Virus record (IMG/VR): IMGVR_UViG_3300042514_001345
Reading direction: 5' to 3' (one strand)
DNA length: 64,000 nucleotides
DNA from: a virus
Taxonomy: Duplodnaviria; Heunggongvirae; Uroviricota; Caudoviricetes
Part shown: positions 1-64,000 of the stretch, piece by piece
Layout: the number at the start of each line of letters is the position of its first letter
Position numbering within the stretch: the first letter of the stretch is position 1
Made by a program: the position numbers and the translations under genes
The notes under the pieces: model-generated
What the model was told of the DNA's origin: nothing
The model's database searches: none
The model's input: the letters and a program-made list of their open reading frames with translations, nothing else

Positions 1-2
1 CG

Positions 3-1097
3 GCAGCATCCGCCGCTGCTAGTTCAGCCGCTAGTTCTGCTGCGAGTTCCGCTGCTAGTAGTTCTGCAAGTTCCGCAGCTAGTAGTTCCGCAAGTTCTGC
101 CGCGGCTAGTTCTGCGTCAACCCCACCGCCAGTGACACCACCACCATCAAGCGGAAGTTCATCATCAACACCACCTGCAACGAGTGGTGGATCATCATCC
201 TCTAGTAGTTCATCTTCTAGTAGTTCATCGTCATCATCATCGGAAAGTAAAACAGAAACTAAAACCGAAGCAAAGACGGAAAGTAAAAGTGAATCAAAAT
301 CGGAAACTAAATCTGAAGAGAAAAAAGAAGAAGCTAAATCAGAAACTAAAGAAGAAAAGAAAGAAGAGAGTAAATCAGAGGAGAAAAAAGAGGAAAAGAA
401 AGAAGAAAAAAAGGAAGAAAAGAAAAAGGAAAAAGCGGCGGTAACTAATCCAATGTTATTGTCATCAGATTTGTCAACAATTGAATCGCCTGACGGTAGA
501 TGGTTACAATCAGCAACTATTGGTGTTTCTAAATCATCGTTAGGTGGCGATAAAAGTTATTCTGCAAATACGGTCATTATGAGCGATTTAAAGACGTTTA
601 TTGTTAGTGGTGGATATACTAAGATGGACTTTAATGGAGGCAAATTAAACGCAATACATTCGTATTCAAGCGCATTTGCTTATTTGAATGGTAATTACAT
701 GAATTTATTGGGGTATACGTGGATTAAACCAACCCCAAAACATGGTGTTTTTGGTTATAACTTAGGTTTGATTAATTTATTTTTGAAATCGACAGATACC
801 ACATATGACTATAACATGTCAACCTCTGTTGTGGCATTTTGGACCAAGCCATATCAGTATAGTAAAAAATTAACCATTTCACCTCAGTTATTTACGATGT
901 TTGCACCAATATCTTGGAATAGTGTTGCTGGAACAACTACGGTAAATAGACATATGGGCTTTTTGGTAGGTGCTTCCTTTGATTATAAAATTAGTAAGAG
1001 GTTTGGATTTAGTTTTAACTATAAACTAAGTGGAAATACCGCTTCAGGAACACCATTCTTAAGTAATTTCTTAATCGGTACTAGAGCTATATTATAA
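3..1097 (+). CDS. 5-prime partial low-complexity protein: Ser/Ala-rich, then Lys/Glu-rich, with a C-terminal beta-strand-rich domain that may be an outer-membrane beta-barrel
   Basis: The frame is open from the window edge, so the GTG at 132 is probably not the true start. Translation gives AASAAASS..., then a (K/E/S/T)n run, then about 220 aa with an alternating hydrophobic pattern (GFSFNYKLSG, GFLVGASFDYKIS). Confidence 0.45.
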   Translation, partial: AASAAASSAASSAASSAASSSASSAASSSASSAAASSASTPPPVTPPPSSGSSSSTPPATSGGSSSSSSSSSSSSSSSSSESKTETKTEAKTESKSESKSETKSEEKKEEAKSETKEEKKEESKSEEKKEEKKEEKKEEKKKEKAAVTNPMLLSSDLSTIESPDGRWLQSATIGVSKSSLGGDKSYSANTVIMSDLKTFIVSGGYTKMDFNGGKLNAIHSYSSAFAYLNGNYMNLLGYTWIKPTPKHGVFGYNLGLINLFLKSTDTTYDYNMSTSVVAFWTKPYQYSKKLTISPQLFTMFAPISWNSVAGTTTVNRHMGFLVGASFDYKISKRFGFSFNYKLSGNTASGTPFLSNFLIGTRAIL

Positions 1098-1154
1098 CGC
1101 TATTTTAATCTAAAACAATTCACTTTTTTGTGTTTTTTTAATATTATTATTAAT

Positions 1155-1892
1155 ATGAAAATATTAGTAATCGGAGACGTTTGTGATGACGTTTTTATTT
1201 ACGGAGTGTGCGAAAGATTATGCCCTGAAGCACCCGTTCCGGTTTTTAAACCGACAAAAGTAACTAGAAATTTAGGGATGGCTGGTAATGTCTATGATAA
1301 TTTATTATCATTGGATGTTGAGGTAGTTGATTTACTATCAAATAAAGAAAAAATAACGAAAACTAGATATGTTGATGAAAAATCAAATCAAATGTTAATT
1401 CGTGTAGACGATAATGATGTTATTGAAAACACATTTAAGTTTGAATCTATCGATTTTGAAAAATATGATGCAGTTATTGTTTCAGATTATGATAAGGGGT
1501 TTTTAACAACTAAAGATTTGGAATTAATATCTAATTCACATAATTTAACATTTTTAGATACGAAAAAAATATTAGGTCCTTGGGCAATAAAATATTCATA
1601 CATAAAAATAAATGAAACTGAGTGGCAAAACTGTGAAAAAGGAGGATTAGATTATAACTACTGGAAAGAAAAACTAATTATTACTAAATCTAGTAAAGGT
1701 TGTTTTTTTAATGGTAAAACATACCCAACTGAAAACGAATTAGTTATAATGGATGTTAGTGGTGCGGGAGATACCTTTATGGCATCATTTGTTGTTTCAT
1801 ATGTGAAAAATAAAGACGTAGATGTTTCAATTAGATTTGCTAATCATTGTTCTGGTATCGTAATTCAAAAAAGAGGGGTTAGTACTTTATGA
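1155..1892 (+). CDS. D-glycero-beta-D-manno-heptose-7-phosphate kinase-like sugar kinase (HldE N-domain / HldA; pfkB ribokinase family)
   Basis: VIGDVCDDVFIYGVCERLCPEAPVPVFKP aligns with E. coli HldE VVGDVMLDRYWYG..ISPEAPVPVVK. A pfkB-family GAGDTF motif lies near the C-terminus. The ATG at 1155 is preferred over the TTG at 1128. Confidence 0.8.
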   Translation: MKILVIGDVCDDVFIYGVCERLCPEAPVPVFKPTKVTRNLGMAGNVYDNLLSLDVEVVDLLSNKEKITKTRYVDEKSNQMLIRVDDNDVIENTFKFESIDFEKYDAVIVSDYDKGFLTTKDLELISNSHNLTFLDTKKILGPWAIKYSYIKINETEWQNCEKGGLDYNYWKEKLIITKSSKGCFFNGKTYPTENELVIMDVSGAGDTFMASFVVSYVKNKDVDVSIRFANHCSGIVIQKRGVSTL

Positions 1893-2305
1893 AAAAAGTT
1901 TGGATAAATGGGTCATTTGATATTTTACATATTGGCCACATACGTCTTATAAATTTTGGGAAATCCTTTGGTTCTATAAGAGTGGGTTTGGACACAGACA
2001 AAAGAATTAATGAAAAAAAAGGGTTATTTAGACCATTTAACACACTATCGGATAGAATGGAGTTTATATCTAATATCAATGGAGTAGATTCGGTAGTATC
2101 TTTTAATTCAGACATTGAATTATCTGAATTAATTATGGATTATAACCCAGATTATTTTATTATTGGTGATGATTATCTGAATAAACCAATAATTGGTTCA
2201 CAATATGCAAAAGAAATTGTATATTTTAATAAAATTAACGGGTACTCAACCACTAATTTAATTTATAAATGTAAAAACGATGTTACCAGAACCACAAATT
2301 ACTGA
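1889..2305 (+). CDS. heptose-1-phosphate adenylyltransferase-like cytidylyltransferase (HldE C-domain / HldC)
   Basis: WINGSFDILHIGHIRLINFGKSFG matches the nucleotidyltransferase motif V-x-GxFDxxHxGH. It overlaps the upstream kinase gene with an ATGA junction. Confidence 0.8.
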   Translation: MKKVWINGSFDILHIGHIRLINFGKSFGSIRVGLDTDKRINEKKGLFRPFNTLSDRMEFISNINGVDSVVSFNSDIELSELIMDYNPDYFIIGDDYLNKPIIGSQYAKEIVYFNKINGYSTTNLIYKCKNDVTRTTNY

Positions 2306-2651
2306 TTGTTGTAAAATACCAAAAGGATGGGGGCACGAACTAATTATTGAGAATAATGAACTTTACTGCGGTAAAATTTTAGTTTTCAATAGCGGTTGTA
2401 GATTCTCAATGCATTATCATTTATTAAAGGATGAAACTTGGTATGTTAATTCAGGGGAATTTATCTATAAATTTATCGATACTGAAAAAGGATTAACAAA
2501 AGAAATAAATTTAAAAAAAGGTGACGTTGTTAGACAAAGACCAGGACAACCGCACCAATTAATAGCACTAACAGATGGTGAGATTTTTGAAGTATCAACA
2601 ACTCATTTCGATAGTGATAGTTATAGAATAGAAAAAGGAAATACATTATGA
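2280..2651 (+). CDS. cupin-fold protein (possible sugar isomerase/epimerase)
   Basis: Small beta-rich ORF with His-containing cupin-like motifs (GWGHELIIEN, FSMHYH). It sits inside the sugar-nucleotide cassette. Confidence 0.45.
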   Translation: MLPEPQITDCCKIPKGWGHELIIENNELYCGKILVFNSGCRFSMHYHLLKDETWYVNSGEFIYKFIDTEKGLTKEINLKKGDVVRQRPGQPHQLIALTDGEIFEVSTTHFDSDSYRIEKGNTL

Positions 2652-3052
2652 CAGAAAGAAAATATTTACCAACCTTAGCAGAATTAGTTGATAGATTATC
2701 AATATCACAATTAAAAGAGGTGTTTATAGCTGAACACAAAGTGGAATACTCACAAGAAATAAAGGATATTGTTCATGATATTCAGTTGTGTTTAAATGAT
2801 ACGGATCAACCGATAACCGCAGAAACAATTAGGGCGATTGTTGTTTTATCTCAAATGAATTTACACATTTGGCATAATGAATCAAATTACCGTAAAGGTA
2901 TTAAAGACGGTAATAACCTAGAATTAACCCACGGAATTAATGGTATTAGAAATACCGCTAAAAATAAAATACAAGAGATTGTTGGCGGTAGAAAAGATTA
3001 CAAAATAGATTGTTTAGCTGCCGATTTCAAAGATTGGGAAATTAGCTGGTAA
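2648..3052 (+). CDS. hypothetical protein
   Basis: 134-aa ORF overlapping the upstream stop codon (ATGA junction). Confidence 0.4.
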   Translation: MTERKYLPTLAELVDRLSISQLKEVFIAEHKVEYSQEIKDIVHDIQLCLNDTDQPITAETIRAIVVLSQMNLHIWHNESNYRKGIKDGNNLELTHGINGIRNTAKNKIQEIVGGRKDYKIDCLAADFKDWEISW

Positions 3053-3812
3053 TATTTTTTAATATAATATTAGCAATCGTCTTATGACCAGTTAAACCCA
3101 TATGGTGATCTGGCATTGTTTTACCTTCACCAAAAAATTCATAATCTTTATGTATTGTCATATATGGGTACATGCTAAAAAGCGTGTCAAAACAACTAAA
3201 TGTATATCCACCATATTCTAAATTTAAAAATTTTTTAGATAACAATTCATCATTTTTAATTAAATTAAGATAATCATTTGTCCAAGAAATAATATTGAAT
3301 TTTATATTTCTATTGTCTAGATATATTGCCAAATCTTTTATATTTAAAACTATTTGTTTTTTAAGATCATAAAGCCAGTCATCAATGTTTATTTTTTCTT
3401 CAATTAGATATTCTTTAAACTCTTTTAATTTATGATTATTATCGTGTAAATTAGACCCGTCTAACCATTTTTCTTCACCTTTATAAAAATAACGATATGG
3501 GGATCTAAATGGTTGTGTTGTTTGAAGTAATACATATTCAACATTTTCATCTATATTGTTTTTTATAAACTCAATACTTTCGAAATCTGAACCACCATTC
3601 TCATCTTTAACAATGTCCACTTTATTTAAGTGATTAGCTACAATTTTAGAATATCGATTTTTCTTTATAAAATCCACATGTTCATCGGTTAAAAATTCTT
3701 TAACATAATGATTTGACGGCATGATTTTAATATCGTTAAATTCACCATAGTATTGTAATCCTTGTCCCCAAGTAAATGAATCACCAGCAAAAATAAATTT
3801 TTTATTTAACAT
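3042..3812 (-). CDS. SGNH/GDSL-like hydrolase family protein
   Basis: N-terminal FIFAGDSFTWGQG matches SGNH block I (GDSxxxG). It is the first of three tandem paralogs. Confidence 0.5.
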   Translation of the reverse strand: MLNKKFIFAGDSFTWGQGLQYYGEFNDIKIMPSNHYVKEFLTDEHVDFIKKNRYSKIVANHLNKVDIVKDENGGSDFESIEFIKNNIDENVEYVLLQTTQPFRSPYRYFYKGEEKWLDGSNLHDNNHKLKEFKEYLIEEKINIDDWLYDLKKQIVLNIKDLAIYLDNRNIKFNIISWTNDYLNLIKNDELLSKKFLNLEYGGYTFSCFDTLFSMYPYMTIHKDYEFFGEGKTMPDHHMGLTGHKTIANIILKNITS

Positions 3813-4557
3813 AGATAAAGTTGTGTAATTCTTTAGCGATATGCTTCATACCCGAAACCGAAAGATGAGAGTCAGTGGGTAAGCAATAGTTATTTTTAAT
3901 AGTATGTTTAAGCATTGAATAATCCCCATTAATATTGAAAAACCCTCGTTTTTTTAATTCGGATAATTCTTTATTTTTATTTATTTCTGGCCAATATATA
4001 AAAATAATTTTAGAATTAAATTTCTCAGCATATGCATTTAACACATCGATTTGATACATTAGATACATGAAAGATTCGTGTTCATTAAAAACATATTTAA
4101 GGTATGTTTCATATGATACTTTTAATTCATTAAGTATGTCATCTGGTATATTGTTATCAATTTTACCATAACTTGATTGTATAACATTTTTAATAAAATC
4201 AATATGAAAAGGAAATTTTAATTCATCGCTTGATTCGTTAATCATTGGGATTGAATTTATAAATTCTGGCTGATAATCAACCCAAGAATTTATGATGTCA
4301 TGATATCCACCTGTTCTATGTAAAAAAGTTAATTGACAAATAAATAACGAATTATTATAATCTTCTTGATTAATTGCGTCATATATTTTTTTTAATATTA
4401 AATTATTACTTTGTCCTGGATATGCATAAGATTTAACCTTAGAATGATCACCTAAGGTCTTGTCATAAACAAGTAATGAAAATTCATGTGGAAAACTAGG
4501 ATTTCCGCATGAATATGAACAACCAGTAAAAAGTATTTTATTCTGCAATGAATTCAA
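3802..4557 (-). CDS. SGNH-like paralog with a GCSY block-I variant
   Basis: N-terminal ILFTGCSYSCG is paralogous to the ORFs at 3042..3812 and 5799..6845. Confidence 0.45.
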   Translation of the reverse strand: MNSLQNKILFTGCSYSCGNPSFPHEFSLLVYDKTLGDHSKVKSYAYPGQSNNLILKKIYDAINQEDYNNSLFICQLTFLHRTGGYHDIINSWVDYQPEFINSIPMINESSDELKFPFHIDFIKNVIQSSYGKIDNNIPDDILNELKVSYETYLKYVFNEHESFMYLMYQIDVLNAYAEKFNSKIIFIYWPEINKNKELSELKKRGFFNINGDYSMLKHTIKNNYCLPTDSHLSVSGMKHIAKELHNFIYVK

Positions 4558-5824
4558 ATGGTTTTAATGTCATGGTTGGAACAAACCTATGGTGATAGTG
4601 TTCTGTATTATGTGATGTTTCTTTAAAATTTGAAAAATACATACCATGCATTTCATCATCAGTTAACTCACATAATTTTTTTATGTGATTCATAAATGAA
4701 TATAACACATATTCTTTTTCAACATATGGATCAACATGTTTAATTTTATTTTCATAATCCTTAAAATATATTGGGTTATCAAAACTAAATCCAGATTCTT
4801 TAAGAAATGGATAATATTTTTCACTATTAATTCCACAAAAAGGTGTGAATGACGCAAGTGGTTTCCAGGTCTTTTCACTAACCCAAGTTCTATCTTTTAC
4901 CCCAAAAAAGGTTTCAATAAAAATCTCAAAATAAGTGGATATTTGCAACGGAAGATTTGATGTGTGAAAACCAACTTGTCTTAATGTAAAAATTTGTTTA
5001 TTTTCTACCCTTTCTCGCATCATTCCAATAAAATCGGTGTCAGATTTTTCAACTACGTCATCTGCCATTGAATCAATTAATAATGGAAACTTTTTAGAAA
5101 ATGGGTGATTGTACATATATTCAACCTCATAATCCGAGTTGTACATTTTTGCTGTTTCGTTTACTGGAAAAATATTTAAATCCGGAAAAGAAATCTTACC
5201 CAAATTTTCAAAACCGTTTTCGTGTATAAACTTAACAACTCTCCATCTTGTTAATTTGGGGTGATGGTTAAAAAATATAAATCTATTTTGTTTTTTAAAT
5301 TGAGTTGTTGACACCATAGATTGTATGAAATTTAAATTGTCTGGTGTTAGGCAGTATGAATGTGGTTTATCATCCCAAAAGAAAACTCTATGTGGGTAAT
5401 CACAAATTAATTGAGCATTACAACTAAAAACAATCCATCTGATATTTGGATATTTTTCCATTATTTTAGTCAATATTCCATGATATACATGATTGTAATA
5501 TTCAATATATGAAAATTCAAAAATAATTTTATTTACATCTGGAACTTCACTTATGAGTTTTTCTATAGCCACTTCCATATTTGTTGACCTTTCTGGAGGG
5601 GTGATATCATTATCTGTAAACATTGTAGCAATCATTAGATTATAGATAATAACAGTGTCATTTGATTTATCCAAATAACTTGCAATGTTTCGATTTTTAA
5701 TTAAACCCAATTCTATTAAACGATTGAATTTCCCAACAAATTTATGGGAATTAATATTGTATTTTGCTTTTTCAATAAATCTATTATGCCCTTCGGTTTC
5801 ATAGAAGTGTAACTTTGCCGCCAT
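4538..5824 (-). CDS. hypothetical protein (428 aa) within the carbohydrate cassette
   Basis: Long ORF that overlaps its neighbours. No motif was recognised. Confidence 0.4.
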   Translation of the reverse strand: MAAKLHFYETEGHNRFIEKAKYNINSHKFVGKFNRLIELGLIKNRNIASYLDKSNDTVIIYNLMIATMFTDNDITPPERSTNMEVAIEKLISEVPDVNKIIFEFSYIEYYNHVYHGILTKIMEKYPNIRWIVFSCNAQLICDYPHRVFFWDDKPHSYCLTPDNLNFIQSMVSTTQFKKQNRFIFFNHHPKLTRWRVVKFIHENGFENLGKISFPDLNIFPVNETAKMYNSDYEVEYMYNHPFSKKFPLLIDSMADDVVEKSDTDFIGMMRERVENKQIFTLRQVGFHTSNLPLQISTYFEIFIETFFGVKDRTWVSEKTWKPLASFTPFCGINSEKYYPFLKESGFSFDNPIYFKDYENKIKHVDPYVEKEYVLYSFMNHIKKLCELTDDEMHGMYFSNFKETSHNTEHYHHRFVPTMTLKPFEFIAE

Positions 5825-6845
5825 ATTCTTTTAAGTTTTTATAATTATCAATTGTTATTTCTTTAAAATTATTGTTTTTATAATCCCAATCCTTTATGAA
5901 TTCATTATTGACTTGGTCTATTAAACCAGAGTCCACAGCATATCTAAAGTCACCATATTGGTTTAAATGATCTCCGAAGGATACTGGTTTAACACCATGT
6001 GTTAAGTACCCGATTGTGCCGATATTTTCTAACGCAAATTCATCAATCCCACCATACTCAATTCTATCATTATTATATAGAATAAAATTACCCCAATCAA
6101 TTAGATTGCGATATTTTGACCACTTTTTATCGTTGTACAAAATAGAATCTTTCCATTTTTTAGGTAATATATATTTGGTGTTATCTACTTCTTCAATTTT
6201 CTCAACCCCTTCAATTTTTTCAACCGTTTTGATTTCAAACTCATTTAAGGGAGTACTTGTCCTATCGAAATTAAAACCAGTTAATGAGGCATTAAAGAAT
6301 AAAAATCGATATTTAATATCGTTTATTTTTAAAAAATTTTGCAAGTTAGTAATGTCAAAATGATACCTTATTGCTCTTTCGGTTGGAGAATTGGTTGGTT
6401 GAGATTTTAATAGAAATTCTTTGAATTCTTTATATTCTTTTTTCTTTTCACGATAAATTGTACCAAGTTGATTTTCAATATTAATAAAACCAATATTGTC
6501 TATTCCTTGACTATATATTTCACAATCATTTCGTAGTTTCCAAGTACTAGCATCAAACGATGTTGTAAATATTTTAACCTCTTCGAATTCAGTAATATCA
6601 TAAGATGTTGTTTCTCTAAACATACTTGACCATTGACAAATAACAAATATATTTTTTGGTTGAACTCCTTTATCCAATAATTTTTGAACAAACATCATTG
6701 CCGAATATAACTGATACTGACTACCTAAAGAACTACCTTGTAAGTTATATACTTTTATATCACCAAAGTAACCAATGTTTATTAAGTCCCGAAAAGCTCT
6801 TGCTTGTTGACCATATGAACATCCAGTAAATACTAAGTGTTTCAT
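5799..6845 (-). CDS. SGNH-like paralog with a GCSY block-I variant
   Basis: N-terminal LVFTGCSYGQQ matches the 3802..4557 ORF. Confidence 0.45.
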   Translation of the reverse strand: MKHLVFTGCSYGQQARAFRDLINIGYFGDIKVYNLQGSSLGSQYQLYSAMMFVQKLLDKGVQPKNIFVICQWSSMFRETTSYDITEFEEVKIFTTSFDASTWKLRNDCEIYSQGIDNIGFINIENQLGTIYREKKKEYKEFKEFLLKSQPTNSPTERAIRYHFDITNLQNFLKINDIKYRFLFFNASLTGFNFDRTSTPLNEFEIKTVEKIEGVEKIEEVDNTKYILPKKWKDSILYNDKKWSKYRNLIDWGNFILYNNDRIEYGGIDEFALENIGTIGYLTHGVKPVSFGDHLNQYGDFRYAVDSGLIDQVNNEFIKDWDYKNNNFKEITIDNYKNLKEYGGKVTLL

Positions 6846-7387
6846 CTATCTCTTTTTTGTAGTGTTGGGTTAGTTGTTGGCCATTCCATTTGATATTCTG
6901 GGTCGTTCCATTTAACAACACCTTGTTCGTTTGCATCAACGTAACCATCTTTATAAAATAAATTATAATGAAACATACAATCAGTTAATGCATAATGGCC
7001 GTTAGCAAAACCTGGAGGTATTAAAACTTGATTTCTATCTTTTTCAGTTATCATAAATGATTCCCAGTCACCAAAAGTATCTGAATTTGGTCTCATATCT
7101 AAAACCACTAGATAGATATCACCTACCGCCGCCTGAACTAATTTCCAGGTTTTATTGTCATAATGTAGTCCCCTTAATACACCTTTATATGATTTAGAAA
7201 AACGACCATGAATACTAATCTCATTTTTTTCATAATGAATATGTCTCATTACTGGATGTTCTTCACTATGAAATGTTGTAAAAATTTCACCCCTATATTC
7301 TCTGTATATTGAGGGTGTAAAAGTAGGTACCTGATACCCGAATTTTTTTGATGGTGTTTCTATGAACTCATCCCATTTATTACTCAT
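6842..7387 (-). CDS. dTDP-4-dehydrorhamnose 3,5-epimerase-like (RmlC-family cupin) NDP-sugar epimerase
   Basis: RGEIFTTFH...KGVLRGLHYD...GDIYLVVLDMRP...VLIPPGFANGHYAL matches the conserved RmlC core (RGLHxQ, IPxGxAHGF). Confidence 0.75.
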   Translation of the reverse strand: MSNKWDEFIETPSKKFGYQVPTFTPSIYREYRGEIFTTFHSEEHPVMRHIHYEKNEISIHGRFSKSYKGVLRGLHYDNKTWKLVQAAVGDIYLVVLDMRPNSDTFGDWESFMITEKDRNQVLIPPGFANGHYALTDCMFHYNLFYKDGYVDANEQGVVKWNDPEYQMEWPTTNPTLQKRDR

Positions 7388-7388
7388 A

Positions 7389-8357
7389 CTATGTGTTGTT
7401 TGCGTATCCTAAAGGAAAACCATTTCTAAATTCAGATGTCATTCTTGGTATGAGGACTTGATATGTTTTCATCAATTCAACAATACCGTCATCTAAACCA
7501 TAATTAGGTTTCCATCCAATAGATTCTATTTTATTGTTTGATACAATATAATCTCGTTTATCCGGATCTTCGTAAAAATCAGAATATGATATGGCAAAGT
7601 CAGGAATGTATTGTTTTATCTTGGTTAAAAGTTCTTCCTTATTTAAATTGGCATCACTTAAACCAACATTATACACATTATTTTTCATTGTGTCATAGTT
7701 CTCAATGGCGAATGTAAAAACGTTTGCAACGTCTTGTATGTGTATGAAATTACGTTTAAAATGTTTTTCAAAAACGACAATATACTTGTCTGTCATCGCT
7801 TTATAAACAAACTCATTAACTAATAAATCGGTTCTCATTCTTGGGGAACTACCAAATACTGTCGCCAATCTAAAACAAACTGCGGATGTACTAAACATCA
7901 ATAAATTTTCAGCAGCACATTTACTTTCACCATAAACAGATATCGGTTTTAATGGGGATTCTTCAGTACATTCAGTTTGATTCTCACCAATACCATATCC
8001 ACTATTTGTGTTCGGATAGAGGATTAGTTGATTTTTAGACAGATGAGGTACTATATTTTTTACTTGTTCAAAATTAACATCCCAAGATAGTTTAGGATCG
8101 GCTTTACATGCTGGAAATCCAACAATGGCGGCTAAAGGAATAATCACATCGTGTGTTTTAACCAGCTTTTCTAATAAACTTTCATTACGCACGTCACCAT
8201 AAATAAAATTATATTTTGGGTTATAAGTGAATTGTAGCGGGGATATTTGTTTGAACATTAGGTTATCTAGTACGGTAACTTGATGACCTAAATCTAGCAT
8301 GTTTTTAGTGATGACGGAACCAAGATAACCAGCACCACCTGTTATAAGAATTTTCAT
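7389..8357 (-). CDS. NAD-dependent epimerase/dehydratase (extended SDR)
   Basis: MKILITGGAGYLGS Rossmann motif with a YGESK (YxxxK) catalytic dyad. Length is 322 aa. Confidence 0.7.
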   Translation of the reverse strand: MKILITGGAGYLGSVITKNMLDLGHQVTVLDNLMFKQISPLQFTYNPKYNFIYGDVRNESLLEKLVKTHDVIIPLAAIVGFPACKADPKLSWDVNFEQVKNIVPHLSKNQLILYPNTNSGYGIGENQTECTEESPLKPISVYGESKCAAENLLMFSTSAVCFRLATVFGSSPRMRTDLLVNEFVYKAMTDKYIVVFEKHFKRNFIHIQDVANVFTFAIENYDTMKNNVYNVGLSDANLNKEELLTKIKQYIPDFAISYSDFYEDPDKRDYIVSNNKIESIGWKPNYGLDDGIVELMKTYQVLIPRMTSEFRNGFPLGYANNT

Positions 8358-8398
8358 AGGGAAATGTACTAAAAAAAAATAAAAAAGTGAATATACGA

Positions 8399-8731
8399 TT
8401 AGTTAATATTTGCAAAATAATCGTGCAGATTTTTAATTTCAGCACATTTCTCATAGTCCTCATTATCTTCGTAATATGGTAATATTTGCTTAATTAAAAT
8501 TTCGTAATCCAACTTCTTAAAACTAAATTCGGTATCCCATGACAACACACCCATATCCGTTGACACCAATAAGGTTAAAACACGTTTTCTGGAATTGTTT
8601 TTAAATTCGGTGTAAATGTCTAAAACACCGCGATAAATTCCGTCTCGATTTGTGTTATACAAATCCTTAAAATCGTTGTACATTCTTTTTTCAATCTCAA
8701 CAACGATGAATGGTTCTTTTTTTCTAGTCAT
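8399..8731 (-). CDS. hypothetical protein
   Basis: 110-aa ORF. Confidence 0.35.
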   Translation of the reverse strand: MTRKKEPFIVVEIEKRMYNDFKDLYNTNRDGIYRGVLDIYTEFKNNSRKRVLTLLVSTDMGVLSWDTEFSFKKLDYEILIKQILPYYEDNEDYEKCAEIKNLHDYFANIN

Positions 8732-9932
8732 TTTTAAAAGGTTTTGAGTGTGATGGGTATATTGAGTTCCAGATCATTTCGTTTAATTGATTTGAGTATG
8801 AATCTAATCTTTTAAAAAGAAATGACCTATTGGGGTTGTCTTTTATTTTTTCAGCAAATTCTTTTTTATCTATCAACTCTTTAAATTGATTTTCCACATC
8901 GGTTTTAATGGTGTCAAATTGATTTTGTAAATCTAGAATTGTGGTTTTAACCCAATTGTTAAATTCATCTGGGACTTTTTCAAGTAGTTCATCAAACGGT
9001 CTGTTATCTTTCAAATATTCCCAAATATCTCTATTTGATATGTTGGTTAAAATCCTATGAAGTCGTACATATTCGTCGCCTTTGATTTTCATTCGAAAAC
9101 CATTTTTAAAACGAATTACATATCCTTCTCTATCTTTCGATATTTCTTCTTTTAACAAGTCATACGATTCCCCCCATGTTTTGTATGTCATAACAACTTC
9201 AAATCCAGAATCTTGCGTCCAAAACAAACTACTATCGGGTATTTCTTCACCTGTTTCTGTATGGATACCACCGAGAACAACTAATTTTTCTTCACCTTTA
9301 TAATCAACAACAATTCTATTTTCGGGATAGATAATTTCAAACAAATATGTATTGTCTTTTCTCCATGCGCTGATGTCATGCCTATCAAGAATTTCTTTTC
9401 CTTTAATTGCTTGTGGTGAGGTAAATGATCCGCGAGTTGCTAATATCCACTCACCCTTTCTTTTTGGTGTTGGTTCGTAATATGGGTTATCGAAATCAGG
9501 TAAGTCATTCGGGTTAAAGAATTTTTCCATACCCGTTTCATAATTGTTATTAAACCAAATATTGTATCTTCTTTCATCCGTTAATTCTTCTTCATAATAA
9601 AAAAGAATACCTAAAGATCCATCCATCTTTTCATAAACAACATAATCTTCATTTGGTATGTCTTCAGGTTTATGTTCTTCGTAATTAAAAAATTTCTTAA
9701 ATGGTCTAGCGATTATCTCACCTTTTGAGTTGGTGACTAACCCGCGACATTGTATTGTAATATCATCCCATAACCTATCATATTGAACCTTTGGAGTATA
9801 ATTCCAAATGAACAAATCATATTTTGGGTGTTTTTGCTTTGAAAGCAAACCATTTTGAAAGTATGTCTCTAATTTTTCTAACACTAAGTTTTTTTGTTTT
9901 GGGGTTAACTGCTTTTGTAAACGATACAACAA
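8724..9932 (-). CDS. RNA ligase (T4 Rnl1-like)
   Basis: YEKMDGSLGILFY contains the nucleotidyltransferase motif I, KxDGSL, as in T4 RnlA (KEDGSL). Size is 402 aa, and a Pnk-like kinase gene lies adjacent. Confidence 0.6.
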   Translation of the reverse strand: MLYRLQKQLTPKQKNLVLEKLETYFQNGLLSKQKHPKYDLFIWNYTPKVQYDRLWDDITIQCRGLVTNSKGEIIARPFKKFFNYEEHKPEDIPNEDYVVYEKMDGSLGILFYYEEELTDERRYNIWFNNNYETGMEKFFNPNDLPDFDNPYYEPTPKRKGEWILATRGSFTSPQAIKGKEILDRHDISAWRKDNTYLFEIIYPENRIVVDYKGEEKLVVLGGIHTETGEEIPDSSLFWTQDSGFEVVMTYKTWGESYDLLKEEISKDREGYVIRFKNGFRMKIKGDEYVRLHRILTNISNRDIWEYLKDNRPFDELLEKVPDEFNNWVKTTILDLQNQFDTIKTDVENQFKELIDKKEFAEKIKDNPNRSFLFKRLDSYSNQLNEMIWNSIYPSHSKPFKND

Positions 9933-9943
9933 ACTTACTCATG

Positions 9944-10372
9944 TCATAATTGAATATCAAATCTACTTATCATTGATTGTAGTTTATTTTCTGGAACATT
10001 GTGAATATTAGAACTACCATGCCTATTTTCCACAATTAATGTGTGAACACGATAACGATATCTCTCAGCCATCTCAAAATACATCTTCATTTCCCATTCT
10101 TCTGTGAAAGTATTTGCAACAACAATTTTAGAAAATTCCATCCTCATTCTTTCAGCACATTTTAACTGGCAATCATTATGTGCTTCTTTTAATTTTGTTG
10201 CGTCAAAATTATAGTTACCCTTATCATCGATAAAGAAATTATCGGCAGATAACACATCCTGAATATTGGATTGATTGGTATGTAGTATTACATCCCCTAA
10301 TGTCGATTTACCGCTACCAGGAATGCCTCTAAGTAGGATTAAATCACCAATATATTTTTCTTCCATATCCAT
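9944..10372 (-). CDS. polynucleotide 5-prime kinase domain protein (T4 Pnk N-domain-like, P-loop)
   Basis: LLRGIPGSGKSTLG resembles T4 Pnk GCPGSGKSTWA. The 142-aa product corresponds to the kinase domain only. Confidence 0.55.
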   Translation of the reverse strand: MDMEEKYIGDLILLRGIPGSGKSTLGDVILHTNQSNIQDVLSADNFFIDDKGNYNFDATKLKEAHNDCQLKCAERMRMEFSKIVVANTFTEEWEMKMYFEMAERYRYRVHTLIVENRHGSSNIHNVPENKLQSMISRFDIQL

Positions 10373-10430
10373 TATTCTAAATTTTACACTAAAATAAATA
10401 TTTTGTTCAAAAAAAACAAAATATTATCCA

Positions 10431-10438
10431 TATAAATA
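10431..10438 (-). promoter_or_regulatory. TATTTATA upstream motif (minus strand)
   Basis: TATAAATA on the plus strand, 58 nt upstream of the Pnk-like gene start at 10372. Confidence 0.3.
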
Positions 10439-10440
10439 TA

Positions 10441-10465
10441 AAATGGGGGCAAAAAACCCCCATAT
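10441..10465 (-). terminator. terminator hairpin downstream of the SPFH gene
   Basis: Stem GGGGG / CCCCC with loop CAAAAAA. On the minus strand it is followed by a U-rich tract. Confidence 0.45.
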
Positions 10466-10488
10466 TATGAAATATTAATATTTTAACA

Positions 10489-11409
10489 CTATTGAATGTT
10501 TTTAAACATTTGGGGTACAGTACCATAAACTGGTAACTTACCATCCCATTTGTTGATGTATTCCAATTGTAATAATAACGGCGTCAAGGTTACTTGCTTC
10601 ATTCTATTTGATTCAGCTTCTGCTTTTGCTGACGTTAACATAGCTTGGGCATTACCCTCAGCAGTTGCCACTTTAATCTTAGCTTGTGCTTCCGCTGTTT
10701 TAACTTCATTCTCGGCTCTTAACGCCGCTTGAACCGCATTGTTCTTAGCTTCGATTGAACGCTTGAATGTTTCAGGGTAAATTAAATTTGACGTGAACTG
10801 ATTAATTGTAAATCCCTCTTTTAATAATTGCCCATCCAATAATCTACGAACTTCGATTTCAAATATTGCTCTATTAGAGATTAACTCATCCGCTGTGTAT
10901 TTGTTAGTGGCTAATCTGAACGCATCATAGACCGCTGTCTTTAAAAATCCCTCTTCAATGTCTTCTAGGGGTCTACGATATTTGGCGAAAATCGCCGGTA
11001 CTTTATCTCTTTGTACTGAATAGTTCATAATGGGCGACACATTAAATTCCGAACCATCCTTACTATTTACAATGAATGAATTCTCACCTTTATATTCTTT
11101 GTGTTGAATGAAAGTAGGAAACTCATAGATACGAGTGGTAATTGGATTATAGAATACCATACCTGTAACTGCGGTTACGTCATCCACACCTTTATTATCC
11201 CCATACTGATTAACTTTAACACCAACATGTCCAGCATCAATTCTCTCACATGAATTAAATAATACTACCAATAGGATAAATCCTAACACACCTGCACTAA
11301 TTGCTTTTATCATTTTTTTAATTTTTAATTGTTTTTGTAATCTTAATTCTTCTCTTTCTTTTTCTTGACGAGCATAACGGTCCTCAAAACTTTCATTATA
11401 AATTGCCAT
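10489..11409 (-). CDS. SPFH/band-7 (prohibitin/HflKC-like) membrane protein
   Basis: An N-terminal transmembrane segment is followed by an SPFH core and a C-terminal Ala/Glu-rich coiled coil (AEAQAKIKVATAEGNAQAMLTSAKAEAE). Confidence 0.65.
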   Translation of the reverse strand: MAIYNESFEDRYARQEKEREELRLQKQLKIKKMIKAISAGVLGFILLVVLFNSCERIDAGHVGVKVNQYGDNKGVDDVTAVTGMVFYNPITTRIYEFPTFIQHKEYKGENSFIVNSKDGSEFNVSPIMNYSVQRDKVPAIFAKYRRPLEDIEEGFLKTAVYDAFRLATNKYTADELISNRAIFEIEVRRLLDGQLLKEGFTINQFTSNLIYPETFKRSIEAKNNAVQAALRAENEVKTAEAQAKIKVATAEGNAQAMLTSAKAEAESNRMKQVTLTPLLLQLEYINKWDGKLPVYGTVPQMFKNIQ

Positions 11410-11410
11410 A

Positions 11411-11761
11411 TTATTTGTTTTTTATTTTTTTTCTTGTTTTTACAAATTTCTCTTCTGTTTTAACATCTGAAAATTGCTTTGGGTTTCGTTTCTTTTTAAT
11501 CACCTCTTCTTTTGGTATGTAATCTAGTTCAGTTTCTCCTGGTTCTAAATGCTCTGAATTAAAAAGGTTTTCAACTTTTAGTAGGTGAAAAAGTAAGACA
11601 AATACAAATACTGCAATTAAAAATGATAATACATTAAAAAATGTATTTGCGGCGGTTAGTCCTGGGTAGATGATATATTCGAATATTGCAACAACCCCTA
11701 TACCGCTAACAATAGGGATAACAATTTTCTTGTCGAATACTTTCTTTAATAGTTCTTTCAT
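11411..11761 (-). CDS. small membrane protein (possible NfeD-like partner of the SPFH protein)
   Basis: Two or three hydrophobic helices. It lies directly upstream of the SPFH gene and is co-directional with it. Confidence 0.35.
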   Translation of the reverse strand: MKELLKKVFDKKIVIPIVSGIGVVAIFEYIIYPGLTAANTFFNVLSFLIAVFVFVLLFHLLKVENLFNSEHLEPGETELDYIPKEEVIKKKRNPKQFSDVKTEEKFVKTRKKIKNK

Positions 11762-11790
11762 ATGACTAATATAATAAAAGAAAGTTGTAA

Positions 11791-11815
11791 AAAAAAATAA
11801 GGGCTACTAGAGCCC
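11791..11815 (-). terminator. terminator hairpin downstream of the lipoprotein gene
   Basis: Stem GGGCT / AGCCC with a 5-nt loop. On the minus strand it is followed by T9 (the A9 run on the plus strand). Confidence 0.5.
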
Positions 11816-11821
11816 TTAAAT

Positions 11822-12004
11822 TTATTTAACAGTTGTTACAGAATCTTTTCCAATTTCTGCTGTTGTTGAATCTGTTGCAGATACTGCTGTAGAATCTAGA
11901 TTAACCGACGTAGAGTCGGTTGTTTCAGTTGTGGTTGACCCTGAACCACATGCCGTTAATGCTAACATAGCACCAATAGCTAAAATCATTGTATATTTTT
12001 TCAT
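11822..12004 (-). CDS. small lipoprotein
   Basis: Signal peptide with lipobox (MLALTAC), then a Ser/Thr-rich mature part. Confidence 0.5.
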   Translation of the reverse strand: MKKYTMILAIGAMLALTACGSGSTTTETTDSTSVNLDSTAVSATDSTTAEIGKDSVTTVK

Positions 12005-12235
12005 AACAGTAAATATATGTAATTAATATCATAAAACAAAATAGAAATAAAAAACCCCAACTGGATGTCGGGGTTTAAGGTCGTTGCGTGGGTTCAACCC
12101 CACTATTAAAAAAACGAAAAGGTAATCGACAAAGAGTACCTCGAGAATATAAATATATAAAAAAACAGAAAAAGTCCACTTTTTTTTATTAATTTCAAGA
12201 AAAAAGTTTATTTTTGTGTTCTAAAAATAATAAAA

Positions 12236-13033
12236 ATGGAAAATCTGGTAAATATCGAGCGTCTAAGTGATTTATTATCAATACCTTCGGTAACATATGA
12301 CGAATGGGACATGGTTGAGTACCTATCAGAGTATTTTGATAAAAAGGGTTATGAGTATGGTGTGGATTCATATGGTAACATTTTTGTTACCAAGGGGACC
12401 GATGTAATAAAACCGTTGATTTGTGCTCACATAGACACCGTCCATAAAAAAACAAAAATCAACATAAAAGAAGAATGGTTACCTAGATTAAGTTGTTATG
12501 GTCAAGTATACCCATACGATGAAAACGTTTTATGTTTAAAGGGTTATGATGATAATGGTGAAGAAACTGGTTGTGGTGGTGATGATAAGTGTGGTGTATA
12601 TGTTTGTTTAGAAATATTGGATCGTGTTGATAATATCAAACTAGCGTTCTTTGTTTCAGAAGAAACAGGTTGTATTGGTTCTAGTAATTGTGAACCAGAG
12701 TTTTTTGAAAATACAAAGTTCGTATTATCCTACGATGCTCCCGGAAATCAATTGGTTACCGAAATTTGTAACGGTGTTAGAATATTTGATAGGGAAAGTG
12801 ATTTCTTTAAAGTTGTTTCAAAAACATTTGAGGAGATTGATTATAAACCATTATATGGTAGTCATCCCTACACAGACATTTATATGATGAAAAAACGATT
12901 TGATATTGATGGGGTAAATTTATCTTGTGGATATTATAATATGCACAGAAAATCAGAATATGTCTGTGTCGACGACGTTGCTAAAGCCATCGACACAGGG
13001 CTTAAATTACTCACTAACCTTTCCAACAACTAA
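12236..13033 (+). CDS. M20/M42-family metallopeptidase-like protein
   Basis: CAHIDTV (HxD), GYDDNGEE..GGDDKCG (DDK) and FVSEETGCIGS (EE) are arranged like the M20 metal-binding motifs. Confidence 0.5.
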   Translation: MENLVNIERLSDLLSIPSVTYDEWDMVEYLSEYFDKKGYEYGVDSYGNIFVTKGTDVIKPLICAHIDTVHKKTKINIKEEWLPRLSCYGQVYPYDENVLCLKGYDDNGEETGCGGDDKCGVYVCLEILDRVDNIKLAFFVSEETGCIGSSNCEPEFFENTKFVLSYDAPGNQLVTEICNGVRIFDRESDFFKVVSKTFEEIDYKPLYGSHPYTDIYMMKKRFDIDGVNLSCGYYNMHRKSEYVCVDDVAKAIDTGLKLLTNLSNN

Positions 13034-15037
13034 TTTAAGAATTAGTTTATCTTCTTTGAATATTATTTTGTAATTTTTATTCTCTTTAATGGTGCCTTTT
13101 AATATTTCATCACTAAGGAAATCTTCACATAGTGATTGAATTATTCTTTTGATTGGTCTAGCACCATATTCTTGTTGTTTATTTCTGTTGAAAATTTCAT
13201 CAATAACAGTTGAATCAAATTTAATTGAATAACTTTTCTCAATTAATCTTTTTGTCAACTTTTCCATTTCTAATGTAATAATTGATTTAAGTGCTGTTTC
13301 ATCTAACGGATTAAATAAAACAATATCATCAATTCTATTTAGGAATTCTGGGTTAAATTGTTGTTTCAATGATTTTTGAATCATAGTTCTTTTAACCTCA
13401 TATGATTGTTGTTCGCTAGATGCTGTAGAGAATCCAATTCCTGCACCAAATTCGGAAACTCTTTTAGCCCCAATATTTGAGGTCATAATAATCAACGTGT
13501 TGGTAAAATTTATTTTTCTACCAAAAGAATCTGTAACGTGTCCTTCATCCAATATTTGAAGTAAAATGTTAAACACATCTTTGTGTGCTTTTTCAATTTC
13601 ATCAAATAGAATCACCGAGAATGGATTGTTTTTAACCTTTTCAGTTAATTGCCCACCCTCATCATAACCAACATATCCTGGAGGCGCACCAACTAATCTT
13701 GATACTGTGTGTTTTTCCATAAACTCACTCATATCAATTCTAATAACATTGTCCGCTGAACCAAATATTAATTCAGCCAAAGTTTTGGCTAGATATGTTT
13801 TACCCACACCAGTTGATCCCATAAAAATGAATGAACCAATAGGTTTTTGTGTTTCTTTAATCCCAACACGATTTCTTCTAATGGCTTTGGATATACTAGC
13901 TAGAGCTTCTGATTGACCAATAACTTTTTCACCTAATCTTTTTTCAAGGTTAATTAAATTTTCAGTTTCTTTGCGGTCTAATCTAGTAATTGGAACACCG
14001 GCCATTGATGTGATCATTTCATAAACATCATCAATACTAATCGGTATTTTATTATTTTTTTCGTTGTCTGCCCATATTGCTTTTTCGCTATTTAAACGAT
14101 TAATAACTTTTCTTTCTTCATCTCTTAGTTTTGCGGCTTGCTCATAATTTTGAGTACGAACAACTTCGAGTTTTTTTTCTTTAATAACTTCGGCATCCTT
14201 TTTTAATTTCTCAATAATTTCTGGAACCTCAATTACTACTCTTTTTTCCGAACCTAATTCATCTAGAACGTCAATTGCTTTGTCTGGGAATTGTCTATCT
14301 GTCATATAACGACCAGCAAGTTTGACCGCAATTTCAATCACACCTTCACCATAAGAAACTCTGTGATAGTCCTCATATGATTGCTTTAGATTTTTTAAAA
14401 TCTCTATTGTTTCCGTTTCTGTTGGTTCTTTTAATATGATTTTCTGGAATCTTCTAACCAAAGCACCATCCTTTTCAATGTGTTTTTTAAACTCATCAAA
14501 AGTTGTGGCACCAATACATTGAATTTCACCTCTAGCTAATGCTGGCTTTAAGATATTTGCAGCATCCATTGCTCCAGAAGCGTTACCAGCACCAACCATT
14601 GTATGTAATTCATCTATGAAAAGAATTACGTTGGGGTTTTCGGCTAATTCGTGTATAATAGCTTTAATCCTTTCTTCAAATTGACCTCGATATTTTGTAC
14701 CAGCAACTAATGAAGTTAAATCTAAGGAAACCAGTCGTTTATCCAATAAATTGGTTGGACAATTACCTTTAACAATCATTAACGCTAATTTCTCAACAAG
14801 TGCAGATTTTCCAACACCCGCATCACCAACAATGACCGCGTTGTTTTTTTTCTTTCTCGAAAGAATTTGTGCAATTCTTTTTACTTCCTTGTCTCTACCA
14901 ACGACCGGATCTATTTTATTATCCTCGGCTAGTTTGTTTAGATCCCTTGAAAAATTATCAAGAATTGGCGTTGTGGAGGAACTTTTTCTGTTCCTAGGGT
15001 TGGTTTTTGGACCGTCTTCAAAAAAATCTACTGACAT
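13007..15037 (-). CDS. ClpA/ClpC-like two-domain AAA+ unfoldase without an N-domain
   Basis: Two Walker A motifs (GDAGVGKSA, GSTGVGKTY), a UVR-like linker between D1 and D2, and an IGF tripeptide (GAGIGFSTASS) after sensor-1 of D2. Confidence 0.85.
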   Translation of the reverse strand: MSVDFFEDGPKTNPRNRKSSSTTPILDNFSRDLNKLAEDNKIDPVVGRDKEVKRIAQILSRKKKNNAVIVGDAGVGKSALVEKLALMIVKGNCPTNLLDKRLVSLDLTSLVAGTKYRGQFEERIKAIIHELAENPNVILFIDELHTMVGAGNASGAMDAANILKPALARGEIQCIGATTFDEFKKHIEKDGALVRRFQKIILKEPTETETIEILKNLKQSYEDYHRVSYGEGVIEIAVKLAGRYMTDRQFPDKAIDVLDELGSEKRVVIEVPEIIEKLKKDAEVIKEKKLEVVRTQNYEQAAKLRDEERKVINRLNSEKAIWADNEKNNKIPISIDDVYEMITSMAGVPITRLDRKETENLINLEKRLGEKVIGQSEALASISKAIRRNRVGIKETQKPIGSFIFMGSTGVGKTYLAKTLAELIFGSADNVIRIDMSEFMEKHTVSRLVGAPPGYVGYDEGGQLTEKVKNNPFSVILFDEIEKAHKDVFNILLQILDEGHVTDSFGRKINFTNTLIIMTSNIGAKRVSEFGAGIGFSTASSEQQSYEVKRTMIQKSLKQQFNPEFLNRIDDIVLFNPLDETALKSIITLEMEKLTKRLIEKSYSIKFDSTVIDEIFNRNKQQEYGARPIKRIIQSLCEDFLSDEILKGTIKENKNYKIIFKEDKLILKLVVGKVSE

Positions 15038-15194
15038 ATGCTAATTGTTCTTTTAACAAACATAACATATTTCATCGTAAAAAAAAAATAAACGTCAAAA
15101 TGTCTAAAAAAATGTCTAACCAAGAAGGGACTATTTTCCTAGATTAGGATTTTGTTTTATGGATTTTTATATTTAAATTATAGGAAAAAACATT

Positions 15195-15440
15195 ATGGCT
15201 ATAATTTCAGAAAGAATTGAAGGTAAAATCATCACTGTTGACATTAATTCAACAAATATAAAATCCGCAAGTTATGATACCGAAAGTCAGGTATTAATAG
15301 TTAATTTTAATAATGGAGGTATTTATGAATACCAAAGCGTTCCTTGGGAATTGTTTGCGAAATTTCGTATGTCAGATTCTCAGGGGAAGTATCTTAACCA
15401 GCATGTTAAGGGGAAATATTCACATACTAAAATTAAATGA
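15195..15440 (+). CDS. KTSC-domain protein
   Basis: The pattern V.S.....SYD.....L.V.F..GG.YEY..VP...F..F fits the KTSC domain. Confidence 0.6.
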   Translation: MAIISERIEGKIITVDINSTNIKSASYDTESQVLIVNFNNGGIYEYQSVPWELFAKFRMSDSQGKYLNQHVKGKYSHTKIK

Positions 15441-16234
15441 GAAAGAAAACATTAATTGAAGAACTGATTGAGGTTTCAGACCCAGAACTTGATGATAAGA
15501 TTGTAAAATCGTTTCATAAGAAAACTGAACTATCTTCAGATATTTTTGAGAAAAATGATTATGGTTATACCATGAATAAAGGTGTTAGAGAAAAACTAAT
15601 GTTAATTTCTGATGCCTTTTTAGATTTTGTGAAGATTAATTTTTTTGTTCATGACGTTGTTTTGACCGGCTCGTTGGCAAATTATAACTGGTCAGAGTTT
15701 TCTGACATTGATTTACACATTGTAGTTGATTTCGATGAATTGGGTAAAGATGCTGAAAAAACATCTGATTCATTAAAAGATATTGTAAAAGAATTTTTTG
15801 ACGCTAAAGAAAGGGTTTGGAACAACAGACACGATATTAAAATTAAAGGTTACGATGTTGAAATCTATGTTCAAGAAATTAATCAGGAGCACGTATCCTC
15901 TGGGGTATATTCTATATTAAATAATAAATGGATTGTCGAACCAGAATATGGGAAAGAATCTATTGATGAAGATAAAATACTAAAAAAAGCAGAATATTTT
16001 GTAAGTACCATCGATAAACTAGTCGAAAATGCAAATAATGGCGAAGACGTTGAAAGCCAAGTTGAGAAGTTAAGATTAAAATTGAAACGTTTTAGACAAA
16101 GTGGCTTAGATGATGGTGGTGAGTACTCATACGAGAACCTTACTTTCAAATTATTAAGAAGAAATGGGTACATTGAAAAACTATTGGGACTTAAAAAGAA
16201 ACTTATAGATAAGAAATTATCTGTGGAGTATTAA
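15437..16234 (+). CDS. Pol-beta-superfamily minimal nucleotidyltransferase
   Basis: LTGSLANYNWSEFSDIDLHIVVD matches the G[SG]x9-13Dh[DE]h NTase signature. Start overlaps the KTSC gene stop (ATGA). Confidence 0.55.
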   Translation: MRKKTLIEELIEVSDPELDDKIVKSFHKKTELSSDIFEKNDYGYTMNKGVREKLMLISDAFLDFVKINFFVHDVVLTGSLANYNWSEFSDIDLHIVVDFDELGKDAEKTSDSLKDIVKEFFDAKERVWNNRHDIKIKGYDVEIYVQEINQEHVSSGVYSILNNKWIVEPEYGKESIDEDKILKKAEYFVSTIDKLVENANNGEDVESQVEKLRLKLKRFRQSGLDDGGEYSYENLTFKLLRRNGYIEKLLGLKKKLIDKKLSVEY

Positions 16235-16262
16235 TAACCTCAATTTTTTTCCATTTCTTTTG

Positions 16263-16270
16263 TATTTATA
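16263..16270 (+). promoter_or_regulatory. TATTTATA upstream motif (candidate late-promoter element)
   Basis: Exact 8-mer, 34 nt upstream of the ATG at 16305. Confidence 0.35.
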
Positions 16271-16304
16271 GGATAAGAATAAGATTATATATAATTTATA
16301 AAAA

Positions 16305-17630
16305 ATGGGAGATATAAAACCTCTAGGTAGCGAAAAGTTGCAAGGTTCTGACAAAATGAAAAGAATTCTTGAACTTACATATTACCACGAAAACAAGAAT
16401 AACCCCAAGTCAACCACTAAATCGGAACTTGTTAAGGAAAGCACTAATGGTGTTTACGGTATCATCAAAGAAAGAGATGGTTACTACGTAAAGAAAGGTC
16501 TAACTGAATCTACCCTTGATTATATTGGTGGTATGTTCATGAAGAATAAAAATAGATTTAATTCATATGCTGAAGCATTGAAAAGATTGGAATTATTAAG
16601 TTCACAAGAGATTCAAGAAGAAGCAACAAAATATGTATTAAAACAAAATACACAAAAAACTGAGGCACCTAAACCAGCTCCAACATTCCCAGAACCAGCA
16701 TCATCTGCACCGGCTCCAGCACCTGCTCCTGCACCATCTGCTGCGCCAGAAGATATGGGTGGGGCGCCAGAGGACATGGGTGGAATGCCAGAAGATATGG
16801 ACGCAGCGCCAGAAGATATGGGTGGTGAAGAACCAACAGATACACCAGAAGGTGGTGACGGCGGTCCTGAACACATGAAAGAAGTACAGAGATTAAGTGG
16901 TAAACTTGGACAAGCAATTAGAGAAATCGAAGATGAAATGGAGAGTGATGACGTAAAATACGTTATTAATATGATTTTGTCTGCTGTTGATATTGAAAAA
17001 TTATCTGAAGAAGATAAAGAAGCAATAATTGATAGATTTGAGCCAGAAGAAAGTTTTGATGATGCTTATACCCCAGAAGAACCAGAAAGTGGGGAAGATG
17101 CTGGTGCGGAACCAAGCGCTGAAGATGAACCAACTGATGAATTAGCTGAAACAATGAAAAAATTGGAAGAGTTAATTAACACTAAGATTGGTGGTAAAAA
17201 AACACCAGAAAAAGCTATAGAAAGTGAAATTGATGAGATGTTTTTCTTTGACGACGAAGAATCATCAAATGAAATGCCAGGTGAAGAATCTTCAAGATCT
17301 GGTTTCCACGCGTCAAAACAAGTTGAAAGACCATCTAGATTAGCTAAAAGCATGAAAACTGGTATTGGTTGGTTAGATGACAAAGCAAAACATTATAAAG
17401 AAGATGATTTCAATTCGGATGATTATGATGAAGAAGATTTTGATGATTATGAAAGTTTTTCAGCAAAGCATGGCGACACATCATTAGATATACGTGATAA
17501 AAAATATTTTAATCACTATAAACCAATGAAAATTAAAACATTGAGAAAATATGATCAAACAGATATTACACCAGAATTAGGTGACATAAATGAAGCGATC
17601 AACACGACATTAAGCAAATACTTTGAATAA
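16305..17630 (+). CDS. acidic low-complexity protein with four APEDMGG repeats
   Basis: Contains APAPAPAP followed by four APEDMGG-type repeats and D/E-rich segments. Confidence 0.5.
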   Translation: MGDIKPLGSEKLQGSDKMKRILELTYYHENKNNPKSTTKSELVKESTNGVYGIIKERDGYYVKKGLTESTLDYIGGMFMKNKNRFNSYAEALKRLELLSSQEIQEEATKYVLKQNTQKTEAPKPAPTFPEPASSAPAPAPAPAPSAAPEDMGGAPEDMGGMPEDMDAAPEDMGGEEPTDTPEGGDGGPEHMKEVQRLSGKLGQAIREIEDEMESDDVKYVINMILSAVDIEKLSEEDKEAIIDRFEPEESFDDAYTPEEPESGEDAGAEPSAEDEPTDELAETMKKLEELINTKIGGKKTPEKAIESEIDEMFFFDDEESSNEMPGEESSRSGFHASKQVERPSRLAKSMKTGIGWLDDKAKHYKEDDFNSDDYDEEDFDDYESFSAKHGDTSLDIRDKKYFNHYKPMKIKTLRKYDQTDITPELGDINEAINTTLSKYFE

Positions 17631-17633
17631 ACG

Positions 17634-18035
17634 ATGTATCTACTCTATATTAATGAACTAGGTCAAGATTACAAAGGGCAAAGACAATATGAATTTATCT
17701 TTGGCGAAGACCCAAGTGTGTTAGTTGAAGAGTGGTTCATAATTCCATCAGCAGGTAGAGCAATACCTCCAGAAGTAGAATCAATCGATTTGGTTGGTTT
17801 ATTAAAAAATTCAGATTTAAAACTAGATTTAGTTCAAAATTCTGATTACTTTGGAGTGATTGACGCGGTTGATGGAATTATTGCTTTAGGATGGGAATCA
17901 TTTGATTTTGAATCGGAAGAAAGACCTGTTAGGGTTTCTTTTCATTTTGGTGAACAAATTGATTCTGTAACTAATAAGCTAGCGTCAAAGGGTTTAAGGT
18001 TGATAAACGAAGAAATAAAATACAAATTAAAGTAA
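17634..18035 (+). CDS. hypothetical protein
   Basis: 133-aa ORF tightly packed in the plus-strand operon. Confidence 0.4.
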   Translation: MYLLYINELGQDYKGQRQYEFIFGEDPSVLVEEWFIIPSAGRAIPPEVESIDLVGLLKNSDLKLDLVQNSDYFGVIDAVDGIIALGWESFDFESEERPVRVSFHFGEQIDSVTNKLASKGLRLINEEIKYKLK

Positions 18036-18036
18036 A

Positions 18037-18732
18037 ATGAATAGAAAAGATTTAGTTGAAAAACTTATTAACGAAGGATTTAGTGAGAAAACATTAGTTA
18101 GTTTTAGTGACAAGAAACTTAAAATGTTATCAGAAAAATTAACAGTTAGCGCTGAAAAATTAAAAGACCCAAAAATTAAATCTGTTATTGATGCTAATCC
18201 AGCTATGGATATTGAAGTTAACGAAACTGCTCCATGGTCATATTATTTTGCAGCTGTTAAAAGATTACAAAAAGAATTAGGTAAAGAGCCAACTAAAAGC
18301 CAGATTGATGCTGAAATGAAAAAATTAGCAAAACCAGTGGCAAAAAAAGACGATAAAAAATCTGAAATGAATGAGTGGGTTAATTCTTTAGTTGAAAATG
18401 GATATCATCCTTTAACAACTAAAGGTGATATGATAGAAACAATAACTAAAAAAATTAACGAATCAGGTAATGCACCTGCAACAAAGCCAGCGCCAAGAGA
18501 AGCACCGGTAAAGGACCCTGGAACAAAAGAACCACCTAAAAGAAGAGATGATCCTAGAAGAACACCTTTTAGAAATCCAAATGAAAATCCTAAGGTGAAT
18601 CCAAATCCAAAAGCAGAAACTGGTAAAGTTGTTCCAATGCCTAACAAAGCAAAAAAGGGACACAATGGAATACCAGAATTTATGACTTATGACGCAATAA
18701 CTGGAAACAAATTTAAAATGGCTGCGGAGTAA
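18037..18732 (+). CDS. hypothetical protein with a basic Pro/Lys-rich C-terminus
   Basis: 231-aa ORF. Confidence 0.4.
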   Translation: MNRKDLVEKLINEGFSEKTLVSFSDKKLKMLSEKLTVSAEKLKDPKIKSVIDANPAMDIEVNETAPWSYYFAAVKRLQKELGKEPTKSQIDAEMKKLAKPVAKKDDKKSEMNEWVNSLVENGYHPLTTKGDMIETITKKINESGNAPATKPAPREAPVKDPGTKEPPKRRDDPRRTPFRNPNENPKVNPNPKAETGKVVPMPNKAKKGHNGIPEFMTYDAITGNKFKMAAE

Positions 18733-18740
18733 TTAAACAT

Positions 18741-20054
18741 ATGAAACTAACTAAAAAATCATTACTATTGGCATTAAAAGAAAATCTTACTGAAATGCCA
18801 ATGACATTTGACACAGACGATAGACCGGCCGACGACGTTACTCGTGACCTAGCTAATCGTGAAACAAATCTTAAGAAAGTCCCTTTACCTAAAGATGTTG
18901 AAGCACCAAACTCGAATTTTGAGGAGATGTTAGCATCTGCTAGATATAAACAAATAGTCGCAAATCTTAGTAGATATGCGGGGATTAATGCTGGAACGGG
19001 TGAACGTAATCTTCATCGAATTATGGGTTTGATGACACAAACTCAAGCGCAAATAGCACAAATTGAGAGTACACATAAACCAGAATTAGAAAGATTGGCG
19101 GTAGAACTAGCAATGGGTCAATTAGGCGTTATTGAAGGTGATATTGAATATGACGCTAAAATAACATCTGGAATGAGTGGTGTTGACCCTGAGGGTTTTA
19201 AAAAGACACCAAGCAATGAACCAAACATTGAAGAAGTTGAAATTGAAACTGAATTATTTGATGAATTATCACATTTAAATTTAGAAAGAGCGAAAAGAAG
19301 ATTAATCAACGCAATGATGCAAGGTGCTTCTGAAAGAGGTCATTACATGTATCATTTGGTTGAGGAAAGAATTAGAGAAATAACTGGATCAGACCGTTTA
19401 TTATCGTTATACGGGATTGTTATGTCAACTGCTGACACAATGTATTGGCAGATGTCAAATAATACCTTACAAATGCTTACAGGCGGTAGTGATGGTGAAC
19501 CACAAGCGGGTGGTAAAGAATCTGTTGATTTAAATTCAAACCCACCAAAGGTTACCGCTAGAGCAATAAATTTTCCAATATTAGTTCACGAATTGGTGAA
19601 AGGTACAATGGAAGTTGTTGCAGGTCTTTATGGTCAACCTGAAGATGCAGATGCTGCTGAAAAGGTACGTGATTTAGAAGACACTGTGGATAAAGAAATT
19701 TGGGATTTAAGATTAGGACCAGCAATATGGGACATTATGCGTTCGCAATTCCCTGAAGATGTTTTAACAGATGAAGATAAAGTTGGGTTACAATTAGTTT
19801 TATTTCAACATATTGTTAAAAAACCAGCTAGAGAATTTTTAATTTTTATGAAAGAGGTTATTTCTGGAAGTGAAAATGGTAAAAGGTTAATGAGTCAATT
19901 AATGGATGGTATTAATCAAATGGTTAATGACTACGATTACGAAGAAGCTATGTCCGCTTTTGACGAGGATTTAAGTGACACATCTGAAGGTATAGATGAT
20001 GACGATTTAGATGACTGGTTAGGGTCCATAGGGATCACTAGAAGTGATGACTAA
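18741..20054 (+). CDS. hypothetical protein with an acidic C-terminus
   Basis: 437-aa ORF followed by a strong terminator hairpin. Confidence 0.45.
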   Translation: MKLTKKSLLLALKENLTEMPMTFDTDDRPADDVTRDLANRETNLKKVPLPKDVEAPNSNFEEMLASARYKQIVANLSRYAGINAGTGERNLHRIMGLMTQTQAQIAQIESTHKPELERLAVELAMGQLGVIEGDIEYDAKITSGMSGVDPEGFKKTPSNEPNIEEVEIETELFDELSHLNLERAKRRLINAMMQGASERGHYMYHLVEERIREITGSDRLLSLYGIVMSTADTMYWQMSNNTLQMLTGGSDGEPQAGGKESVDLNSNPPKVTARAINFPILVHELVKGTMEVVAGLYGQPEDADAAEKVRDLEDTVDKEIWDLRLGPAIWDIMRSQFPEDVLTDEDKVGLQLVLFQHIVKKPAREFLIFMKEVISGSENGKRLMSQLMDGINQMVNDYDYEEAMSAFDEDLSDTSEGIDDDDLDDWLGSIGITRSDD

Positions 20055-20061
20055 AAATAAT

Positions 20062-20087
20062 AAAAAGGTGGTTATCCACCTTTTTTT
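20062..20087 (+). terminator. rho-independent terminator
   Basis: Stem AGGTGG / CCACCT with loop TTAT, followed by T7. Confidence 0.6.
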
Positions 20088-20088
20088 G

Positions 20089-20096
20089 TATTTATA
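20089..20096 (+). promoter_or_regulatory. TATTTATA upstream motif
   Basis: 3 nt upstream of the terminase ATG and just after the terminator. Confidence 0.4.
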
Positions 20097-20099
20097 CAT

Positions 20100-21878
20100 A
20101 TGAATAATAAATTAGAACAATTAAAAGAATATGCTAAAATTATTAAAGATGCTCCGTATGCTTTAAAAACATACTTAACAACTTATGATAATACGCAAAA
20201 GAAATATGTTCCTCTAGAATTATTTCCTGACCAAATTCAATTAATACAGGATTACGAAACATACAACGAAAACATTACAAGAAAGTATAGACAGGCGGGT
20301 GTTACAACAGTAACCGCTGCGTGGATTTCAAAAAAATTACAGACAGCAAAAGAAAGTGAACCTGAAAGAGTTCTTCTTATTGCGAACAAAAGAGACACCG
20401 CGGTAGAAATGGCTAATAAAGTTAGACACTTTATTGAGCAATGGCCGGATTGGATAAATGTGGGATTTTCACCCGATAAGAACTCAGAAAGTAGATTTAG
20501 ATTAAACAATGGTTGTGAGGTTAAGGCGGTAGCTACATCTGCGGATGCGTTACGTGGATATACCCCAACCATACTTGTATTTGATGAGGCAGCATATATT
20601 GAAGCAGGTGACGATTTTTGGGCGGCATCTATGGCGTCCCTATCAACAGGTGGTAAGATTATTCTTATCTCCACACCAAATGGTTATGACCCCATCTATT
20701 ATGGTGTTTATGACCAAGCATTACGTGGAATTAATGATTTCCATATAACGGATTTAAGATGGTTTAAAGACCCGCGTTACACTAGAGACCTATGTTGGGT
20801 AAAATGTCCTGATATATGCCATTACATGTTAAATAGGGAGCAATATAACGACGATGAAGTTGTTTTACATGACTTTGATATTGAAAAATATCAAGAACTC
20901 GTTGAACAAGGATATAAACCATTTTCATCTTGGTTTGAATCTATGTCTAAGAAATTTAAATATGATAGACGTAAGATTGCGCAGGAATTAGAATGTGACT
21001 TCTTAGGTTCAGGAGATGGTGTTATTTCGGGAGATGTTCAAGAGAATATTGCAAAAAATATGATTAAAGTACCTAAAGAAAAATACATGCAAGGTACTTT
21101 TTGGATATGGAATGAACCAGTACAAGGTCATAGATATATTATGGGCGTGGACGTTAGTAGAGGTGATAGTGATGACTATTCAGCTATTAGCATTATTGAC
21201 TTTGATGAAAGGGAACAAGTTGCTGAATATGTTGGTAAAATGCCACCAGATGATTTAGCGGCAGTTGCATATAAATGGGGTATATTATACGAAGCGTTTA
21301 TAGTTGTCGATATTACTGGTGGTATGGGCGTGGCTACATCAAGAAAATTACAGGAATTAAATTATAAGAGTTTATTCATTGACGGAGTTAACACAATGAA
21401 TCCATGGGAATATAATAAAAAAGCCATGGAAAAAATACCGGGAATAAACTTCAATAATAAAAGAACCCAGATTGTAGCCGCATTTGAGGAGCAATTAAGG
21501 AAAGGTTTTGCTATCAGGTCAAATAGATTATTAAACGAATTAAACACCTTTGTGTATATTAATGGTAGACCAGACCACATGAAGGGCGCTCACGATGATG
21601 CTATTATGAGCATGAGTATCGCATTATATGCTGGGGATATATGTTTCACACAACTTAAACGAAATGAACAGCAATCAAAAGCTATGGTTGATTCTTGGAT
21701 GATTGCGGAAAGAACATATGAAACTGGTAAGAATTTTTATTCATATGGAACATCCCTAGATGCAATCGGTTCAATGCAAATGGATGGTTCACAATATAAT
21801 AATACACAATCACAACCTGCAAAACAACAATACCAAGAATATGGCTGGTTATTTGGGGCTAATAAAAAGCATTTATAA
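20100..21878 (+). CDS. terminase large subunit (T4 gp17-like)
   Basis: 592 aa with a Walker B-like ILVFDEAAYI. It lies immediately upstream of the portal gene. Confidence 0.85.
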   Translation: MNNKLEQLKEYAKIIKDAPYALKTYLTTYDNTQKKYVPLELFPDQIQLIQDYETYNENITRKYRQAGVTTVTAAWISKKLQTAKESEPERVLLIANKRDTAVEMANKVRHFIEQWPDWINVGFSPDKNSESRFRLNNGCEVKAVATSADALRGYTPTILVFDEAAYIEAGDDFWAASMASLSTGGKIILISTPNGYDPIYYGVYDQALRGINDFHITDLRWFKDPRYTRDLCWVKCPDICHYMLNREQYNDDEVVLHDFDIEKYQELVEQGYKPFSSWFESMSKKFKYDRRKIAQELECDFLGSGDGVISGDVQENIAKNMIKVPKEKYMQGTFWIWNEPVQGHRYIMGVDVSRGDSDDYSAISIIDFDEREQVAEYVGKMPPDDLAAVAYKWGILYEAFIVVDITGGMGVATSRKLQELNYKSLFIDGVNTMNPWEYNKKAMEKIPGINFNNKRTQIVAAFEEQLRKGFAIRSNRLLNELNTFVYINGRPDHMKGAHDDAIMSMSIALYAGDICFTQLKRNEQQSKAMVDSWMIAERTYETGKNFYSYGTSLDAIGSMQMDGSQYNNTQSQPAKQQYQEYGWLFGANKKHL

Positions 21879-21913
21879 TCTGTCGGTTTTTGTGTACATT
21901 AAGAAAGAAAAAG

Positions 21914-21921
21914 TATTTATA
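21914..21921 (+). promoter_or_regulatory. TATTTATA upstream motif
   Basis: 5 nt upstream of the portal ATG, in the context gTATTTATAtag. Confidence 0.4.
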
Positions 21922-21926
21922 TAGAT

Positions 21927-23738
21927 ATGGCAGACCAAAATTTAACAATATTTCAAAGATTAACCAAAATCTTTGGCTATCAGGGACAAACACCACAACC
22001 GCCATCGTTTAATTTTTCTAAGGAAGAACTCCTTACGACTAGTGACCCGATGGAATATGAGCGTGAAAGATTGAAACTACAACAAAGCCAATATCTTTTT
22101 GATAAATGGGCTAAGGTTGATAATTCAATGTACAATCAATCGGTTTATTATGAGCCAAATAGAATAGCTGCATATTATGATTTTGAATCAATGGAGTTTA
22201 CACCAGAGGTATCAGCAGCATTAGACATTTATGCTGAGGAATCAACTACAATGTCTGAAAAAGGATTTATTTTAAACGTTTATTCAGAATCAAAAAGAGT
22301 TAAGAACATTTTAATTGATTTGTTTGAAAACAAATTAGATATCAACACAAATTTACAAATGTGGGCTAGAGGTATGTGTAAGTACGGTGATGATTTTGTT
22401 TATTTAAAAGTTGATCCAGAAAAAGGAATTATCGGTTGTCAACAATTGCCAAATATTGAAATAGAAAGAGTTGAAGGTTCTTTAGGTTTAACACCATCAC
22501 AAAGAGATAGCAAATTACCGACTAAAGAATTAATGTTTAGATGGAAAAATCGTGACATGGAATTCCAAGCATGGGAAATTGCTCACTTTAGAATTTTAGG
22601 TGATGATAGAAAACTACCTTATGGGACATCTATGTTGGATAAAATTAGAAGAATCTGGAAACAATTATTACTTGCGGAAGATGCTATGTTAATTTATAGA
22701 ACATCTAGAGCCCCTGAAAGAAGGGTATTCAAGGTGTTCGTTGGTAATATGGACGACAAAGATATTGAACCATATGTACAACGTGTTGCTAATAAATTCA
22801 AGAGAGACCAATCAGTAGATGCTAGAAACGGTCAAGTGGATATGAGATATAATCAAATGGCTGTTGACCAAGATTATTTCATACCAGTACGTGACCCAGC
22901 AGCACCAAACCCAATTGATACACTACCTGGAGCACAGAATTTAGGTGAGATAGCGGATATTGAATATATTCAAAAGAAATTATTAGCGGCTCTTAGAATA
23001 CCTAAAGCGTTTTTAGGTTTTGAAGAAGTTGTTGGTGATGGTAAGAATCTTGCATTAATGGATATTCGTTTTGCAAGAACTATTAATAGAATTCAAAAAT
23101 CATTAATTCAAGAATTAAACAAGGTTGCGTTAATTCATCTATACATGTTAGGTTTAGAAGATGAATTAAATAACTTTACATTAGGTTTATCAAATCCATC
23201 TGCACAATCAGATTTATTACGTATTGAACAATGGAAAGAAAAAGTCACACTTTACAAAGATGCGACATCTGATCAATCTCAAGTTGGTATTTTACCAGTT
23301 TCACATACATGGGCTAAGAAAAATATTCTTGGATTTAGTGACAATGAAGTTCTTCTTGATTTACAACAACAACGTCTTGAAAGAGCGATGGGCTTTGAAT
23401 TAACAAACACACAGACCGTAATTAAACGTTCTGGAATATTTGATGAGGTTGATGCTAAGTACGGTATCTCAGAAGATGAAAGGCAAGCAGCAGAGGCGGC
23501 TACCGCCGCTGAAGGTGGTGGTGAAGCGCCTGAATTGGGCGGAGCAATGGGTGCACCACCTGCACCATCAGGACCGCCATCAGGTGGTGGTGAGGAACCT
23601 TTAAGTGAAGGTAAAAAAGCTAAACTTATCTCATCTTTAGGCGGTGGAGATAAATTAGAAGATTTATTTAATATGGAAAAGGCACAAAGGAATATTTATG
23701 AAATGGAGAATAAATTAAAAGATATTTTAAACGATTAA
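21927..23738 (+). CDS. portal protein (gp20-like)
   Basis: 603 aa. Position in the order terminase, portal, protease, scaffold, capsid protein supports the call. Confidence 0.7.
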   Translation: MADQNLTIFQRLTKIFGYQGQTPQPPSFNFSKEELLTTSDPMEYERERLKLQQSQYLFDKWAKVDNSMYNQSVYYEPNRIAAYYDFESMEFTPEVSAALDIYAEESTTMSEKGFILNVYSESKRVKNILIDLFENKLDINTNLQMWARGMCKYGDDFVYLKVDPEKGIIGCQQLPNIEIERVEGSLGLTPSQRDSKLPTKELMFRWKNRDMEFQAWEIAHFRILGDDRKLPYGTSMLDKIRRIWKQLLLAEDAMLIYRTSRAPERRVFKVFVGNMDDKDIEPYVQRVANKFKRDQSVDARNGQVDMRYNQMAVDQDYFIPVRDPAAPNPIDTLPGAQNLGEIADIEYIQKKLLAALRIPKAFLGFEEVVGDGKNLALMDIRFARTINRIQKSLIQELNKVALIHLYMLGLEDELNNFTLGLSNPSAQSDLLRIEQWKEKVTLYKDATSDQSQVGILPVSHTWAKKNILGFSDNEVLLDLQQQRLERAMGFELTNTQTVIKRSGIFDEVDAKYGISEDERQAAEAATAAEGGGEAPELGGAMGAPPAPSGPPSGGGEEPLSEGKKAKLISSLGGGDKLEDLFNMEKAQRNIYEMENKLKDILND

Positions 23739-23740
23739 AA

Positions 23741-24487
23741 ATGAACAACTTTGGAAAAATAAAGTCGAAGTTATTGAAAAAATTAACTGAGGCGTACACA
23801 GATAAAACTTTTAAACAAAATACAAAAAACTTGTTTAAGGTGATTAAGAAGAATAGAGATTTCAAAGAAATGTATCTATTTTATGAAGAAATAGAGAACA
23901 AGTATTTTGAGGATAAAGAAACCGCTAAACTTTATGTTGAACAACTTGGTCAATTATTAAAGGAAAAGGCAACGAAAATTAATAGCTTTTGTCAAGTTAT
24001 CAACATGTCGGTTCATGACACGCAAATAGATGAAAACAAACTTTACGATTCAATTGATCAGTTATTAGAAGATGATAACTTAAATAATATTGATAAGAAA
24101 GTTATGGCTAAAAAGAAGTTGGTAGAACATTTAACAACAAAAAAAGAAAATATTGAGAAAACAACCGAAACTTACACAGTAAATGAAAATTTATTACATG
24201 CTGTTTTGGCAAACAATTTTAACGTTCTTTATAATAACACATTAAATGAAGAGCAAAAAGAAACCTTAAAAACAATTATATCACTTTCTGATGAAGATTT
24301 AAAAACAAAGGTTAACGAATTAAAAGAAAGTTTAACCACTAAAGTAGATACCCTCTTAAGTGAAGCAAAATCTAACGACGCAACATTTGCAACAAAATTA
24401 ACGGATGTTAAAAAAGAAATGGACGAAATGGTCCCGACGAAATTTAACTACTATCGTTTAAAACAATTAGAAAATGGTCTGGATTAA
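23741..24487 (+). CDS. K/E-rich coiled-coil protein (prohead core gp67/68-like?)
   Basis: Position between portal and prohead protease, matching T4. Confidence 0.35.
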   Translation: MNNFGKIKSKLLKKLTEAYTDKTFKQNTKNLFKVIKKNRDFKEMYLFYEEIENKYFEDKETAKLYVEQLGQLLKEKATKINSFCQVINMSVHDTQIDENKLYDSIDQLLEDDNLNNIDKKVMAKKKLVEHLTTKKENIEKTTETYTVNENLLHAVLANNFNVLYNNTLNEEQKETLKTIISLSDEDLKTKVNELKESLTTKVDTLLSEAKSNDATFATKLTDVKKEMDEMVPTKFNYYRLKQLENGLD

Positions 24488-24504
24488 TCTAGACCATTTT
24501 TTTT
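24475..24504. terminator. bidirectional terminator hairpin
   Basis: Stem TGGTCTGGA / TCTAGACCA with loop TTAA and a T8 run, lying between convergent genes. Confidence 0.55.
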
Positions 24505-24675
24505 CTGTTGAAGGTATATCGCTTTCAATACTTCCTTCCTTCTACTTACTGAAGGTTTAACAAATTCTTGTCTTTCTCTTAATTTTTGTATTTGCTTGGT
24601 CTTTTGAACCTTACTTTTATACGTTCTAAGAGCAGATTCGAGATTTCTTTCCTTACTTAAATCAATTATAATCAT
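24484..24675 (-). CDS. rpsU: ribosomal protein bS21
   Basis: MIIIDLSKERNLESALRTYKSKVQKTKQIQKLRERQEFVKPSVSRRKE follows the S21 pattern (M.vI.V...E....ALRrFKr.......l.E.RrR..yeKPs..Rkr). Confidence 0.7.
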   Translation of the reverse strand: MIIIDLSKERNLESALRTYKSKVQKTKQIQKLRERQEFVKPSVSRRKEVLKAIYLQQKKNGLD

Positions 24676-24779
24676 ATATAAATAAATATATCACAAAATT
24701 ACCGTTTTTTTGGAATTTCAAAAAAAATTAGTTAAATTAGTTACTAACACCATAAAATGACAATAACATGAAAAGATAA

Positions 24780-25208
24780 ATGAAATTTGGTAAGTATATT
24801 CAGTTAGGCGAATATGAAAAAATTAAAATTGGCTACGGAACTGTTGACTTTAGAACATTAAAAACAGTATACATAAAATTAAACGCTTGGGTTAAACCAA
24901 CAAATGAATCTGACGATTTCGATAGAACTATATTAAGAAGTAGAAAGAAAATTAAAGATACAATTAGAGAATTTAATTTAAATAACTTTTTTAAGACAGA
25001 AAGTATTGTAGATTTAGACATTAGAACCAAGGGAATTAAATTGGATAAGAAATCATTCATGAACCTTGAAATCACATTATACGCTGAAAAACAATTTGAC
25101 ATAAAGAACAAAGAGGTTACTTTTATGCTCGAAAATCTAGTAAAAAAACTAGTTGACAATTGTTTAATCGATAAAACCTTATTTAATTTTAGTAAAACCA
25201 AGTTTTGA
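24780..25208 (+). CDS. hypothetical protein
   Basis: 142-aa ORF within the head module. Confidence 0.4.
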   Translation: MKFGKYIQLGEYEKIKIGYGTVDFRTLKTVYIKLNAWVKPTNESDDFDRTILRSRKKIKDTIREFNLNNFFKTESIVDLDIRTKGIKLDKKSFMNLEITLYAEKQFDIKNKEVTFMLENLVKKLVDNCLIDKTLFNFSKTKF

Positions 25209-25222
25209 ACTTAATTATGTGA

Positions 25223-25230
25223 TATTTATA
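25223..25230 (+). promoter_or_regulatory. TATTTATA upstream motif
   Basis: 17 nt upstream of the gp21-like protease ATG. Confidence 0.4.
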
Positions 25231-25247
25231 GAATAAAAAATCTATAA

Positions 25248-25931
25248 ATGAAGATATTAGGTCCAAACGAAATAGGTAAGGGAATTTTAATAGAATACGA
25301 CGCTGGACACATTTCTCCTAGTGAAAACAGAGCAGTGTTAAAAGAAATGGAGAATAAAGATACCAATCAGGACTTTATTCTCTATGCCGTTTTACAAAAA
25401 TACGATACACCAAACAAGAACGGTAGAATATACCCACAGGCACTCTTAAAAAGAGAAAACGAAAAATATCAACAAGCTATTAATAGCGGTTCGGCATTAA
25501 ACGAACTAAATCACCCATCATCATCACTTATTGACTTAGACAGGGTATCCCACAGTATTTTAGAAACTTGGTGGGATAGTAAAATCCTTATGGGTAAAAT
25601 TAAACTATTCACATCTCCGGGTTGGAAAAAGATGGGTATTGTGTCAACTAAAGGTGACCAAGCAGCTATGCTTTTATTAAATGGAGCAACTCTAGGTATA
25701 TCATCTAGAGGGGTTGGTTCATTAAAGAATGAAAGAGGTCAAAACATTGTTCAAGATGACTTTGAATTAGTATGTTTCGACTTAGTTTCATCACCATCAA
25801 CACCAGGCGCATACATCTTCCAAGATTTATCTGATAAAGACAAATATCAAGAATCTGTTGAAGAAAAGCCAATTGTTGATGATAGAATGAAAAAACTAAT
25901 GGGAAACCTTAATAGTTTTTTAAGTAAATAA
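25248..25931 (+). CDS. prohead core protease (T4 gp21-like)
   Basis: NKNGRIYPQALL, ALNELNHPSSS, ILETWWDSKILMGKIKL and GISSRGVGSL align with T4 gp21 NRNKRLYPKRIL, ALGELNHPPRA, IEDMWWKGNDVYGRARV and GVSSRGLGSL. Confidence 0.85.
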   Translation: MKILGPNEIGKGILIEYDAGHISPSENRAVLKEMENKDTNQDFILYAVLQKYDTPNKNGRIYPQALLKRENEKYQQAINSGSALNELNHPSSSLIDLDRVSHSILETWWDSKILMGKIKLFTSPGWKKMGIVSTKGDQAAMLLLNGATLGISSRGVGSLKNERGQNIVQDDFELVCFDLVSSPSTPGAYIFQDLSDKDKYQESVEEKPIVDDRMKKLMGNLNSFLSK

Positions 25932-25984
25932 CAATTTTTATTAGGATTATACGATTAAAAACTAACTTTTTTTAAAAACACTAC

Positions 25985-25992
25985 TATTTATA
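25985..25992 (+). promoter_or_regulatory. TATTTATA upstream motif
   Basis: 20 nt upstream of the scaffold ATG, in the context cTATTTATAtag. Confidence 0.4.
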
Positions 25993-26012
25993 TAGTAAAT
26001 TAATCATTACAA

Positions 26013-27179
26013 ATGACTGAAAAATCAATTTTAGAACAAGCGTTACTTCAAGTGCAAACACTTGAGGAAGCAGTAAAGCAAAATGCAAAAGGTATCCTTG
26101 CGTCAACAATGAAACAAGAACTAAACGATTTGCTTAAAGAATCTATGGAAGATGAGGAGATCAAGTTAACTGCTGAACAAGCAGATGATGAAGACGCTCC
26201 TGAAGATGAAGAAGATGTTACCGACCCAGAAGCAGATGCTGAAGGTGAGGGAGATGACGAATTACCAGCAATAAACGATGAACCATCTAAAGACATTGAT
26301 GGTGAAGATTTATCTGATCCTGATGATGAAGAAGGATTTGGTGATGAATTACCAGCAATCGATGACGAGATGCCAACTGATGACAATGACATGTTAGACA
26401 TGACTGGTGCTTCTGATGAAGAAGTATTAAAAGTGTTTAAAGCAATGTCTGACGAAGATGGTATTATTGTTAAAAAAGATGGTGACAACATTAGTTTAGA
26501 AGATGGTGAAGATGAATATATCATCAAATTAAACGAAGAAGATGAATCTGAAGAAGAATTTTCTGAAGGTTATAACGAAGAAGAAGACGCGCCAATGGCG
26601 GGTGACGAAGAATTAGGTGAAGAAGAAGAAACTGTTTATGAAATCGAATTAGACGGTGAAAACGATGACGAAGAAGTTATGTCAACATCAAAAGAAGTTG
26701 AAGCGACTGAATCTGCTCGTAACATCGGACACGGTTATCATAGTGGAATTAAAAGTAAAAAATTACATTTCGCTGGTAACAAAAGAGAAGCAGTAAACGA
26801 AGAAGTTACAACGTTAAAAAAGCAAAATGCTGAATATAAAAAGGCGTTATTACTATTTAAAGATAAACTTAACGAGGTTGCTGTATTCAATGCAAATTTA
26901 GCTTACGCTACAAGATTGTTTACTGAGCACTCAACAACAAAAACTGAGAAGTTGGATATTTTGAAAAGATTTGACACAATTTCTACTATAAATGAATCAA
27001 AAAATCTTTACAATTCAATCAAAACTGAACTTGGATCTAAAAAATCTGTAACTGAGTCAGTTGTTGAAAAAATTGCATCAACACCTTCAACATCTTCAAC
27101 TGAAGTACTTTCTGAATCAAAAGTTTACGAAGCACCTCAATTTGCAAGAATGAAAGATTTGATGAAAAAATTAAAATAA
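26013..27179 (+). CDS. acidic scaffold protein (gp22-like)
   Basis: D/E-rich coiled-coil protein lying between the protease and capsid genes. Confidence 0.5.
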   Translation: MTEKSILEQALLQVQTLEEAVKQNAKGILASTMKQELNDLLKESMEDEEIKLTAEQADDEDAPEDEEDVTDPEADAEGEGDDELPAINDEPSKDIDGEDLSDPDDEEGFGDELPAIDDEMPTDDNDMLDMTGASDEEVLKVFKAMSDEDGIIVKKDGDNISLEDGEDEYIIKLNEEDESEEEFSEGYNEEEDAPMAGDEELGEEEETVYEIELDGENDDEEVMSTSKEVEATESARNIGHGYHSGIKSKKLHFAGNKREAVNEEVTTLKKQNAEYKKALLLFKDKLNEVAVFNANLAYATRLFTEHSTTKTEKLDILKRFDTISTINESKNLYNSIKTELGSKKSVTESVVEKIASTPSTSSTEVLSESKVYEAPQFARMKDLMKKLK

Positions 27180-27211
27180 TAAATAAAAAATTAAAAAACA
27201 AAAATTTTAAA

Positions 27212-28939
27212 ATGGGAGCATTATTAGAATCAGGTATGGTTGGTAACATTGGATTAAAACATTTACGTGTTATCAAAGAAGATACTATTAGAAAATGGGA
27301 TGACTTAGGTTTCTTAGAAAACCTTGACGGTCACCAAAAAGATAACATCGCGCAATTGTATGAAAACCAAGCGTCTTATTTAATCAACGAAGCAGCAGTT
27401 TCTGATGCTTCAGGTTCTTTCGAGACAGTGGTATTCCCTATTATTCGTCGTGTGTTCTCTAAATTATTAGCGAATGACATCGTTTCAGTTCAAGCTATGA
27501 ACTTACCAATTGGTAAATTATTCTTCTTTATCCCTAAGATACAAGAAAGAAACGCAGCAAACGGACATTATTCTCCATACGGTATCCCAGGTGGTGCAGG
27601 TGGAGCTAGCGCAAGCACAGGTTACACAGGTACAAACCTTTACGATCGTTTCTACGAAGCGAATGATGAAGCTACTAGCGGTTTATTTGACTATTCAAAA
27701 GGTCAATTCTCTGGAGTAACTTTAGCAGGTGCATCTTATGTAACTTTCTCTGCTGGACAAGTAACTGAAGTAGCTAACTCAGCAATGACTGGTACTTCTA
27801 AGAGTGATGTAATCATCAAATTTAGTGGTTTCACTAAAACAGCTCAAGGTAAATTAATCGGACCAAACGGTTCTGTAATGGACACTGAAGATTTCTTAGC
27901 ATCAGCTACAGTATCTTTCTCTGGTGAATCTAAAAATTTCAACGTTGTAACTCAACAATACGGTAAAGGTATCGTTGCTTACGGTCAAAAAAGTACAACA
28001 TCAGGATATCCTAGTGGTGGATACCAAGACATTTGCGACGAAGAAGGTGTAATCTATGTAAAAGTAGACGTACAAACTTATTCAGCAACTGCTGGTTTCA
28101 GCGCTGTAACTTTAGCTTCTGACGCGTTAGCATCTGCTTTCGTATTAAACTTCAGAGTTTATGATTCATTAGAATTCGAAGAAGAAATCGGTGAGGTTTC
28201 TTTCGATCTTTCTTCTGTAACAGTTTCTGTAACTGAAAGAAAATTAAGAGCAACTTGGTCTCCAGAATTAGCTCAAGACGTTAGTGCGTTCCACAACATC
28301 GATGCTGAAGCTGAATTAACTGCTTTATTATCTGAGCAAATCGCTGCTGAGGTTGACCGTGAAATCTTACGTGATTTACGTAAAGGTGCTGCTTGGTCTC
28401 TTAAGTGGGATTACAATGAGTGGAAGTACGGTGGTTCATCAGGAGCAACTTTACAAGGTTACACTCAAAAGGATTGGAACCAAACGTTAATCACAAAGAT
28501 TAACCAATTATCGGCTCAAATCCATAAAACAACTTTACGTGGTGGTGCAAACTGGATTGTAGTTTCTTCAGAAGTTTCTGCTGTATTCGATGATTTAGAA
28601 TATTTCCACGTATCAAACGCTCATCCAGAGCAAGACCAATACAACATGGGTATTGAAAAAGTAGGTACTTTAGCTGGCCGTTACCAAGTGTATCGTGACC
28701 CTTACTTCCCTGCTGACAAAATCTTGATTGGTCACAAAGGTAAGTCATTATTGGATGCTGGTTATATCTACGCACCATATGTGCCTTTACAATTAACTCC
28801 AACAATGTATAATCCTTTCAACATGACACCTATCAAAGGTATCATGACAAGATACGCAAAGAAAATGGTTAACAACCGTTACTATGGTGTAATCTCTGTA
28901 AAAGGTATCCAAACATTTGACATGGGAACTTTAAGATAG
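27212..28939 (+). CDS. major capsid protein (T4 gp23-like, HK97 fold)
   Basis: RRVFSKLLANDIVSVQAMNLPIGKLFFF aligns with gp23 RRAIPNLIAFDICGVQPMNSPTGQVFAL. ELAQDVSAFHNIDAEAELTALLSEQIAAEVDREI aligns with ELAQDLRAVHGMDADAELSGILATEIMLEINREV. GRYQVYRDPYF...GHKGKSLLDAGYIYAPYVPL aligns with GKYRVYIDQY...GYKGPNEMDAGIYYAPYVAL. Confidence 0.92.
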   Translation: MGALLESGMVGNIGLKHLRVIKEDTIRKWDDLGFLENLDGHQKDNIAQLYENQASYLINEAAVSDASGSFETVVFPIIRRVFSKLLANDIVSVQAMNLPIGKLFFFIPKIQERNAANGHYSPYGIPGGAGGASASTGYTGTNLYDRFYEANDEATSGLFDYSKGQFSGVTLAGASYVTFSAGQVTEVANSAMTGTSKSDVIIKFSGFTKTAQGKLIGPNGSVMDTEDFLASATVSFSGESKNFNVVTQQYGKGIVAYGQKSTTSGYPSGGYQDICDEEGVIYVKVDVQTYSATAGFSAVTLASDALASAFVLNFRVYDSLEFEEEIGEVSFDLSSVTVSVTERKLRATWSPELAQDVSAFHNIDAEAELTALLSEQIAAEVDREILRDLRKGAAWSLKWDYNEWKYGGSSGATLQGYTQKDWNQTLITKINQLSAQIHKTTLRGGANWIVVSSEVSAVFDDLEYFHVSNAHPEQDQYNMGIEKVGTLAGRYQVYRDPYFPADKILIGHKGKSLLDAGYIYAPYVPLQLTPTMYNPFNMTPIKGIMTRYAKKMVNNRYYGVISVKGIQTFDMGTLR

Positions 28940-28963
28940 TATTCTTAATGTAGTATATAAAAG

Positions 28964-28990
28964 CCCTCGTAGAAATACGGGGGTTTTTTA
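28964..28990 (+). terminator. rho-independent terminator after the capsid gene
   Basis: Stem CCCTCGTA / TACGGGGG with loop GAAA, followed by T6. Confidence 0.65.
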
Positions 28991-29018
28991 TTTTATAGAA
29001 ATTACGTATATTTGACTT

Positions 29019-29333
29019 ATGTCAGAAGTTGATTACAGCAAATTAAGATTGGATGTCCTTGAAAAAATGATTTACACAAGAAGTATTGAGTGTAAAATGA
29101 AAAAGGACGAAATGATTAAAATGTTAAAATTAGATGATGAGGGTAAGTATGAACCCCCTATGAATAATACCACATATGAGAAATGTGATGGTGGCTTTAA
29201 TGTTGGTATTGATATCCGAAGCCATTCTGATTTAGTGCAAATAGGTAAATTAGTGGAAAAGAAAGATGCTAAATGTTTAAATAGATATTCAGATAATAGG
29301 TTGTGGTATTGGTCAAAACAAAAATTAATTTAA
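29019..29333 (+). CDS. hypothetical protein
   Basis: 104-aa ORF. Confidence 0.35.
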   Translation: MSEVDYSKLRLDVLEKMIYTRSIECKMKKDEMIKMLKLDDEGKYEPPMNNTTYEKCDGGFNVGIDIRSHSDLVQIGKLVEKKDAKCLNRYSDNRLWYWSKQKLI

Positions 29334-30203
29334 TTACCAAGTTCTACAAGCCCAATATCTTGGTTTCCAACGCGGTCCTGGATTTGCACAATTGTGTCTT
29401 GCTCTGAATGATTTACGTCTTGCTGGGTTATTCTTCTTAATAACCATTCTTTTTCCTTTAGCGGATTTACCGCCAAAACCAAAGTTTACCTTAACGACTT
29501 TACCTTTATCGTTCTTAACGTACACTTTAAATTTTTTAATATCGCCCTGCATTATCTTACCTAGCTGAACTTTACGTCCTTGATATTCGGCTTCATTTAA
29601 CATATTATCAATAACATAGTTGGTCATTTGTACCGAACCATCTTCATCTTCATATATTAAAACTGGAGTTTCTTCATTATATTCAAATAATCTTTTAAAT
29701 TGTTCTTCCGATATTTGAATAATTGTTCTTTTTTTCACACTTTCAGATAATCTATCCATTTCTTTATATCTAAGAGGATTGGACATTCTTTCTGGTTGAC
29801 TAAACAATCTTTTTTTTCTTGTAAAAGCAAAACTTCTACTTCTTTCATCGACACTACTTTGTTCATCAAACTTGACCATAGTTGGTTTATTTCCTTTACC
29901 GACTTTTGGGTCCTCTTTTTCGGCTCTTCTTTTTTGTGATGTCATTGCTTTTTTTTCTTTTTTATCATAAGATGAAGCAACTTTTGGGGTTTCTTTAGAC
30001 ACTTTTTTAGAAGGTCTACATTTTGGATAGGATTTCCCATCAGCGTCTTTTCGACCACAAGGCGGGTGTTTACCGTCTACCTTTTTACTAACGTCTACCC
30101 ACTTTTCTTTAAACCATCTTCTAAGGTCTTCTTGCAAGACCTCTCCTGATTTTAAAGATTCTTCAATATATTCTTTATCTTCTTTAGATACTATAAATTT
30201 CAT
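29334..30203 (-). CDS. highly basic Cys-containing protein (possible nucleic-acid-binding or internal virion protein)
   Basis: 289 aa, Lys/Arg-rich, with a C-terminal CANPGPRWKPRYWACRTW. Confidence 0.4.
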   Translation of the reverse strand: MKFIVSKEDKEYIEESLKSGEVLQEDLRRWFKEKWVDVSKKVDGKHPPCGRKDADGKSYPKCRPSKKVSKETPKVASSYDKKEKKAMTSQKRRAEKEDPKVGKGNKPTMVKFDEQSSVDERSRSFAFTRKKRLFSQPERMSNPLRYKEMDRLSESVKKRTIIQISEEQFKRLFEYNEETPVLIYEDEDGSVQMTNYVIDNMLNEAEYQGRKVQLGKIMQGDIKKFKVYVKNDKGKVVKVNFGFGGKSAKGKRMVIKKNNPARRKSFRARHNCANPGPRWKPRYWACRTW

Positions 30204-30204
30204 A

Positions 30205-30483
30205 TTATTTAATTTTATCTACCTCATTAACAAATTTATGGCACTTATCGGTTATCTTACCCTTTTCGTGGTCTGTGATGGATAACTTTACATTATCATA
30301 ATGAACCGTCATATCTGGGTGATGATTCTGTTTGTCAGCAATTTTCATAACCTCATTCGCAAATGACATCACCTCTTTATAATTTTTAAAATAAAATGTC
30401 TTAGCTAGTTTACCACTTACTTCCTTCCAATTACTACTATTCATAATTTTATTTTTTTGATTTTCGGTTATAACGATTTTCAT
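30205..30483 (-). CDS. pterin-4-alpha-carbinolamine dehydratase (PCD/DCoH)
   Basis: FKNYKEVMSFANEVMKIADKQNHHPDMTVHYDNVKLSITDHEKGKIT matches the PCD signature (E..HHP, L.THD). Length is 92 aa. Confidence 0.75.
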   Translation of the reverse strand: MKIVITENQKNKIMNSSNWKEVSGKLAKTFYFKNYKEVMSFANEVMKIADKQNHHPDMTVHYDNVKLSITDHEKGKITDKCHKFVNEVDKIK

Positions 30484-30484
30484 A

Positions 30485-31246
30485 TTATAATTTGGTATCT
30501 TTTATAAATTTTTTATGTGAATTTTTATATGATTTTAATGATTCGTCATTTATATCTTTAGTATATTGCCAATTCCAATATAAATCGTCATTTATTTTAA
30601 AACCATAAAATTCATGGATTTTCTTTTGTAAATCATTCACATTTACACCGTTAAAATTCTGTCCAGTACATATAAATCCAGTTTCAATATCTTTAACTAA
30701 ATTGGATTCACCTAACGCCGTGTGTCTGTTTTCTATCCAAGTTAAACGTTCAATTAGATTTTGATAAAACATATTTGTTTGTCCCCATCTAACGGAACTT
30801 AGAAATACAACCGCATCTGACTCAAATAGTTCTTTACTTATTTTCCAAAGTTCATCTTTGGGGTTGTTTATACTAGCCCAACATCTATGGTGACCGGTTG
30901 GATTTTTATCTTTATCCTTAAGTTTTGATTTTAATAAACCACAACTATTACCGTCTTTTCTTGATACATTACCCTCACAAGGAACTATGTTTAATTCTGA
31001 AACGTCTATCAATGTTGATTTATCACCCAATTCATCATTAAGATACATCGCAATCATTTTAGATTTTGGTATATCAATATCGTTTTTATCCCAATTATGT
31101 CTATTAGAACAACTTAATAATAAAACTTTTTTCTTCTTTTTAAGAACGTCCAATGTTTTCTCTATAGATTTCCAAGCATCAGATTGTACCATCTCCTCAG
31201 AAATCATCATTTGTCTAATCCTATGTATGTTCTCTTGTAAGTTCAT
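30485..31246 (-). CDS. flavodoxin-like NAD(P)H-dependent FMN reductase family protein
   Basis: KKVLLLSCSNR and AVVFLSSVRWGQTNMFYQNLIERL resemble the FMN_red fold. Confidence 0.4.
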   Translation of the reverse strand: MNLQENIHRIRQMMISEEMVQSDAWKSIEKTLDVLKKKKKVLLLSCSNRHNWDKNDIDIPKSKMIAMYLNDELGDKSTLIDVSELNIVPCEGNVSRKDGNSCGLLKSKLKDKDKNPTGHHRCWASINNPKDELWKISKELFESDAVVFLSSVRWGQTNMFYQNLIERLTWIENRHTALGESNLVKDIETGFICTGQNFNGVNVNDLQKKIHEFYGFKINDDLYWNWQYTKDINDESLKSYKNSHKKFIKDTKL

Positions 31247-31705
31247 CTATTTACATTTTTTCCAACCACCACCTTTTGCTTTATAGTTTTTGGCAGCCCA
31301 ACCATTAGCGTATGCTGAAGGATAAACGTCAAATTTTCTTTTAGCCGCCGCCTTAGACGCCGACCATTTTGCTGGGTCGGTGGGGCAGTTTTTACTTTCG
31401 TCTATTTCACCATTTTCAGATAAATCTTTTTCTGATTCGGTTAGGTTTTTTTGTTCCATATAACTTTCTATGAAATTTGCAACTTCTTCAATATCATCTT
31501 TCGATGTTGTGATGTGATCACCGGCCCATGCGTGTTCTCCCGTAACTAATTTTGGGAAATCGGGGTGGTGTTTAAATGATAAGATTATTTCAATATCGTT
31601 CTTTATTTGAGTTAAATTACTCAATACCATATATGTACCAGTTTCTGAAATATGCTCTTCTTGAGCTTCTTTGATACATTTTTTAATAAGTTCGTTGATG
31701 TTCAT
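31247..31705 (-). CDS. hypothetical protein, paralog A, with a shared 22-aa N-terminal leader
   Basis: MNINELIKKCIKEAQEEHISETG matches the start of the 31726..32139 ORF. Confidence 0.45.
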   Translation of the reverse strand: MNINELIKKCIKEAQEEHISETGTYMVLSNLTQIKNDIEIILSFKHHPDFPKLVTGEHAWAGDHITTSKDDIEEVANFIESYMEQKNLTESEKDLSENGEIDESKNCPTDPAKWSASKAAAKRKFDVYPSAYANGWAAKNYKAKGGGWKKCK

Positions 31706-31708
31706 TTT

Positions 31709-31716
31709 TATAAATA
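31709..31716 (-). promoter_or_regulatory. TATTTATA upstream motif (minus strand)
   Basis: 3 nt upstream of the start of paralog A (31705). Confidence 0.35.
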
Positions 31717-31725
31717 TTTAGTTAA

Positions 31726-32139
31726 TTAGAAGGATACATCGTAATCATCCTCAGAAAAAGATATATTAATTTGTCTACGAACTGTGTTAATATTCCATCC
31801 GGTTATAATTTCAGATATTCCTTCATCCATATAGTAATTACTTATTTGTTCCATGTATTTTTCTAACCGAGCATAATCTTTCCAGCTAATATTACCCCTT
31901 GCGTCTTCCCAAAAATCAATGATAAGTTCACCATCTTCGTAGTATACTTCGTTAACACCATCACCCACAAAACTAAATAATTCTTTTATAGTATCTTCAG
32001 ACGCTATGTGAACTTCTTTTACATCTTGATTAACCCCACCACTAAGAACAAAAAGGGGTAACGCTGATTCACCACTTTCAGTGATGCGTTCTTCTTGTGT
32101 TTCAATAATACATTTTCTAATAAGTTCTTTAAGGTTCAT
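31726..32139 (-). CDS. hypothetical protein, paralog B, with a shared 22-aa N-terminal leader
   Basis: Begins MNLKELIRKCIIETQEERITESG. Confidence 0.45.
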   Translation of the reverse strand: MNLKELIRKCIIETQEERITESGESALPLFVLSGGVNQDVKEVHIASEDTIKELFSFVGDGVNEVYYEDGELIIDFWEDARGNISWKDYARLEKYMEQISNYYMDEGISEIITGWNINTVRRQINISFSEDDYDVSF

Positions 32140-32150
32140 TTTAAATATTT

Positions 32151-33521
32151 TTATCTTTCTGAAACAATTTCAAATTTTATTAAATCCTTATAGAAGATTT
32201 CCTCATTATGCGTTTTACCCTTTATTTCAACCCAGTATTCTCTAGGAATCATTATTGAAGTGTCTAAAAAGAATGAATTTTCATTGGTTTTATCTAGCTG
32301 AGTCCATTCAAATACATTAACCTGGGTTTTACCCTCTTTAACAAATATTCTATAATAAACCTCGTCAAATAGTACTGATTTTGGATAATCTAAGGATCTA
32401 AACGTCACAACCACCTTTCTATTTTCACCAGATTTTATTTTTTCGTTTAATTGTAACCCGAAAAATTGGATAACATATCTCTGTAATTCAACCGGATTAG
32501 CGCCAATAGTGTATAACGAAGTATATGGCTTAGGTACAAATTTTTGAGTAAGATTATCGATTGATACGCCGTCTATAGACAAACCTTTCCATTTATCAAA
32601 ATAAAAGCGTTTCCCGTCGCATAGAAGCCCCGAAAGACCAAAGGTGACCTTGTATATCCCTTTGCGTATTTTCGTCGTTGTAAGGTTACCTAAACCCGAA
32701 ATAACAGCATTATTATAATCTAAGATATCAACCGTAGGTAAACTATCTAAATCGTAGTAATTTGAACCTTTAGTTACGTATAAATAAAGATTTTGATTTA
32801 CCTCAGCGATAAAGTTATCTCTATTATCATCAATTCTATCGTCAAATACGGTTTCAACGAATGGTTCAAAAAAGGTTTGTGTGTATTTTGTAAAAAATGA
32901 AACAGATTGGTCGATTGCTGGGGATAAATCTTGATATAAAACACTAAATGCTATACCAAGACCATGATTGGTGTTTCCGCTAACCACTATGCTATTAACA
33001 TAGTCAGTTATATCGACATCTAAATTCTCATCACCATTATCCATGCTAATGGTTCCAATAACCGTTGGAGATGTGCTATAAACACCTTCAGAAGACCAAG
33101 AATCTAAAGTAGTTCTATTAAACCAGTTAGACGGTCTCTCGTCGAATGTTTCGTTCCCAGACGTGAAATCATATACTTGTTCGTAATCGAAACCAACACC
33201 CTCATCCCAATATTCGGTTATTTTAAAAATGATTAAATCAAAAGAGGTGGCTCTTTCTCTACCAGAACCTCTTTTTTGCCCCAAAAACGCTTCATCACCA
33301 AAAATGGTGTTTGTCATTTTAAGGTAATGTTTTGTGTTACCATTAACAACGTAGTCCCCGCCATCAACTTTTGCTTTTAAATCTGTTAAATCGACTTTAA
33401 AAATAAATTTTGAGAATCCGGAACCATAAAATATCTCAGTATTAGGGTTTTTAGCCGTGTTAATCTGAGAATTTTTTATTATAGTGTTGTTTTTTTCAAA
33501 GTATGAACGAAAATATGACAT
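32151..33521 (-). CDS. putative tail/baseplate structural protein
   Basis: 456-aa beta-rich ORF adjacent to the spike-like gene. Confidence 0.3.
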   Translation of the reverse strand: MSYFRSYFEKNNTIIKNSQINTAKNPNTEIFYGSGFSKFIFKVDLTDLKAKVDGGDYVVNGNTKHYLKMTNTIFGDEAFLGQKRGSGRERATSFDLIIFKITEYWDEGVGFDYEQVYDFTSGNETFDERPSNWFNRTTLDSWSSEGVYSTSPTVIGTISMDNGDENLDVDITDYVNSIVVSGNTNHGLGIAFSVLYQDLSPAIDQSVSFFTKYTQTFFEPFVETVFDDRIDDNRDNFIAEVNQNLYLYVTKGSNYYDLDSLPTVDILDYNNAVISGLGNLTTTKIRKGIYKVTFGLSGLLCDGKRFYFDKWKGLSIDGVSIDNLTQKFVPKPYTSLYTIGANPVELQRYVIQFFGLQLNEKIKSGENRKVVVTFRSLDYPKSVLFDEVYYRIFVKEGKTQVNVFEWTQLDKTNENSFFLDTSIMIPREYWVEIKGKTHNEEIFYKDLIKFEIVSER

Positions 33522-33544
33522 CTTTTTATTTAATAAATATCGAA

Positions 33545-35086
33545 TTAGTTGATTCTAATTGATTTATTAACCATGTCATTTGGCATTTTAGTTTTAAGGT
33601 CCCTAATTTTATCTTTTAGGGCTTGTGGCCATGCAGGGGTGGTACCTATCCCGTGCCTATGTTCTAATAACATTTCAACCATTAATTCAAGTATTTCAAT
33701 TAATTTTTCGCCCCTAACTGATGACCAAGTATTTGGTTCAATTCTTTCAATATAATCAAATTGGTCAAGTTCATATTTGTTTAAATTAGGGAAATCTACA
33801 CTTTTACCACTACCACCATTTGTTTCAGTTGAAAGAATAAAAAATTTATCCGCCATAACAGAACCAATGGATTGTTCTATATAATCTTCTCTTAAAATTT
33901 TACCCTTAGCATCATAAACAATGTTTTTATTTCTAACGTATTGATTTGTCTTTTTAAGTTTTGAAATTACAGGATCGGCAGATGTTTCATCAAAAAACAA
34001 TCCGTAATTTTTTCTAGGTTTAACAACTATATTTTCAAGAAATTTAACCTTATTTGATTTACCTAAATTTGTTGGGGTTTCTCTTCTAACTAATGAGTTT
34101 GGTGAAACAACTGGTCTAAAATAAAATGGATGTGCGGTTTTATTTGGCAGGGTTGATGATATCACATTCATTTTTTCATTATCTAAATTAGCAATAAATG
34201 TTCTTACTTCAGCATACGCCTCTTCTATTGAATCGACTTCAATCTCATCTTGATAAATTAATTTAATATTTGCACCAAAATTAGTTGTTTCCTGATTAAA
34301 GATATCTGTTTTATATTTGTCACCTTCACCAGTAATAACCTCGTAAATTGTCATTGTTACACCTGTAGGAGATTCAAAATCGTTTAAATCGTATTCTACA
34401 ATGTGCTTTAAATCCATTCGACTTATTTTATCCACAAATGTTGTTTCAGTGAATAATTCAGCAGTATATGGATATTTCTTTAAAGATAATTTAGCTTCTT
34501 TTCTACCGCGGTAGGGATATATGCTTAATTTTTCTTTTATTGTTTTACTTTTTGTTTCTTTAGATATAAATTTTCCCGCACGTAATTGAGCTCCGCCTTC
34601 AGTTAATAATAAATCTGAACCATAATTACCGTTTATAGCTATATCGCCTAATTTAGCCATTGTACCAACGGATTTGGCTTCAACGTAATTGTCCTCAAAA
34701 GATAATTTAGACCCGCTAAAACTTTTGATATCTGGTTTAGGGATACTACCAACACCATAAGATGTATACGTTAATTGACTACTAAATGATTGTGATGGAA
34801 AATCGTGTGAAGTTGTAAATGGTCCTGGGATATATTCTTGGTTTGTTAAACCATCAGATTCTGCAATGTGTTTTATAATTTTAACAGCACCTTTAACTTC
34901 TGGAATGATATTAATATGTGTCGGTAAAAAAGGTAATGCAACAGTTGGGTCGTTTTTATCCCAAGCAGGACCAGTATATGCTCTTTGTTTTGTAGCAATA
35001 TTATCATCAAAAGAAAAATAGCGTATTCTACCAATTCCTTGTGGATCTAAAATATCTATAACCGTACCAACATCAATTATTTTCAT
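33545..35086 (-). CDS. baseplate central spike/hub-like protein (gp5/gpV-type N-terminal OB fold)
   Basis: N-terminal IDVGTVIDILDPQGIGRIRYFSF resembles the G.V..v.DP...gRvrV motif of baseplate spike proteins. Confidence 0.35.
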   Translation of the reverse strand: MKIIDVGTVIDILDPQGIGRIRYFSFDDNIATKQRAYTGPAWDKNDPTVALPFLPTHINIIPEVKGAVKIIKHIAESDGLTNQEYIPGPFTTSHDFPSQSFSSQLTYTSYGVGSIPKPDIKSFSGSKLSFEDNYVEAKSVGTMAKLGDIAINGNYGSDLLLTEGGAQLRAGKFISKETKSKTIKEKLSIYPYRGRKEAKLSLKKYPYTAELFTETTFVDKISRMDLKHIVEYDLNDFESPTGVTMTIYEVITGEGDKYKTDIFNQETTNFGANIKLIYQDEIEVDSIEEAYAEVRTFIANLDNEKMNVISSTLPNKTAHPFYFRPVVSPNSLVRRETPTNLGKSNKVKFLENIVVKPRKNYGLFFDETSADPVISKLKKTNQYVRNKNIVYDAKGKILREDYIEQSIGSVMADKFFILSTETNGGSGKSVDFPNLNKYELDQFDYIERIEPNTWSSVRGEKLIEILELMVEMLLEHRHGIGTTPAWPQALKDKIRDLKTKMPNDMVNKSIRIN

Positions 35087-35280
35087 TTTATTCTTTTACC
35101 TATTTCGTTATTAACTTCGTTATATAAATCTTCCACACCTTCCATATGTCGAGTTAAGTCAATTATTAATTTTTTTGTTTTTTCAAATTCATCAATTAAA
35201 AAATTTCTAGCATCAATAAGTGATGAATTTGAATGATTTTTCACATCATTAGCTATTTCAATTACTTTATCTTTTTCCAT
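35083..35280 (-). CDS. small hypothetical protein
   Basis: 65-aa ORF overlapping both neighbours. Confidence 0.3.
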   Translation of the reverse strand: MEKDKVIEIANDVKNHSNSSLIDARNFLIDEFEKTKKLIIDLTRHMEGVEDLYNEVNNEIGKRIK

Positions 35281-35284
35281 TTAA

Positions 35285-37165
35285 TTACGACATTAAACCG
35301 GTTCCTCTAACCAATGGTGTTATTAGTGCCGCACCACCTGCTGGTGCGACTGGTATTGATGTGGCGTCTAAACTAATTTGAACAAATGAGTTAGTATTCA
35401 TTTCACTATGCCAACCTTTAAGTGTTTCTTCTAATGTGGCTAGTAAATTGTTATCTCCAGGTTCAAAGAAATCGCCAGTGGTTATACCCCTACTCTCTAA
35501 ACCTTGAGCAACCTCAATTAATGCTCTATCGACACTAAATCCTGGTCGTAGTTTTGCTAATTGTAACATTAAGCTAGGCACCTTTTGACTAATACCAACT
35601 CTAAGTAAATCAATTAATTTTAAAAGTTGTTCATATAATTCAGCACAACTTGATATACCAATAAATGGTATCGCGTATTTTAAGAAAGCGAGTAAACTTT
35701 TAATCACTTTAAGATATTTTTCTTTTGATGTTTTAAAAATTTTTGGGACCAATGAAATAATTAAAGCAATTAGTTCTGGTTTAACTTTAGTCCAAAATAT
35801 TGTTATAAATTTAAAAAACAAATCTTGTAAAATGTTATAAAATAATTTGTAGAAATTTTTAACTAATTGTTTAGCACTAACAAATGCTGACGAAACTCCG
35901 GCTTTAAGTGTTTTCCATAATATCACTAACGGTAAAAATATTTTAGCCGAAAATATTGAACCTAACAATGCTTTTGGTAGATTAAAAATTGACATAAGAT
36001 TCATTGATATGCGTAAATTATCAATTGGAATTGAACCGCCTGACGCATTATACGCATCTTTTGCCATTTTATTTAATATTGAATTATAAGCATCTAATGT
36101 GTTTTTCTTGGATAGTAATGAAAAATCCTCAATATGATTTGGATTAACTGGAACTTCAAAGTTATTACAATCAGTAAACCTCAAAACTCTTTTGAATCTC
36201 AGTGCCTCATCATCTAAATCAATACCATCCAAATCGTCTGTGTCAAAAAACATTTGCTCATCAACATCATCTTCATTAAACTGGTCTTTTGGATTTTGTT
36301 GTAATTCATCATCTTTTTTAGGTTTACCGCAGGCACAAGTTATTTTTTGTAATATTCGATTTAAATTATTCATATTAATATCGAATTCTTTTGGTTGTGA
36401 GCCATCACCAGCTAATAACATTGATACACTATTTTTTAGAATATCACTTGGTTGGGGGAATTCGATTGTTTCATAATATTGTGTTATAAATTGGTCTATT
36501 GTTGTAATACCGGCTCCTTGTAATCCACTTAAATTATATTGTTGACTTCCACTATCCCAATCCATTGTAAATAAATCATTACCTGAATTACTAGTAAATG
36601 TGTAATTAGTACCGCTATCAAAACTTTGATATAGGTCTTTATTCATTTTTGTTTTATTCCTAGATGTGGTATCTTCGTAAACTAAATTACCCATTGTTGA
36701 TGCTGGGTCCATTTTTAAAGTACCTAAAAAATCAAATTCACTTGGTTTTATACTTAATGCGTCCATTGGCATTTTAGAACCTGAACCACAACCAAAATCA
36801 TTATCATTTGCGAATAAAACAGCTTTAACATTATCAATTACAACTTGTTTTATTTGTTTAGTCGTTTCGTTAACCGATTCTCTAGTGTATTTTCGAATCT
36901 TACTCTCACCTTTTACAGGTTCTGTTTTTAAAATTTTATTAAGGTCACCTATTAGGTTTTCAAATACATTATTAAAATTAGGTATTTTTTGTTTTGCTTT
37001 GTCGGCAAAATCCTGTGCTTTTTTACCAACGTTTTTACTTAACTCTTTGGCATCGTCGTCAAGTTTTTTGGTTAGATTTTTTAACCCGTCTTTTTTCTCC
37101 ACAATTGTGGTTAACGCAGCAAACTTACCTTTAGCATCACTCCTTAATTTTTTTAAATCAGCCAT
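35285..37165 (-). CDS. tape-measure-like protein (N-terminal coiled coil, hydrophobic C-terminal segments)
   Basis: 626 aa. Call rests on composition and position next to the spike gene, not on a motif. Confidence 0.3.
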   Translation of the reverse strand: MADLKKLRSDAKGKFAALTTIVEKKDGLKNLTKKLDDDAKELSKNVGKKAQDFADKAKQKIPNFNNVFENLIGDLNKILKTEPVKGESKIRKYTRESVNETTKQIKQVVIDNVKAVLFANDNDFGCGSGSKMPMDALSIKPSEFDFLGTLKMDPASTMGNLVYEDTTSRNKTKMNKDLYQSFDSGTNYTFTSNSGNDLFTMDWDSGSQQYNLSGLQGAGITTIDQFITQYYETIEFPQPSDILKNSVSMLLAGDGSQPKEFDINMNNLNRILQKITCACGKPKKDDELQQNPKDQFNEDDVDEQMFFDTDDLDGIDLDDEALRFKRVLRFTDCNNFEVPVNPNHIEDFSLLSKKNTLDAYNSILNKMAKDAYNASGGSIPIDNLRISMNLMSIFNLPKALLGSIFSAKIFLPLVILWKTLKAGVSSAFVSAKQLVKNFYKLFYNILQDLFFKFITIFWTKVKPELIALIISLVPKIFKTSKEKYLKVIKSLLAFLKYAIPFIGISSCAELYEQLLKLIDLLRVGISQKVPSLMLQLAKLRPGFSVDRALIEVAQGLESRGITTGDFFEPGDNNLLATLEETLKGWHSEMNTNSFVQISLDATSIPVAPAGGAALITPLVRGTGLMS

Positions 37166-37542
37166 TATAATGAGTATTTTTCGCCGCTTTTATCCTTATC
37201 GTCTTCATTGACTAATTTGTCTAGGATTTCCCTATCTTCATCACTTAACGTTAATTTACCAGGTGAAAATTTGTTACTGTCACTAGCACCTTTTTGAATA
37301 AGGTTAGTTTGTATTTTTACAAGTGATATTTTCTTTTCAGTACACTCGTTTAATATCTTTTGCTGTTCTTTAATAACTGGTCCAATAACTGACATATCCT
37401 CAGATTCTTTCATAAATGATAGCATCTTTTTCATTATCAGTGTGGCTGTATTTTTTTGTTCTACAATATCGTTATAGATTTCCTGCATTAGTGCTAAAGC
37501 TGAGTCAGTTTCTAATGCTATGTTTTTTCTTATCGTTCTCAT
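37165..37542 (-). CDS. small acidic protein (possible gp33-like late co-activator)
   Basis: 125 aa with an acidic C-terminus, immediately upstream of the sigma gene on the minus strand (higher coordinates). Confidence 0.25.
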   Translation of the reverse strand: MRTIRKNIALETDSALALMQEIYNDIVEQKNTATLIMKKMLSFMKESEDMSVIGPVIKEQQKILNECTEKKISLVKIQTNLIQKGASDSNKFSPGKLTLSDEDREILDKLVNEDDKDKSGEKYSL

Positions 37543-37557
37543 ACTAATAAATAGATT

Positions 37558-38256
37558 TTAATCCAAAAACCCACCTAAAATTCCTTCATAAAGTGTTCGG
37601 TATCTTTTTAGGGATATTCTAATTTCTTTAGTAGATAGTGATGTCATTTCACGTAATGACAATAAAATTAAGTTTTTGTTGAATTTATTACCTTCCCCAA
37701 CTTGGAATATTTTGTCAAAATTGTTGAAGATTTCTAACAAAGCGTAACCTAGTTTTCTTTCGTTGTCTGTTAGATTTTCAGTTTCAACAAATTTGTCTAA
37801 TTCTATTGTGAATTTAATAATGATATCTCGGTAGTCAATTTGGTCTTCGTCAATATAATAAGCCAAGTCAGATCTTTCCTCAATATCGGAAGAAATATCC
37901 TCATAGGATACACTTCTGTTTTGGTCTTTAGTATCCTTTTGAATAGCCCCCATAAGGTAGTTCTTACATATAGTTCCAAAATAAGAATACGCTTTATGGT
38001 TTTTGGTGTGATCAAATTTGTTCATTTTTGTAATTAAAAAAGACATTGTATCAGTATGTAAATCACTGAATTCATAATCTTTTCTATACAATTTATATCT
38101 TCTGATGATGCTTTCCACCATCGTGATGAGAGGTTCTCTTAAATATTCATTGAATATCTTGTTTCTTTCTGCTTCGTCAGTACTTTCTAAGTAATTAACT
38201 ACTGCCTTTTCTTGATCCTCCCCAAAATAAATTTTTTGGGTACGTTTTCTAGGCAT
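37558..38256 (-). CDS. late sigma factor (T4 gp55-like)
   Basis: ITKMNKFDHTKNHKAYSYFGTICKNYLMGAIQKDTKDQ aligns with T4 gp55 [34 protein letters not shown]. Confidence 0.55.
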   Translation of the reverse strand: MPRKRTQKIYFGEDQEKAVVNYLESTDEAERNKIFNEYLREPLITMVESIIRRYKLYRKDYEFSDLHTDTMSFLITKMNKFDHTKNHKAYSYFGTICKNYLMGAIQKDTKDQNRSVSYEDISSDIEERSDLAYYIDEDQIDYRDIIIKFTIELDKFVETENLTDNERKLGYALLEIFNNFDKIFQVGEGNKFNKNLILLSLREMTSLSTKEIRISLKRYRTLYEGILGGFLD

Positions 38257-38260
38257 TTTT

Positions 38261-39046
38261 TTAATCTACATAGTTTATTTCGCGCTTATTTTTATAAAAA
38301 AATTCTTTTTTAGCCGTTTCTAACCAGAATTTAACTTCTTTTTCCGTCAATTTTTCTTTTTCATCATTTTTATAATTCCAAAATAAAGAATCTTCTCTTA
38401 AATTAACGTGTCTGTAACCAATTTTAGGAACACTCATAACATTTACACCGTTATTTGTTAAACGTAACAATAATTCATATGAAAAAGTCAGTTTAATATT
38501 ACTTTTAAATGATCCGTTATTTTTAATAACACTAGTTCTATATAAACCACCGCTCGTTTGATAGTTTTGATATTCTAATAAAACCTCATTATCTAAAACG
38601 CCTTGCTTATCTGAAAATCCGTAAGCCCAGACAGATTCGTTTGTGAAACTAGCAAATTCACCTTCCGGATCAATGTCTTTAACGATGGTTAAAAAAACAT
38701 CAACATCTGGATATTCGGTTACGTATTCATTCATACTTTTTAACCAAGGTTTTTGATACTCGTCGTCAACTTCTAAAATTGAAAACCATTCAGTATCACA
38801 AGCATCGATGCCCAAGTTTATTTGACTACAAAAATCGGTTTCTTTTGATGTGTTATAAATAACCTCAACCTCTAATTTTTGACCAAAATTGAATTCTTTA
38901 ATTTTTTTATTTAATTTTTCAGGACAAATAATTTTAACTTTAACATCGTTATGAAATTCTTTGACAGAATCTAATGCGTTTTCTAGCATCTTATCATAAT
39001 CATTGTCTAACTTATGTACTGGAACTAAAATTGTTATATTTTTCAT
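38261..39046 (-). CDS. family-2-like glycosyltransferase (GT-A)
   Basis: N-terminal ITILVPVHKLDNDYDKMLENALDSV fits the GT2 start pattern (iiPvyN....l...l.Sv). A DxD-like ILEVDDEY is present. Confidence 0.45.
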   Translation of the reverse strand: MKNITILVPVHKLDNDYDKMLENALDSVKEFHNDVKVKIICPEKLNKKIKEFNFGQKLEVEVIYNTSKETDFCSQINLGIDACDTEWFSILEVDDEYQKPWLKSMNEYVTEYPDVDVFLTIVKDIDPEGEFASFTNESVWAYGFSDKQGVLDNEVLLEYQNYQTSGGLYRTSVIKNNGSFKSNIKLTFSYELLLRLTNNGVNVMSVPKIGYRHVNLREDSLFWNYKNDEKEKLTEKEVKFWLETAKKEFFYKNKREINYVD

Positions 39047-40110
39047 ATTTCTTCTTCTACTTTTAATTTATCTAGTGCAGTAGTAATTGATTCTTTTCTT
39101 TTATTTCTTAATGAATTAAAGATTGAAACAGTATTTTGTGCAGTTATTTCTTTATTATATGGGGTTAAGGTTTCTTTCATTTTTTCTTTAACATCGTCTC
39201 CGATTTCAACACCCTCTAACCAAGCTAAACAATATGTACCCAATAAATCGACTACTTTATTGATGTCATATGTCCACATACCATTCTCACCTAACCAATC
39301 AGGTTCCGTTGTTGGTATTTTACCAATTACCGGTACACCACATTTCATAGATTCTAAAGGGAAAGTTCCAAACGTACTTTCATCATCAATCCAAACAGAT
39401 ACAAAACATTCTTTTAACGATTCAGCAAATTCATCATAGGACATTTGAACCATGTCTCTAAATGTTACCCATCTTAATTGTGGGTATTTCAAGTAGAATT
39501 CTGAAATTAGTTTTCTGTGTTGTAATCTATCTCTACTTGAAATGGCGATATATGGTTTTAATGGTTTTTTACTTTCACTAAAAATATCATCAATGATTGG
39601 TGGTAATAGGTAAACCAAAGTTTCTGGAAAATATTTTTTAATATATTCCTTAGACGCTGCGGTGGTTGCGATTGCTTTATCAAAACCAAATTCAGCCCAC
39701 TTACTACCAATAGATAATGTTTCAAAAATATATTCTTTTTGCTGTACTAACATTACCTTAATACAACGAATATTAGATAATTGCTGTAAAACATTAGAAT
39801 AATATTCTGGCACAACTATCATGTCGTCAATTTTAATTTCAATTTTATCATCTTTAATTGAAACGACTTCAAGATCGTTATATCTATCACCTAACCAACT
39901 ACTGACACTTGGATAGTTTTTATCTTCAACTAGTATTTTACTATTGAATCCGTTTTGTTTTGTAATTAGCGCTAAATCGTATATATGTTTTACTGCGGCT
40001 CTTGCGTTGCCTTTTGTGTCGTAACATAAAAAATAAACAACACTTTGGTTGTTATCTAATCTACTTAAAGCATCTTCTAATTTTTCGATGTTTTTTAATT
40101 TTTCACTCAT
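39043..40110 (-). CDS. group-1 (GT-B, GT4-like) glycosyltransferase
   Basis: ESMKCGVPVIGKIPTTEPDWLGENGMW resembles the GT4 C-terminal EAMAcG.PVi...gG..E motif. Confidence 0.5.
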   Translation of the reverse strand: MSEKLKNIEKLEDALSRLDNNQSVVYFLCYDTKGNARAAVKHIYDLALITKQNGFNSKILVEDKNYPSVSSWLGDRYNDLEVVSIKDDKIEIKIDDMIVVPEYYSNVLQQLSNIRCIKVMLVQQKEYIFETLSIGSKWAEFGFDKAIATTAASKEYIKKYFPETLVYLLPPIIDDIFSESKKPLKPYIAISSRDRLQHRKLISEFYLKYPQLRWVTFRDMVQMSYDEFAESLKECFVSVWIDDESTFGTFPLESMKCGVPVIGKIPTTEPDWLGENGMWTYDINKVVDLLGTYCLAWLEGVEIGDDVKEKMKETLTPYNKEITAQNTVSIFNSLRNKRKESITTALDKLKVEEEI

Positions 40111-40384
40111 TGTCTTCGATTATTATTCCGTATTTTATTAATGTGTTAAATGCTAACCTAAATGATATTGATGTATTTTTTTGACCAAAGACACCCATTT
40201 CTTCATCGACTTCGTCAATCTCGCCAAGGATTCTATCAATCGCCATTTTTACCATTTCGTATTTAAAGACATTTATCTCTACAATATCTTTTCCATCCTC
40301 ATCTTGAATATTATCACCAGTTTTACAAACCGCAACCGCAGCATCTAAATCTAGATAGTAATTCTTCCCAAAAATTTCTCCCAT
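40103..40384 (-). CDS. hypothetical protein
   Basis: 93-aa ORF. Confidence 0.3.
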   Translation of the reverse strand: MGEIFGKNYYLDLDAAVAVCKTGDNIQDEDGKDIVEINVFKYEMVKMAIDRILGEIDEVDEEMGVFGQKNTSISFRLAFNTLIKYGIIIEDNE

Positions 40385-40385
40385 T

Positions 40386-40994
40386 CTAATTATTTTCTAT
40401 TAATTTATTTTCATCAAAAGTTATAGGTGCTTGACCTTCAATCAATTTATTTATTTTTTTGTCATAAGTAAAGTGTTGGTTATACTTTGTTTCGAACAAT
40501 TGGAACTCCTTACCCTCTGGACAGGATTCCATTATTTGTTTGTTATCACTAATCCATATGTCGACATTTTCCCATTCTTTTGAAATGTTATCAGATGTTA
40601 TAAATTTGACATTATTAACCATGCAACCATTTCTAGATAAGAAAAAGAATGTTGCTGGTCTAGATTTACCAAATTCATCTAAACCGACCAAGGTTACGTT
40701 ATGTGTGGGATTTTCGTGTATGTACTTATTTAAGTCATTTATTGCACCATTATAACTAACTGGTGAATGACCATACAACTCCATAGGATATTCTATATAC
40801 CTGAAAAAATCATACTCTTCTTTTGATTGAAAAGTAAAACAATTCATTAAACTGTCATTAGCTATTGGCTCAATAACTTTATACTCGAAAGATTCATCGG
40901 GATTTTCTACGTCAACATACGCTTGCTCGTAGTGATAATGGAACCGGCTTACAAAATTACGTAAGACACCATCAATTGATATATAAACATTCAT
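40386..40994 (-). CDS. hypothetical protein with a weak HAD/NT5C-like N-terminus
   Basis: ISIDGVL resembles the NT5C DMDGVL motif, but the first Asp is replaced by Ser. Confidence 0.3.
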   Translation of the reverse strand: MNVYISIDGVLRNFVSRFHYHYEQAYVDVENPDESFEYKVIEPIANDSLMNCFTFQSKEEYDFFRYIEYPMELYGHSPVSYNGAINDLNKYIHENPTHNVTLVGLDEFGKSRPATFFFLSRNGCMVNNVKFITSDNISKEWENVDIWISDNKQIMESCPEGKEFQLFETKYNQHFTYDKKINKLIEGQAPITFDENKLIENN

Positions 40995-41031
40995 ATACCA
41001 AATATAGTCCCTACATTATTTAAAGTAAATG

Positions 41032-41766
41032 CTATTCGTATCTATTTAAAATTTCAGAAATGATGGGGTTTCTAACAATATCCTCCATACCAAATTCAAA
41101 AACTCCAATACCTTTAACATCACCTAATCTTTTCTTTGCGTCATAAAGACCTGACTTTGTTTTATCTTTAAATTTGTCAGATTGTTCTAAGTCACCAGAA
41201 AGAAAAAACTTTGAGTTGTAACCGATACGTGTTAACAATAATTTGATTTGTGAAGGTGTAGCATTTTGTGCTTCTTCAAAAACTAAAATGGTGTTGTCAA
41301 CGTTCCATCCGCGCATATAAGCTAACGCTGCAACTTCAATATAACCTTCATCTTTTAGTTTTTCTCTAGCATCCTTACCAATTATTTTGTTTAACAAATA
41401 ATATGATGGGTAAATGTATGGATCTAGTTTTTCTTCTAAACCACCAGGTAAAGAACCTAATTTCTCTTCGGCTTCAACGGCCGGTCTAACAATAATAATT
41501 TTTTCGTATTTGTTGGAATCATCATATAATAAATCAACTGCTCTTTTCATTGCAATATATGATTTACCGACTCCAGCAGGACCAAAACATAATGTGATTT
41601 GATTATCACCTAAAATGTCCCAATATATTTCTTGATTCCTTGTTAAAAACTTTTCTTTTGGTTTTTTAATAATCTCTCGGATTCTTTGTTTATGTGGTGT
41701 TTTTTTCTCTTCAACTAAAACAACAGTATTTGTTGATTCTCTTCTACTTTTCGGTTTTAATGCCAA
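41032..41766 (-). CDS. phoH: PhoH-like ATPase
   Basis: LCFGPAGVGKSYIAM Walker A motif and PhoH-like overall layout. Length is 244 aa. Confidence 0.8.
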   Translation of the reverse strand: MALKPKSRRESTNTVVLVEEKKTPHKQRIREIIKKPKEKFLTRNQEIYWDILGDNQITLCFGPAGVGKSYIAMKRAVDLLYDDSNKYEKIIIVRPAVEAEEKLGSLPGGLEEKLDPYIYPSYYLLNKIIGKDAREKLKDEGYIEVAALAYMRGWNVDNTILVFEEAQNATPSQIKLLLTRIGYNSKFFLSGDLEQSDKFKDKTKSGLYDAKKRLGDVKGIGVFEFGMEDIVRNPIISEILNRYE

Positions 41767-41800
41767 AATTTTTAGTTTTAAATTTCAATTATTATTTGTT

Positions 41801-41808
41801 TATAAATA
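41801..41808 (-). promoter_or_regulatory. TATTTATA upstream motif (minus strand)
   Basis: 34 nt upstream of the phoH start and abutting the dut stop codon. Confidence 0.35.
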
Positions 41809-42417
41809 TCATAGAATTCCACTTGAACCAAAACCACCAGCACCTCTAGTGGTTTCATTTAAAGATTCAGTTGATTCTAAATAAACCTTACCTTCCCCAA
41901 AAACAGGACACAAAACACCTTGTGCTATCCTGTCACCATTATTTATAACAAATGGTTCTTCTCCCAAATTAATAAGTGGCACTTTAACTTCACCCCTGTA
42001 ATGACTATCCACAGTTCCAGGGGTATTTAACACTGTAATCCCGTTTTTAACCGCCAAACCGCTGCGTGGTCTAACTTGTACTTCAAAACCCTTTTCCATC
42101 TGAAAATGAAGCCCCGTAGGTACTAAAAAACGCTTAAAAGGTAATAGTGTAATTGGTTCTTCGAGGTTTGCTCTTAAATCAAATCCACTATCACCTTCGT
42201 TAGCAAATGTAGGGTCAGGGTTTTTAGAATTATTTACAAATTTAAGTGTGAGTTTATTAAATTCTGTTTGTTGCTCATTGAGGATTAAATTACTTATTCC
42301 AGCCAATGTTTCATCAATGTCTTTAAAATAGTCCTCACCAACGTTTTCATCGCTTTGAAGCGTTTCTTCGTATTCTTGAAGTTTCTCGATAAATTTTTCT
42401 AAATCGTCCCTATCCAT
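41809..42417 (-). CDS. dut: dUTP diphosphatase with an approximately 70-aa N-terminal extension
   Basis: dUTPase motifs GDSGFDLRA, RSGLAVKNGITVLNTPGTVDSHYRGEV and GDRIAQGVL are present. Confidence 0.8.
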   Translation of the reverse strand: MDRDDLEKFIEKLQEYEETLQSDENVGEDYFKDIDETLAGISNLILNEQQTEFNKLTLKFVNNSKNPDPTFANEGDSGFDLRANLEEPITLLPFKRFLVPTGLHFQMEKGFEVQVRPRSGLAVKNGITVLNTPGTVDSHYRGEVKVPLINLGEEPFVINNGDRIAQGVLCPVFGEGKVYLESTESLNETTRGAGGFGSSGIL

Positions 42418-42422
42418 AATTT

Positions 42423-42656
42423 TTACTTTTTATAATATTCTGGTGTATTTTTTTCATCGATTACACATTCGATTGGCATTTTAGCGACGCTTAAACTTTC
42501 GCTACCTCTAATATCGCCAGCGCGATAATTCGCAGCAACAATAGTTGCTTCTTCCACTGATTCGGCTTGTAACACGTATTTGACTTTTTTAACACGTGGG
42601 TTACCTTCTCTGTCCATTTGTTCGGTTTCATAACCGATAGTTACTAAGTAGTACAT
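42423..42656 (-). CDS. small hypothetical protein
   Basis: 77-aa ORF. Confidence 0.3.
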   Translation of the reverse strand: MYYLVTIGYETEQMDREGNPRVKKVKYVLQAESVEEATIVAANYRAGDIRGSESLSVAKMPIECVIDEKNTPEYYKK

Positions 42657-42667
42657 AATTGTTTGTT

Positions 42668-43885
42668 TTATTTAATTGATTTAAGAAATTGAACTCTATC
42701 TTGGCAAACTTTTTTTAACGAATATTTGTCTTTAACGGTTTCATATAAACGATTACCTAAATCTTCAATCATATTTGGATTGTCAATTAATCGTTTCATA
42801 TGTTGCGCCCATTGTTTGTGGTTTTTGTTCTGTGAAACTAATAACGCATTACCGTCAGTAAATTCCCCATTACTTACCGCTGATTTTAAATCAAGCGAAT
42901 ATGGATTAGTTTCACTAGCAATTACCGCTTTTTTATGGAATCCCGCCTCAATAACTTTGAGTTGTGATTTACACCCATTAAAAAATGAATCTACCAATGG
43001 AGTCAAAGATACATCAAAATTGTTGTAATTAGATGCGTAAGTGCTAATATTTTTTGTCCATCTTCTTCTATATGGTTGATTTACATCATCGTAATCACCT
43101 TCCTTATATTGTAAAAGATACTTTATGTATTCTGGATCTAAAGTTTTATATTTATCTGTGAAAATATCTTCATATACTTTCCAAACAGTTTCTTCTGGTT
43201 TAATGTCCCTAACCCTTTTTTGACCAGTATTCTTATCAATTTCAGTTACACTTCCTCTAGTATCAAAACCACACAGAACAAATTGAACCTTACCCTTATG
43301 TGAATTATGAATACTTGATATATTACCACGCATCAATTCTAAATCATGCAAATGTGAGGACCCACCAAGCCATCCAAAACGGATTAATTCAGATTTAGTT
43401 GATTTTGGTTGGAATTGAGGTTCTGTATCATCAACGGCGTTTGGAAAAATGTGGATGTTTTTTAATCCTAACCTTTCTTTAATCACCTGAGCAAATAAAG
43501 GAGTTGTTGTTGTAACATAATCCGCCGCTTTTAATAATTGAACTTTTTTTTCTGGTAATTTAGTTGAAACAATTTGATGATATGCTGGATGTCTTTGGTC
43601 TACTAACCAATAGTCATCAATATCGACAATGACCTTAATACCTTTAGCTTTTAACCAAGCGATTCTTTCTAAATTTCTTTCGTAAGTGCTTTTGTGGATA
43701 AAACTATGTAAAACAACTATATCATAGTTCTCAAATATTTTATCATCATCTGCTACGTCCATGACAATATCGACATGGAATTCTTCGCCGTAATTGGAAC
43801 CAATGAATCTGTACGGGTCTAGTACCCTGTACTTACCTACGCCATGGGCGTCTGAAGGAATTGCTAATACTCTTATTTTAGACAT
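42668..43885 (-). CDS. putative GT-B-fold glycosyltransferase
   Basis: 405 aa. The N-terminal MSKIRVLAIPSDAHGVGKYRVLDPYRFI is faintly reminiscent of the T4 alpha-glucosyltransferase N-terminus MRICIFMARGLEGCGVTKFSLEQRDWFI. The similarity is weak. Confidence 0.3.
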   Translation of the reverse strand: MSKIRVLAIPSDAHGVGKYRVLDPYRFIGSNYGEEFHVDIVMDVADDDKIFENYDIVVLHSFIHKSTYERNLERIAWLKAKGIKVIVDIDDYWLVDQRHPAYHQIVSTKLPEKKVQLLKAADYVTTTTPLFAQVIKERLGLKNIHIFPNAVDDTEPQFQPKSTKSELIRFGWLGGSSHLHDLELMRGNISSIHNSHKGKVQFVLCGFDTRGSVTEIDKNTGQKRVRDIKPEETVWKVYEDIFTDKYKTLDPEYIKYLLQYKEGDYDDVNQPYRRRWTKNISTYASNYNNFDVSLTPLVDSFFNGCKSQLKVIEAGFHKKAVIASETNPYSLDLKSAVSNGEFTDGNALLVSQNKNHKQWAQHMKRLIDNPNMIEDLGNRLYETVKDKYSLKKVCQDRVQFLKSIK

Positions 43886-43935
43886 TTTATATTACTTGTA
43901 TGTCTATGATAAGAAATTAAAATAAAAAAGGAAAG

Positions 43936-44499
43936 TTATTTTGCTTTATTTACCCCTGTGATTTTACCTTTAAAAATTGAATCACCAACCTTTAATACTA
44001 AGTTTTCGTTAATAGTACTAGTTTGATGTGCAGCTAATAATTGGTTTAACTTTTCGTCCATAACCTTTCTAACTGTATTTTCAATTAATGTAGCAATTGA
44101 ATTTATATCAACATTTGAAGTTGATGCTTGGGGTTGTCTTTGACCTGTAGGTTTAGATGAAATAACACCTTCTTCTCTCATTAGGTTTTTCGCTTTGTTT
44201 ACGAAATCCATATCCAAAGTTTCTGAAAGTGAAATTTGTGGTATTGGGTTCTCAATCATAGCTTTTTTTATATTATCAGGTAATTTCGACTTATTAATTA
44301 AATCGGGATCATTTGATGGATTCGCTCTTCTAGTCGGCGCTGGTGTATCCATTGACTGTACGTCTTCTGGTGATGATCTTAATATATTTTCATTGATGTG
44401 ACCTCTTTCAAAGTTACCACCATCAACCTTATTCATTACTTTTTTTGCATTAACTAATTTTTGCATTAAGTCGTTTGATGTAATTGCTCCGTTTCCCAT
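43936..44499 (-). CDS. hypothetical protein
   Basis: 187-aa ORF preceded by the TATTTATA motif. Confidence 0.4.
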   Translation of the reverse strand: MGNGAITSNDLMQKLVNAKKVMNKVDGGNFERGHINENILRSSPEDVQSMDTPAPTRRANPSNDPDLINKSKLPDNIKKAMIENPIPQISLSETLDMDFVNKAKNLMREEGVISSKPTGQRQPQASTSNVDINSIATLIENTVRKVMDEKLNQLLAAHQTSTINENLVLKVGDSIFKGKITGVNKAK

Positions 44500-44504
44500 A
44501 ATGT

Positions 44505-44512
44505 TATAAATA
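44505..44512 (-). promoter_or_regulatory. TATTTATA upstream motif (minus strand)
   Basis: 5 nt upstream of the gene start at 44499. Confidence 0.35.
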
Positions 44513-44538
44513 TATTTTATTATTTAATTAAAATAAAG

Positions 44539-45648
44539 TTAAAGATACTCCATTTTATTAAATAGTTTTTTTATTCTACCTAAAACACCTTCATTTAAAT
44601 CCTCATTATCTTCTGGGGCTTCTTCTGGTTTATTGGTTTTAGGTATTTCTGGTAGTTTTGGTTTTTCTTGTGTTTCTGGCTGCTCTGGCTCGGGTTCTAC
44701 CTTTTTACTTTGTACTGGTTTTTTAGGTGGTTTACCAATAGCCGTTGGTAATATGATTTCTGGCTCAGGTTTTTTATTTGCATTCTTTCTCATAAACTCT
44801 TTAGCTTTTGCGGTTTCTTTATCAACAATTGCTTTTGATATGTCATCTACTAAAGAATCGATACTTTTTGTAACTTCTTTTTTCTTATCGGTTAAATCTT
44901 TTAAAATATTAAGGTATTTTTCTTCATCTGGAGTACCGGTACCTTTCACTTTTTTATATTCATTATTATTTAACACCATATCGTTTTGGATATTTGCCAG
45001 ATCATCCTGAAGTGTTCCTATTTCTTTGTCGAAATTTCTTGTTTGTTTTGTAACTGTAACGGTTTTTGTTGGTTTCTTTTCTTTATCAACCTTTTGTAAC
45101 GGCTCTATGTTAATTTTAGTTTTAGGTCTATTCAATTTTTGACTAAAATCAGTTGTAACATAAGTAATACTCATTAAAGCGTCATCACCACCGCCATTAT
45201 AGAGTGGTCTAGGTTCATCAAAAAACTCGTTAGTTTGAATTTGAACAGATGACATTCTAGCTAACATAAACGTTCTCCATCTATGATTTGGTGTGCCGTC
45301 CGGATTTTTAAATCCTTTTTTAGAAACTGATGGAGGATTGATATATGCACGTAAAACTAGATTACCTTTTTTATTTAACCCTAAAGCAACGGCTTCAGCT
45401 TTTACGCGATATCCAGCTTTAACACTATTTTTTTTAGGTTTTCTAGGTCCACTATAATAAAATGTGATTGGATTTCTTGTGATAATAGCTTTTACAATCG
45501 GTCTAGTTTTAGTCGTTTTAAGAATTGAACTATTTTCATAACCCTGTTTAACTTGTTCTTCTATTATCTCTGAAAAATATTCTTCAAGTGTCATATTAAA
45601 AATCTGGGTATCTTTTAGTTTCTCCGTAAGCATTTCTAGCGATACCAC
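44539..45648 (-). CDS. hypothetical protein with a Lys/Pro/Glu-rich C-terminus
   Basis: 369-aa ORF. Confidence 0.4.
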   Translation of the reverse strand: MVSLEMLTEKLKDTQIFNMTLEEYFSEIIEEQVKQGYENSSILKTTKTRPIVKAIITRNPITFYYSGPRKPKKNSVKAGYRVKAEAVALGLNKKGNLVLRAYINPPSVSKKGFKNPDGTPNHRWRTFMLARMSSVQIQTNEFFDEPRPLYNGGGDDALMSITYVTTDFSQKLNRPKTKINIEPLQKVDKEKKPTKTVTVTKQTRNFDKEIGTLQDDLANIQNDMVLNNNEYKKVKGTGTPDEEKYLNILKDLTDKKKEVTKSIDSLVDDISKAIVDKETAKAKEFMRKNANKKPEPEIILPTAIGKPPKKPVQSKKVEPEPEQPETQEKPKLPEIPKTNKPEEAPEDNEDLNEGVLGRIKKLFNKMEYL

Positions 45649-46249
45649 TAGTTCTTTCCTTGATATCTGTTAATGAACCTACACGACCATTATTTTCACC
45701 CTTACCAAATTCATCACCATCAGAAATAGCATCGGGATTTGTACTATTATATTGGTTTTGATTACCGTATCGATTTTTACCGGTTAACGTTTTTCTTTCG
45801 TTGATATCGGTTGACGAACCAACTTTACCATCAAACTCACCTTTACCTTTTTCATCACCATCAGATAACGCATTTCTGTTTACTGTGCTATAAAATCGAT
45901 TTTCATTATAACCATTTTTAGCTAATAGTTTTTCTCTTTCATTGATATCTGTTAAAGTACCGACACTACCATTGCTACCAATTTGACCTTTACCTTTTTC
46001 ATCACCATCAGATAAAGCATTAATGTTTCCGGAATTATACGAGTTATTTTCATTATATGAGTTTTTCCCCACTAATTGTTTTCTTTCTATAATGTCTTTT
46101 GAACTACCGATTTCATTTTTACCTTTTTCGTCACCATCTGAAACAGCATTTGGATGTTCCCTGTTGTATGCACCATTTTGATCATAAGGGTTTCTAGCTA
46201 AATGTTCTTTTCTTTGTTGTTCGGCAATAATTTCTAATTGTGTCGCCAT
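45596..46249 (-). CDS. repeat protein with four 46-aa repeats centred on SDGDEKGKG
   Basis: Four tandem repeats of the form NALSDGDEKGKG....DINER..L.GKN.Y.EN..Y. Confidence 0.45.
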   Translation of the reverse strand: MATQLEIIAEQQRKEHLARNPYDQNGAYNREHPNAVSDGDEKGKNEIGSSKDIIERKQLVGKNSYNENNSYNSGNINALSDGDEKGKGQIGSNGSVGTLTDINEREKLLAKNGYNENRFYSTVNRNALSDGDEKGKGEFDGKVGSSTDINERKTLTGKNRYGNQNQYNSTNPDAISDGDEFGKGENNGRVGSLTDIKERTSGIARNAYGETKRYPDF

Positions 46250-46250
46250 A

Positions 46251-46721
46251 TTAATAATTTATGATTTTTTTCATTCTGTTTATTTCCTCAAACAAAGCAC
46301 TAGCAACTGATTTCTCTGAATTACTTTTAATACCTAAATTAATTCCTTGAGGTTTTTTTGTATGTGTTTTTAAATGGGCATTTTTACGTTGTAGACCAGT
46401 GTTATTATTAATGTTTGCACTAGCATCTTTTTTATCTCTAACCAAATCTCTTTCTCCGTTTAAAAAGGTACTTGCCCACTTTTCCATAACGTCCCCACCA
46501 TAAAGGTTATATGTGGATTTTTCATTTACCTTATCCATTGTTTTTAAATCATGGATAATTCTCTTTAATTGACCATAAGTCACCTTACCGTCTGAAAGTA
46601 ATTTTTCCGCACGTTTTTTACCCTTTGAATTTGTATCATTTAAACCCGTTACAGCGTGTCTAATTTGATTCAATACATTTGGGGGTATTGTATATACGTT
46701 TGATTGTAATTTACTGTTCAT
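46251..46721 (-). CDS. hypothetical protein
   Basis: 156-aa ORF. Confidence 0.35.
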   Translation of the reverse strand: MNSKLQSNVYTIPPNVLNQIRHAVTGLNDTNSKGKKRAEKLLSDGKVTYGQLKRIIHDLKTMDKVNEKSTYNLYGGDVMEKWASTFLNGERDLVRDKKDASANINNNTGLQRKNAHLKTHTKKPQGINLGIKSNSEKSVASALFEEINRMKKIINY

Positions 46722-47451
46722 TTTTAAGGTAATCTAAAATTTGATCTAAGTCAAGATTATTGTCCTCAATAGTGCTTTTTAATGAATTAAGTTGTTTTTG
46801 AACTAATGGGTTCAATTCCTTCTTTTCATTATCTTTTTTAAGAACATCATTATTTGTGTTTTTTCTGTCCAAAGCTGTTTGAATATAATCTTCCATAAAC
46901 TTTTTAGGATTCTCAACTAATCTAACTAATTCCTTTTCCCCAGGGATGTAACCCATAGCGGATAATCTTTCTTTAGCTTCCTCGTCTGATAATCCCAATT
47001 TTTTCGTAAAATGTTTATATGCTTCTTTATATGACTCATCATCTCCTAGGGTATCATCATATCCAAGTGATTTACTCATATTAGCTTCACCCCAAAATCT
47101 TTTTGGTGCTTGCACTGTACCAGCGATGCCGTACATACCCATCATTCTAAACCCTGTTGCGGCCGCTTGGTCAGTAGTGCTATTAGACCCGATAAACTTT
47201 GTTGACAAGTTACCATTTTTTTCGCCTCTTTTAATGTTACCCTTTTCATCCACCACCTCTTCAACATCCTGTTCCGCTTTTTCTGGTATTTTATCAAAAT
47301 CAGTTTTGCTAGAAAATTCACTAGCCCATTTACCCCACTTTTTACGTTCTTTCTTGGGTATTGATTTATCCGACGCTTTTGCGTAGAACAATTTTTGTTG
47401 CTTTTTAGACGCAAATGTCTCCTCAATTACTTTTTTAAAAAAATGATTCAT
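46711..47451 (-). CDS. hypothetical protein
   Basis: 246-aa ORF. Confidence 0.35.
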   Translation of the reverse strand: MNHFFKKVIEETFASKKQQKLFYAKASDKSIPKKERKKWGKWASEFSSKTDFDKIPEKAEQDVEEVVDEKGNIKRGEKNGNLSTKFIGSNSTTDQAAATGFRMMGMYGIAGTVQAPKRFWGEANMSKSLGYDDTLGDDESYKEAYKHFTKKLGLSDEEAKERLSAMGYIPGEKELVRLVENPKKFMEDYIQTALDRKNTNNDVLKKDNEKKELNPLVQKQLNSLKSTIEDNNLDLDQILDYLKNEQ

Positions 47452-47490
47452 TTAAATACTTTATTAATAAATATCAAATCATACGAAAGA

Positions 47491-47498
47491 TATTTATA
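47491..47498 (+). promoter_or_regulatory. TATTTATA upstream motif
   Basis: 5 nt upstream of the ATG at 47504, the first fiber-module gene. Confidence 0.4.
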
Positions 47499-47503
47499 AT
47501 AAC

Positions 47504-48127
47504 ATGAATAGTCAGAATATTTTAAAGTTTTATGGTTCCAGATTGGATATTAAGTTGGATAGTTCAGAGTTTTACGACTATGAGATATCTAAAGTTTCAG
47601 GTGATTATAACACAGATGTCCTAGATTTAGGTTCCCCAATTACATATACTGGGTTAACGATTGATGAAAGTTTAGCATTTTTTAGTTGTTCTAGAATCAC
47701 AATAACGTTAAGTGAATATAATAATACTGTAAATGACCCCAGCTACATATATTCTGGGATATCATTTACTTTGGACTATGATAATTTTGTAAATAATTTT
47801 GGTTCACCATATGAACACATAATTTTAAATAACCATATATACACGTACACAGGTATTACTGGGGAAACCCATTATTTTAGAATTACTCAGTTTAATCAGA
47901 ATTTAAACATTGACGACAACTTATATGATTATTTAACGGATAACCCAACACCTACCCCTACACCAACAATAACGTCAACATCAACACCAACACCAACAAT
48001 AAGTGCAACACCATATCAAACACCAACATTAACCACGACACCAAACCAAACATTAACACCAACACCAACACCAACAACAAATACTAATGGATTAAATACG
48101 GTTTTTGTCTCTTATACAATTTTATAA
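47504..48127 (+). CDS. fiber-module protein with a C-terminal Pro/Thr-rich linker
   Basis: C-terminal run of (PT)n and STPTPT. It is the first gene of the plus-strand fiber cluster. Confidence 0.45.
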   Translation: MNSQNILKFYGSRLDIKLDSSEFYDYEISKVSGDYNTDVLDLGSPITYTGLTIDESLAFFSCSRITITLSEYNNTVNDPSYIYSGISFTLDYDNFVNNFGSPYEHIILNNHIYTYTGITGETHYFRITQFNQNLNIDDNLYDYLTDNPTPTPTPTITSTSTPTPTISATPYQTPTLTTTPNQTLTPTPTPTTNTNGLNTVFVSYTIL

Positions 48128-49359
48128 TGATGAATAGTACTATAAACGAAAAAATAAAAGAACTTTTTGAATCAACACCCAAGAACATTAGTGTTGCTTT
48201 TGGTAAAAAAACGATCGCAGGGGAATTAACCGGTGAACTCGCATTTATGTTTATGGTTCCAGAGAAATTACCATTATCTGAAATCCCAGAACATGAAATA
48301 TTACCATCAACTGTCGTTATTGGTGATGACACATATAAAACAGATGTTATTGAAGTTGGTGAAATAAAACTTATTGCTTGTGATTCAAGCACAAATTCTA
48401 GTTGTTATGGTTGGCAATCAACTCCACCGAGTAATCAAAATACAATCAGACCTATAAAAGGTGGTATTCAAATAAGTTCGCACAATAACTCATTAAATTA
48501 CCCTAGTTCTATTACTGTGGGAACATTGGGGTTTATAGCAATAGATACTGAAACATCCGCAATAGTAGGGGTTTCAAACAACCACGTTTTGGTTAAAAAT
48601 GCGTTTTATACTGGTGAAAGAAATATAAATGGCGCAAGTATAGAAAATGAAATAGATGATAATGTGTATCAAAATGGATTTGACCATTCAACTGGTGGAA
48701 CGATTGGTAAAGTTATTAGATACGTTCCTTTAACCAAATCTGGGGTAAATCAAGTTGATGGTGCTTTGTTTGCAATATATTCAAATGTAATATCTAATTC
48801 AGAATCTTTTTTACAACATGGATTATCAATTTCAACATCGATGCCATTTGCATCAACTTCGGAGATAAATAATGCATTAGTTGGTGATTATCCTTTGGCT
48901 AGTTCTGGTAGAAGTACTGGGGCTAAAATGAACAGCCCATGTGGATTGGTCGTTAATTCTTTAGGTGCCATAACATATGTTGGTCCGTTTTATGATAATG
49001 GCGGATATGAAACGCCATTGTTTAATGATTTAATTGCGTTTAGTAGAGAAAATGCCGATTGTAACTATCCTATTTATCCAGGAGATTCTGGTTCAGGTTT
49101 ACTTGCTAATATTGATGGAACTTGGAAAATTATTGGGCTTTGTTTTGCCGGTAGTAACACAATGGGATACGCTTGTAGAATTGATCATGTGGCTTCACAA
49201 TTAGGAATACAATCTTGGGATGGTACATCAAAACCATTTATCGATATTAATTCAATAGATATAAAAGCAGTGCTTGGCACTTCAACAGATAAAACAATTG
49301 ATTGTAGTGGTACAACATATTGGCAAATGGGGTCAGCTAATAATACAAACTTTTGTTAA
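48127..49359 (+). CDS. trypsin-like (S1 family) serine peptidase domain protein
   Basis: YPIYPGDSGSGLL matches the catalytic GDSGGP signature, and NHVLV is a candidate His region. Start overlaps the previous gene's stop (ATGA). Confidence 0.55.
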   Translation: MMNSTINEKIKELFESTPKNISVAFGKKTIAGELTGELAFMFMVPEKLPLSEIPEHEILPSTVVIGDDTYKTDVIEVGEIKLIACDSSTNSSCYGWQSTPPSNQNTIRPIKGGIQISSHNNSLNYPSSITVGTLGFIAIDTETSAIVGVSNNHVLVKNAFYTGERNINGASIENEIDDNVYQNGFDHSTGGTIGKVIRYVPLTKSGVNQVDGALFAIYSNVISNSESFLQHGLSISTSMPFASTSEINNALVGDYPLASSGRSTGAKMNSPCGLVVNSLGAITYVGPFYDNGGYETPLFNDLIAFSRENADCNYPIYPGDSGSGLLANIDGTWKIIGLCFAGSNTMGYACRIDHVASQLGIQSWDGTSKPFIDINSIDIKAVLGTSTDKTIDCSGTTYWQMGSANNTNFC

Positions 49360-49391
49360 TAAGATTGAAAAATAACTAATTATAATATAGA

Positions 49392-51791
49392 ATGCCATAT
49401 AGTTTAGAATTTGAGGGGATTATTTTATCTGGGTTTAGTAAAACCGTAATCGATTGTTCACAAAAACTTGCGGACCCAAATAACTGTTGCCCAATAACTC
49501 CAAAACTTTCAAATAAACCGTGGGCATATAAATTTGATACAGGGGCAGGTAGTGATAATTGTGACCCAATCATTAAAAGAAGAACTGAAAAAGGTTGGAC
49601 ATTAGATTTTATATTTAACAGAGAAAACTTAAGTTGGGTATTTGGCGGGGTATTTTATTATTTGGGTGTTAGAGGGGATAACGACCCAAATAACTATGCT
49701 GATAATAATCTATCATTTCAATTTACCTCAGATAGAAAAATTAAGTGGGTTGCTCATCATTATTCTGGGTATTGTGCAACTGATTTAGGTTATCAAGAAG
49801 TTTTTTACACAGCTTCTGGTTTAACGCCGACAATTTGTACTACTGATGAAACAAAAGATTTTAACGTCACAATTACATTTGATAGATATAAACATTATAC
49901 GGATTGTGACATAGAGAACGATGGGGGTTGGAATGATTTATTACCTGGACCACGTTTAATACCATATACCCCAACTGACACAGGGGTAACGTCTACACAT
50001 ATTTCTACTGGATATTATTTAACAAATTCAACAGGATCAACACTTTCAGGTGAAACTGAAGTTTATGTATATACTGAAGAATTAAATAAAAAATGGGCTA
50101 ACGAAAGACAAAGAAGATTAGGTACGTTAAAAATTTATTTAAATGGTAGACCAATATACAAATTAGAAGATTGGGAAGAAGTTATACCATCAAGTAGAGG
50201 TGTTCAACCATTCATACAATCTTGGGGTGGTGGGACTGGTTTAATGAATAATATACATGCTGGAGTTTGTTGTTTTAACATGAAATCCATAAAATATTAT
50301 GAAGAACCATTGGATTTTGTTCATGTTAGGCATAATTTTTTAACTAGATTGAATGATTATGATTTCTTTATTTGTGGTGGTACTTGTGATGATGATATAA
50401 GTGGTTTTGTTCCGGAACCAACATCTACTAGAACACCGACACCTACACCGACGGTCACTGCTAGTTCAACTAGTACACCTACGGCAACTCCTACCGCGAC
50501 TCTTACGAGTACACCAACACCAACACCTACGGTCACTGCTAGTTCAACTAGTACACCTACACCTACGGCAACTCCTACCGCGACTCTTACGAGTACACCA
50601 ACACCTACACCAGCTTTAATTATACCAGAAAATGATTTCACATATGTGATTATTCCTGGTAATGATTTACTATATGTCATTATTCCAAATAATGATTTTA
50701 CTTATACATTAATACCAACTAACGATTTAACTAGTACAATAATACCTAACAGTGATTTAGAGTATTTGGTTCTACCATTAAACGATATTAATTATACATT
50801 AATACCAAATACCGATTTAACATATACATTAATTCCAAATTCCGATTTAAGTTATTCATTATTACAACCATCACCAACCCCAACAAGTACACCTACACCA
50901 ACACCAACACCTACGGAGACAAGTACACCAACCCCAACTAATACACCAACACCTACGGAGACAAGTACACCAACTGAGACCAGTACACCAACAAGTACAC
51001 CGACACCAACAATGGTTCCATATAACAAAATTGTTGACTTAAACATAAATGATTCAATATCATATTCTGGAAGTGGAACAACGGTTACGGACATTTTGGG
51101 TAACACAAATGCAAGTATAATTGGTTCACCATCATATCAAAATGATGGATGTACTTCGTCAATAGTGTTGAACGGTACCAGTCAATATATTTTAACCAAC
51201 ACCTCAATTAATACACTTTATGATTCTACAGATACATCTATATTTCTTTGGGTTTATTTAACAGATAATGGTGTAATATTGAGTGAACAAGGTAGTGCTG
51301 TTTTAAACATTGGTTGGCACGATTCACAAATTGAAATGGTTAGTGGAACATTAAAGTTTAGTGTTTGGCCATATGGTAGTGAAATAACATCATCAATATC
51401 AACACCTCTTAATAATTGGTACTATATTGGATTTGTACAGAACAATACAACTTTAACCGCATATGTAAATGGACAAAGTGCTGGTTCATCAACAGTTGTT
51501 AGAGAGGCACCGTACCAAAGTAGTAATGGTTTATATTATGCAATAGGTACCGCAGATAGTACGAACTTAGGTGATGGTACATATTCTGCATTGAAATTTG
51601 GTAGATTAGAAATATGGGATGGTGCGATTTCATCTTCAGATGTTTTACAGAACTATAATGATTCAGTAACCACTTGGATTTGTCCTACACCGACCCCAAC
51701 CCCTACACCAACTATAAATCCAAGTTGTGATATCACATACAATATAGTGCCTTTTGATATGACTTGTGACATAACTTATAATATAATATAA
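49392..51791 (+). CDS. fiber/adhesin with Pro/Thr-rich linkers, 8-aa beta-helix-like repeats and a LamG/ConA-like lectin domain
   Basis: Contains three (T/S)PTPT linker blocks, about ten repeats of (I/L)IPxNDxxY(T/V), and a LamG-like segment (NGTSQYIL...IFLWVYL...NNWYYIGFVQNNTTLTAYVNGQS). Confidence 0.6.
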   Translation: MPYSLEFEGIILSGFSKTVIDCSQKLADPNNCCPITPKLSNKPWAYKFDTGAGSDNCDPIIKRRTEKGWTLDFIFNRENLSWVFGGVFYYLGVRGDNDPNNYADNNLSFQFTSDRKIKWVAHHYSGYCATDLGYQEVFYTASGLTPTICTTDETKDFNVTITFDRYKHYTDCDIENDGGWNDLLPGPRLIPYTPTDTGVTSTHISTGYYLTNSTGSTLSGETEVYVYTEELNKKWANERQRRLGTLKIYLNGRPIYKLEDWEEVIPSSRGVQPFIQSWGGGTGLMNNIHAGVCCFNMKSIKYYEEPLDFVHVRHNFLTRLNDYDFFICGGTCDDDISGFVPEPTSTRTPTPTPTVTASSTSTPTATPTATLTSTPTPTPTVTASSTSTPTPTATPTATLTSTPTPTPALIIPENDFTYVIIPGNDLLYVIIPNNDFTYTLIPTNDLTSTIIPNSDLEYLVLPLNDINYTLIPNTDLTYTLIPNSDLSYSLLQPSPTPTSTPTPTPTPTETSTPTPTNTPTPTETSTPTETSTPTSTPTPTMVPYNKIVDLNINDSISYSGSGTTVTDILGNTNASIIGSPSYQNDGCTSSIVLNGTSQYILTNTSINTLYDSTDTSIFLWVYLTDNGVILSEQGSAVLNIGWHDSQIEMVSGTLKFSVWPYGSEITSSISTPLNNWYYIGFVQNNTTLTAYVNGQSAGSSTVVREAPYQSSNGLYYAIGTADSTNLGDGTYSALKFGRLEIWDGAISSSDVLQNYNDSVTTWICPTPTPTPTPTINPSCDITYNIVPFDMTCDITYNII
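50440..50610 (+). repeat. tandem duplication of an approximately 80-bp unit encoding a Pro/Thr/Ser/Ala-rich linker
   Basis: acggtcactgctagttcaactagtacacctacggcaactcctaccgcgactcttacgagtacaccaaca occurs twice in tandem. The second copy carries a 6-bp insertion. Confidence 0.7.
50617..50865 (+). repeat. 24-bp periodic coding repeat, about 10 copies
   Basis: Encodes (I/L)IPxNDxxY(T/V) octapeptide repeats inside the fiber gene. Confidence 0.7.
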
Positions 51792-51805
51792 AATAAAGAT
51801 ATAAA

Positions 51806-52894
51806 ATGACAACAGTTCAAATATTAACAACAAACTATAGTGGTCAAACCGCCACAATCACATTTTCCCCGTGTAGTGGAGGAACTATAAATTTAGGTTC
51901 ACAAGTCATTCCTTACAATTATATAAGTGATAATTACTTAGGTGAATATTCGCTATATTTTGCGGATTTTAATCAAACCTGCACATTTAATGTTCCGTGT
52001 CCAACAGAAACTCCAACACCTACACCAACGGAAACTCCAACACCAACACCAACACCTACATCAACAGAAACTCCTACACCAACAACAACTCCAACCAATA
52101 CAGAAACCCCAACTAATACACCAACTCCAACTTCAACTGATTCGAGTTCAATAACTACATACACAATTTCAGGATGTACTAATCTAAATGTTTTAGTTGT
52201 CGATTTAGGACCAGGACTTATAGTTCCTGGAGATGTAAACTATTACACATTCACAGGAGCAACACCAAGTGGATGTTATTCAGTCATTGGTAAGATAAAT
52301 GCTCCGATAGACGATGCGTTTACCGCATCATTTGGAACTGGTGGATGTAATGATTGTGAGAGTACTTATATAACTCCAACCCCAACTCCTACGAGTACAC
52401 CTACTCCAACATCAACAAATACCCCAACTCCTACGAGTACACCTACTCCAACACCTACATCAGGTCTTGTGGTAACAATTTTAGAGGTTGGTTCTGACGT
52501 TATAATGTCAGGTTCCGGTTCTCTTAACCTAACAGGATTAATTGAAGGTTCAGTACAAACAGCCGGAGGTATTAACGGTACGTTGGGTTATTGGGTAATT
52601 GGTCAATCTAATCTATTTTTTGCTAGGAAATTTTTTGGAAATAATCTAAATGTTTACCCTAATAGTTTCGGTTCAGGATATACAGCACCAACATCATACT
52701 CGGGACAAACATTTGGTATTCAGGATGGGTCACTAGGTAAAGATATAATTTTACCGATAGGTTATACTTCAGGTAGTCCATTAAGTGGAACTGCAACGTT
52801 TGCAAATAAAACAATATCAGGTATGGGACTAACACCTGGTACTTATTTATATGATTGGGGAAGTGATTCGATAACATTACAAATCGGTTCTTAA
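51806..52894 (+). CDS. fiber-module protein with Pro/Thr-rich linkers and a shared N-terminal domain
   Basis: The N-terminal 60 aa (TTNYSGQTATITFSPCSGGTINLGSQVIPYNYIS...YSLYFADF) are homologous to the N-terminus of the 52965..55067 ORF. Confidence 0.5.
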   Translation: MTTVQILTTNYSGQTATITFSPCSGGTINLGSQVIPYNYISDNYLGEYSLYFADFNQTCTFNVPCPTETPTPTPTETPTPTPTPTSTETPTPTTTPTNTETPTNTPTPTSTDSSSITTYTISGCTNLNVLVVDLGPGLIVPGDVNYYTFTGATPSGCYSVIGKINAPIDDAFTASFGTGGCNDCESTYITPTPTPTSTPTPTSTNTPTPTSTPTPTPTSGLVVTILEVGSDVIMSGSGSLNLTGLIEGSVQTAGGINGTLGYWVIGQSNLFFARKFFGNNLNVYPNSFGSGYTAPTSYSGQTFGIQDGSLGKDIILPIGYTSGSPLSGTATFANKTISGMGLTPGTYLYDWGSDSITLQIGS

Positions 52895-52936
52895 AAATAA
52901 AAAGTAACAAATAATAAAAGATACAACAGAATAAAG

Positions 52937-52944
52937 TATTTATA
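52937..52944 (+). promoter_or_regulatory. TATTTATA upstream motif
   Basis: 20 nt upstream of the ATG at 52965. Confidence 0.4.
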
Positions 52945-52964
52945 ATAGACAAAAATAACAAACT

Positions 52965-55067
52965 ATGGCAGTAGGAGCAAGAATAACAAGTACACACCTG
53001 AGTGGTAAAACGGCAACAGTGACGTTTGTACCATATACAGGGGCAACATCGGGTACAACTCAAAACCTTGGAACTAAGGTAATCCCTTTCAATAACATCA
53101 CCACACACCCGTATGGTGTTTATAATTTATACTTTGCTGAATATGATTACACATACACGTTAACCATACCACAACCAGATGCAAGTGTTCAATCGTTTGT
53201 TTATCAAAATAGAATGGTTGGTTCTGACAACTACGGTGCTGCGTTTTTAAATTTTGATGTTTTAACCGCAGAAATTATTGACTTAGGTGTTGATACTAAT
53301 GTATGGAATAATCAGAATATATATGTGTTAGATAATTCAGGTTATATGCACTATTTCACAGGTGTTGACGATGGTGATGATAGATTAGTGATATTCACAA
53401 ATGCCATTCACGAAGAAATTGGAAGATATAGTGGTACAACTAATGGTTATAGTGGTGACGATTTAGATGGTAAGTGGGTTACATTTGAAGATGAAGATAA
53501 TGGTGTGTTGACTTACTCAGATGGTGTGTCAGTATACACATACACTTGGAATCCAGATATATATAGTATCGATATTGAGTGGAATTATGATGCAACCACG
53601 TCCGATGGTACAATGATTATCGAAAAATGGGAAGTTGAACCTTTAAGTGGGTGGACATACAATGGACCGGGTACATCACACATAGTTAATCCAACTGACG
53701 GTACAACAACTTTATTTAAAACTTGGACAGATGGAACATACATTAGACATAAAATGACAAATTCATCTGATTTTATTGCTGTTTTAACTGAAACTCAAGG
53801 TTCCTCAAACGTGTACACTAATTTTGAAATATATAACACAAGTGGAACCATTTTAGAGACGGTTTCATTAACTGGTGCCACATATAGCAATTATAATGAC
53901 CAATTTCACGGAACAAACAAATATACCATAATACTCTATGATAATGATAATGTAGACACACCATATAAAATAATAAGTTATAATGGTAACACATCAAACT
54001 TAATTGAAACATCACACGCTAGAGGTACAGGATATACAGAAAACAATATAGATGGAGATTCTGGTTTATATCCAGATAGTGATGGAAATGATGGTGGTGT
54101 TGTAATAACTTTTTATGACACTGATAATTGGAATAATTTTGGTTCAGATGTTACATACTGTGACATTATGTATATGTTCAATAATCAAACATCATTTAGT
54201 ACATATACATTCGCAAACAACGAACCAAAAACAATTAATACTTGGGGTCAATTAAGTGACATTTATAGAGTTCCGTGTGTAAATGGTGATGGTATTGCAT
54301 CTATGTTAACCATTATGTCGGGTAGTACTCGTATAGAAAGTATGAATATTAGTGTATCTGGTGTTACTAATTTGAACTGGAATTCATTGGGTAATAGAAC
54401 GGCTGTACAAATTATGACAAACAGTAATAATAACGTAACTTACAAATTAATTAACGAATTAGGTGTTGTAATTGATGAAATAAACGATTACGGTTTAATA
54501 TCAGCTTATGCATCAAGTATGTATTCTTTTGGTGAAACCGCCTATCTTACAATCAGAACGGATGGTGACCTTGGATTTTATGTATATAGTGGTAGTACTG
54601 GATTTACCTCAACAGATTATTATAATGATTTAAGTTCAACAAATCAATATTCTTCAGGTACAGATAAGTACAATGGTGCAATGGTTTTATATAACACCGA
54701 CCAATTAGATTTTAGAGTGTTAACATCAACTGGAATAACTAATGAGTTTAGTTTCCCTGAGTATAATGATTTTGATATTTCAGTTGGTGAGAGCAAGTTT
54801 ATGTTTGTTTATAATGAAACTAACGGTGGTGTAACTAAAATAAGATTGTATAATTTTTCTGGAACACTATTAAACAGTGAAACAACAACTTGGACTAATG
54901 GTTGGGATGATACATATGGTGTTAAAGATAGATTTGTTGTTATGAACTATAATGGGGATGACACGGTTGAAGTTTATTTAGTTAGTGAAAATACTATTAC
55001 ATCAGTAACAACTCAAGATTATAGTAGTGAACAATCTACGAATGATTGGGTTTATCAAAATGACTAA
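52965..55067 (+). CDS. fiber/receptor-binding-like protein (700 aa) with a shared N-terminal domain
   Basis: The N-terminus (TSTHLSGKTATVTFVPYTGATSGTTQNLGTKVIPFNNIT...YNLYFAEY) is paralogous to that of 51806..52894. The rest is beta-rich and rich in Thr, Asn and Gly. Confidence 0.5.
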   Translation: MAVGARITSTHLSGKTATVTFVPYTGATSGTTQNLGTKVIPFNNITTHPYGVYNLYFAEYDYTYTLTIPQPDASVQSFVYQNRMVGSDNYGAAFLNFDVLTAEIIDLGVDTNVWNNQNIYVLDNSGYMHYFTGVDDGDDRLVIFTNAIHEEIGRYSGTTNGYSGDDLDGKWVTFEDEDNGVLTYSDGVSVYTYTWNPDIYSIDIEWNYDATTSDGTMIIEKWEVEPLSGWTYNGPGTSHIVNPTDGTTTLFKTWTDGTYIRHKMTNSSDFIAVLTETQGSSNVYTNFEIYNTSGTILETVSLTGATYSNYNDQFHGTNKYTIILYDNDNVDTPYKIISYNGNTSNLIETSHARGTGYTENNIDGDSGLYPDSDGNDGGVVITFYDTDNWNNFGSDVTYCDIMYMFNNQTSFSTYTFANNEPKTINTWGQLSDIYRVPCVNGDGIASMLTIMSGSTRIESMNISVSGVTNLNWNSLGNRTAVQIMTNSNNNVTYKLINELGVVIDEINDYGLISAYASSMYSFGETAYLTIRTDGDLGFYVYSGSTGFTSTDYYNDLSSTNQYSSGTDKYNGAMVLYNTDQLDFRVLTSTGITNEFSFPEYNDFDISVGESKFMFVYNETNGGVTKIRLYNFSGTLLNSETTTWTNGWDDTYGVKDRFVVMNYNGDDTVEVYLVSENTITSVTTQDYSSEQSTNDWVYQND

Positions 55068-55086
55068 AAATTAAAAAAAATAGATT

Positions 55087-55329
55087 ATGAAAATATTAGA
55101 TATTGATGTTAAAGTCATCAAAGACAAACAAAAAATTAAAAGTTTTCAAAAAACTTTTAACACTAATGAACCATTAACGGTTGAACACATTAAAGGTGTT
55201 ATTAAAAATGAAATGGGATTTCCATTTGAAATAGTAAAAGAAGAATTTTACTGTAAGTCAAATGAATTAAAAAATGAAGATAACGCACCATTTAAATCAG
55301 GTAACGAATTTATTTTAACAATTAAGTAA
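55087..55329 (+). CDS. small hypothetical protein
   Basis: 80-aa ORF. Confidence 0.3.
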   Translation: MKILDIDVKVIKDKQKIKSFQKTFNTNEPLTVEHIKGVIKNEMGFPFEIVKEEFYCKSNELKNEDNAPFKSGNEFILTIK

Positions 55330-55697
55330 TGGAATTTTTTATCAGACAAGGGGCAACAGACCCAATCCTTAAAATGAGATTGATTGATGACGGTAAAAAC
55401 GACAAGTCGTCCTTTAATGATCTATTGGAGAATTCTGACATAACATTTGAAATGTATGATGTTAAAACCGGTAATCCAGTTATTTTAAACGCAAATTGTT
55501 ATTTAACAACTAGAGACAAAAAATATAACCAAACAACCGATGAGTACTATATAACATATAGATTTACAACTCAACAAACAGATATTATTGGTAAGTATGA
55601 AGCTATTATATCAGTTCAATTTTTAGATACAAACTCAAGCCCGACAAACAAATTAATTTTACCAATTAGAGAAAAACTATACATTAACATTATTTAA
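55329..55697 (+). CDS. hypothetical protein
   Basis: 122-aa ORF with an ATGA-type overlap. Confidence 0.35.
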   Translation: MEFFIRQGATDPILKMRLIDDGKNDKSSFNDLLENSDITFEMYDVKTGNPVILNANCYLTTRDKKYNQTTDEYYITYRFTTQQTDIIGKYEAIISVQFLDTNSSPTNKLILPIREKLYINII

Positions 55698-58597
55698 ATG
55701 TTTGTGGTGTGATAAGCATAATCATGCCCATTTGTTTCAATTATCTCCTCATCATCATTATTCTTAACACTTTCTGCTTGAAATGATACAACTTTTCTAT
55801 TGTGTTCAACCCAGTTTTGGTCCACTAGTTGTAAGCTGTCCTCAACATACATAAAGAAAGGGTCTCTATTTATTTTATTCCAAAATAAAACTTCGCTATC
55901 TGATAGTGTCATTACTTCATCGTAACTATCTTGTCCGCCAGTTTTTAATGGAAATCCAGATGTTAATTCACATTGTAGTTTTGTAAAATATTGGCGATCC
56001 TTAGGGTCTTCAATTAAAATCGAGTCACGAATCTCAGGTTTAAACACCACTAACAATGGTTCAATCCTTTTGTTAAAGTTATTAATGTATCTAGCAACAT
56101 TATAATCACCAGTCATATTAGGATTATCCATTAAATCTTTTTCACTAATTCTATAGCAATTAATTTGAATGTAATCAGTTGGCATCGGTTTACCAAAAGC
56201 AAATTCATAATCCTCTTGTTGTTTTTTTGTTGCTTTTGTTATTTTTTGAACATCACCATCTGATTTTTTTACACCATTGTTTATGTAAAATATTGTTTCA
56301 CCCAAACCAGCAGGATAATTTTCTTTTAAAATTAATTCCATATGCGCTTGTCTAGCCATGGAACCACCAGATTTTGTTATCTTTTTAATATGTTTTCTAT
56401 AATCCTCAACACTTTGTTTTACACGAGATTTATTTGCAATCTTAGCTAAAGGTATTTTATTGTCAAACAACAATTCAAGTGTTTCATAATAATATTCTAA
56501 AAAACTATGCCCATCACCATTTAATAAGTAAACCAAACCAGTATCTAAAAATTCAACAACATATGTTTGTAATTTTTTTGATTTAATTGTATTCCCAGTA
56601 AGTTTTATTTTTTCTTTACCTTTCTTGATAAGTTTAATGATATAATTCTTTCTAGAAATATTAATACATGCAGGTGCGATATAATCAATATCTAAACTCA
56701 TTTCACCTCTCATAAAAATATCATTGAACTCAGCAGTATCCGCTTCAATTCCTTTGTATTCATTATCTAAATCAACCATCTCATTTAGACCGCGTCCAAT
56801 ATATGTATGTTCATCAATATCTACAGGTGTCTCAAAGTTAACACCATCGGTATCCATTACTAGTGGTTTGTATCCTTTCTTTTCAAAAAACATAATCATC
56901 ATACGAAGGCATTGACGCCCAGTACAAGTAATTGTTTCACCCATATTCATATCACCCCAGGGGAAAACTTGGGGCGCAGATAATGAACCAAAATATGCAT
57001 TAATAAAAATTTTAATCGGCAATTGTTTACGATCATACATTTCCGATTCGATTGGATTTGTATTTTTTAATTCGCCTGCTAATCTTTTATATTTTATACG
57101 AATATTTCTAAAATATTTTAACATTGATTTTTGTACCCCCATAACATCACATTCGGGGAATACATCATAAACCAATTGAATTGATGGATATAGGGATGCG
57201 TAGTCAAATTTAACAATATTCTTAGAGTAACCAACGTTTAACAATCGAGACAATCCACCAGTAATAGCTCTTTTACTATCGCGCGCGGGGATTGATAAAT
57301 TGTTTTCATATGACCAAGCCAACATTATAATTTTCCATAATGTTGCAGTACCCATTGTAGATATTCTTTCATATGTTGTAGGAACAACCTTGGAAAGTAA
57401 AAAAGATGCTTGGCTAAATGAGTCATCAACAACCATAGTTTCATACAAGTCATCGTCAAGATATTGTTCAACCACTCTTCGACCAGTCCATATTTCAAAT
57501 TTACCTGGATATTTTTCTAAAAGACCATCCGTACCTTTGTCACCAATTTTTTTAAATCCGCCGGTTTTTGGGTTAACATAATACGATTCGTTTTCTAAAT
57601 AAATTTTAGAAATAAATGCACCGTCAACATAAACACGATTTTCTTTTTCTTTCTCCAAATACGTGGTGATATATTTCAAACTCCAAGATTTGATTTCCGA
57701 ATTTATAGCTTGTGCCCTTCTGACTCCGTGAGCGATATCAATAACACTAAAACCCCATAACATAAATTGGTTATAAGGTTCAATCTCATTAGCCAACTTC
57801 AACATCCCCTCTTTGATTTTTATTCCTTGCTTTTCATTGAAAATTTTTGTGTGCTCTTCAATATTAATTCCTAATATTTCCGCACGTTTTAATATAAATG
57901 GAAAGTCAAAAGATGCTGAGTTATAACCTCCAATAATTGTCGGTTTAATTTCGCCAATTATTCTGAAAAAATCCTCAATAGATTTCTTTTCACCGTCATC
58001 ACCAAACGCATCTAATGTTTTAGTGTATCCTCGATTATCTTTAATTCCAATAAGAATTATTTTACATTTTTCAGGTTCTAAACCTGTTGTCTCAATGTCA
58101 AATACAAGTCGATGAACATCATTATAATCTTCAATACCCTTGAACAATCTTTTCTTTTTTTGAATTAAGAATTGTTCAACTGGTGTTAATATTGTAAAAG
58201 ATGATTTGTATTGTTCATCCCAAGGATTAATTCCACCTTCACGAAAAAACGCCATTAAGTTGGTATACGTTTTTAAACTTTTAACCAAATAGTTCAAACC
58301 ATCTTCTAACCTTTCGTTACCATGTGAATCTAATTTTTCAATTATAATCCCATGCTGACGCATTTTTGCTTTTTGTAATGATTTATTACCTTGATAAAAG
58401 TTGAAACCACTTAAATCACCCACCCAAAGAAATGGTGTGAGTGTGTCTGAAAGAATCATTTTACCCTTTTCAGGGTGCTGAATGATTTTAAAAATTGTGT
58501 TTGTTTTGTAATCGTATTCTAACCCAACAATATATTCTTCTGGGTCCGAACCGTTTAAGAAACTTTCGATTACTTCTTGTGATATTACCTCTGGCAT
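55694..58597 (-). CDS. family B DNA polymerase (T4 gp43-like) with 3-prime to 5-prime exonuclease
   Basis: Exo I motif FDIETTGL. Polymerase motif A DYASLYPSI, motif B KIFINAYFGSL and motif C VMDTDGV. Confidence 0.9.
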   Translation of the reverse strand: MPEVISQEVIESFLNGSDPEEYIVGLEYDYKTNTIFKIIQHPEKGKMILSDTLTPFLWVGDLSGFNFYQGNKSLQKAKMRQHGIIIEKLDSHGNERLEDGLNYLVKSLKTYTNLMAFFREGGINPWDEQYKSSFTILTPVEQFLIQKKKRLFKGIEDYNDVHRLVFDIETTGLEPEKCKIILIGIKDNRGYTKTLDAFGDDGEKKSIEDFFRIIGEIKPTIIGGYNSASFDFPFILKRAEILGINIEEHTKIFNEKQGIKIKEGMLKLANEIEPYNQFMLWGFSVIDIAHGVRRAQAINSEIKSWSLKYITTYLEKEKENRVYVDGAFISKIYLENESYYVNPKTGGFKKIGDKGTDGLLEKYPGKFEIWTGRRVVEQYLDDDLYETMVVDDSFSQASFLLSKVVPTTYERISTMGTATLWKIIMLAWSYENNLSIPARDSKRAITGGLSRLLNVGYSKNIVKFDYASLYPSIQLVYDVFPECDVMGVQKSMLKYFRNIRIKYKRLAGELKNTNPIESEMYDRKQLPIKIFINAYFGSLSAPQVFPWGDMNMGETITCTGRQCLRMMIMFFEKKGYKPLVMDTDGVNFETPVDIDEHTYIGRGLNEMVDLDNEYKGIEADTAEFNDIFMRGEMSLDIDYIAPACINISRKNYIIKLIKKGKEKIKLTGNTIKSKKLQTYVVEFLDTGLVYLLNGDGHSFLEYYYETLELLFDNKIPLAKIANKSRVKQSVEDYRKHIKKITKSGGSMARQAHMELILKENYPAGLGETIFYINNGVKKSDGDVQKITKATKKQQEDYEFAFGKPMPTDYIQINCYRISEKDLMDNPNMTGDYNVARYINNFNKRIEPLLVVFKPEIRDSILIEDPKDRQYFTKLQCELTSGFPLKTGGQDSYDEVMTLSDSEVLFWNKINRDPFFMYVEDSLQLVDQNWVEHNRKVVSFQAESVKNNDDEEIIETNGHDYAYHTTNI

Positions 58598-58690
58598 TTT
58601 TATATATTAAAAGTGACACATTATACTCATATCGAATGATATGATTTGTCTTGAACTTCAAATATACATAATTGTTCCTTAAATAAAAAA

Positions 58691-59806
58691 TTAGATTACG
58701 TTAATAGGTGCCGGCATTGCCCTATATTTTAATGCTTTGTTAAGATTTTCTGCCTCGTTACCCTTTCTTTCCATCATTTTGTCTGGGCGCAATCTTTCCA
58801 ATCTTTGCATTAATTCCTCGTTTAATTTTAATTTTTCGTCCTTTCCTTCTGTTAAAAGTGATTGATAATCAAGTGTTACTTCGCTATCTGGCACCTTTAA
58901 TGCACCAGAAAATTTACCATAAATTCTACCCAACGCTTCTTTAGAATAAGCGGTCGTATACTTTCTAACCCAGTTTTGTGCGGGTTTATTTAGTTCATCC
59001 CAAGCTAATTGTTCAACCATAACATCTGAAGGTAATTTTACAATACTTTTGTTGTCATCTATACAAGTATCTGGGTCGTTAAGATCATAGTACCAATACC
59101 AAACCTTATAATTCGTGGATGCTAATTTATTGAAATCGAATCTACCGCCTGGAACATTGTAAAGGTGAATGAATTTTTTACCTTCAGGACCTGCTGTAAT
59201 TCTATATGTTAAATCACCGCCAATTAAACGGTTTTTAATATTTCTGTCTTGCATTCTAAGTAACAAGTCATATGCTGGTAGCATAAAATAAGAGCCCTGA
59301 GCACCTACCTGAGCAAATCCACCAATACCACCAAAACCAACGCCACCTAGTCCACCAAAACCACCTAAAAACGGATCAACAATTGAATCACTCAATTCTG
59401 GTCTGGTAAACCATAATAACTCATTTATTTCTCTACCAGCGGGGATTTCGTAAACCTGAACGTTTTCTTGAATATCAAAATAGTCCTTTTTAAGTATGTC
59501 TTTACCACCGGCCTGTAAACCAACGATTTTAGAATAAGCATGAGAATATTGTGTTTCAAAATTCATATCCCTAGTAGTAAACGCCCTTGTAAGTGACTGT
59601 GTATCAACGTCTAAACCAACCAATGATGACCATTGAGATTCAATTAACCAGTCGTGGACTAGTTGCTCATAGTCGTTAATTGATAATTCTAGGAACGTAT
59701 CCATTTGTTCTTCCGTTAACTCAATACCTCTAACAGGCATACCTAAAAGGTGCAAAATCTGAGTATAAAGTTTTTCTTTTTCGGGGGCGCTAATAACTGT
59801 GCTCAT
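58691..59806 (-). CDS. hypothetical protein with a Gly-rich segment
   Basis: 371 aa. Contains FLGGFGGLGGVGFGGIGGF. Confidence 0.4.
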   Translation of the reverse strand: MSTVISAPEKEKLYTQILHLLGMPVRGIELTEEQMDTFLELSINDYEQLVHDWLIESQWSSLVGLDVDTQSLTRAFTTRDMNFETQYSHAYSKIVGLQAGGKDILKKDYFDIQENVQVYEIPAGREINELLWFTRPELSDSIVDPFLGGFGGLGGVGFGGIGGFAQVGAQGSYFMLPAYDLLLRMQDRNIKNRLIGGDLTYRITAGPEGKKFIHLYNVPGGRFDFNKLASTNYKVWYWYYDLNDPDTCIDDNKSIVKLPSDVMVEQLAWDELNKPAQNWVRKYTTAYSKEALGRIYGKFSGALKVPDSEVTLDYQSLLTEGKDEKLKLNEELMQRLERLRPDKMMERKGNEAENLNKALKYRAMPAPINVI

Positions 59807-59820
59807 ACTTGTTTTATTTC

Positions 59821-59828
59821 TATAAATA
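59821..59828 (-). promoter_or_regulatory. TATTTATA upstream motif (minus strand)
   Basis: 14 nt upstream of the gene start at 59806. Confidence 0.35.
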
Positions 59829-59856
59829 CCTTATTATTGGATAAATAAGTAAAAAT

Positions 59857-60069
59857 ATGAGCATATCAGAATATCTTTTTAACGCATTTAGTTATTGTGG
59901 GCAGAAAAACATCGATTTCCGATTAATCAATTCGGATTTAAAAGAAAACAAATACCATTTCGATGCTGAAAATAATTTAGTGACCGTAACCATAGGGGAT
60001 TACGATGATAAAGAATTTGTTAAAGTTTTAGAAGAAAACATGGAACAATTAAAACAGTCCTTTAAGTAG
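59857..60069 (+). CDS. small hypothetical protein
   Basis: 70-aa ORF. Confidence 0.25.
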   Translation: MSISEYLFNAFSYCGQKNIDFRLINSDLKENKYHFDAENNLVTVTIGDYDDKEFVKVLEENMEQLKQSFK

Positions 60070-61791
60070 TTCAGAAGCGAAGGTATCACTGTATTCACCA
60101 TCACCCATAACCTGATCAATAACATTTTTCTTTTTTTGTAAGATGTTATAGATGTTCATTTCAATTGTATTCTCAAAAACTGGGTAATAAACCAACACCG
60201 AGTTTTTTTGACCATAACGGTATGCTCTATCCTCGGCTTGTGAATGGTGAGCTGGCACAAATGATAAGTCATTCATAATAACCCCTTCTGCGGCAGTAAG
60301 AGTAATACCAACACCACCAGCAATAATGTTAGAAATAAATATTTTTACCTTATCTTCATTTTGAAATCTATCAACACTATCCTGTCTTTTTTCTTTTGAC
60401 ATTCTACCATCCAATATCACAGCATTTTTGCGGTATTTTTCATATAAAGTATCTAGTGTTGCGGTAAAATTTGTAAAAACAATAACTTTTTTACCTTGTT
60501 CAATAAATTTATCAATTAACTCACAAGTATACGGAATCTTCTCGATTGAAATCAATTGTCTAATTTTCATTAAACGATTAATAGTTACAGAAACACTTTC
60601 ATTCTTTTTACTTTCTTTTGAAATTCTCATAAACTCCTCAAGTTCGTCATCATAAAATGTGTTTTTTAGTTCGACAAAAATTGGTGTAATTATTTTTTCT
60701 GGTAAATCTAATATATCGGTTTTCATTCTACGCAGTATTAGATTTTTAGTTCTATCGCGCAATTCGTCCAAGTTACTAGCACCACTAGTGTTCCATATTT
60801 TTTTCATTCCAACATTAAATTGAAATCCTTTACAATAACGTCTAACATAACTTTGCCAGTTTAATGTTAAAGGTGAATTTGCGATTTTCAATAAGTTGAA
60901 ATAGTTAATAGGTCTAGAAGTCATTGGTGTTCCAGTCAATAACCAAACCTTAGGTATCTTATCTAGAATATCATTAAGTAATTTAGTTCTTTGCGCCGTT
61001 GAGTTTGAAATGTAATGCGCCTCATCAACAATTGCCAACTCAAACTTCTCATTCATTATTAATTTATACGCCTCACTATCTTCTGTGTTATCCGTCGTGT
61101 GGAAATTTTTAAGAATATCATAGTTGATTATATAGTAATCAAATGTGGACCCCCATTTCTTTCCTTCAATCAATAAAATTCTACGGTCGGTATAATTTTT
61201 AATTTCTCTTTCCCAGTTAATTTTAAGAGATGCTGGACAAACAATTAATATTTTTTTAACCCCGCTTTCAATTGATGCAATTACGGCAGATGTTGTTTTA
61301 CCTAGACCCATATCATCAGCCAAGATAAAGCGGTCGTTAACTAATAGTTTTTCAATCGCTTCTTTTTGATGATTCATCGGAGGTCTAACAGAATATTTTT
61401 CATAATCAATTACTCTGTTTAACTTTTTTTCTTCAGCCATTATTACCACCTTAGGTACCCATAACGCTTGTAGTTTCTCGGCGTCTAAAACTTTACCCCA
61501 TATGTGGTACGCCTTATCTGATTCACACAATAACTTTTCAATCCAAATTTTTTCTGGGGGCTTAACCAATAGTTTATCTTCCATTAGTTTCTCACCAAAA
61601 GTTTGAACAATATTCACATATTTTCTAGCCACTTTAGGAACCACATTTTGATATTTTATAATATAATCAGCTTGTGTTCTTGTTAATTTATAGTTCTTGG
61701 TGTCAAGTAACTTTTTCTTCCAATCAAGGATTTGGTTATTTGACCCTTCATATATTGCTAGTATTTCTCGAGCTTCAATTTCTGGTAACAT
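60049..61791 (-). CDS. SNF2-family helicase/ATPase
   Basis: Motif I DMGLGKT, a DEAH box (IVDEAHYISN), and a C-terminal helicase domain. Confidence 0.85.
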   Translation of the reverse strand: MLPEIEAREILAIYEGSNNQILDWKKKLLDTKNYKLTRTQADYIIKYQNVVPKVARKYVNIVQTFGEKLMEDKLLVKPPEKIWIEKLLCESDKAYHIWGKVLDAEKLQALWVPKVVIMAEEKKLNRVIDYEKYSVRPPMNHQKEAIEKLLVNDRFILADDMGLGKTTSAVIASIESGVKKILIVCPASLKINWEREIKNYTDRRILLIEGKKWGSTFDYYIINYDILKNFHTTDNTEDSEAYKLIMNEKFELAIVDEAHYISNSTAQRTKLLNDILDKIPKVWLLTGTPMTSRPINYFNLLKIANSPLTLNWQSYVRRYCKGFQFNVGMKKIWNTSGASNLDELRDRTKNLILRRMKTDILDLPEKIITPIFVELKNTFYDDELEEFMRISKESKKNESVSVTINRLMKIRQLISIEKIPYTCELIDKFIEQGKKVIVFTNFTATLDTLYEKYRKNAVILDGRMSKEKRQDSVDRFQNEDKVKIFISNIIAGGVGITLTAAEGVIMNDLSFVPAHHSQAEDRAYRYGQKNSVLVYYPVFENTIEMNIYNILQKKKNVIDQVMGDGEYSDTFASELLKGLF

Positions 61792-61835
61792 AATCTTTAT
61801 ATAGAAATATACGGAAAAACAAATACATTATAAAC

Positions 61836-61843
61836 TATTTATA
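61836..61843 (+). promoter_or_regulatory. TATTTATA upstream motif
   Basis: 4 nt upstream of the ATG at 61848. Confidence 0.4.
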
Positions 61844-61847
61844 TTGT

Positions 61848-62360
61848 ATGGATAATAAACTACCAATAACTAGATTAAGTAAATTTTTCTCAAACGAGGA
61901 TTTTGATTTACAGATACAAATAGGTCAAGAATATTTGCACGGTGATCTTAACATGAAATTGGTCCTTTTTAGAGTTGATAGACAAAAAACAGATACCGAT
62001 GGGGTTTATGGTGAGGTAGGTCTTGATGAAATCAAATATTTCCCACCAATCGAAGTTAACGCCTTGGTTCAAGTAGAAGCGTCTAAAAATAATTCATACA
62101 AAGCTGGTATGATGCGATATAATGAACCGGGTAATTTAACATTCTCAGTTTATATTAAGCATCTAAGTGAATTAGGGGTTGAAATTAAGTACGGTGATTA
62201 TATTGGTTATCCAGAAACCGAAAATAAAATGCGTTACTATACTGTGACAAACGATGGTAAGGTAACATCTGATAACAAACATAACTTGTTTGGTTATAAG
62301 CCGTATTATCGCACAATAACTTGCGCGCCAGCACAGGAACAAGAATTTAGAGGAGTATAA
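61848..62360 (+). CDS. hypothetical protein (tail-associated?)
   Basis: 170-aa ORF upstream of the sheath gene, preceded by the TATTTATA motif. Confidence 0.35.
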   Translation: MDNKLPITRLSKFFSNEDFDLQIQIGQEYLHGDLNMKLVLFRVDRQKTDTDGVYGEVGLDEIKYFPPIEVNALVQVEASKNNSYKAGMMRYNEPGNLTFSVYIKHLSELGVEIKYGDYIGYPETENKMRYYTVTNDGKVTSDNKHNLFGYKPYYRTITCAPAQEQEFRGV

Positions 62361-62361
62361 A

Positions 62362-63597
62362 ATGGGAATACCAAAAAGAAAAAACGACATACAAATCTAC
62401 AAAGGTAAAGAATTGACCGGTAGAAGACAGGAATTGTTAGATAAAATAACAAAGTCGGATACGTATTTACCTGACTCTATTCTACATGACGATTTAGATA
62501 TGGGTATGTTAGATTTTGTTAACACTAATTTTAAAGTTATTAGTGACGGTAAACCTATTCCAATTATTCCAAAAATTTTAACGATACAAAGATGGGCTCA
62601 GGTAATGAATACTTGGGAGTTTTCCGACGATGACGGTAATATGAAAATACCATTTATGGGTATCATAAGAAGACCTGATGTACAACCGGGAACAAATCCA
62701 TCAATACAAAGAACAATCCCAGAAAGATTACCTTTCCATTACGCAACAGTTGCTACTTGGAACGGCACACAAATGGGTGCAGACGTTTATAAGATACCAC
62801 AGCCGGTCGCAGTGGACATTACATATGAGGTTACCATTATTTGTAACAAAATACGTGAACTAAACAGATTCAATAAAATTGTAATGCAAAAATTTGCATC
62901 TAGACAAGCGTATACAACGGTAAAAGGTCATTACATACCTATTTTACTAGATAAGGTTGAGGATAACTCTCCGATTGAACAAATTGATAATCGTAGATTT
63001 TACTCGCAAAATTATCAATTTACTTTGTTAGGTTTATTAATTGACTCTGAAGAATTTGAGGTTAAGCCGGCCATTAGTAGAATGTTTCTATTAAATGAAT
63101 TCATTGCAGGATCTAATTATCAAAAGAAATATATTAATAAAACAATAGAATTGACCGTTGTAACTTTCCCAGGGGATGGTTTGCAAAAACAATTTAGCGT
63201 TGGTGAGAGTATTGGTATTCTATTTAATGTTTCAATAAACGGTCTTTTACAAGAAAGAGATGTAGATTATTTCCATATCGCCGGAACATCTAAAATAACA
63301 TTTGTAGATGCTCCGTTTGAAAATAGTTTAATTGCAATAACATATTATAAAGGTAAAAATAGTGTATTCATAGATAGCTACGGTAAACCAATTCAAGTTT
63401 CCACAGAATATTACACTTACGATGGTTCAACCCTTGTTTTCGAATTATTGAATAATATTGACAGCATTGTTAGTTTAGATATTAACGGTCTTTTGGAAGA
63501 AGAGGGTGGCGGATTTGATATTAGTTCATCAAATGAAATAACTCTCAATTATTCCCCTGTGATTAATTCAAAAATTGGTGTGACATATCTACACTAA
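62362..63597 (+). CDS. hypothetical protein (tail-associated?)
   Basis: 411-aa ORF. Confidence 0.4.
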   Translation: MGIPKRKNDIQIYKGKELTGRRQELLDKITKSDTYLPDSILHDDLDMGMLDFVNTNFKVISDGKPIPIIPKILTIQRWAQVMNTWEFSDDDGNMKIPFMGIIRRPDVQPGTNPSIQRTIPERLPFHYATVATWNGTQMGADVYKIPQPVAVDITYEVTIICNKIRELNRFNKIVMQKFASRQAYTTVKGHYIPILLDKVEDNSPIEQIDNRRFYSQNYQFTLLGLLIDSEEFEVKPAISRMFLLNEFIAGSNYQKKYINKTIELTVVTFPGDGLQKQFSVGESIGILFNVSINGLLQERDVDYFHIAGTSKITFVDAPFENSLIAITYYKGKNSVFIDSYGKPIQVSTEYYTYDGSTLVFELLNNIDSIVSLDINGLLEEEGGGFDISSSNEITLNYSPVINSKIGVTYLH

Positions 63598-63752
63598 GAT
63601 TCTCCGTAAATGTCCCTTTTTTTAGGTTTACAGGTTTCTTCTATTAATTTTTCTAAAAGTTTATAAATTTTTAATCCGTGTTTATCACAGTGGGTTTTAA
63701 CCATTTCGTGATGTTTATCACTTATTTTGACGTTTTTGGTTGTTGTTTTCAT
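63594..63752 (-). CDS. small ribbon-helix-helix-like protein (52 aa), absent from the ORF track
   Basis: Reverse-complement translation gives MKTTTKNVKISDKHHEMVKTHCDKHGLKIYKLLEKLIEETCKPKKRDIYGES. The vkIsdelhe.l...a.k.g.s...l...li.e pattern is RHH-like. The ORF is short, so this call is tentative. Confidence 0.3.
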   Translation of the reverse strand: MKTTTKNVKISDKHHEMVKTHCDKHGLKIYKLLEKLIEETCKPKKRDIYGES

Positions 63753-63803
63753 ATCTAAAGATAAATAACGATAAAAAAGGATAAAATACTATCTAAGTAG
63801 TCA

Positions 63804-63835
63804 AAATCTTGGAAATCTTTGCTAAAAACAAAGAT
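63804..63835. promoter_or_regulatory. direct and inverted repeats (candidate operator) in the divergent region between the RHH-like ORF and the sheath gene
   Basis: AAATCTT occurs twice (63804 and 63813). ATCTTTG-ctaaaaa-CAAAGAT forms a 7-bp inverted repeat at 63815-63835. Confidence 0.3.
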
Positions 63836-63878
63836 ATTTATTTGATAAGAATAAAATAACTTAACCAAACATTTATCA

Positions 63879-64000
63879 ATGGCAAATTCAAACAGAGTTT
63901 TCGTTTCTCCGGGGGTCTACACTTCAGAGAAAGATTTAACATTCGTAGCGCAAAGTGTAGGGGTAACAACATTGGGTTTAGTAGGTGAAACTTTAAAAGG
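63879..64000 (+). CDS. tail sheath protein, 5-prime end only (continues beyond the window)
   Basis: MANSNRVFVSPGVYTSEKDLTFVAQSVGVTTLGLVGETLK matches the conserved contractile-sheath N-terminus (vyVSPGVYt.E.D.S.......G.). Confidence 0.55.
   Translation, partial: MANSNRVFVSPGVYTSEKDLTFVAQSVGVTTLGLVGETLK

Follow-up and report, generated by a model that had tools for sequence, protein, structure and literature searches.

A gene island of a large uncultured phage that most likely activates a heptose and rearranges its hydroxyls

What does a large uncultured phage make with ten adjacent genes that include a sugar-phosphate kinase, a nucleotidyltransferase, an epimerase and a short-chain dehydrogenase/reductase (SDR)? 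Most likely, these genes serve to activate a heptose, a sugar of seven carbons, and to rearrange its hydroxyls; ocean phages are already known to carry similar genes, but the present combination of enzymes is unusual. We consider it rather probable that the ten genes make up a single sugar-nucleotide island in the genome of a large tailed phage, organized in two modules, NDP-heptose synthesis followed by remodelling. Directly shown are the families of the proteins, their catalytic motifs, and the synteny and co-occurrence of the genes. In the window (the whole 64,000-nucleotide stretch of DNA that was analyzed), all ten open reading frames (ORFs) were confirmed at the following coordinates:

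1155..1892, + strand: HldA-like (HldE domain I-like) pfkB sugar-phosphate kinase, shortened form, 245 aa
1889..2305, + strand: HldC-like (HldE domain II-like) nucleotidyltransferase, 138 aa
2280..2651, + strand: small metal-binding cupin, candidate sedoheptulose-7-P isomerase, 123 aa
2648..3052, + strand: u134, conserved 134-aa protein, last gene of the + operon
3042..3812, - strand: SGNH/GDSL-fold esterase or acyltransferase, no signal peptide, 256 aa
3802..4557, - strand: 251-aa protein whose SGNH likeness is confined to motifs (GCSY, PGQSN, CQLT, DSH...G...IA)
4538..5824, - strand: 428-aa protein of an uncharacterized family, speculatively a transferase
5799..6845, - strand: 348-aa protein whose SGNH likeness is confined to motifs (GCSY, QGSSLG, CQWS, GDH...G...A)
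6842..7387, - strand: RmlC-fold C3/C5 (or C3) epimerase of NDP-4-keto-heptose type (Cj1430/MlghB/DdahB-like), 181 aa
7389..8357, - strand: extended SDR, Cj1427-like NDP-heptose C4-dehydrogenase, 322 aa

Successive ORFs on the + strand overlap by 4, 26 and 4 bp, every neighbouring pair on the - strand is adjacent or overlapping, and the two operons are convergent, with an overlap of 11 bp at 3042-3052. The u134 ORF was missing from the gene list of the original prediction, yet it is part of the cluster. The whole island is syntenic in three related phages (L004, L005 and L016), which also conserve the adjacency of the + and - operons.

In the profile searches, the kinase scored 125.5 bits against the heptose kinase model TIGR02198 (rfaE_dom_I), far under the curated equivalog cut-off of 345 bits, versus 38.7 bits against the ribokinase model; it also matched PfkB (61 bits) and phrog_8133 (272 bits). 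With 245 aa and internal deletions, it is ~70 residues shorter than the 315-position TIGR02198 model. The top match in the PDB is HldA, the D-beta-D-heptose 7-phosphate kinase (4E84, 48.9 bits, with the others at ~24), and the GAGD anion-hole motif of the pfkB fold is found in DVSGAGDTF (GAGDTF at 203). The cyanophage 'carbohydrate kinase' T4-GC 305 shares 35-47% identity with it. Judged by its sequence, the kinase is HldA/HldE-domain-I-like rather than another pfkB kinase, in agreement with its original assignment as a heptose-7-P kinase.

The nucleotidyltransferase scored 85 bits against TIGR02199 (rfaE_dom_II), far under the curated equivalog cut-off of 181.5 bits, versus 51.5 bits against the glycerol-3-P cytidylyltransferase (TagD) model, with further matches to CTP_transf_like (59 bits) and phrog_7878 (130 bits). 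It carries the cytidylyltransferase-fold motifs HIGH (HxGH) at 14 and GYSTT (xSTT) at 118, and the arginine of the STTR5 motif, (F/L)XXGRSTT, is absent from it, Tyr standing at this position in INGYSTT. According to the available text of a commentary on the work of Tang et al. (PMC11573728), this arginine marks enzymes that also use CTP and UTP, so its replacement by Tyr makes ADP the likely nucleotide of the phage enzyme. The proposed heptose-1-P transferase is thus HldE-domain-II-like by profile, and since the kinase and the transferase both resemble HldE domains, the profile searches assigned neither the former to the ribokinases nor the latter to the non-sugar cytidylyltransferases. Counting against the heptose reading are the large shortfall of both enzymes from their equivalog cut-offs and, for the transferase, pairwise PDB comparison, in which it is no closer to HldC than to TagD and ECT.

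The lead of the heptose models, 87 bits for the kinase and 33 bits for the transferase, argues against the alternative that these two enzymes and the cupin activate another sugar phosphate (a pentose, hexose or octose) by the isomerase-kinase-phosphatase-transferase logic known from phage synthesis of UDP-arabinose for DNA hypermodification. That alternative, which we regard as unlikely, gains from the distance of both enzymes to their equivalog cut-offs, from the shortness of the kinase, from pairwise PDB scores by which the transferase resembles ECT (53.4 bits) and TagD (51.5 bits) as much as the HldC-like 5X9Q (44.4 bits), and from transketolase and aldolase genes of related cyanophage islands, which could supply other ketose phosphates. 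The arabinose pathway is a precedent for it (PMC13326640), but the kinase and transferase folds of that pathway differ; moreover, HldA is the best solved relative of the kinase, and the nearest matches of the adjacent SDR and epimerase are enzymes characterized on heptose.

The epimerase matched dTDP_sugar_isom with 111 bits, and the PDB search placed the C. jejuni heptose epimerases 7ANG, 8DCO, 7M14 and 8DCL (~114 bits) above the true RmlC enzymes of dTDP-rhamnose synthesis (at most 81 bits). Its residues H75, K82, N129, Y141 and D180 align with H67, K74, N121, Y134 and D173 of MlghB; the catalytic His, Lys, Tyr and Asp of RmlC-type cupins are kept, with Phe at the Y132 position. Homologues in other phages are 87-93% identical. 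The SDR (124 bits against the Epimerase profile) matched PDB 6VO6/6VO8 with 375.6 bits and 56% identity over 302 ungapped residues, the next match having 80.6 bits. The entry 6VO6, which we take to be Cj1427, carries only the depositor name 'putative sugar-nucleotide epimerase/dehydratase'. The motifs of the phage SDR are GGAGYLG (NAD site) at 7, D31 after beta-2, NTNSGYG at 116 and YGESK at 142, so that the NAD site, the acidic residue and the Ser/Thr-Tyr-Lys triad of extended SDRs are all present, and its homologues with 78-86% identity are abundant beside RmlC-like genes in large-phage sugar islands. The RmlC-type epimerase and the SDR recognized in the original prediction are therefore both retained, each being closest to Campylobacter capsular heptose enzymes.

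The product proposed for them is not. A pathway to GDP-6-deoxyheptose as in Campylobacter and Yersinia, in favour of which stand the RmlC-like epimerase and the SDR, is largely refuted and appears to us highly improbable: the sole SDR of the window (island and further ORFs) has NTNSGYG in place of the dehydratase TDE motif and matches the C4-dehydrogenase type, which leaves the 6-hydroxyl in place, and neither a 4,6-dehydratase, a second SDR nor a C4-reductase was found there. In addition, the activation enzymes are of the ADP-beta rather than the GDP-alpha type. The GDP-heptose pathways of Campylobacter and Yersinia rely on a GHMP kinase (HddA) and on HddC, yielding GDP-alpha-heptose. The cluster, which had been equated with that enzyme set, is instead a hybrid, because HldA/HldC-type enzymes make beta-linked ADP-heptose.

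This hybrid character bears on whether the two operons belong to one pathway. Cj1427 oxidizes C4, its tightly bound NADH being recycled by alpha-ketoglutarate, and is followed by Cj1430 and Cj1428 (PMC10680097). Its known substrate is GDP-alpha-heptose, whereas HldC-type enzymes make the beta-linked ADP form, which counts against a linked pathway, and the phage SDR, being 56% identical to Cj1427, might keep the GDP-alpha specificity. The gene context suggests that the nucleotide on its substrate differs from the GDP of Cj1427. In four phage loci (L019, L020, L028 and L030), the gene order is u134-kinase-SDR-transferase-HAD-cupin with overlapping ORFs; this position of the Cj1427-like SDR inside the activation operon ties the oxidase to the product of the HldA/HldC-like enzymes. 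It also stands against independent operons, of which the + operon would make ADP-heptose or feed the host LPS core, with the SDR and epimerase of the - operon using another pool, for example GDP-alpha-heptose of the host, which is the Campylobacter situation, or a different NDP-sugar. We give this arrangement a small probability. The SDR is absent from many kinase loci, SDR/RmlC pairs of 78-90% identity are found in other phage islands where the surrounding 10 kb contain neither kinase nor transferase nor cupin, and the closest solved relative of the SDR is a GDP-heptose enzyme; yet the operon adjacency is kept in the three syntenic phages, u134 bridges both modules, and a GHMP kinase and an HddC-type transferase were not found in the window.

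Besides Cupin_2, the cupin of the + operon gave weak profile matches to D-lyxose isomerase and mannose-6-P isomerase, and 133 bits against phrog_7851; in sequence matches, sugar isomerases rank no better than dioxygenase and decarboxylase cupins. It corresponds to cyanophage T4-GC 307 (47-50% identity), and its residues H45, H47, E52 and H92 are invariant across 19 diverse homologues. Of 80 viral loci with the kinase, 56 also have the transferase, 51 the cupin and 45 a HAD protein, and none has E. coli-type GmhA (0/80). The cupin or the HAD protein is present at 52 of these loci, and 44 of the 52 have both. The cupin co-occurs with the kinase, transferase and HAD protein and never with GmhA, for which no match was obtained in any cyanophage record searched. 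The absence of GmhA (SIS) and GmhB (HAD) from the window, as originally noted, holds: no SIS or HAD Pfam family was detected among the ten island proteins and 43 further window ORFs scanned, and tblastn of the window with the E. coli GmhA and cyanophage HAD queries returned nothing at E<=1. The u134 protein has only sub-threshold matches to DUF7783/DUF4254 and no match in the PDB search. It is found at 18 of the 80 kinase loci, all 18 of which also have an SDR match, and is 80-90% identical between phages whose kinases share 45-50%.

The remaining proteins of the - operon are less uniform than the three SGNH-like proteins originally proposed. The SGNH assignment stands for the 256-aa protein, which has the SGNH alpha/beta fold with a Block I GDS nucleophile, QxTQ (Q97, T99, Q100) at the Block III GxND site and D235-x-H237 at the Block V DxxH site. 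For the 251-aa and 348-aa proteins it holds at motif level only, the motifs GCSY and D(x)H...G...A having been read by eye; the former had no match in Pfam, NCBIfam or PHROG and the latter none in the family profile searches, and each is conserved in L004 and L006. No paralogy among the three proteins was detectable by phmmer; by hhalign it was weakly detectable, the 251-aa protein aligning over partial regions with the 256-aa family (C-terminus, E 0.05) and, weakly, with the 348-aa family (N-terminus, E 5.6e-4).

From the sequences, we infer the substrates, nucleotide, step order, cupin role and acceptor of the proposed pathway. In module A (+ strand: kinase, nucleotidyltransferase, cupin and their 134-aa partner), the cupin would convert sedoheptulose-7-P to heptose-7-P, the HldA-like kinase would, by its family, phosphorylate O1, and the HldC-like transferase would attach the nucleotide, likely ADP, after removal of the 7-phosphate by a phosphatase absent from the window, either a host GmhB or an unrecognized enzyme. 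In module B (- strand), the Cj1427-like SDR would oxidize C4 with tightly bound NAD, and the Cj1430/MlghB-like cupin would epimerize C3 and/or C5 of the 4-keto sugar. Re-reduction at C4 may be performed by the SDR with its bound NADH, making a redox-neutral pair with the epimerase, or by an unlinked or host reductase; the window has neither a phosphatase nor a reductase. The predicted product, with its 6-hydroxyl kept, would be a glycero-heptose stereoisomer rather than a 6-deoxyheptose. The cytoplasmic SGNH enzyme, perhaps with its two motif-level relatives, may add or remove an O-acyl group. The island has no recognized glycosyltransferase, those of the window lying at least 30 kb away, and the 428-aa protein may be the transferase.

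We tentatively extend this scheme to a self-contained, non-canonical heptose pathway of aquatic phages, a possibility to which we attach a modest probability. In such a pathway, the His3-Glu cupin (T4-GC 307; 2280-2651) would replace the SIS-fold GmhA as isomerase, and a ~110-aa HAD protein (T4-GC 306, mis-annotated as 'phosphoheptose isomerase') would be the phosphatase that viruses reportedly lack. The Cj1427-type oxidase would act on the beta-linked NDP-heptose made by HldC and, in this reductase-less lineage, form a redox-neutral two-protein epimerase with the RmlC-like enzyme, and the highly conserved 134-aa protein would join them as a new obligatory partner.

The canonical HldE-type pathway shares with the island the separate HldA-like kinase and HldC-like nucleotidyltransferase, each best against HldE domain models, and the predicted logic from sedoheptulose-7-P through heptose-1,7-bisphosphate and heptose-1-P to NDP-heptose. 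In contrast, the window lacks SIS-type GmhA, GmhB and HldD, and has a metal cupin in the operon instead. The likeness to the Campylobacter Cj1427/Cj1430 system comprises the SDR, the Cj1430/MlghB/DdahB-like epimerase with its catalytic residues and the retained 6-hydroxyl, whereas the phage island is not a capsule locus and has no Cj1428-type reductase. Its activation enzymes are of HldA/HldC rather than HddA/HddC type, and therefore the nucleotide and anomer probably differ from those of Campylobacter. The cyanomyophage 'LPS' island T4-GC 304-308 (P-SSM2, S-SM2, P-TIM68, S-CAM1 and others) has an adjacent transferase, kinase and cupin with 40-50% identity; the cyanophages also carry the small HAD phosphatase (GC 306) and an HldD-like SDR (GC 308), whereas the window has neither and instead encodes the Cj1427/Cj1430-like pair, the SGNH-like proteins and the 428-aa protein.

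Heptose pathways are less rarely reported in phages than originally assumed. Such genes are found in 33 deposited records of phages, many of which already bear the annotation heptose kinase/adenylyltransferase, and in at least 571 IMG/VR contigs; rfaE of pelagi- and cyanomyophages is discussed in PMC7029224, and functional viral heptose enzymes were described by Tang et al. 2024, as related in the available text of two commentaries (PMC11573728, PMC11461863). According to the same text, the virus-encoded heptose kinase and nucleotidyltransferase are likewise accompanied by no viral phosphatase; it mentions no cupin isomerase, Cj1427-type oxidase or downstream remodelling, and the window transferase differs from those enzymes in lacking the STTR5 arginine. 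In phage clusters for 5hmC heptosylation (bioRxiv 10.1101/2023.12.21.572611, contig 53), a phage kinase and a cytidylyltransferase-fold enzyme also provide the heptose donor, there to a GT-B transferase; the window has a GT-B gene amid nucleotide-metabolism genes and no 5hmC-forming enzyme was seen in it, and the kinase of that cluster is HAD/APH-like.

What the sugar decorates, for which the original prediction proposed virion proteins, the host envelope or DNA, is the biologically important question and lies outside the present scheme. The sugar-biosynthesis ("LPS") islands of cyano- and pelagimyophages have been on record since 2005 with no explanation of their biochemistry. The cluster and its relatives offer a specific scheme open to in vitro testing, in which HldA/HldC-type activation is coupled to Cj1427/Cj1430-type remodelling, and they name candidates for the two steps that viruses were thought to lack, a non-homologous isomerase and a phosphatase. 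If the scheme is true, annotations in wide use ("phosphoheptose isomerase", "nucleotidyltransferase", "cysteine dioxygenase") would need correction, the Cj1427 family would gain a broader range of substrates, and enzymes for the synthesis of rare NDP-heptose isomers would become available.

The island at 1155-8357 resolves into two compact convergent operons, whose tail-to-tail junction overlaps by 11 bp. Every ORF listed in the original prediction was found at the coordinates assigned to it, and a 134-aa ORF missing from that list was added at the end of the plus strand operon. The successive plus strand ORFs overlap by 4, 26 and 4 bp, and each minus strand ORF abuts or overlaps the next:

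1155-1892 (+), HldA-like kinase
1889-2305 (+), HldC-like transferase
2280-2651 (+), cupin
2648-3052 (+), 134-aa protein
8357-7389 (-), Cj1427-like SDR
7387-6842 (-), RmlC-like protein
6845-5799 (-), 348-aa protein
5824-4538 (-), 428-aa protein
4557-3802 (-), 251-aa protein
3812-3042 (-), 256-aa protein with an SGNH/GDSL fold

By consensus scan, no terminators were found around the two operons, and promoter-like sites in the region were no more numerous than expected by chance. The window belongs to a large tailed phage that is distant from all deposited phages (terminase identity of at most ~28%). In addition to a helicase, it encodes:

20100-21878, terminase
21927-23738, portal
27212-28939, major head protein
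55694-58597, DNA polymerase

By megablast, none of 50,697 phage records matched the island. All ten genes are syntenic in three uncultured related phages, the IMG/VR contig L004, the 83-kb ENA scaffold L005, and L016. Deposited relatives of the phage include IMGVR_UViG_3300034198_012353 and ENA ERZ28593838 scaffold_60. Used as a query against genome contigs, the SDR matched one distant MAG locus only, too little to point to a bacterial context or a host. Immediately upstream of the island lie genes for an RNA-ligase-like protein (8724-9932, minus strand; its homologue in L005 matches RNA_lig_T4_1), a small kinase of the AAA_33 family (9944-10372, minus strand) and a ClpB-like double-AAA chaperone (13007-15037, minus strand), all of which are kept in L005.

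The kinase is a pfkB protein with the best score for HldE domain I (TIGR02198, 125.5 bits, vs 38.7 for ribokinase), far under the equivalog cut-off of 345, and is a shortened form of 245 aa; its closest solved structure is the Burkholderia heptose-7-phosphate kinase 4E84. The best model for the transferase is HldE domain II (85 bits, with a cut-off of 181.5, vs 51.5 for TagD). Assignment to ribokinase and to a non-sugar cytidylyltransferase was checked by these profiles, and the heptose models prevailed for both proteins, as had been predicted. The sequences thus compared suggest 'HldA/HldC-like' family members, short of proven orthology. An activated sugar other than heptose is an unlikely product given these scores. 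In pairwise comparison with PDB entries, the ethanolamine-phosphate and glycerol-3-phosphate cytidylyltransferases score slightly higher than the HldC-like entry. The transferase carries the HIGH and GYSTT motifs, with Tyr in place of the Arg of the STTR5 motif. According to a published rule that links this Arg to CTP/UTP use (PMC11573728), the replacement argues against these nucleotides.

The second operon begins with an SDR that aligns with PDB entries 6VO6/6VO8 at 56% identity over 302 residues without gaps (375.6 bits; runner-up 80.6 bits), the former of which we take to be Cj1427. In the characterized pathway Cj1427 oxidizes C4 and its tightly bound NADH is re-oxidized by alpha-ketoglutarate, after which the epimerase Cj1430 and the reductase Cj1428 act (PMC10680097). 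For the RmlC-like protein, the 4-keto-heptose epimerases of C. jejuni (C3 and C3/C5 types) give scores of ~114 bits, vs at most 81 bits for true RmlC. Residues H67, K74, N121, Y134 and D173 of MlghB/DdahB, the importance of which was demonstrated by mutagenesis, correspond to H75, K82, N129, Y141 and D180, and the position of Y132 is occupied by Phe. Taken together, these matches point to remodelling of a heptose that would keep its 6-hydroxyl. The 6-deoxyheptose proposed originally would require a 4,6-dehydratase, which is absent from the window; the island SDR, the sole SDR found there, has the NAD motif and Tyr-x3-Lys and lacks the dehydratase TDE motif, making a 6-deoxy product highly improbable.

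Each operon has relatives of its own among phages. The kinase-transferase-cupin module is shared with T4-like cyanophages (P-SSM2, S-SM2, P-TIM68, S-CAM1 and others) at 40-50% identity, where the kinase, transferase and cupin correspond to gene clusters T4-GC 305, 304 and 307. Kinase relatives occur in 33 deposited records and are encoded by at least 571 IMG/VR contigs; among the best 80 kinase loci, the transferase is found in 56, the cupin in 51, the small HAD protein T4-GC 306 in 45, and the HldD-like SDR T4-GC 308 in 19. The SDR/RmlC-like pair forms a second module, 78-90% identical in the sugar islands of other large phages, with neighbors such as carbamoyltransferase, radical-SAM, split transketolase, GT7-like genes and more SDRs; either its conservation is unusually strong or phages have exchanged it recently. 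Four large environmental phage contigs of 100-243 kb (L008, L011, L013 and L014) carry this pair in differing surroundings, with carbamoyltransferase, radical SAM, split TPP transketolase, Trp-halogenase-like, and GT7 plus laminin-G genes.

Such separate occurrence is what one would expect if the two operons worked independently, a reading we regard as improbable. In several phages a Cj1427-like SDR (44-49% identical) lies within the activation operon, and in the phage loci L019, L020, L028 and L030 the gene order is 134-aa protein, kinase, SDR, transferase, HAD, cupin. The proposal that the oxidase takes the product of the HldA/HldC-like enzymes as its substrate draws mainly on this arrangement. 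Eighteen of the best 80 kinase loci carry the 134-aa protein, each time alongside an SDR match, and it is 80-90% identical between phages whose kinases are just 45-50% identical. It is a helical protein with another copy at L019:9588-10001; no family was recognizable (all Pfam matches sub-threshold), and searches against PDB and, by tblastn, against phages returned nothing. Published work on DUF4254, one of the sub-threshold families, gave no clue to its role. The sugar operon at L019:500-14000, with 16 genes on a single strand, is much fuller than that of the window, its extras being an aminotransferase, GT11, GT1-like, FkbM methyltransferases and three further SDRs:

genes 1-8, RmlC, DegT aminotransferase, GT11, FkbM methyltransferase, GT1-like, SDR, FkbM, SDR
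genes 9-12, 134-aa protein, kinase, Mpo1-like 99-aa protein, Cj1427-like SDR
genes 13-16, transferase, HAD, cupin, GDP-mannose-dehydratase-like SDR

The ~110-aa protein T4-GC 306, commonly labelled 'phosphoheptose isomerase', has a DxDGT HAD motif at its start and sub-threshold matches to the Pfam HAD-phosphatase families. Copies include:

L003:8719-9063 (PSSM2_311)
L001:13975-14286 and 15616-15945 (SSM2_207/210)
L002:10272-10610
L019:12335-12670

A likelier role for it than that of an isomerase is the heptose-bisphosphate phosphatase that viruses have been reported to lack. Of the best 80 loci, 52 have at least one of cupin and HAD, and 44 have both. Homology of the window cupin to T4-GC 306 was considered and rejected, the latter being HAD-like. 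No GmhA matches were found in cyanophage records, and the E. coli-type GmhA is present in none of the best 80 kinase loci, even at E<=1. As these phages have a kinase, a candidate phosphatase, a transferase and a cupin but lack any known isomerase, the role of sedoheptulose-7-phosphate isomerase would most simply fall to the metal cupin. Its metal site (His-x-His...Glu...His) is complete and invariant across 19 diverse homologues, and its counterpart T4-GC 307 is found in 35 deposited records. The sequence evidence is only permissive: PDB profile matches mix D-lyxose, D-mannose, L-ribose and mannose-6-phosphate isomerase cupins with dioxygenases and decarboxylases and do not discriminate function. 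No proposal of a cupin-type isomerase for this step was found in the literature.

Of the three proteins originally described as SGNH-like, the 256-aa protein has this fold, and the 251-aa and 348-aa minus strand proteins, read as such from motifs by eye, have no family matches. The three were also considered as paralogues; phmmer was negative and hhalign gave just a marginal relation. The 428-aa protein has five close homologues in a word-indexed search of 5.8 billion clusters and 124 weak remote relatives by exhaustive profile search, none of the 50 scanned containing a Pfam family. Its profile had no match in PDB, and structure prediction gave no usable model. Its 'TETxF...TEKTxKP' motif presumably resembles that of GT10 fucosyltransferases.

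From these family assignments we infer the substrates of the following route. Sedoheptulose-7-phosphate would be isomerized by the cupin or host GmhA. The kinase would add a phosphate at O1, an enzyme absent from the window would remove the one at O7, and the transferase would attach the nucleotide, probably with ATP. The SDR would then oxidize C4, the RmlC-like enzyme would epimerize C3 and/or C5, and reduction of the keto group would fall to an unlinked reductase or to the NADH bound in the SDR itself. The SGNH enzyme(s) may add or remove acyl groups, and the sugar may be delivered by the 428-aa protein or by GT2 or GT-B in the following gene group:

38261-39046 (-), GT2
39043-40110 (-), 355-aa protein without assigned function
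41032-41766 (-), PhoH
41809-42417 (-), dUTPase
42668-43885 (-), GT-B (phrog_7162)

The interleaving of glycosyltransferases with nucleotide-metabolism genes would be compatible with DNA or some other acceptor outside the envelope. DNA is a realistic candidate, since heptosylation of 5hmC has been demonstrated for phage clusters that combine a kinase, a cytidylyltransferase and a GT-B (bioRxiv 10.1101/2023.12.21.572611); no 5hmC-forming gene was seen in the window. The possible O-glycosylation target suggested originally is the fiber cluster in which a 362-aa protein with long Thr/Pro repeat linkers (TPTPTPTETPTPTP...; 51806-52894, plus strand) adjoins large putative fiber genes. The ORF at 132-1097 (plus strand), probably truncated by the window start, has a low-complexity N-terminus, poly-Ser and Lys/Glu-rich, and a 216-aa C-terminal domain 60% identical to a kinase-adjacent gene in L004 (14688-16076); the product could be a Ser-rich glycosylation target.

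Heptose pathways had been described as rarely reported in phages. However, the annotation of rfaE-like genes in phages goes back to the first cyanomyophage genomes. Such genes were also discussed for pelagimyophages (PMC7029224), and a 2024 report described functional heptose enzymes of viral origin, the phosphatase being reported absent in viruses (commentaries PMC11573728, PMC11461863). In view of the earlier annotations and the 2024 functional report, the system is neither rare nor new in kind. What is unusual here is its hybrid composition, with four expected enzymes absent and three candidate reassignments, those of the cupin, the HAD protein and the 134-aa partner.

Follow-up and report, generated by a model that had tools for sequence, protein, structure and literature searches.

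Gene organisation around the bS21 locus

The DNA analysed here, a stretch of 64,000 nucleotides from a virus of the Caudoviricetes (IMG/VR record IMGVR_UViG_3300042514_001345; hereafter the window), contains a block of head genes with a small gene for ribosomal protein bS21 (S21) on the opposite strand. The features of this block are collected in Table 1. All genes called between positions 15195 and 29333 are on the plus strand except bS21, which agrees with the lone antisense placement within the head module described in the original prediction. Neither the 248-aa convergent gene on one side of bS21 nor the 142-aa divergent gene on the other had any match in PHROG or Pfam. The gene in scaffold position and the MCP gene are probably co-transcribed, and co-transcription of the MCP with the gene upstream of it was reported by Chen et al. 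(2022, PMC9723584). The window also encodes a Clp-like ATPase, a peptidase, a PhoH protein, an epimerase and a glycosyltransferase. Its GC content per 2 kb is between 0.27 and 0.36 (0.29-0.35 in the head region), and a tRNA scan of the 64-kb window returned none.

Table 1. Features of the head-gene block and of the bS21 locus (positions in the window)
Feature	Position	Strand	Remarks
TerL, large terminase	20100..21878	plus	bidirectional terminator 20062-20085 upstream, followed by TATTTATA at 20089-20096, 3 nt from ATG
Portal, T4 gp20-type	21927..23738	plus	TATTTATA at 21914-21921, 5 nt from ATG
Convergent gene, 248 aa, unknown function	23741..24487	plus	fam498 / 'bS21_CN' of Chen et al.; 4-nt overlap with S21; ends ...NGLD
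Palindromic intrinsic-terminator-like hairpin	24469..24502	both	A-tract, 15 pairs, T-tract; common to the two convergent genes
bS21 coding sequence	24484..24675	minus	63 aa, ATG start, includes Tyr54, monocistronic; ORF and profile matches
AT-rich box	24677..24688	minus	TATTTATA at 24677-24684 (gap 1 to S21 ATG), overlapping TATTTATT at 24681-24688 (gap 5)
TAATTTTG	24694..24701	minus	fits the -7 consensus of Bacteroidota sigma-A, TAnnTTTG; 18 nt before S21 ATG
Divergent gene, 142 aa, unknown function	24780..25208	plus	fam656 position; 104-nt intergenic region to S21
Prohead core protease, gp21 type	25248..25931	plus	TATTTATA at 25223-25230, 17 nt from ATG
Acidic 388-aa protein, scaffold position	26013..27179	plus	TATTTATA at 25985-25992, 20 nt from ATG
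MCP, gp23-type	27212..28939	plus	terminator 28959-28988 downstream

Identity and conservation of the phage bS21

The identification of the 63-aa minus-strand ORF as bS21 held. The sequence is as originally quoted, and in the S21 profile search that had been proposed as a check it passed both curated models, scoring 44.3 bits with Pfam PF01165 (gathering 27, E 1.4e-11, profile positions 5-52 of 55) and 32.6 bits with the S21p equivalog TIGR00030 (cut-off 28.95). The ORF is also matched by PHROG 21469 'ribosomal protein S21' (E 7e-6). With its 63 aa, the product is within the size range of bS21, a small basic protein of about 55-71 aa. Among solved structures, the best matches came from two Bacteroidota ribosomes, those of P. 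gingivalis (9i5v, E 1.1e-11) and F. johnsoniae (7jil, E 3.6e-11), and residues 1-58 and 1-62 of the phage protein align without gaps to 9i5v_9 and 7jil_z, respectively. Nineteen invariant columns are common to the phage protein and both structures, and the match to Firmicutes bS21 reaches only ~1e-5. The two cellular proteins have the same length as the phage bS21 and share 42-45 % identity with it, with values of up to 56 % in other Bacteroidota. The KPSV motif and Tyr54 are present in both the phage and the cellular Bacteroidota proteins, as is a hydrophobic amino acid at position 55, and the tail of Flavobacterium bS21 (...KDGLES) resembles that of the phage protein (...KNGLD). Unlike the cellular genes, the phage gene is encoded in a virus head module.

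Relatives of the phage bS21 were numerous, with 624 proteins and 308 IMG/VR stretches and the synteny kept. Contigs with the identical protein numbered 66, the longest of them 287 kb, and a relative at 90 % was located on a contig of 324 kb. The length is fixed at 63 codons (50 distinct sequences), Tyr54 is invariant across the window and 43-50 distinct phage sequences, and position 55 is always the hydrophobic L, V or I. The median dN/dS across the phage relatives was 0.107 at dS ~1. Short and the sole reverse-strand ORF of its block, the gene might have been a decaying or neutral passenger or a spurious antisense ORF. However, the matches to two curated profiles together with the low dN/dS, the fixed length and the invariant Tyr54 refute this explanation, and the same location is kept on hundreds of contigs, so we consider it almost certainly wrong. 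The ORF is confirmed as a real, selectively maintained phage copy of bS21.

A scan of cellular genomes, used for checking the absence of phage-type bS21 as well as for fetching rpsU leaders, recovered no phage-type bS21 in that set, the best hit having 56 % identity. Only Bacteroidota were returned, but this result is biased as the search patterns were partly derived from Bacteroidota sequences. Among deposited phage records, the closest bS21 proteins (41-50 % identity) belong to huge phages (Al-Shayeb et al. 2020; LR756501-504, LR745206), whose genomes of 635-735 kb show no nucleotide-level similarity to the window. Marine phages, among them Pelagibacter phage HTVC008M, also encode a bS21; that of HTVC008M is distant, and it was not among the tblastn matches at E <= 1e-3. 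We take the host of HTVC008M to lie outside Bacteroidota, the phylum with described anti-SD sequestration.

A palindromic terminator-like hairpin shared by two convergent genes

The original prediction had placed a strong bidirectional terminator over the 3′ end of S21, at 24475-24504. The hairpin is indeed present, at the slightly wider coordinates 24469-24502, and in the window it is strong in the plus direction and weaker in the minus direction. The plus-strand RNA hairpin has a folding energy of -20.8 kcal/mol (z -5.9) and a U8 tail. The minus-strand hairpin, in the direction of S21, reaches -13.8 kcal/mol (z -3.9); it contains a single A.C mismatch, and its tail is U4CU. Both strands thus have a G+C-containing stem followed by a U-tract, as in an intrinsic bidirectional terminator. 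Both convergent genes have their stop codons within the hairpin, and it also codes for the N-G-L-D with which the two proteins end. The same design was seen in 82 of 84 loci, where the convergent ORF ends within the palindrome, the overlap is 4 or 8 nt and both proteins end with NGL followed by D, N, S or V. Most relatives have a perfect symmetric palindrome of 13-16 bp flanked by A and T tracts. Two of the 12 consensus pairs show compensatory double changes (U-A to C-G and U-A to A-U) and the others are invariant, which could be due to the dual coding of NGL on both strands alone.

The overlap of 4-8 nt in 82 of the 84 loci and the single palindrome serving both genes would also suit an extraribosomal or regulatory role, in which the protein or the convergent transcript would control the 248-aa gene or the portal operon. 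The routes considered were antisense RNA, transcriptional interference and RNA binding off the ribosome. Matching expression levels and similar phylogenies of the two genes point in the same direction, as does the lack of the partner gene in outgroups without S21 (Chen et al., PMC9723584). Nevertheless, purifying selection on the protein is strong and ribosome-contact signatures such as the KPSV motif and Tyr54 are kept, which argues for the canonical binding site, and the hairpin should stop both transcripts before any extensive antisense is made. We regard such a role as extremely unlikely.

In the published metatranscriptomes, bS21 and structural genes have some of the highest transcript levels, which is in favour of the original prediction, although the methods do not mention strand-specific mapping (PMC9723584). 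The neighbour with expression most similar to that of bS21 is the convergent overlapping gene (Chen et al. 2022 supplement). Given these two points, part of the published 'bS21 expression' could be antisense read-through.

AT-rich box and candidate promoters

The octamer TATTTATA, found directly upstream of S21, has 19 copies in the window against 15 expected and is therefore not over-represented overall. Its placement is far from uniform, as 13 of the 19 copies are on the sense strand at most 45 nt upstream of a gene start, where uniform placement would give 0.41. The earlier observation that the box lies close to many ATGs was correct in substance, with seven of the 13 start-linked copies 1-5 nt from the ATG. 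In the relatives, a box-like element was present upstream of S21 in 72 of 81 cases, mostly 4-5 nt from the ATG, and the box was found upstream of TerL (45/45, gap 3-6), portal (64/65, gap 3-5), protease (78/78) and scaffold (72/72). There was none before the MCP in the same set of relatives. Outside the head block, the box-bearing genes encode a PhoH, a head-tail-adaptor-like protein and other proteins of unknown function. Some of them (PhoH and the unknowns) are not obviously late, and 'late promoter' is only a candidate label for the box.

A useful comparison is provided by Flavobacterium phage vB_FspM_immuto (MW353176), which has a related gp23-type MCP (~40 % identity). TerL, portal, protease and MCP follow each other in the same way in immuto and the window, and TATTTATA is found upstream of head genes and PhoH in both. 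Immuto differs in having a genome of 160 kb with neither bS21 nor any reverse-strand gene in the module. Its boxes are located 11-23 nt from the starts, in contrast to 3-5 nt for TerL and portal in the window.

The box behaves like a promoter-type element and may be a phage promoter common to S21 and the head genes. This is suggested by its variable distance to the starts, its position at operon heads after terminators and the spacing of 11-23 nt in immuto; the promoter label comes from position and conservation. We rejected a ribosome-binding signal, as the box can be anywhere between 3 and 34 nt from the ATG, is absent before the MCP and other internal genes and occurs directly after terminators. 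A promoter of the T4 late type was also rejected, since the sense motif of 13 genes, TATTTATA, is TATAAATA in reverse complement, and only one gene is preceded by TATAAATA itself on the sense strand.

Regarding host-type signals, the sigma-A -7 consensus of Bacteroidota is TAnnTTTG at -12 to -5 (PMC9723704, PMC7366714), and TATTTATA departs from it at positions 6 and 8. The upstream element TAATTTTG is a candidate host-type promoter of S21, and 54 of 81 relatives have a TAnnTTTG at a distance of 17-19 nt before the S21 start codon. Scans of the window for sigma-70 promoters gave fewer matches than shuffled sequences, this model being uninformative for a Bacteroidota-type system, and a literature search on TATTTATA returned nothing relevant.

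Absence of Shine-Dalgarno sequences

SD-like sequences precede 5 of the 72 genes in the window, compared with 3.7 by chance, and the upstream regions of the phage genes are A-rich and SD-less, like host mRNAs. It had been proposed that the box crowds the ATG and so leaves no room for an SD. This explanation does not hold, as the lack of SD is genome-wide. A single strong complement to the anti-SD is present in the window, GGUGGUGG in front of the gene at 30485-31246; it is made up of glycine codons belonging to the preceding gene, at least 17 nt from the next ATG, and was judged coincidental. Genome-wide absence of SD fits a host from Bacteroidota, whose ribosomes sequester the anti-SD. These ribosomes do not use SD sequences because bS21, bS18 and bS6 sequester the anti-SD (PMC7797042; PMC9976891); Tyr54 of bS21 stacks on A1534, and a hydrophobic residue at position 55 serves as a criterion for anti-SD-sequestering bS21 (Jha et al. 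2021, PMC7797042). Ribosomes of F. johnsoniae without bS21 initiate more poorly on SD-less mRNAs and better on rpsU (PMC9976891).

The leader of S21 in the window pairs with the anti-SD with an energy of -5.1 kcal/mol, and among 80 relatives the minimum was -6.5 and the median -1.4 kcal/mol. In contrast, the leader of Flavobacterium rpsU, with its strong autoregulatory SD, pairs at about -21 kcal/mol. An exceptionally strong SD with pairing below -13 kcal/mol is described for rpsU autoregulation (McNutt et al. 2023), and the phage S21 leaders are all weaker than this. The phage bS21 is not a member of the autoregulatory scheme of Bacteroidota rpsU.

Relationship to published bS21 phages and the host

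Freshwater "bS21 phages" (clades a-e) with genomes of 293-331 kb, GC content of 31-33.7 % and predicted Bacteroidetes hosts were described by Chen et al. 2022 (ISME Commun 2:31, PMC9723584). In these phages, as in the window, a reverse-strand bS21 is located between two conserved hypothetical genes within the TerL, portal, protease and MCP block. The order given in their supplement, fam656 - fam334 (bS21) - fam498 - portal, agrees with the order in the window. A low GC content of about 31-34 %, Tyr54, Clp, PhoH and sugar-modifying genes are also common to both, as are contigs reaching about 290-330 kb, and we noticed no difference in kind. The window appears to belong to this published lineage of ~300 kb freshwater phages, and the reverse-strand bS21 in the head block has already been known since 2022. 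A megablast search with 9 kb around bS21 against deposited phage genomes gave no match, and the collection seems to be without the published bS21-phage genomes.

Given that the gene and its context are published, the value of the present analysis is confirmation and a sharper, testable picture, with the transcription unit and terminator defined, the autoregulatory SD missing and a link to leaderless late mRNAs raised as a possibility. The main text of Chen et al. contains none of the words promoter, terminator, motif and leaderless. What we add to that text is the compact own unit of bS21, the shared terminator with the NGLx-stop ends, the head-gene box and the absence of SD at S21 and genome-wide. 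The proposed shared control box could explain co-expression of bS21 with the head genes.

The virus is a large phage of the freshwater type that most likely infects Bacteroidota, as indirectly suggested by the affinity of its bS21, the lack of SD use, the TAnnTTTG elements and an MCP nearest to that of a Flavobacterium phage. The host link in Chen et al. 2022 is a single CRISPR spacer (PMC9723584).

Possible role of the phage bS21

Ribosomal proteins encoded by viruses belong to the best indications that phages alter the ribosome as such and not just what enters it; bS21 is the most frequent of them. The bS21 of Bacteroidota is a switch deciding whether the ribosome reads SD sequences, so a phage copy co-expressed with head genes and free of feedback would be a plausible takeover device. 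Such a device would concern an ecologically important phage-host pair in lakes.

On the observed identity, conservation, purifying selection, gene context, cis-elements and SD absence of the gene we build a reading that we consider probable as a whole, namely that it is a functional bS21 of the Bacteroidota type, expressed from its own transcription unit, which would act on the 30S platform, sequester the anti-SD and escape host feedback. Incorporation into ribosomes, its timing and the effect on translation are inferred. The S21 unit would span about 200 nt, with the box and a host-type -7 element, the 63-codon ORF and the palindromic terminator common to the portal-side operon. Since the same conserved box precedes TerL, portal, protease and scaffold, S21 is probably switched on together with them. 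The phage bS21 most likely enters host 30S subunits late in infection, where it would bind the platform at the bS21 site, with Tyr54 keeping the 3′ tail of 16S rRNA, i.e. the anti-SD, sequestered. Ribosomes may in this way be held in, or pushed into, a state that initiates well on SD-less mRNAs, which are all mRNAs of the phage. Without a strong SD in front of its gene, the phage protein would be synthesised outside the feedback loop of host bS21, and by filling bS21-free ribosomes it would turn down translation of host rpsU. There is a precedent for incorporation, as the bS21 of HTVC008M is incorporated in vivo into the ribosomes of E. coli according to PMC9976891, where Mizuno et al. 2019 is cited for it.

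The phage protein is not identical in character to the host one. Its C-terminal domain (after KPS) has a pI of 10.17 in the window and a median of 10.45 with net charge +5 in the phages, compared with a median of 9.52 and net +2 in cellular Bacteroidota. The phage value is intermediate between that of cellular Bacteroidota and that of E. coli bS21, 11.89. A C-terminal domain much less basic than in other phyla is a criterion for the Bacteroidota type (Jha et al. 2021, PMC7797042). Phage and cellular consensus sequences differ consistently at ten positions (5, 8, 9, 17-19, 23, 24, 27 and 31). These differences in the N-terminal half, together with the basic C-terminal domain, mean that behaviour on the ribosome may differ from that of host bS21.

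The same features can be accommodated by the specialised ribosomes of Chen et al., in which the phage bS21 replaces the host protein and its divergent N-terminal helix actively favours phage late mRNAs; a bias of ribosomes toward phage mRNAs is the published hypothesis for the bS21 phages (PMC9723584). Here the N-terminal helix would be located over the mRNA path near the anti-SD, in contrast to merely keeping ribosomes replete. The fixed phage-versus-cell differences are clustered N-terminally and the C-terminal anchor including Tyr54 is kept, a pattern also present in Chen et al. 2022 (PMC9723584), and the more basic tail could help in outcompeting host bS21. The bS21 paralogs of Francisella tularensis, where an alternative bS21 changes the mRNAs translated, are a precedent for bS21-dependent mRNA selectivity (PMC9578407, PMC13374519); they are chromosomal, gammaproteobacterial and non-viral, and the analogy concerns the way they work. 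However, we found no protein-readable phage-specific feature in the translation initiation regions, and the box varies in its distance to the start and is missing in front of many strongly expressed genes, e.g. MCP. The upstream regions resemble those of host mRNAs. Active selection of phage mRNAs is thus possible but rather doubtful.

Another proposal, raised as speculation in the discussion of Chen et al. 2022 (PMC9723584), is that late bS21 is packaged in the capsid, injected with the DNA and acts on ribosomes in the next infection. The gene is inside the head-assembly module and apparently co-regulated with head genes, and the protein shares its small size and strongly basic character with internal head proteins. 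Yet it aligns end to end with cellular bS21, with no extra domain and no prohead-targeting or protease-site feature, and the few copies that could be packaged would have hardly any effect on thousands of ribosomes. Delivery by the virion is very unlikely.

Our reading of a Bacteroidota-type bS21 that keeps the anti-SD sequestered may be extended by a more speculative proposal, which we consider on balance unlikely. In it, TATTTATA would be a phage variant of the Bacteroidota -7 element, key late mRNAs would be leaderless, bS21 would keep or retune anti-SD sequestration for efficient handling of leaderless SD-less mRNAs, and the SD-less bS21 gene would evade and shut down the rpsU feedback. The box is 3-5 nt from the ATG of bS21, TerL and portal. 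If it occupied -12 to -5, as in the host, the first transcribed nucleotide would be the A of the ATG or one no more than 1-2 nt away from it. Leaderless mRNAs make up ~4-5 % of host mRNAs. In the cultured, S21-less immuto, the same box is located 16-17 nt from the ATGs of TerL and portal, and this larger spacing is a hint that leaderless late genes and a phage bS21 may go together.

Identity and type of the bS21 protein

The minus-strand ORF starts with ATG, comprises 63 codons and encodes exactly the sequence quoted in the original prediction, which had read it as bS21. Profile searches bore this out, as both models were hit above their cut-offs: Pfam Ribosomal_S21 with 44.3 bits (E 1.4e-11, profile positions 5-52 of 55, gathering score 27) and the NCBI equivalog model TIGR00030 with 32.6 bits (cut-off 28.95). 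A further match was to phrog_21469, a phage family annotated 'ribosomal protein S21', and we regard the identity of the ORF as practically certain. An identical protein is encoded on 66 contigs, the longest of which is 287 kb, and three of them agree with the window in the neighbouring genes, their order and their orientation; the protein collection contains 624 relatives, and 308 stretches in IMG/VR match. The 50 distinct coding sequences from related loci all have 63 codons and an invariant Tyr54, and their median dN/dS is 0.107, with dS of about 1.0 being near saturation. A spurious or decaying ORF is excluded by the fixed length, this ratio and the invariant tyrosine; judged from its coding sequences, phage bS21 is a real gene under selection.

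Among all solved structures searched, the two best matches were bS21 chains from the ribosomes of Porphyromonas gingivalis (9i5v, E 1.1e-11) and Flavobacterium johnsoniae (7jil, E 3.6e-11). These Bacteroidota chains each align to the phage protein without gaps over 58-62 residues, and Firmicutes bS21 comes next at about 1e-5. Bacteroidota-type bS21 was characterised by Tyr54 stacked on A1534 of 16S rRNA, by Ile55 and by an unusually weakly basic C-terminal domain (Jha et al., PMC7797042). All sequences of the phage family carry Tyr54 and a hydrophobic residue 55; their C-terminal domain has a median net charge of +5 and pI of 10.45, versus +2 and 9.52 in the 72 distinct cellular Bacteroidota sequences retrieved. 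The phage tail ...KKNGLD is closer to Flavobacterium ...MKDGLES than to the acidic Bacteroidales tails. A scan of one genome per species recovered only Bacteroidota bS21 (41-56 % identity) and none that was phage-like, but its patterns were biased to that phylum and it carries little weight for the host.

Ten positions in the N-terminal half (5, 8, 9, 17-19, 23, 24, 27 and 31) hold fixed phage-specific residues consistently unlike the cellular consensus. Conserved Tyr54 and N-terminal divergence were also reported for phage bS21 by Chen et al. 2022 (ISME Commun 2:31, PMC9723584). In a published variant of the functional reading, phage bS21 would bias ribosomes towards phage mRNAs through its altered N-terminal helix. 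This is compatible with our data, although we found no phage-specific feature in the initiation regions for bS21 to read.

Genomic context and relation to published phages

As originally noted, bS21 stands alone on the opposite strand within the head genes: it is the only minus-strand gene in 15195-29333, and its neighbours form a T4-type head module.

Features of the window discussed in the text
Feature	Coordinates	Strand	Remarks
Nucleotide-sugar epimerase	7389-8357	-	auxiliary
RNA-ligase-like protein	8724-9932	-	auxiliary
Peptidase-family gene	12236-13033	+	convergent with Clp-type ATPase
Clp-type AAA ATPase, 676 aa	13007-15037	-	phrog_4871, E 6e-233
Terminator-like hairpin	20062-20085	both	strong; between 437-aa gene and TerL, abuts TerL box
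Large terminase (TerL)	20100-21878		box in 45/45 loci, 3-6 nt from ATG, right after terminator T-run
gp20-type portal	21927-23738		box in 64/65 loci, 3-5 nt from ATG
248-aa protein, function unassigned	23741-24487		convergent with bS21
Hairpin at bS21 3' end	24469-24502	both	15 pairs, A-tract before, T-tract after
bS21	24484-24675	-	profile matches
142-aa protein, function unassigned	24780-25208
gp21-type prohead protease	25248-25931		box in 78/78 loci, about 16-17 nt from ATG
Acidic 388-aa protein, scaffold position	26013-27179		box in 72/72 loci, 18-27 nt from ATG
Serine-rich ORF, 159 aa	26048-26527	-	antisense to scaffold gene
gp23-type capsid protein (MCP)	27212-28939
Terminator-like hairpin	28959-28988		strong; after MCP gene
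104-aa gene	29019-29333	+	TATATTTG at 29007-29014
Pterin-4a-carbinolamine dehydratase family protein	30205-30483	-	auxiliary
Gene downstream of GGUGGUGG	30485-31246
GGUGGUGG	about 31265-31276	-	anti-SD complement
Gene with TATATTTG	40386-40994	-
PhoH	41032-41766	-	auxiliary; TATTTATA box 34 nt upstream
Glycosyltransferase	42668-43885	-	auxiliary
Box positions	20089-20096, 21914-21921, 24677-24688, 25223-25230, 25985-25992, 31709-31716, 44505-44512, 47491-47498, 61836-61843, others

The serine-rich ORF almost certainly arises from the GAx-rich (Asp/Glu) codons of the scaffold gene and is not itself a gene.

Phage bS21 is already known from the 47 freshwater phage genomes of Chen et al. 2022 (8 complete, 293-331 kb, GC content 31.0-33.7 %), for which Bacteroidetes hosts were predicted; the cis-regulatory details added here are modest and testable. 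Promoters, terminators and motifs are not discussed in the main text of that paper. The window resembles those phages in gene order and GC content and shares with their list of accessory genes a Clp-type ATPase, peptidase, PhoH, nucleotide-sugar epimerase, glycosyltransferase, DNA polymerase and helicase; the adjoining peptidase and Clp genes are proteostasis genes, listed there too. The order in their supplement is fam656 - bS21 - fam498 - portal, which identifies fam498 ('bS21_CN') with our convergent 248-aa gene. They found bS21 and structural genes among the most highly transcribed, and the gene expressed most like bS21 was its convergent, overlapping partner; strand specificity is not mentioned in their RNA mapping method, a caveat on this expression evidence. 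No deposited phage genome matched the window at the nucleotide level, and the nearest bS21 in deposited phage records belong to huge phages of 635-735 kb (41-50 % identity).

A palindromic hairpin shared by two convergent genes

A strong terminator hairpin had been predicted at the 3' end of bS21, and one is present. It folds with -20.8 kcal/mol (z -5.9) and a U8 tail as plus-strand RNA, and with -13.8 kcal/mol (z -3.9), one A.C mismatch and a U4CU tail as minus-strand RNA. The stop codons of bS21 and the 248-aa gene both lie inside it, the ORFs share 4 nt, and N-G-L-D forms the C-terminus of both proteins. The convergent ORFs end within the same palindrome, with an overlap of 4 or 8 nt, in 82 of 84 loci, where both proteins end in NGL plus one of D, N, S and V; in most relatives the palindrome is perfect, with 13-16 bp. 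Covariation is modest, with compensatory double changes in 2 of 12 pairs and the others never varying, as expected if both arms also encode the same tripeptide. We read the hairpin as a putative bidirectional terminator that is dual-coded with the two C-termini.

The upstream box and putative transcription units

The AT-rich octamer TATTTATA is not enriched overall in the window (19 copies versus 15 expected), but 13 copies are in sense orientation in the 45 nt before a gene start, where uniform placement predicts 0.41; its reverse complement TATAAATA is so placed only once. The (G)TATTTATA box thus precedes 13 of the 72 genes. In related loci the box is kept while flanking sequence drifts, and no box precedes the MCP gene, the genes for the 248-aa and 142-aa proteins or the one upstream of TerL. 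Of 81 relatives, 72 have a box-like element before bS21, for the most part 4-5 nt from its ATG, and 54 carry a sequence fitting TAnnTTTG, the -7 consensus of the host sigma-A, 17-19 nt ahead of the start codon. Read on the opposite strand, the box gives the T4 late promoter consensus, and two of its positions depart from TAnnTTTG. The cultured Flavobacterium phage vB_FspM_immuto_3-5A (MW353176, 118876-136456) has the same head gene order, but lacks bS21 and its reverse strand is empty there; the same box precedes TerL, portal, PhoH and others, though 11-23 nt from the start codons instead of 3-5 nt.

Position and conservation suggest that the box is probably a promoter-type element of this phage group. 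Together with the three hairpins it would split the block into units: TerL behind a box; portal and the 248-aa gene between a box and a terminator; protease behind a box; and scaffold with MCP between a box and a terminator. These putative units agree with co-transcription patterns in Chen et al. 2022, and a box common to bS21 and the head genes is a plausible reason for their co-expression.

Shine-Dalgarno usage and the proposed role of bS21

GGAG, GAGG or AGGA occurs at -20 to -4 in 5 of 72 genes, versus 3.7 by chance, and upstream regions are A-rich, above all at -3, -2 and -10 to -14. It had been argued that the box leaves little or no room for a Shine-Dalgarno (SD) sequence; this is true but not the explanation, as SD is unused genome-wide. 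The absence of SD use fits a Bacteroidota host, where the anti-SD is sequestered by bS21, bS18 and bS6 (PMC9976891, PMC7797042). In the window one sequence alone is strongly complementary to the 16S anti-SD: GGUGGUGG (-14.8 kcal/mol), which represents glycine codons that close the upstream gene, lies at least 17 nt from the next ATG and is probably coincidental.

When F. johnsoniae ribosomes lack bS21, initiation improves on rpsU mRNA with its strong SD and declines on SD-less mRNAs, and host rpsU is autoregulated via an SD with pairing below -13 kcal/mol (McNutt et al., PMC9976891). Leader-to-anti-SD pairing was about -21 kcal/mol in five Flavobacterium rpsU loci; it was -5.1 kcal/mol for the phage gene, and none of 80 relatives fell below -6.5. 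Without an SD, the phage gene would be expressed free of the feedback loop of the host, and its product should lower the translation of host rpsU. In the proposed mechanism, phage bS21 would occupy the bS21 site on host 30S subunits late in infection and keep the anti-SD sequestered, so that ribosomes would remain efficient on SD-less phage mRNAs. We consider this reading likely as a whole, and its functional part (30S binding, anti-SD sequestration) somewhat less so, if still favoured. Minor alternatives are that bS21 is packaged in virions, or that it acts at the RNA level or away from the ribosome. The observation itself is confirmed and the interpretation of the ORF supported.

Possible leaderless late mRNAs

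In Flavobacterium psychrophilum the -7 box occupies positions -12 to -5 and 5.5 % of all mRNAs are leaderless, while 3.7 % of 5' UTRs in Bacteroides thetaiotaomicron are shorter than 10 nt (PMC9723704, PMC7366714). By this geometry, transcription would start on the A of the ATG where a box lies 4 nt ahead of that codon. Box and ATG are most often separated by 4 nt at bS21 and portal and by 3 nt at TerL. Two genes have the host-type -7 element TATATTTG at a distance of exactly 4 nt from their ATG, and host promoter geometry predicts leaderless mRNAs for both. Several key late mRNAs, that of bS21 among them, may thus lack a leader. In E. coli, the leaderless cI mRNA of lambda has an advantage when bS21 is absent and the anti-SD shifts from the exit path; in Bacteroidota it is bS21 that displaces the anti-SD, so a link between phage bS21 and leaderless mRNAs is conceivable. 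That late mRNAs including bS21 are leaderless and tied to phage bS21 nevertheless seems rather unlikely to us. The TATATTTG element before the 104-aa gene is conserved in relatives.

Follow-up and report, generated by a model that had tools for sequence, protein, structure and literature searches.

The window analysed here is a 64-kb stretch of DNA from an uncultured, distant marine T4-like myovirus, with a GC content of 32%. Two adjacent genes on its minus strand encode the small proteins p152 (152 aa, 31247..31705) and p137 (137 aa, 31726..32139), whose ORFs start with MNINELIKKCIKEAQEEHISETG and MNLKELIRKCIIETQEERITESG, respectively. p152, a member of the F152 family, is composed of an N-terminal leader, a helical core, an acidic linker and a basic C-terminal mini-domain, and p137 consists of a 23-aa leader followed by an acidic α/β cargo. 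The leaders cover codons 1–23 of each gene and read MNINELIKKCIKE|AQEEHISE|TG in p152 (31637..31705, minus strand) and MNLKELIRKCIIE|TQEERITE|SG in p137 (32071..32139, minus strand). BLASTP aligns the two proteins over residues 1–23 alone, with 15/23 identical and 19/23 positive residues (E 2e-8), and Cys10 is among the identical ones. A preliminary description of this DNA had reported two adjacent ORFs with a common N-terminal leader that diverge completely after it. In line with this, both ORFs are present on the minus strand, and BLASTP finds no similarity beyond residue 23. The same pairing is kept at the loci L001–L003, L105 and L115. In the p137 leader, a helix is predicted at residues 3–16.

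At the DNA level, the two leaders are identical at 53 of 69 bases (77%), from the ATG to the Gly23 codon. The similarity stops at the ATG, and none is found in the upstream non-coding DNA. Different codons are used at three of the 15 identical leader residues. Since the hydrophobic periodicity is kept despite the 77% DNA identity and these synonymous differences, the sequence comparison indicates that the shared leader is under constraint at the protein level. In addition, residues 1–13 of the leader are identical at 10/13 positions between p137 and its orthologue P0128, and the whole proteins are 61% identical. Outside the coding sequence, the exact octamer TATTTATA is located 3 nt upstream of the p152 ATG (31709..31716, minus strand), and a one-mismatch form, TATTTAAA, abuts the ATG of p137. 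Exact copies precede the terminase, portal, protease and scaffold genes and seven other genes at a distance of 1–34 nt; of the 19 exact sites in the window, 12 have such a gene-upstream position.

The F152 family contains more than 1650 homologues that align with p152 over the full length. The helical core of p152 (residues 24–100, GTYMVLSNL...GEHAWAGDHITTSKDDIEEVANFI; 31406..31636, minus strand) contains invariant alignment columns. In the AlphaFold model (mean pLDDT 78), the core has pLDDT values of 78–94 and forms high-confidence helices at residues 21–43, 50–55 and 60–98, and the leader helix at residues 3–16 has a pLDDT of ~50; in this model, the leader is not packed against the core. The acidic linker of F152 proteins harbors optional inserted mini-modules. 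The C-terminal basic module (residues 105–152, KNCPTD...PSAYANGWAAKNYK...; 31250..31393, minus strand) aligns with the N-terminal half of DUF5872 in Pfam (PF19197; profile positions 1–39, E 0.0017, 19.4 bits, under the gathering cut-off of 27.5) and matches phrog_27331 with an E value of 2.6e-7. This module is predicted with pLDDT 85–91, has a pI of 9.8 compared with 5.8 for p152 overall, and recurs alone in many viral contigs. In a fold search of the p152 model against the PDB and BFVD, the sole matches were to the DUF5872-like mini-domain in uncharacterised viral proteins; the helical core matched neither a solved structure nor a predicted viral one, and a profile search of PDB sequences with p152 was negative. 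No function could be assigned from Pfam or PHROGs to p137, to p152 or to leader-bearing proteins at the loci L013 and L028, and a 279-aa protein of L005 had weak matches to tape-measure families only. The tblastn matches of p152 and of the leader-bearing proteins of L028 and L077 came from uncultured huge phages, Microcystis phage Mel-JY01 and, for C-terminal modules only, cyanophages, and they carry no functional annotation. Literature searches with the leader strings and DUF5872 returned nothing relevant.

The other half of DUF5872 is found nearby. p289 (289 aa, 29334..30203, minus strand) is very basic (pI 9.9), starts with MKFIVSKEDKEYIEE|S, a leader-like helix ending IEE|S, and its residues 7–96 match the C-terminal half of the family (positions 40–114, E 8.6e-13, 49.3 bits). 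A single DUF5872 model, known from marine phages and giant viruses, is therefore matched in its N-terminal half by the C-terminus of p152 and in its C-terminal half by the N-terminus of p289. In addition, the internal p289 sequence RTIIQISEEQFKRLFE is matched by the model of a second leader type (type B, see below), and p289 directly adjoins the F152 gene in L004, L005 and L115. The earlier suggestion that this neighbouring protein belongs to the same class as p137 and p152 is plausible from these sequence features. In many marine T4-like contigs, DUF5872 modules recur close to head genes, and they also occur in the cyanophage S-BM3 (gene cluster T4-GC119); for this cyanophage protein, no proteomic evidence was found in the consulted supplements of Sullivan et al. 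2010. DUF5872 is itself an uncharacterised family and uninformative on the leader, and the p152 match, at 19.4 bits, is below its cut-off.

p137 is acidic (pI 4.2), and its AlphaFold model (pLDDT 46) is too poor for a fold search. A p137 profile was run by HMMER against 1.84 billion representatives and the matches were then aligned. The homologues are few, with conserved length and identities of 37–87%; no p137 relative turned up when viral contigs were scanned. Across these homologues, the p137 cargo is carried behind three different N-termini. The window type is also present in P0128 (MNLKQLIKKCIKE|A), P0129 and P0130 carry the cargo behind MEKKELENIIRRLLKE|S, and P0132, which matches p137 in BLASTP over 103 residues (E 7e-12), carries it behind MKTFNEFVNE|G. 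P0132 comes from a 1-kb contig and is a singleton, its homologue search returned P0132 alone, and a stretch of its MKTFNEFVNE start aligns with p137 cargo residues 30–33.

The F152 core, in turn, bears at least two leader types, type A (MNINELIKKHLNKVVKE..., also given as MNINELIKKHLNKVVKEQ...) and type B (MKKIIITESQLKKII...). In L013, the slot next to F152 is occupied by a different, unrelated 133-aa gene, which shares 24/25 residues (74/75 nt) with the type-B leader of L013's own F152 protein; the homology spans exactly the ATG to codon 25. Among ~80 viral loci, 23 same-locus pairs have a common N-terminus and unrelated remainders (at least 7 of the first 12 residues identical), compared with two pairs in total when residues 31–42 are used as control windows. 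Since one core occurs with two leaders, one cargo occurs with three N-termini, the arrangement recurs independently in L013, and shared N-termini outnumber the control pairs by 23 to 2, the leader is a detachable module and not an element of one fold. A leader forming a structural element of a single fold, which the preliminary description had named as the contrary outcome, does not agree with the swapped N-termini or with the low leader pLDDT (~50, core 78–94). A search that it had proposed, for the exact window leader on further cargo in relatives, came out negative: degenerate DNA patterns for the window-type leader had no match in viral contigs, and in metagenome contigs they recovered the same gene pair and out-of-frame chance matches only. 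Leader sharing also occurs in a second marine T4-like group, where small leader-sharing genes sit between portal, protease and scaffold. L028 contains three of them directly upstream of the protease (14347–15941), and L077 contains five consecutive MIKLK..LL.E genes (16305–18670); their position corresponds to the gp67/gp68 neighbourhood of T4. Two further lines of analysis were set aside. Co-variation of leaders within genomes, as if each phage had its own receptor, stood out in the adjacent-gene cases of the window and L013 only, and this argument was dropped. An iterated leader model drifted onto the N-termini of terminase large subunits, a protein that is not packaged, and was not used as functional evidence.

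The window contains a T4-type head module, including the large terminase (20100–21878), the portal (21927–23738), a scaffold-position gene (26013–27179) and a gp23-type capsid protein (27212–28939; Pfam Gp23, E 5e-74). The gp21 homologue claimed in the preliminary description is indeed encoded, at 25248..25931 on the plus strand (Peptidase_S77, E 1.1e-19). It shares 29% identity with T4 gp21 (BLASTP E 9e-19), the ELNHP and SSRG motifs are aligned, and the catalytic motifs are intact; it is the presumed processing enzyme. Its own N-terminus carries ILIE16, the counterpart of LLIE9 in T4 gp21. Between portal and protease, p248 (23741..24487, plus strand) occupies the gp67/gp68 position and has an N-terminal helix ending KLTE17|A; its orthologues have N-termini that finish in LLE|S or ITE|S, and the leader model recovers these. 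In the capsid protein, residues 57–60 (27380..27391, plus strand) read LINE and are followed by Ala61. The LINEA sequence is invariant in ~19 related capsid proteins, the residues after it are variable, and the site lies 13 residues upstream of the segment aligning to T4 gp23 residue 95. We infer that LINE|A is the candidate site of maturation cleavage in the capsid protein.

Synteny extends over ~20 contigs: p626, p65, p513 and p456 come first, then a variable slot and F152, and after a hyperplastic region follow the capsid, scaffold and protease genes, p142, p248 and the portal. The position of F152, a core gene, is fixed: it comes immediately behind p456/p513/p626, a block that may contain tail or baseplate genes. 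p137 fills the variable slot in the lineage of the window, and in L117 and L112 its homologue sits after F152. The p137 and p152 genes are 2.3–3.2 kb from the capsid gene, and they lie in a hyperplastic region outside the portal-to-capsid block, adjoining metabolic genes. The longest contig with genes of the p137/p152 type has 286,845 bases. The region had no megablast match among 50,697 phage records, and the nearest cultured capsid proteins, from Flavobacterium phage immuto and Microcystis phage Mel-JY01, are only ~40% identical; the p137 and p152 genes are absent from these closest cultured phages.

Both leaders contain candidate sites for such a protease. The preliminary description had pointed to I-x-E sites, and [LI]xE indeed occurs in register in the two leaders, with Glu at residues 5, 13 and 21. 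The candidate sites with a small residue after the Glu are IKE13|A and ISE21|T in p152, after which the protein would start with AQEEHISETG... from Ala14 or TGTYMVLSNLTQIK from Thr22; in p137, they are IIE13|T and ITE21|S. Three or more [LI]xE sites are found in 4.7% and 8.8% of shuffles of the two leaders, so that the count by itself is only mildly unusual and would be weak evidence. The residue-21 site (HISE) is lost in some F152 subfamilies, which read HITDEG or HISQDG. The broader motif [LIV]xE[ASTG] is present within the first 20 residues in all three leader types of the p137 family and in p152, compared with a background of 8.3% among 539 cargo clusters; this motif was defined with the T4 sites already known, and the enrichment is supportive, not decisive. 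Moreover, the end positions of [LI]xE across clusters peak at residue 10, with 18 clusters compared with 5.7 ± 2.1 at positions 25–60. In T4, gp21 cleaves after the Glu of L/I-x-E (PMC9026906), and gp23 is cut at LTE65|A (PMC9958956). The sites read from the T4 genome are LTE|A in gp23, LLRE|S in gp24, LIAE|A in gp22, LLIE|T in gp21 and FIAE|A in IPII/IPIII. An Asp at the cleavage position prevents processing in T4 but leaves targeting intact. The leader sites in the window resemble the clade-invariant LINE|A of the capsid propeptide.

Taken together, the best-supported mechanism is that the leader, in the manner of T4, targets the protein to the prohead and is removed as a propeptide by the gp21 homologue, a reading to which we assign a probability of roughly 45% on the strength of these sequence comparisons. 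p137 and p152 are real genes of a T4-like myovirus, probably of the late type, and according to this mechanism their detachable leader would form an amphipathic helix (residues 3–16) followed by an acidic stretch. It would dock the protein on the scaffolding core during prohead assembly, as known for T4 internal proteins, and the gp21-type protease would then cut after the Glu of [L/I]-x-E, at IKE13|A or IIE13|T and possibly at ISE21|T or ITE21|S, so that the mature cargo would stay inside the head. Most likely, the pair originated through copying of the 5' end of F152, the conserved gene, onto its neighbour or through recombination of this end with it, and the copy would since have been maintained by selection. 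Core binding, cleavage, packaging and any role after injection are the steps that we infer here; an anti-defence role of the cargo, which the preliminary description had offered as an example, is pure speculation.

Support for this targeting function comes from the modularity of the leader, its recurrence in L013, the cleavage motifs, the protease, the head context, the separation of leader and core, and the conservation of residues 1–13. Doubt comes from F152 being a conserved core gene, unlike the fast-turnover internal proteins of T4, from the location of both genes outside the portal-to-capsid block and near metabolic genes, from the loss of the residue-21 site in some F152 subfamilies, and from leaders that do not co-vary within genomes beyond adjacent genes. 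In addition, the T4-like MKTFNEFVNE start on p137 cargo depends on the P0132 singleton and partly aligns with cargo. The capsid-targeting idea of the preliminary description thus holds in part: the modularity, the [LI]xE sites that precede a small residue and the protease gene speak for it, and the lack of sequence identity with T4, the acidic p137 and the generic helix speak against it. In a wider version, uncultured marine T4-like phages would use interchangeable head-loading leaders of at least four classes. Dozens of small proteins unrelated to one another, the widespread DUF5872 modules among them, would be tagged in this way to be packaged and then trimmed by the prohead protease, with p137 and p152 as one instance. 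The classes proposed are MKTF.EF..E (T4-like), MIKLK.LL.E, type A ..ELIKK.I.E and type B KIIxITESQLKKII. We consider this generalization rather unlikely at present.

A chance resemblance between low-complexity N-termini rich in Lys, Glu and Ile might be expected in an AT-rich genome, where many ORFs open with MK or MN and continue into charged helices, but it is effectively refuted by the alignment itself, with its 15 identities including Cys10, by the BLOSUM scores (114–118 for the p152 and p137 leaders against 32 for the best of the other ORF N-termini in the window), and by the pairing conserved at the loci L001–L003, L105 and L115. The main rival, which we find doubtful and still well ahead of chance, holds that p137 and p152 are old tandem paralogues, or products of a partial 5' duplication, and that the leader is a helix with another job, such as oligomerisation or binding a chaperone or a tail or baseplate assembly partner, unrelated to head targeting and proteolysis. 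Consistent with common ancestry, the F152 and p137 families also lie side by side, in one order or the other, in the diverged relatives L115 and L117, and hhalign of the two bodies gives one 19-column match past the leader (HITTSKDDIEEVANF / HIA-SEDTIKELFSF, E 0.0047). This match leaves some room for an old paralogy; its probability is only 7.5%, however, and BLASTP is empty past residue 23. The fixed position of F152 directly behind genes possibly of the tail or baseplate would suit an assembly partner, and the amphipathic-helix pattern of the leader is generic in sequence terms, being found in terminase too; three [LI]xE sites in 23 residues are also marginally above shuffles. On the other hand, a helix integral to the fold or to oligomerisation would not be expected to be replaced by very different N-termini, one of them of 10 residues, as on the p137 cargo, nor to be left unpacked against the core in the AlphaFold model. 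Shared ancestry further leaves unexplained why [LIV]xE with a small residue closes each leader type, and why leader-sharing genes cluster by the protease in related phages.

The shared 5' segment could also be mainly a feature of DNA or translation, either a recombination anchor for swapping genes in the slot or an A-rich initiation region, with a peptide that has no specific function. The L013 repeat, nearly perfect over 75 nt and beginning exactly at the ATG, suggests that recombination or gene conversion took place recently; the contents of the slot between p456 and F152 differ between relatives, and the whole region from p456 to capsid is highly variable. A conserved targeting sequence has been suggested as an evolutionary route by which T-even phages acquire varied capsid cargo (PMC9026906), and starts rich in Lys, Asn and Ile are common in a genome of 32% GC. 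Nevertheless, the pair in the window has diverged to 77% DNA identity with synonymous differences at conserved residues and its hydrophobic periodicity kept, p137 orthologues conserve leader residues 1–13 above the rest, and the upstream non-coding DNA has no similarity. Moreover, in a T4-like phage proficient in recombination, a gene lying between two direct repeats would tend to be lost unless it is selected. We therefore regard a purely nucleic-acid role as improbable. Recombination through the shared segment is compatible with a targeting function and not opposed to it.

To our knowledge, the targeting sequence of T4 is the only well-studied signal that loads arbitrary proteins into the head of a tailed phage. 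It serves as a biotechnology tool, and it is also how anti-restriction proteins, IPI among them, come to enter the host. If the prohead-targeting reading is correct, the loading principle of T4 would extend, with different sequences, to very distant and abundant marine T4-like phages. A leader with [LI]xE and a small residue near head genes would become a rule for predicting injected proteins in metagenomes, and F152, with its more than 1650 members, and the DUF5872 modules would gain a first functional handle. Should the multi-class version hold as well, the oceans would contain a very large unexplored repertoire of phage-injected proteins. Even without targeting, leaders repeatedly copied onto new genes in the same slot are a clear case of modular assembly of phage genes.

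Processing of this kind is known beyond T4. In the giant phages phiKZ, 201phi2-1 and SPN3US, a gp21-related protease trims many unrelated proteins of the head interior after the Glu of a minimal three-residue motif, often at redundant sites (PMC9026906), and the leaders in the window likewise have multiple candidate sites. In those phages, the motif is S/A-x-E, in contrast to the putative L/I-x-E sites of the window, the propeptides are long and dissimilar, and trimming was shown directly by mass spectrometry. A closer design is found in the propeptides of the T4 head proteins gp24 (MAKINELLRE|S), gp22 (MLKEQLIAE|A), gp67 and gp21, which consist of Met, a few polar residues, two hydrophobic residues, any residue, Glu and a small residue. 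The gp24 propeptide and the window leader have INEL[IL] in common, with a one-residue shift, and p248 (KLTE|A) and the protease (ILIE) of the window follow the same pattern. These T4 proteins are essential shell or core components encoded inside the portal-to-capsid block, whereas p137 and p152 are small, accessory-looking and encoded outside it on the opposite strand.

The closest parallel is provided by the T4 internal proteins, which have N-terminal targeting sequences of 10–19 aa (PMC9026906) that, according to T4 reviews, suffice for loading foreign proteins into the head. As read from the T4 genome, IPI starts MKTFKEFTST and IPII/IPIII start MKTYQEFIAE|A, and both window leaders have 1/11 ungapped identities with the targeting sequence. 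The window leaders are 13–23 residues long up to their candidate sites, longer than the 10 residues seen in T4, and have three such sites instead of one. The carriers differ as well: F152 is a conserved core gene with a large family, whereas T4 internal proteins turn over fast, and p137 is acidic, whereas T4 internal proteins are basic (PMC9026906). The overall organization is nevertheless alike. In both systems, small proteins of one phage that are otherwise unrelated carry a common short N-terminal peptide, which closes with [L/I]-x-E before a small residue, and the genome encodes a gp21-type protease. Variable regions hold the cargo genes, and the leader is apparently reused as genes are recruited. 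Moreover, the p137-cargo homologue P0132 starts with MKTFNEFVNE|G, close to the T4 targeting sequence itself. If our tentative assignment to head targeting is correct, the targeting logic would be the one already known from T4, and the leader sequences and the phage group that uses them would be new.

L013, a related contig, carries a 75-nt direct repeat at 9567-9641 and 9971-10045 with 74 of 75 positions identical. The two copies form codons 1-25 of two adjacent genes that are elsewhere unrelated, and the limits of the repeat coincide exactly with the ATG and codon 25. This repeat is a fresh case of leader capture, and it occurs in the genomic slot that is taken in the window by p137, one of the two neighboring genes that have a common N-terminal leader. 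A start shared by otherwise dissimilar genes is also found in L077 (16305-18670) and L051 (16340-18935), where MIKLK..LL.E opens each of five successive genes located between prohead protease and scaffold, and the remainders of these genes show no mutual relation.

The Pfam DUF5872 model is divided over two window genes, p152, the leader-bearing neighbor of p137, and p289, which encodes a very basic 289-aa protein. The first 39 positions of the model match the C-terminus of p152 (31250-31393), and positions 40-114 match residues 7-96 at the start of p289 (29916-30185). Genes of the p152 and p289 types directly adjoin in L004, L005, and L115. A flavodoxin-like gene and a pterin-4a-carbinolamine dehydratase gene, apparently an insertion, lie between the two in the window, L010, and L012. 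Within p289 (29334-30203), an internal segment at about residues 160-180, RTIIQISEEQFKRLFE, matches the model of the type-B leader, one of at least two leader types of the p152 family. Because of this match, the p289 sequence suggests a fusion of two once-separate leader-bearing ORFs.

Two further window proteins have notable N-termini. The flavodoxin/FMN-reductase-like protein (30485-31246), for which the Pfam matches are weak only, possesses a 38-residue N-terminal extension beginning MNLQENIHRIRQMMISEEM before the predicted first strand, and this extension may be a further leader-like helix, here attached to an enzyme. Upstream of the terminase block, a 231-aa protein (18037-18732) starts with MNRKDLVEKLINE followed by G. 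Its start ranks third in the window for match to the p152/p137 leader and contains a LINE motif, as does the capsid propeptide site.

Other genes of the window and its relatives were also noted. A ribosomal protein S21 gene (24484-24675, minus strand) is located within the head-morphogenesis block between p248, a gene located between portal and protease, and the gene p142, and this position is kept in L001, L115, L117, and Mel-JY01. The minus strand also encodes a 676-aa ClpB/ClpA-type double AAA+ protein (13007-15037; AAA_2 E 6e-69, ClpB_D2-small E 1e-19), and the neighboring gene (15437-16234) harbors a nucleotidyltransferase domain. In L037, the capsid gene appears as two separate ORFs (11714-12499 and 12751-13500) that lie about 250 nt apart. 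An intron or intein-like interruption could account for this arrangement, as could an artefact of assembly or frameshift.

The octamer TATTTATA, read in gene sense, lies 1-34 nt, mostly 3-5 nt, 5' of 12 start codons in the window. One copy precedes p152 (31709-31716), and the other 11 precede the ATGs at 16305, 20100, 21927, 24675, 25248, 26013, 44499, 47504, 52965, 59806, and 61848; the genes concerned include terminase, portal, protease, and scaffold. The total count in the window shows no excess over shuffled sequences, and 12 of the 19 exact sites occupy this start-codon-upstream position. The octamer may serve as a late-promoter or start-site motif; reverse-complemented, it gives TATAAATA, the T4 late promoter.

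Resemblances to T4 extend to the protein starts. The 10-residue start of the MIKLK..LL.E genes resembles the T4 gp24 propeptide MAKINELLRE. Moreover, several viral contigs of other types contain small ORFs starting with MKTFKQFIKEA, MKSFKQFILED, MKTFFQFITER, or MKSFIQYLKEDLRKWF. These ORFs are located at L032 10704, L030 11492, L053 13170 and 9770, L074 459, and L018 4091, and in one of them the start is joined without intervening sequence to a DUF5872 module. All four starts closely resemble MKTYQEFIAEA, the targeting sequence of T4.
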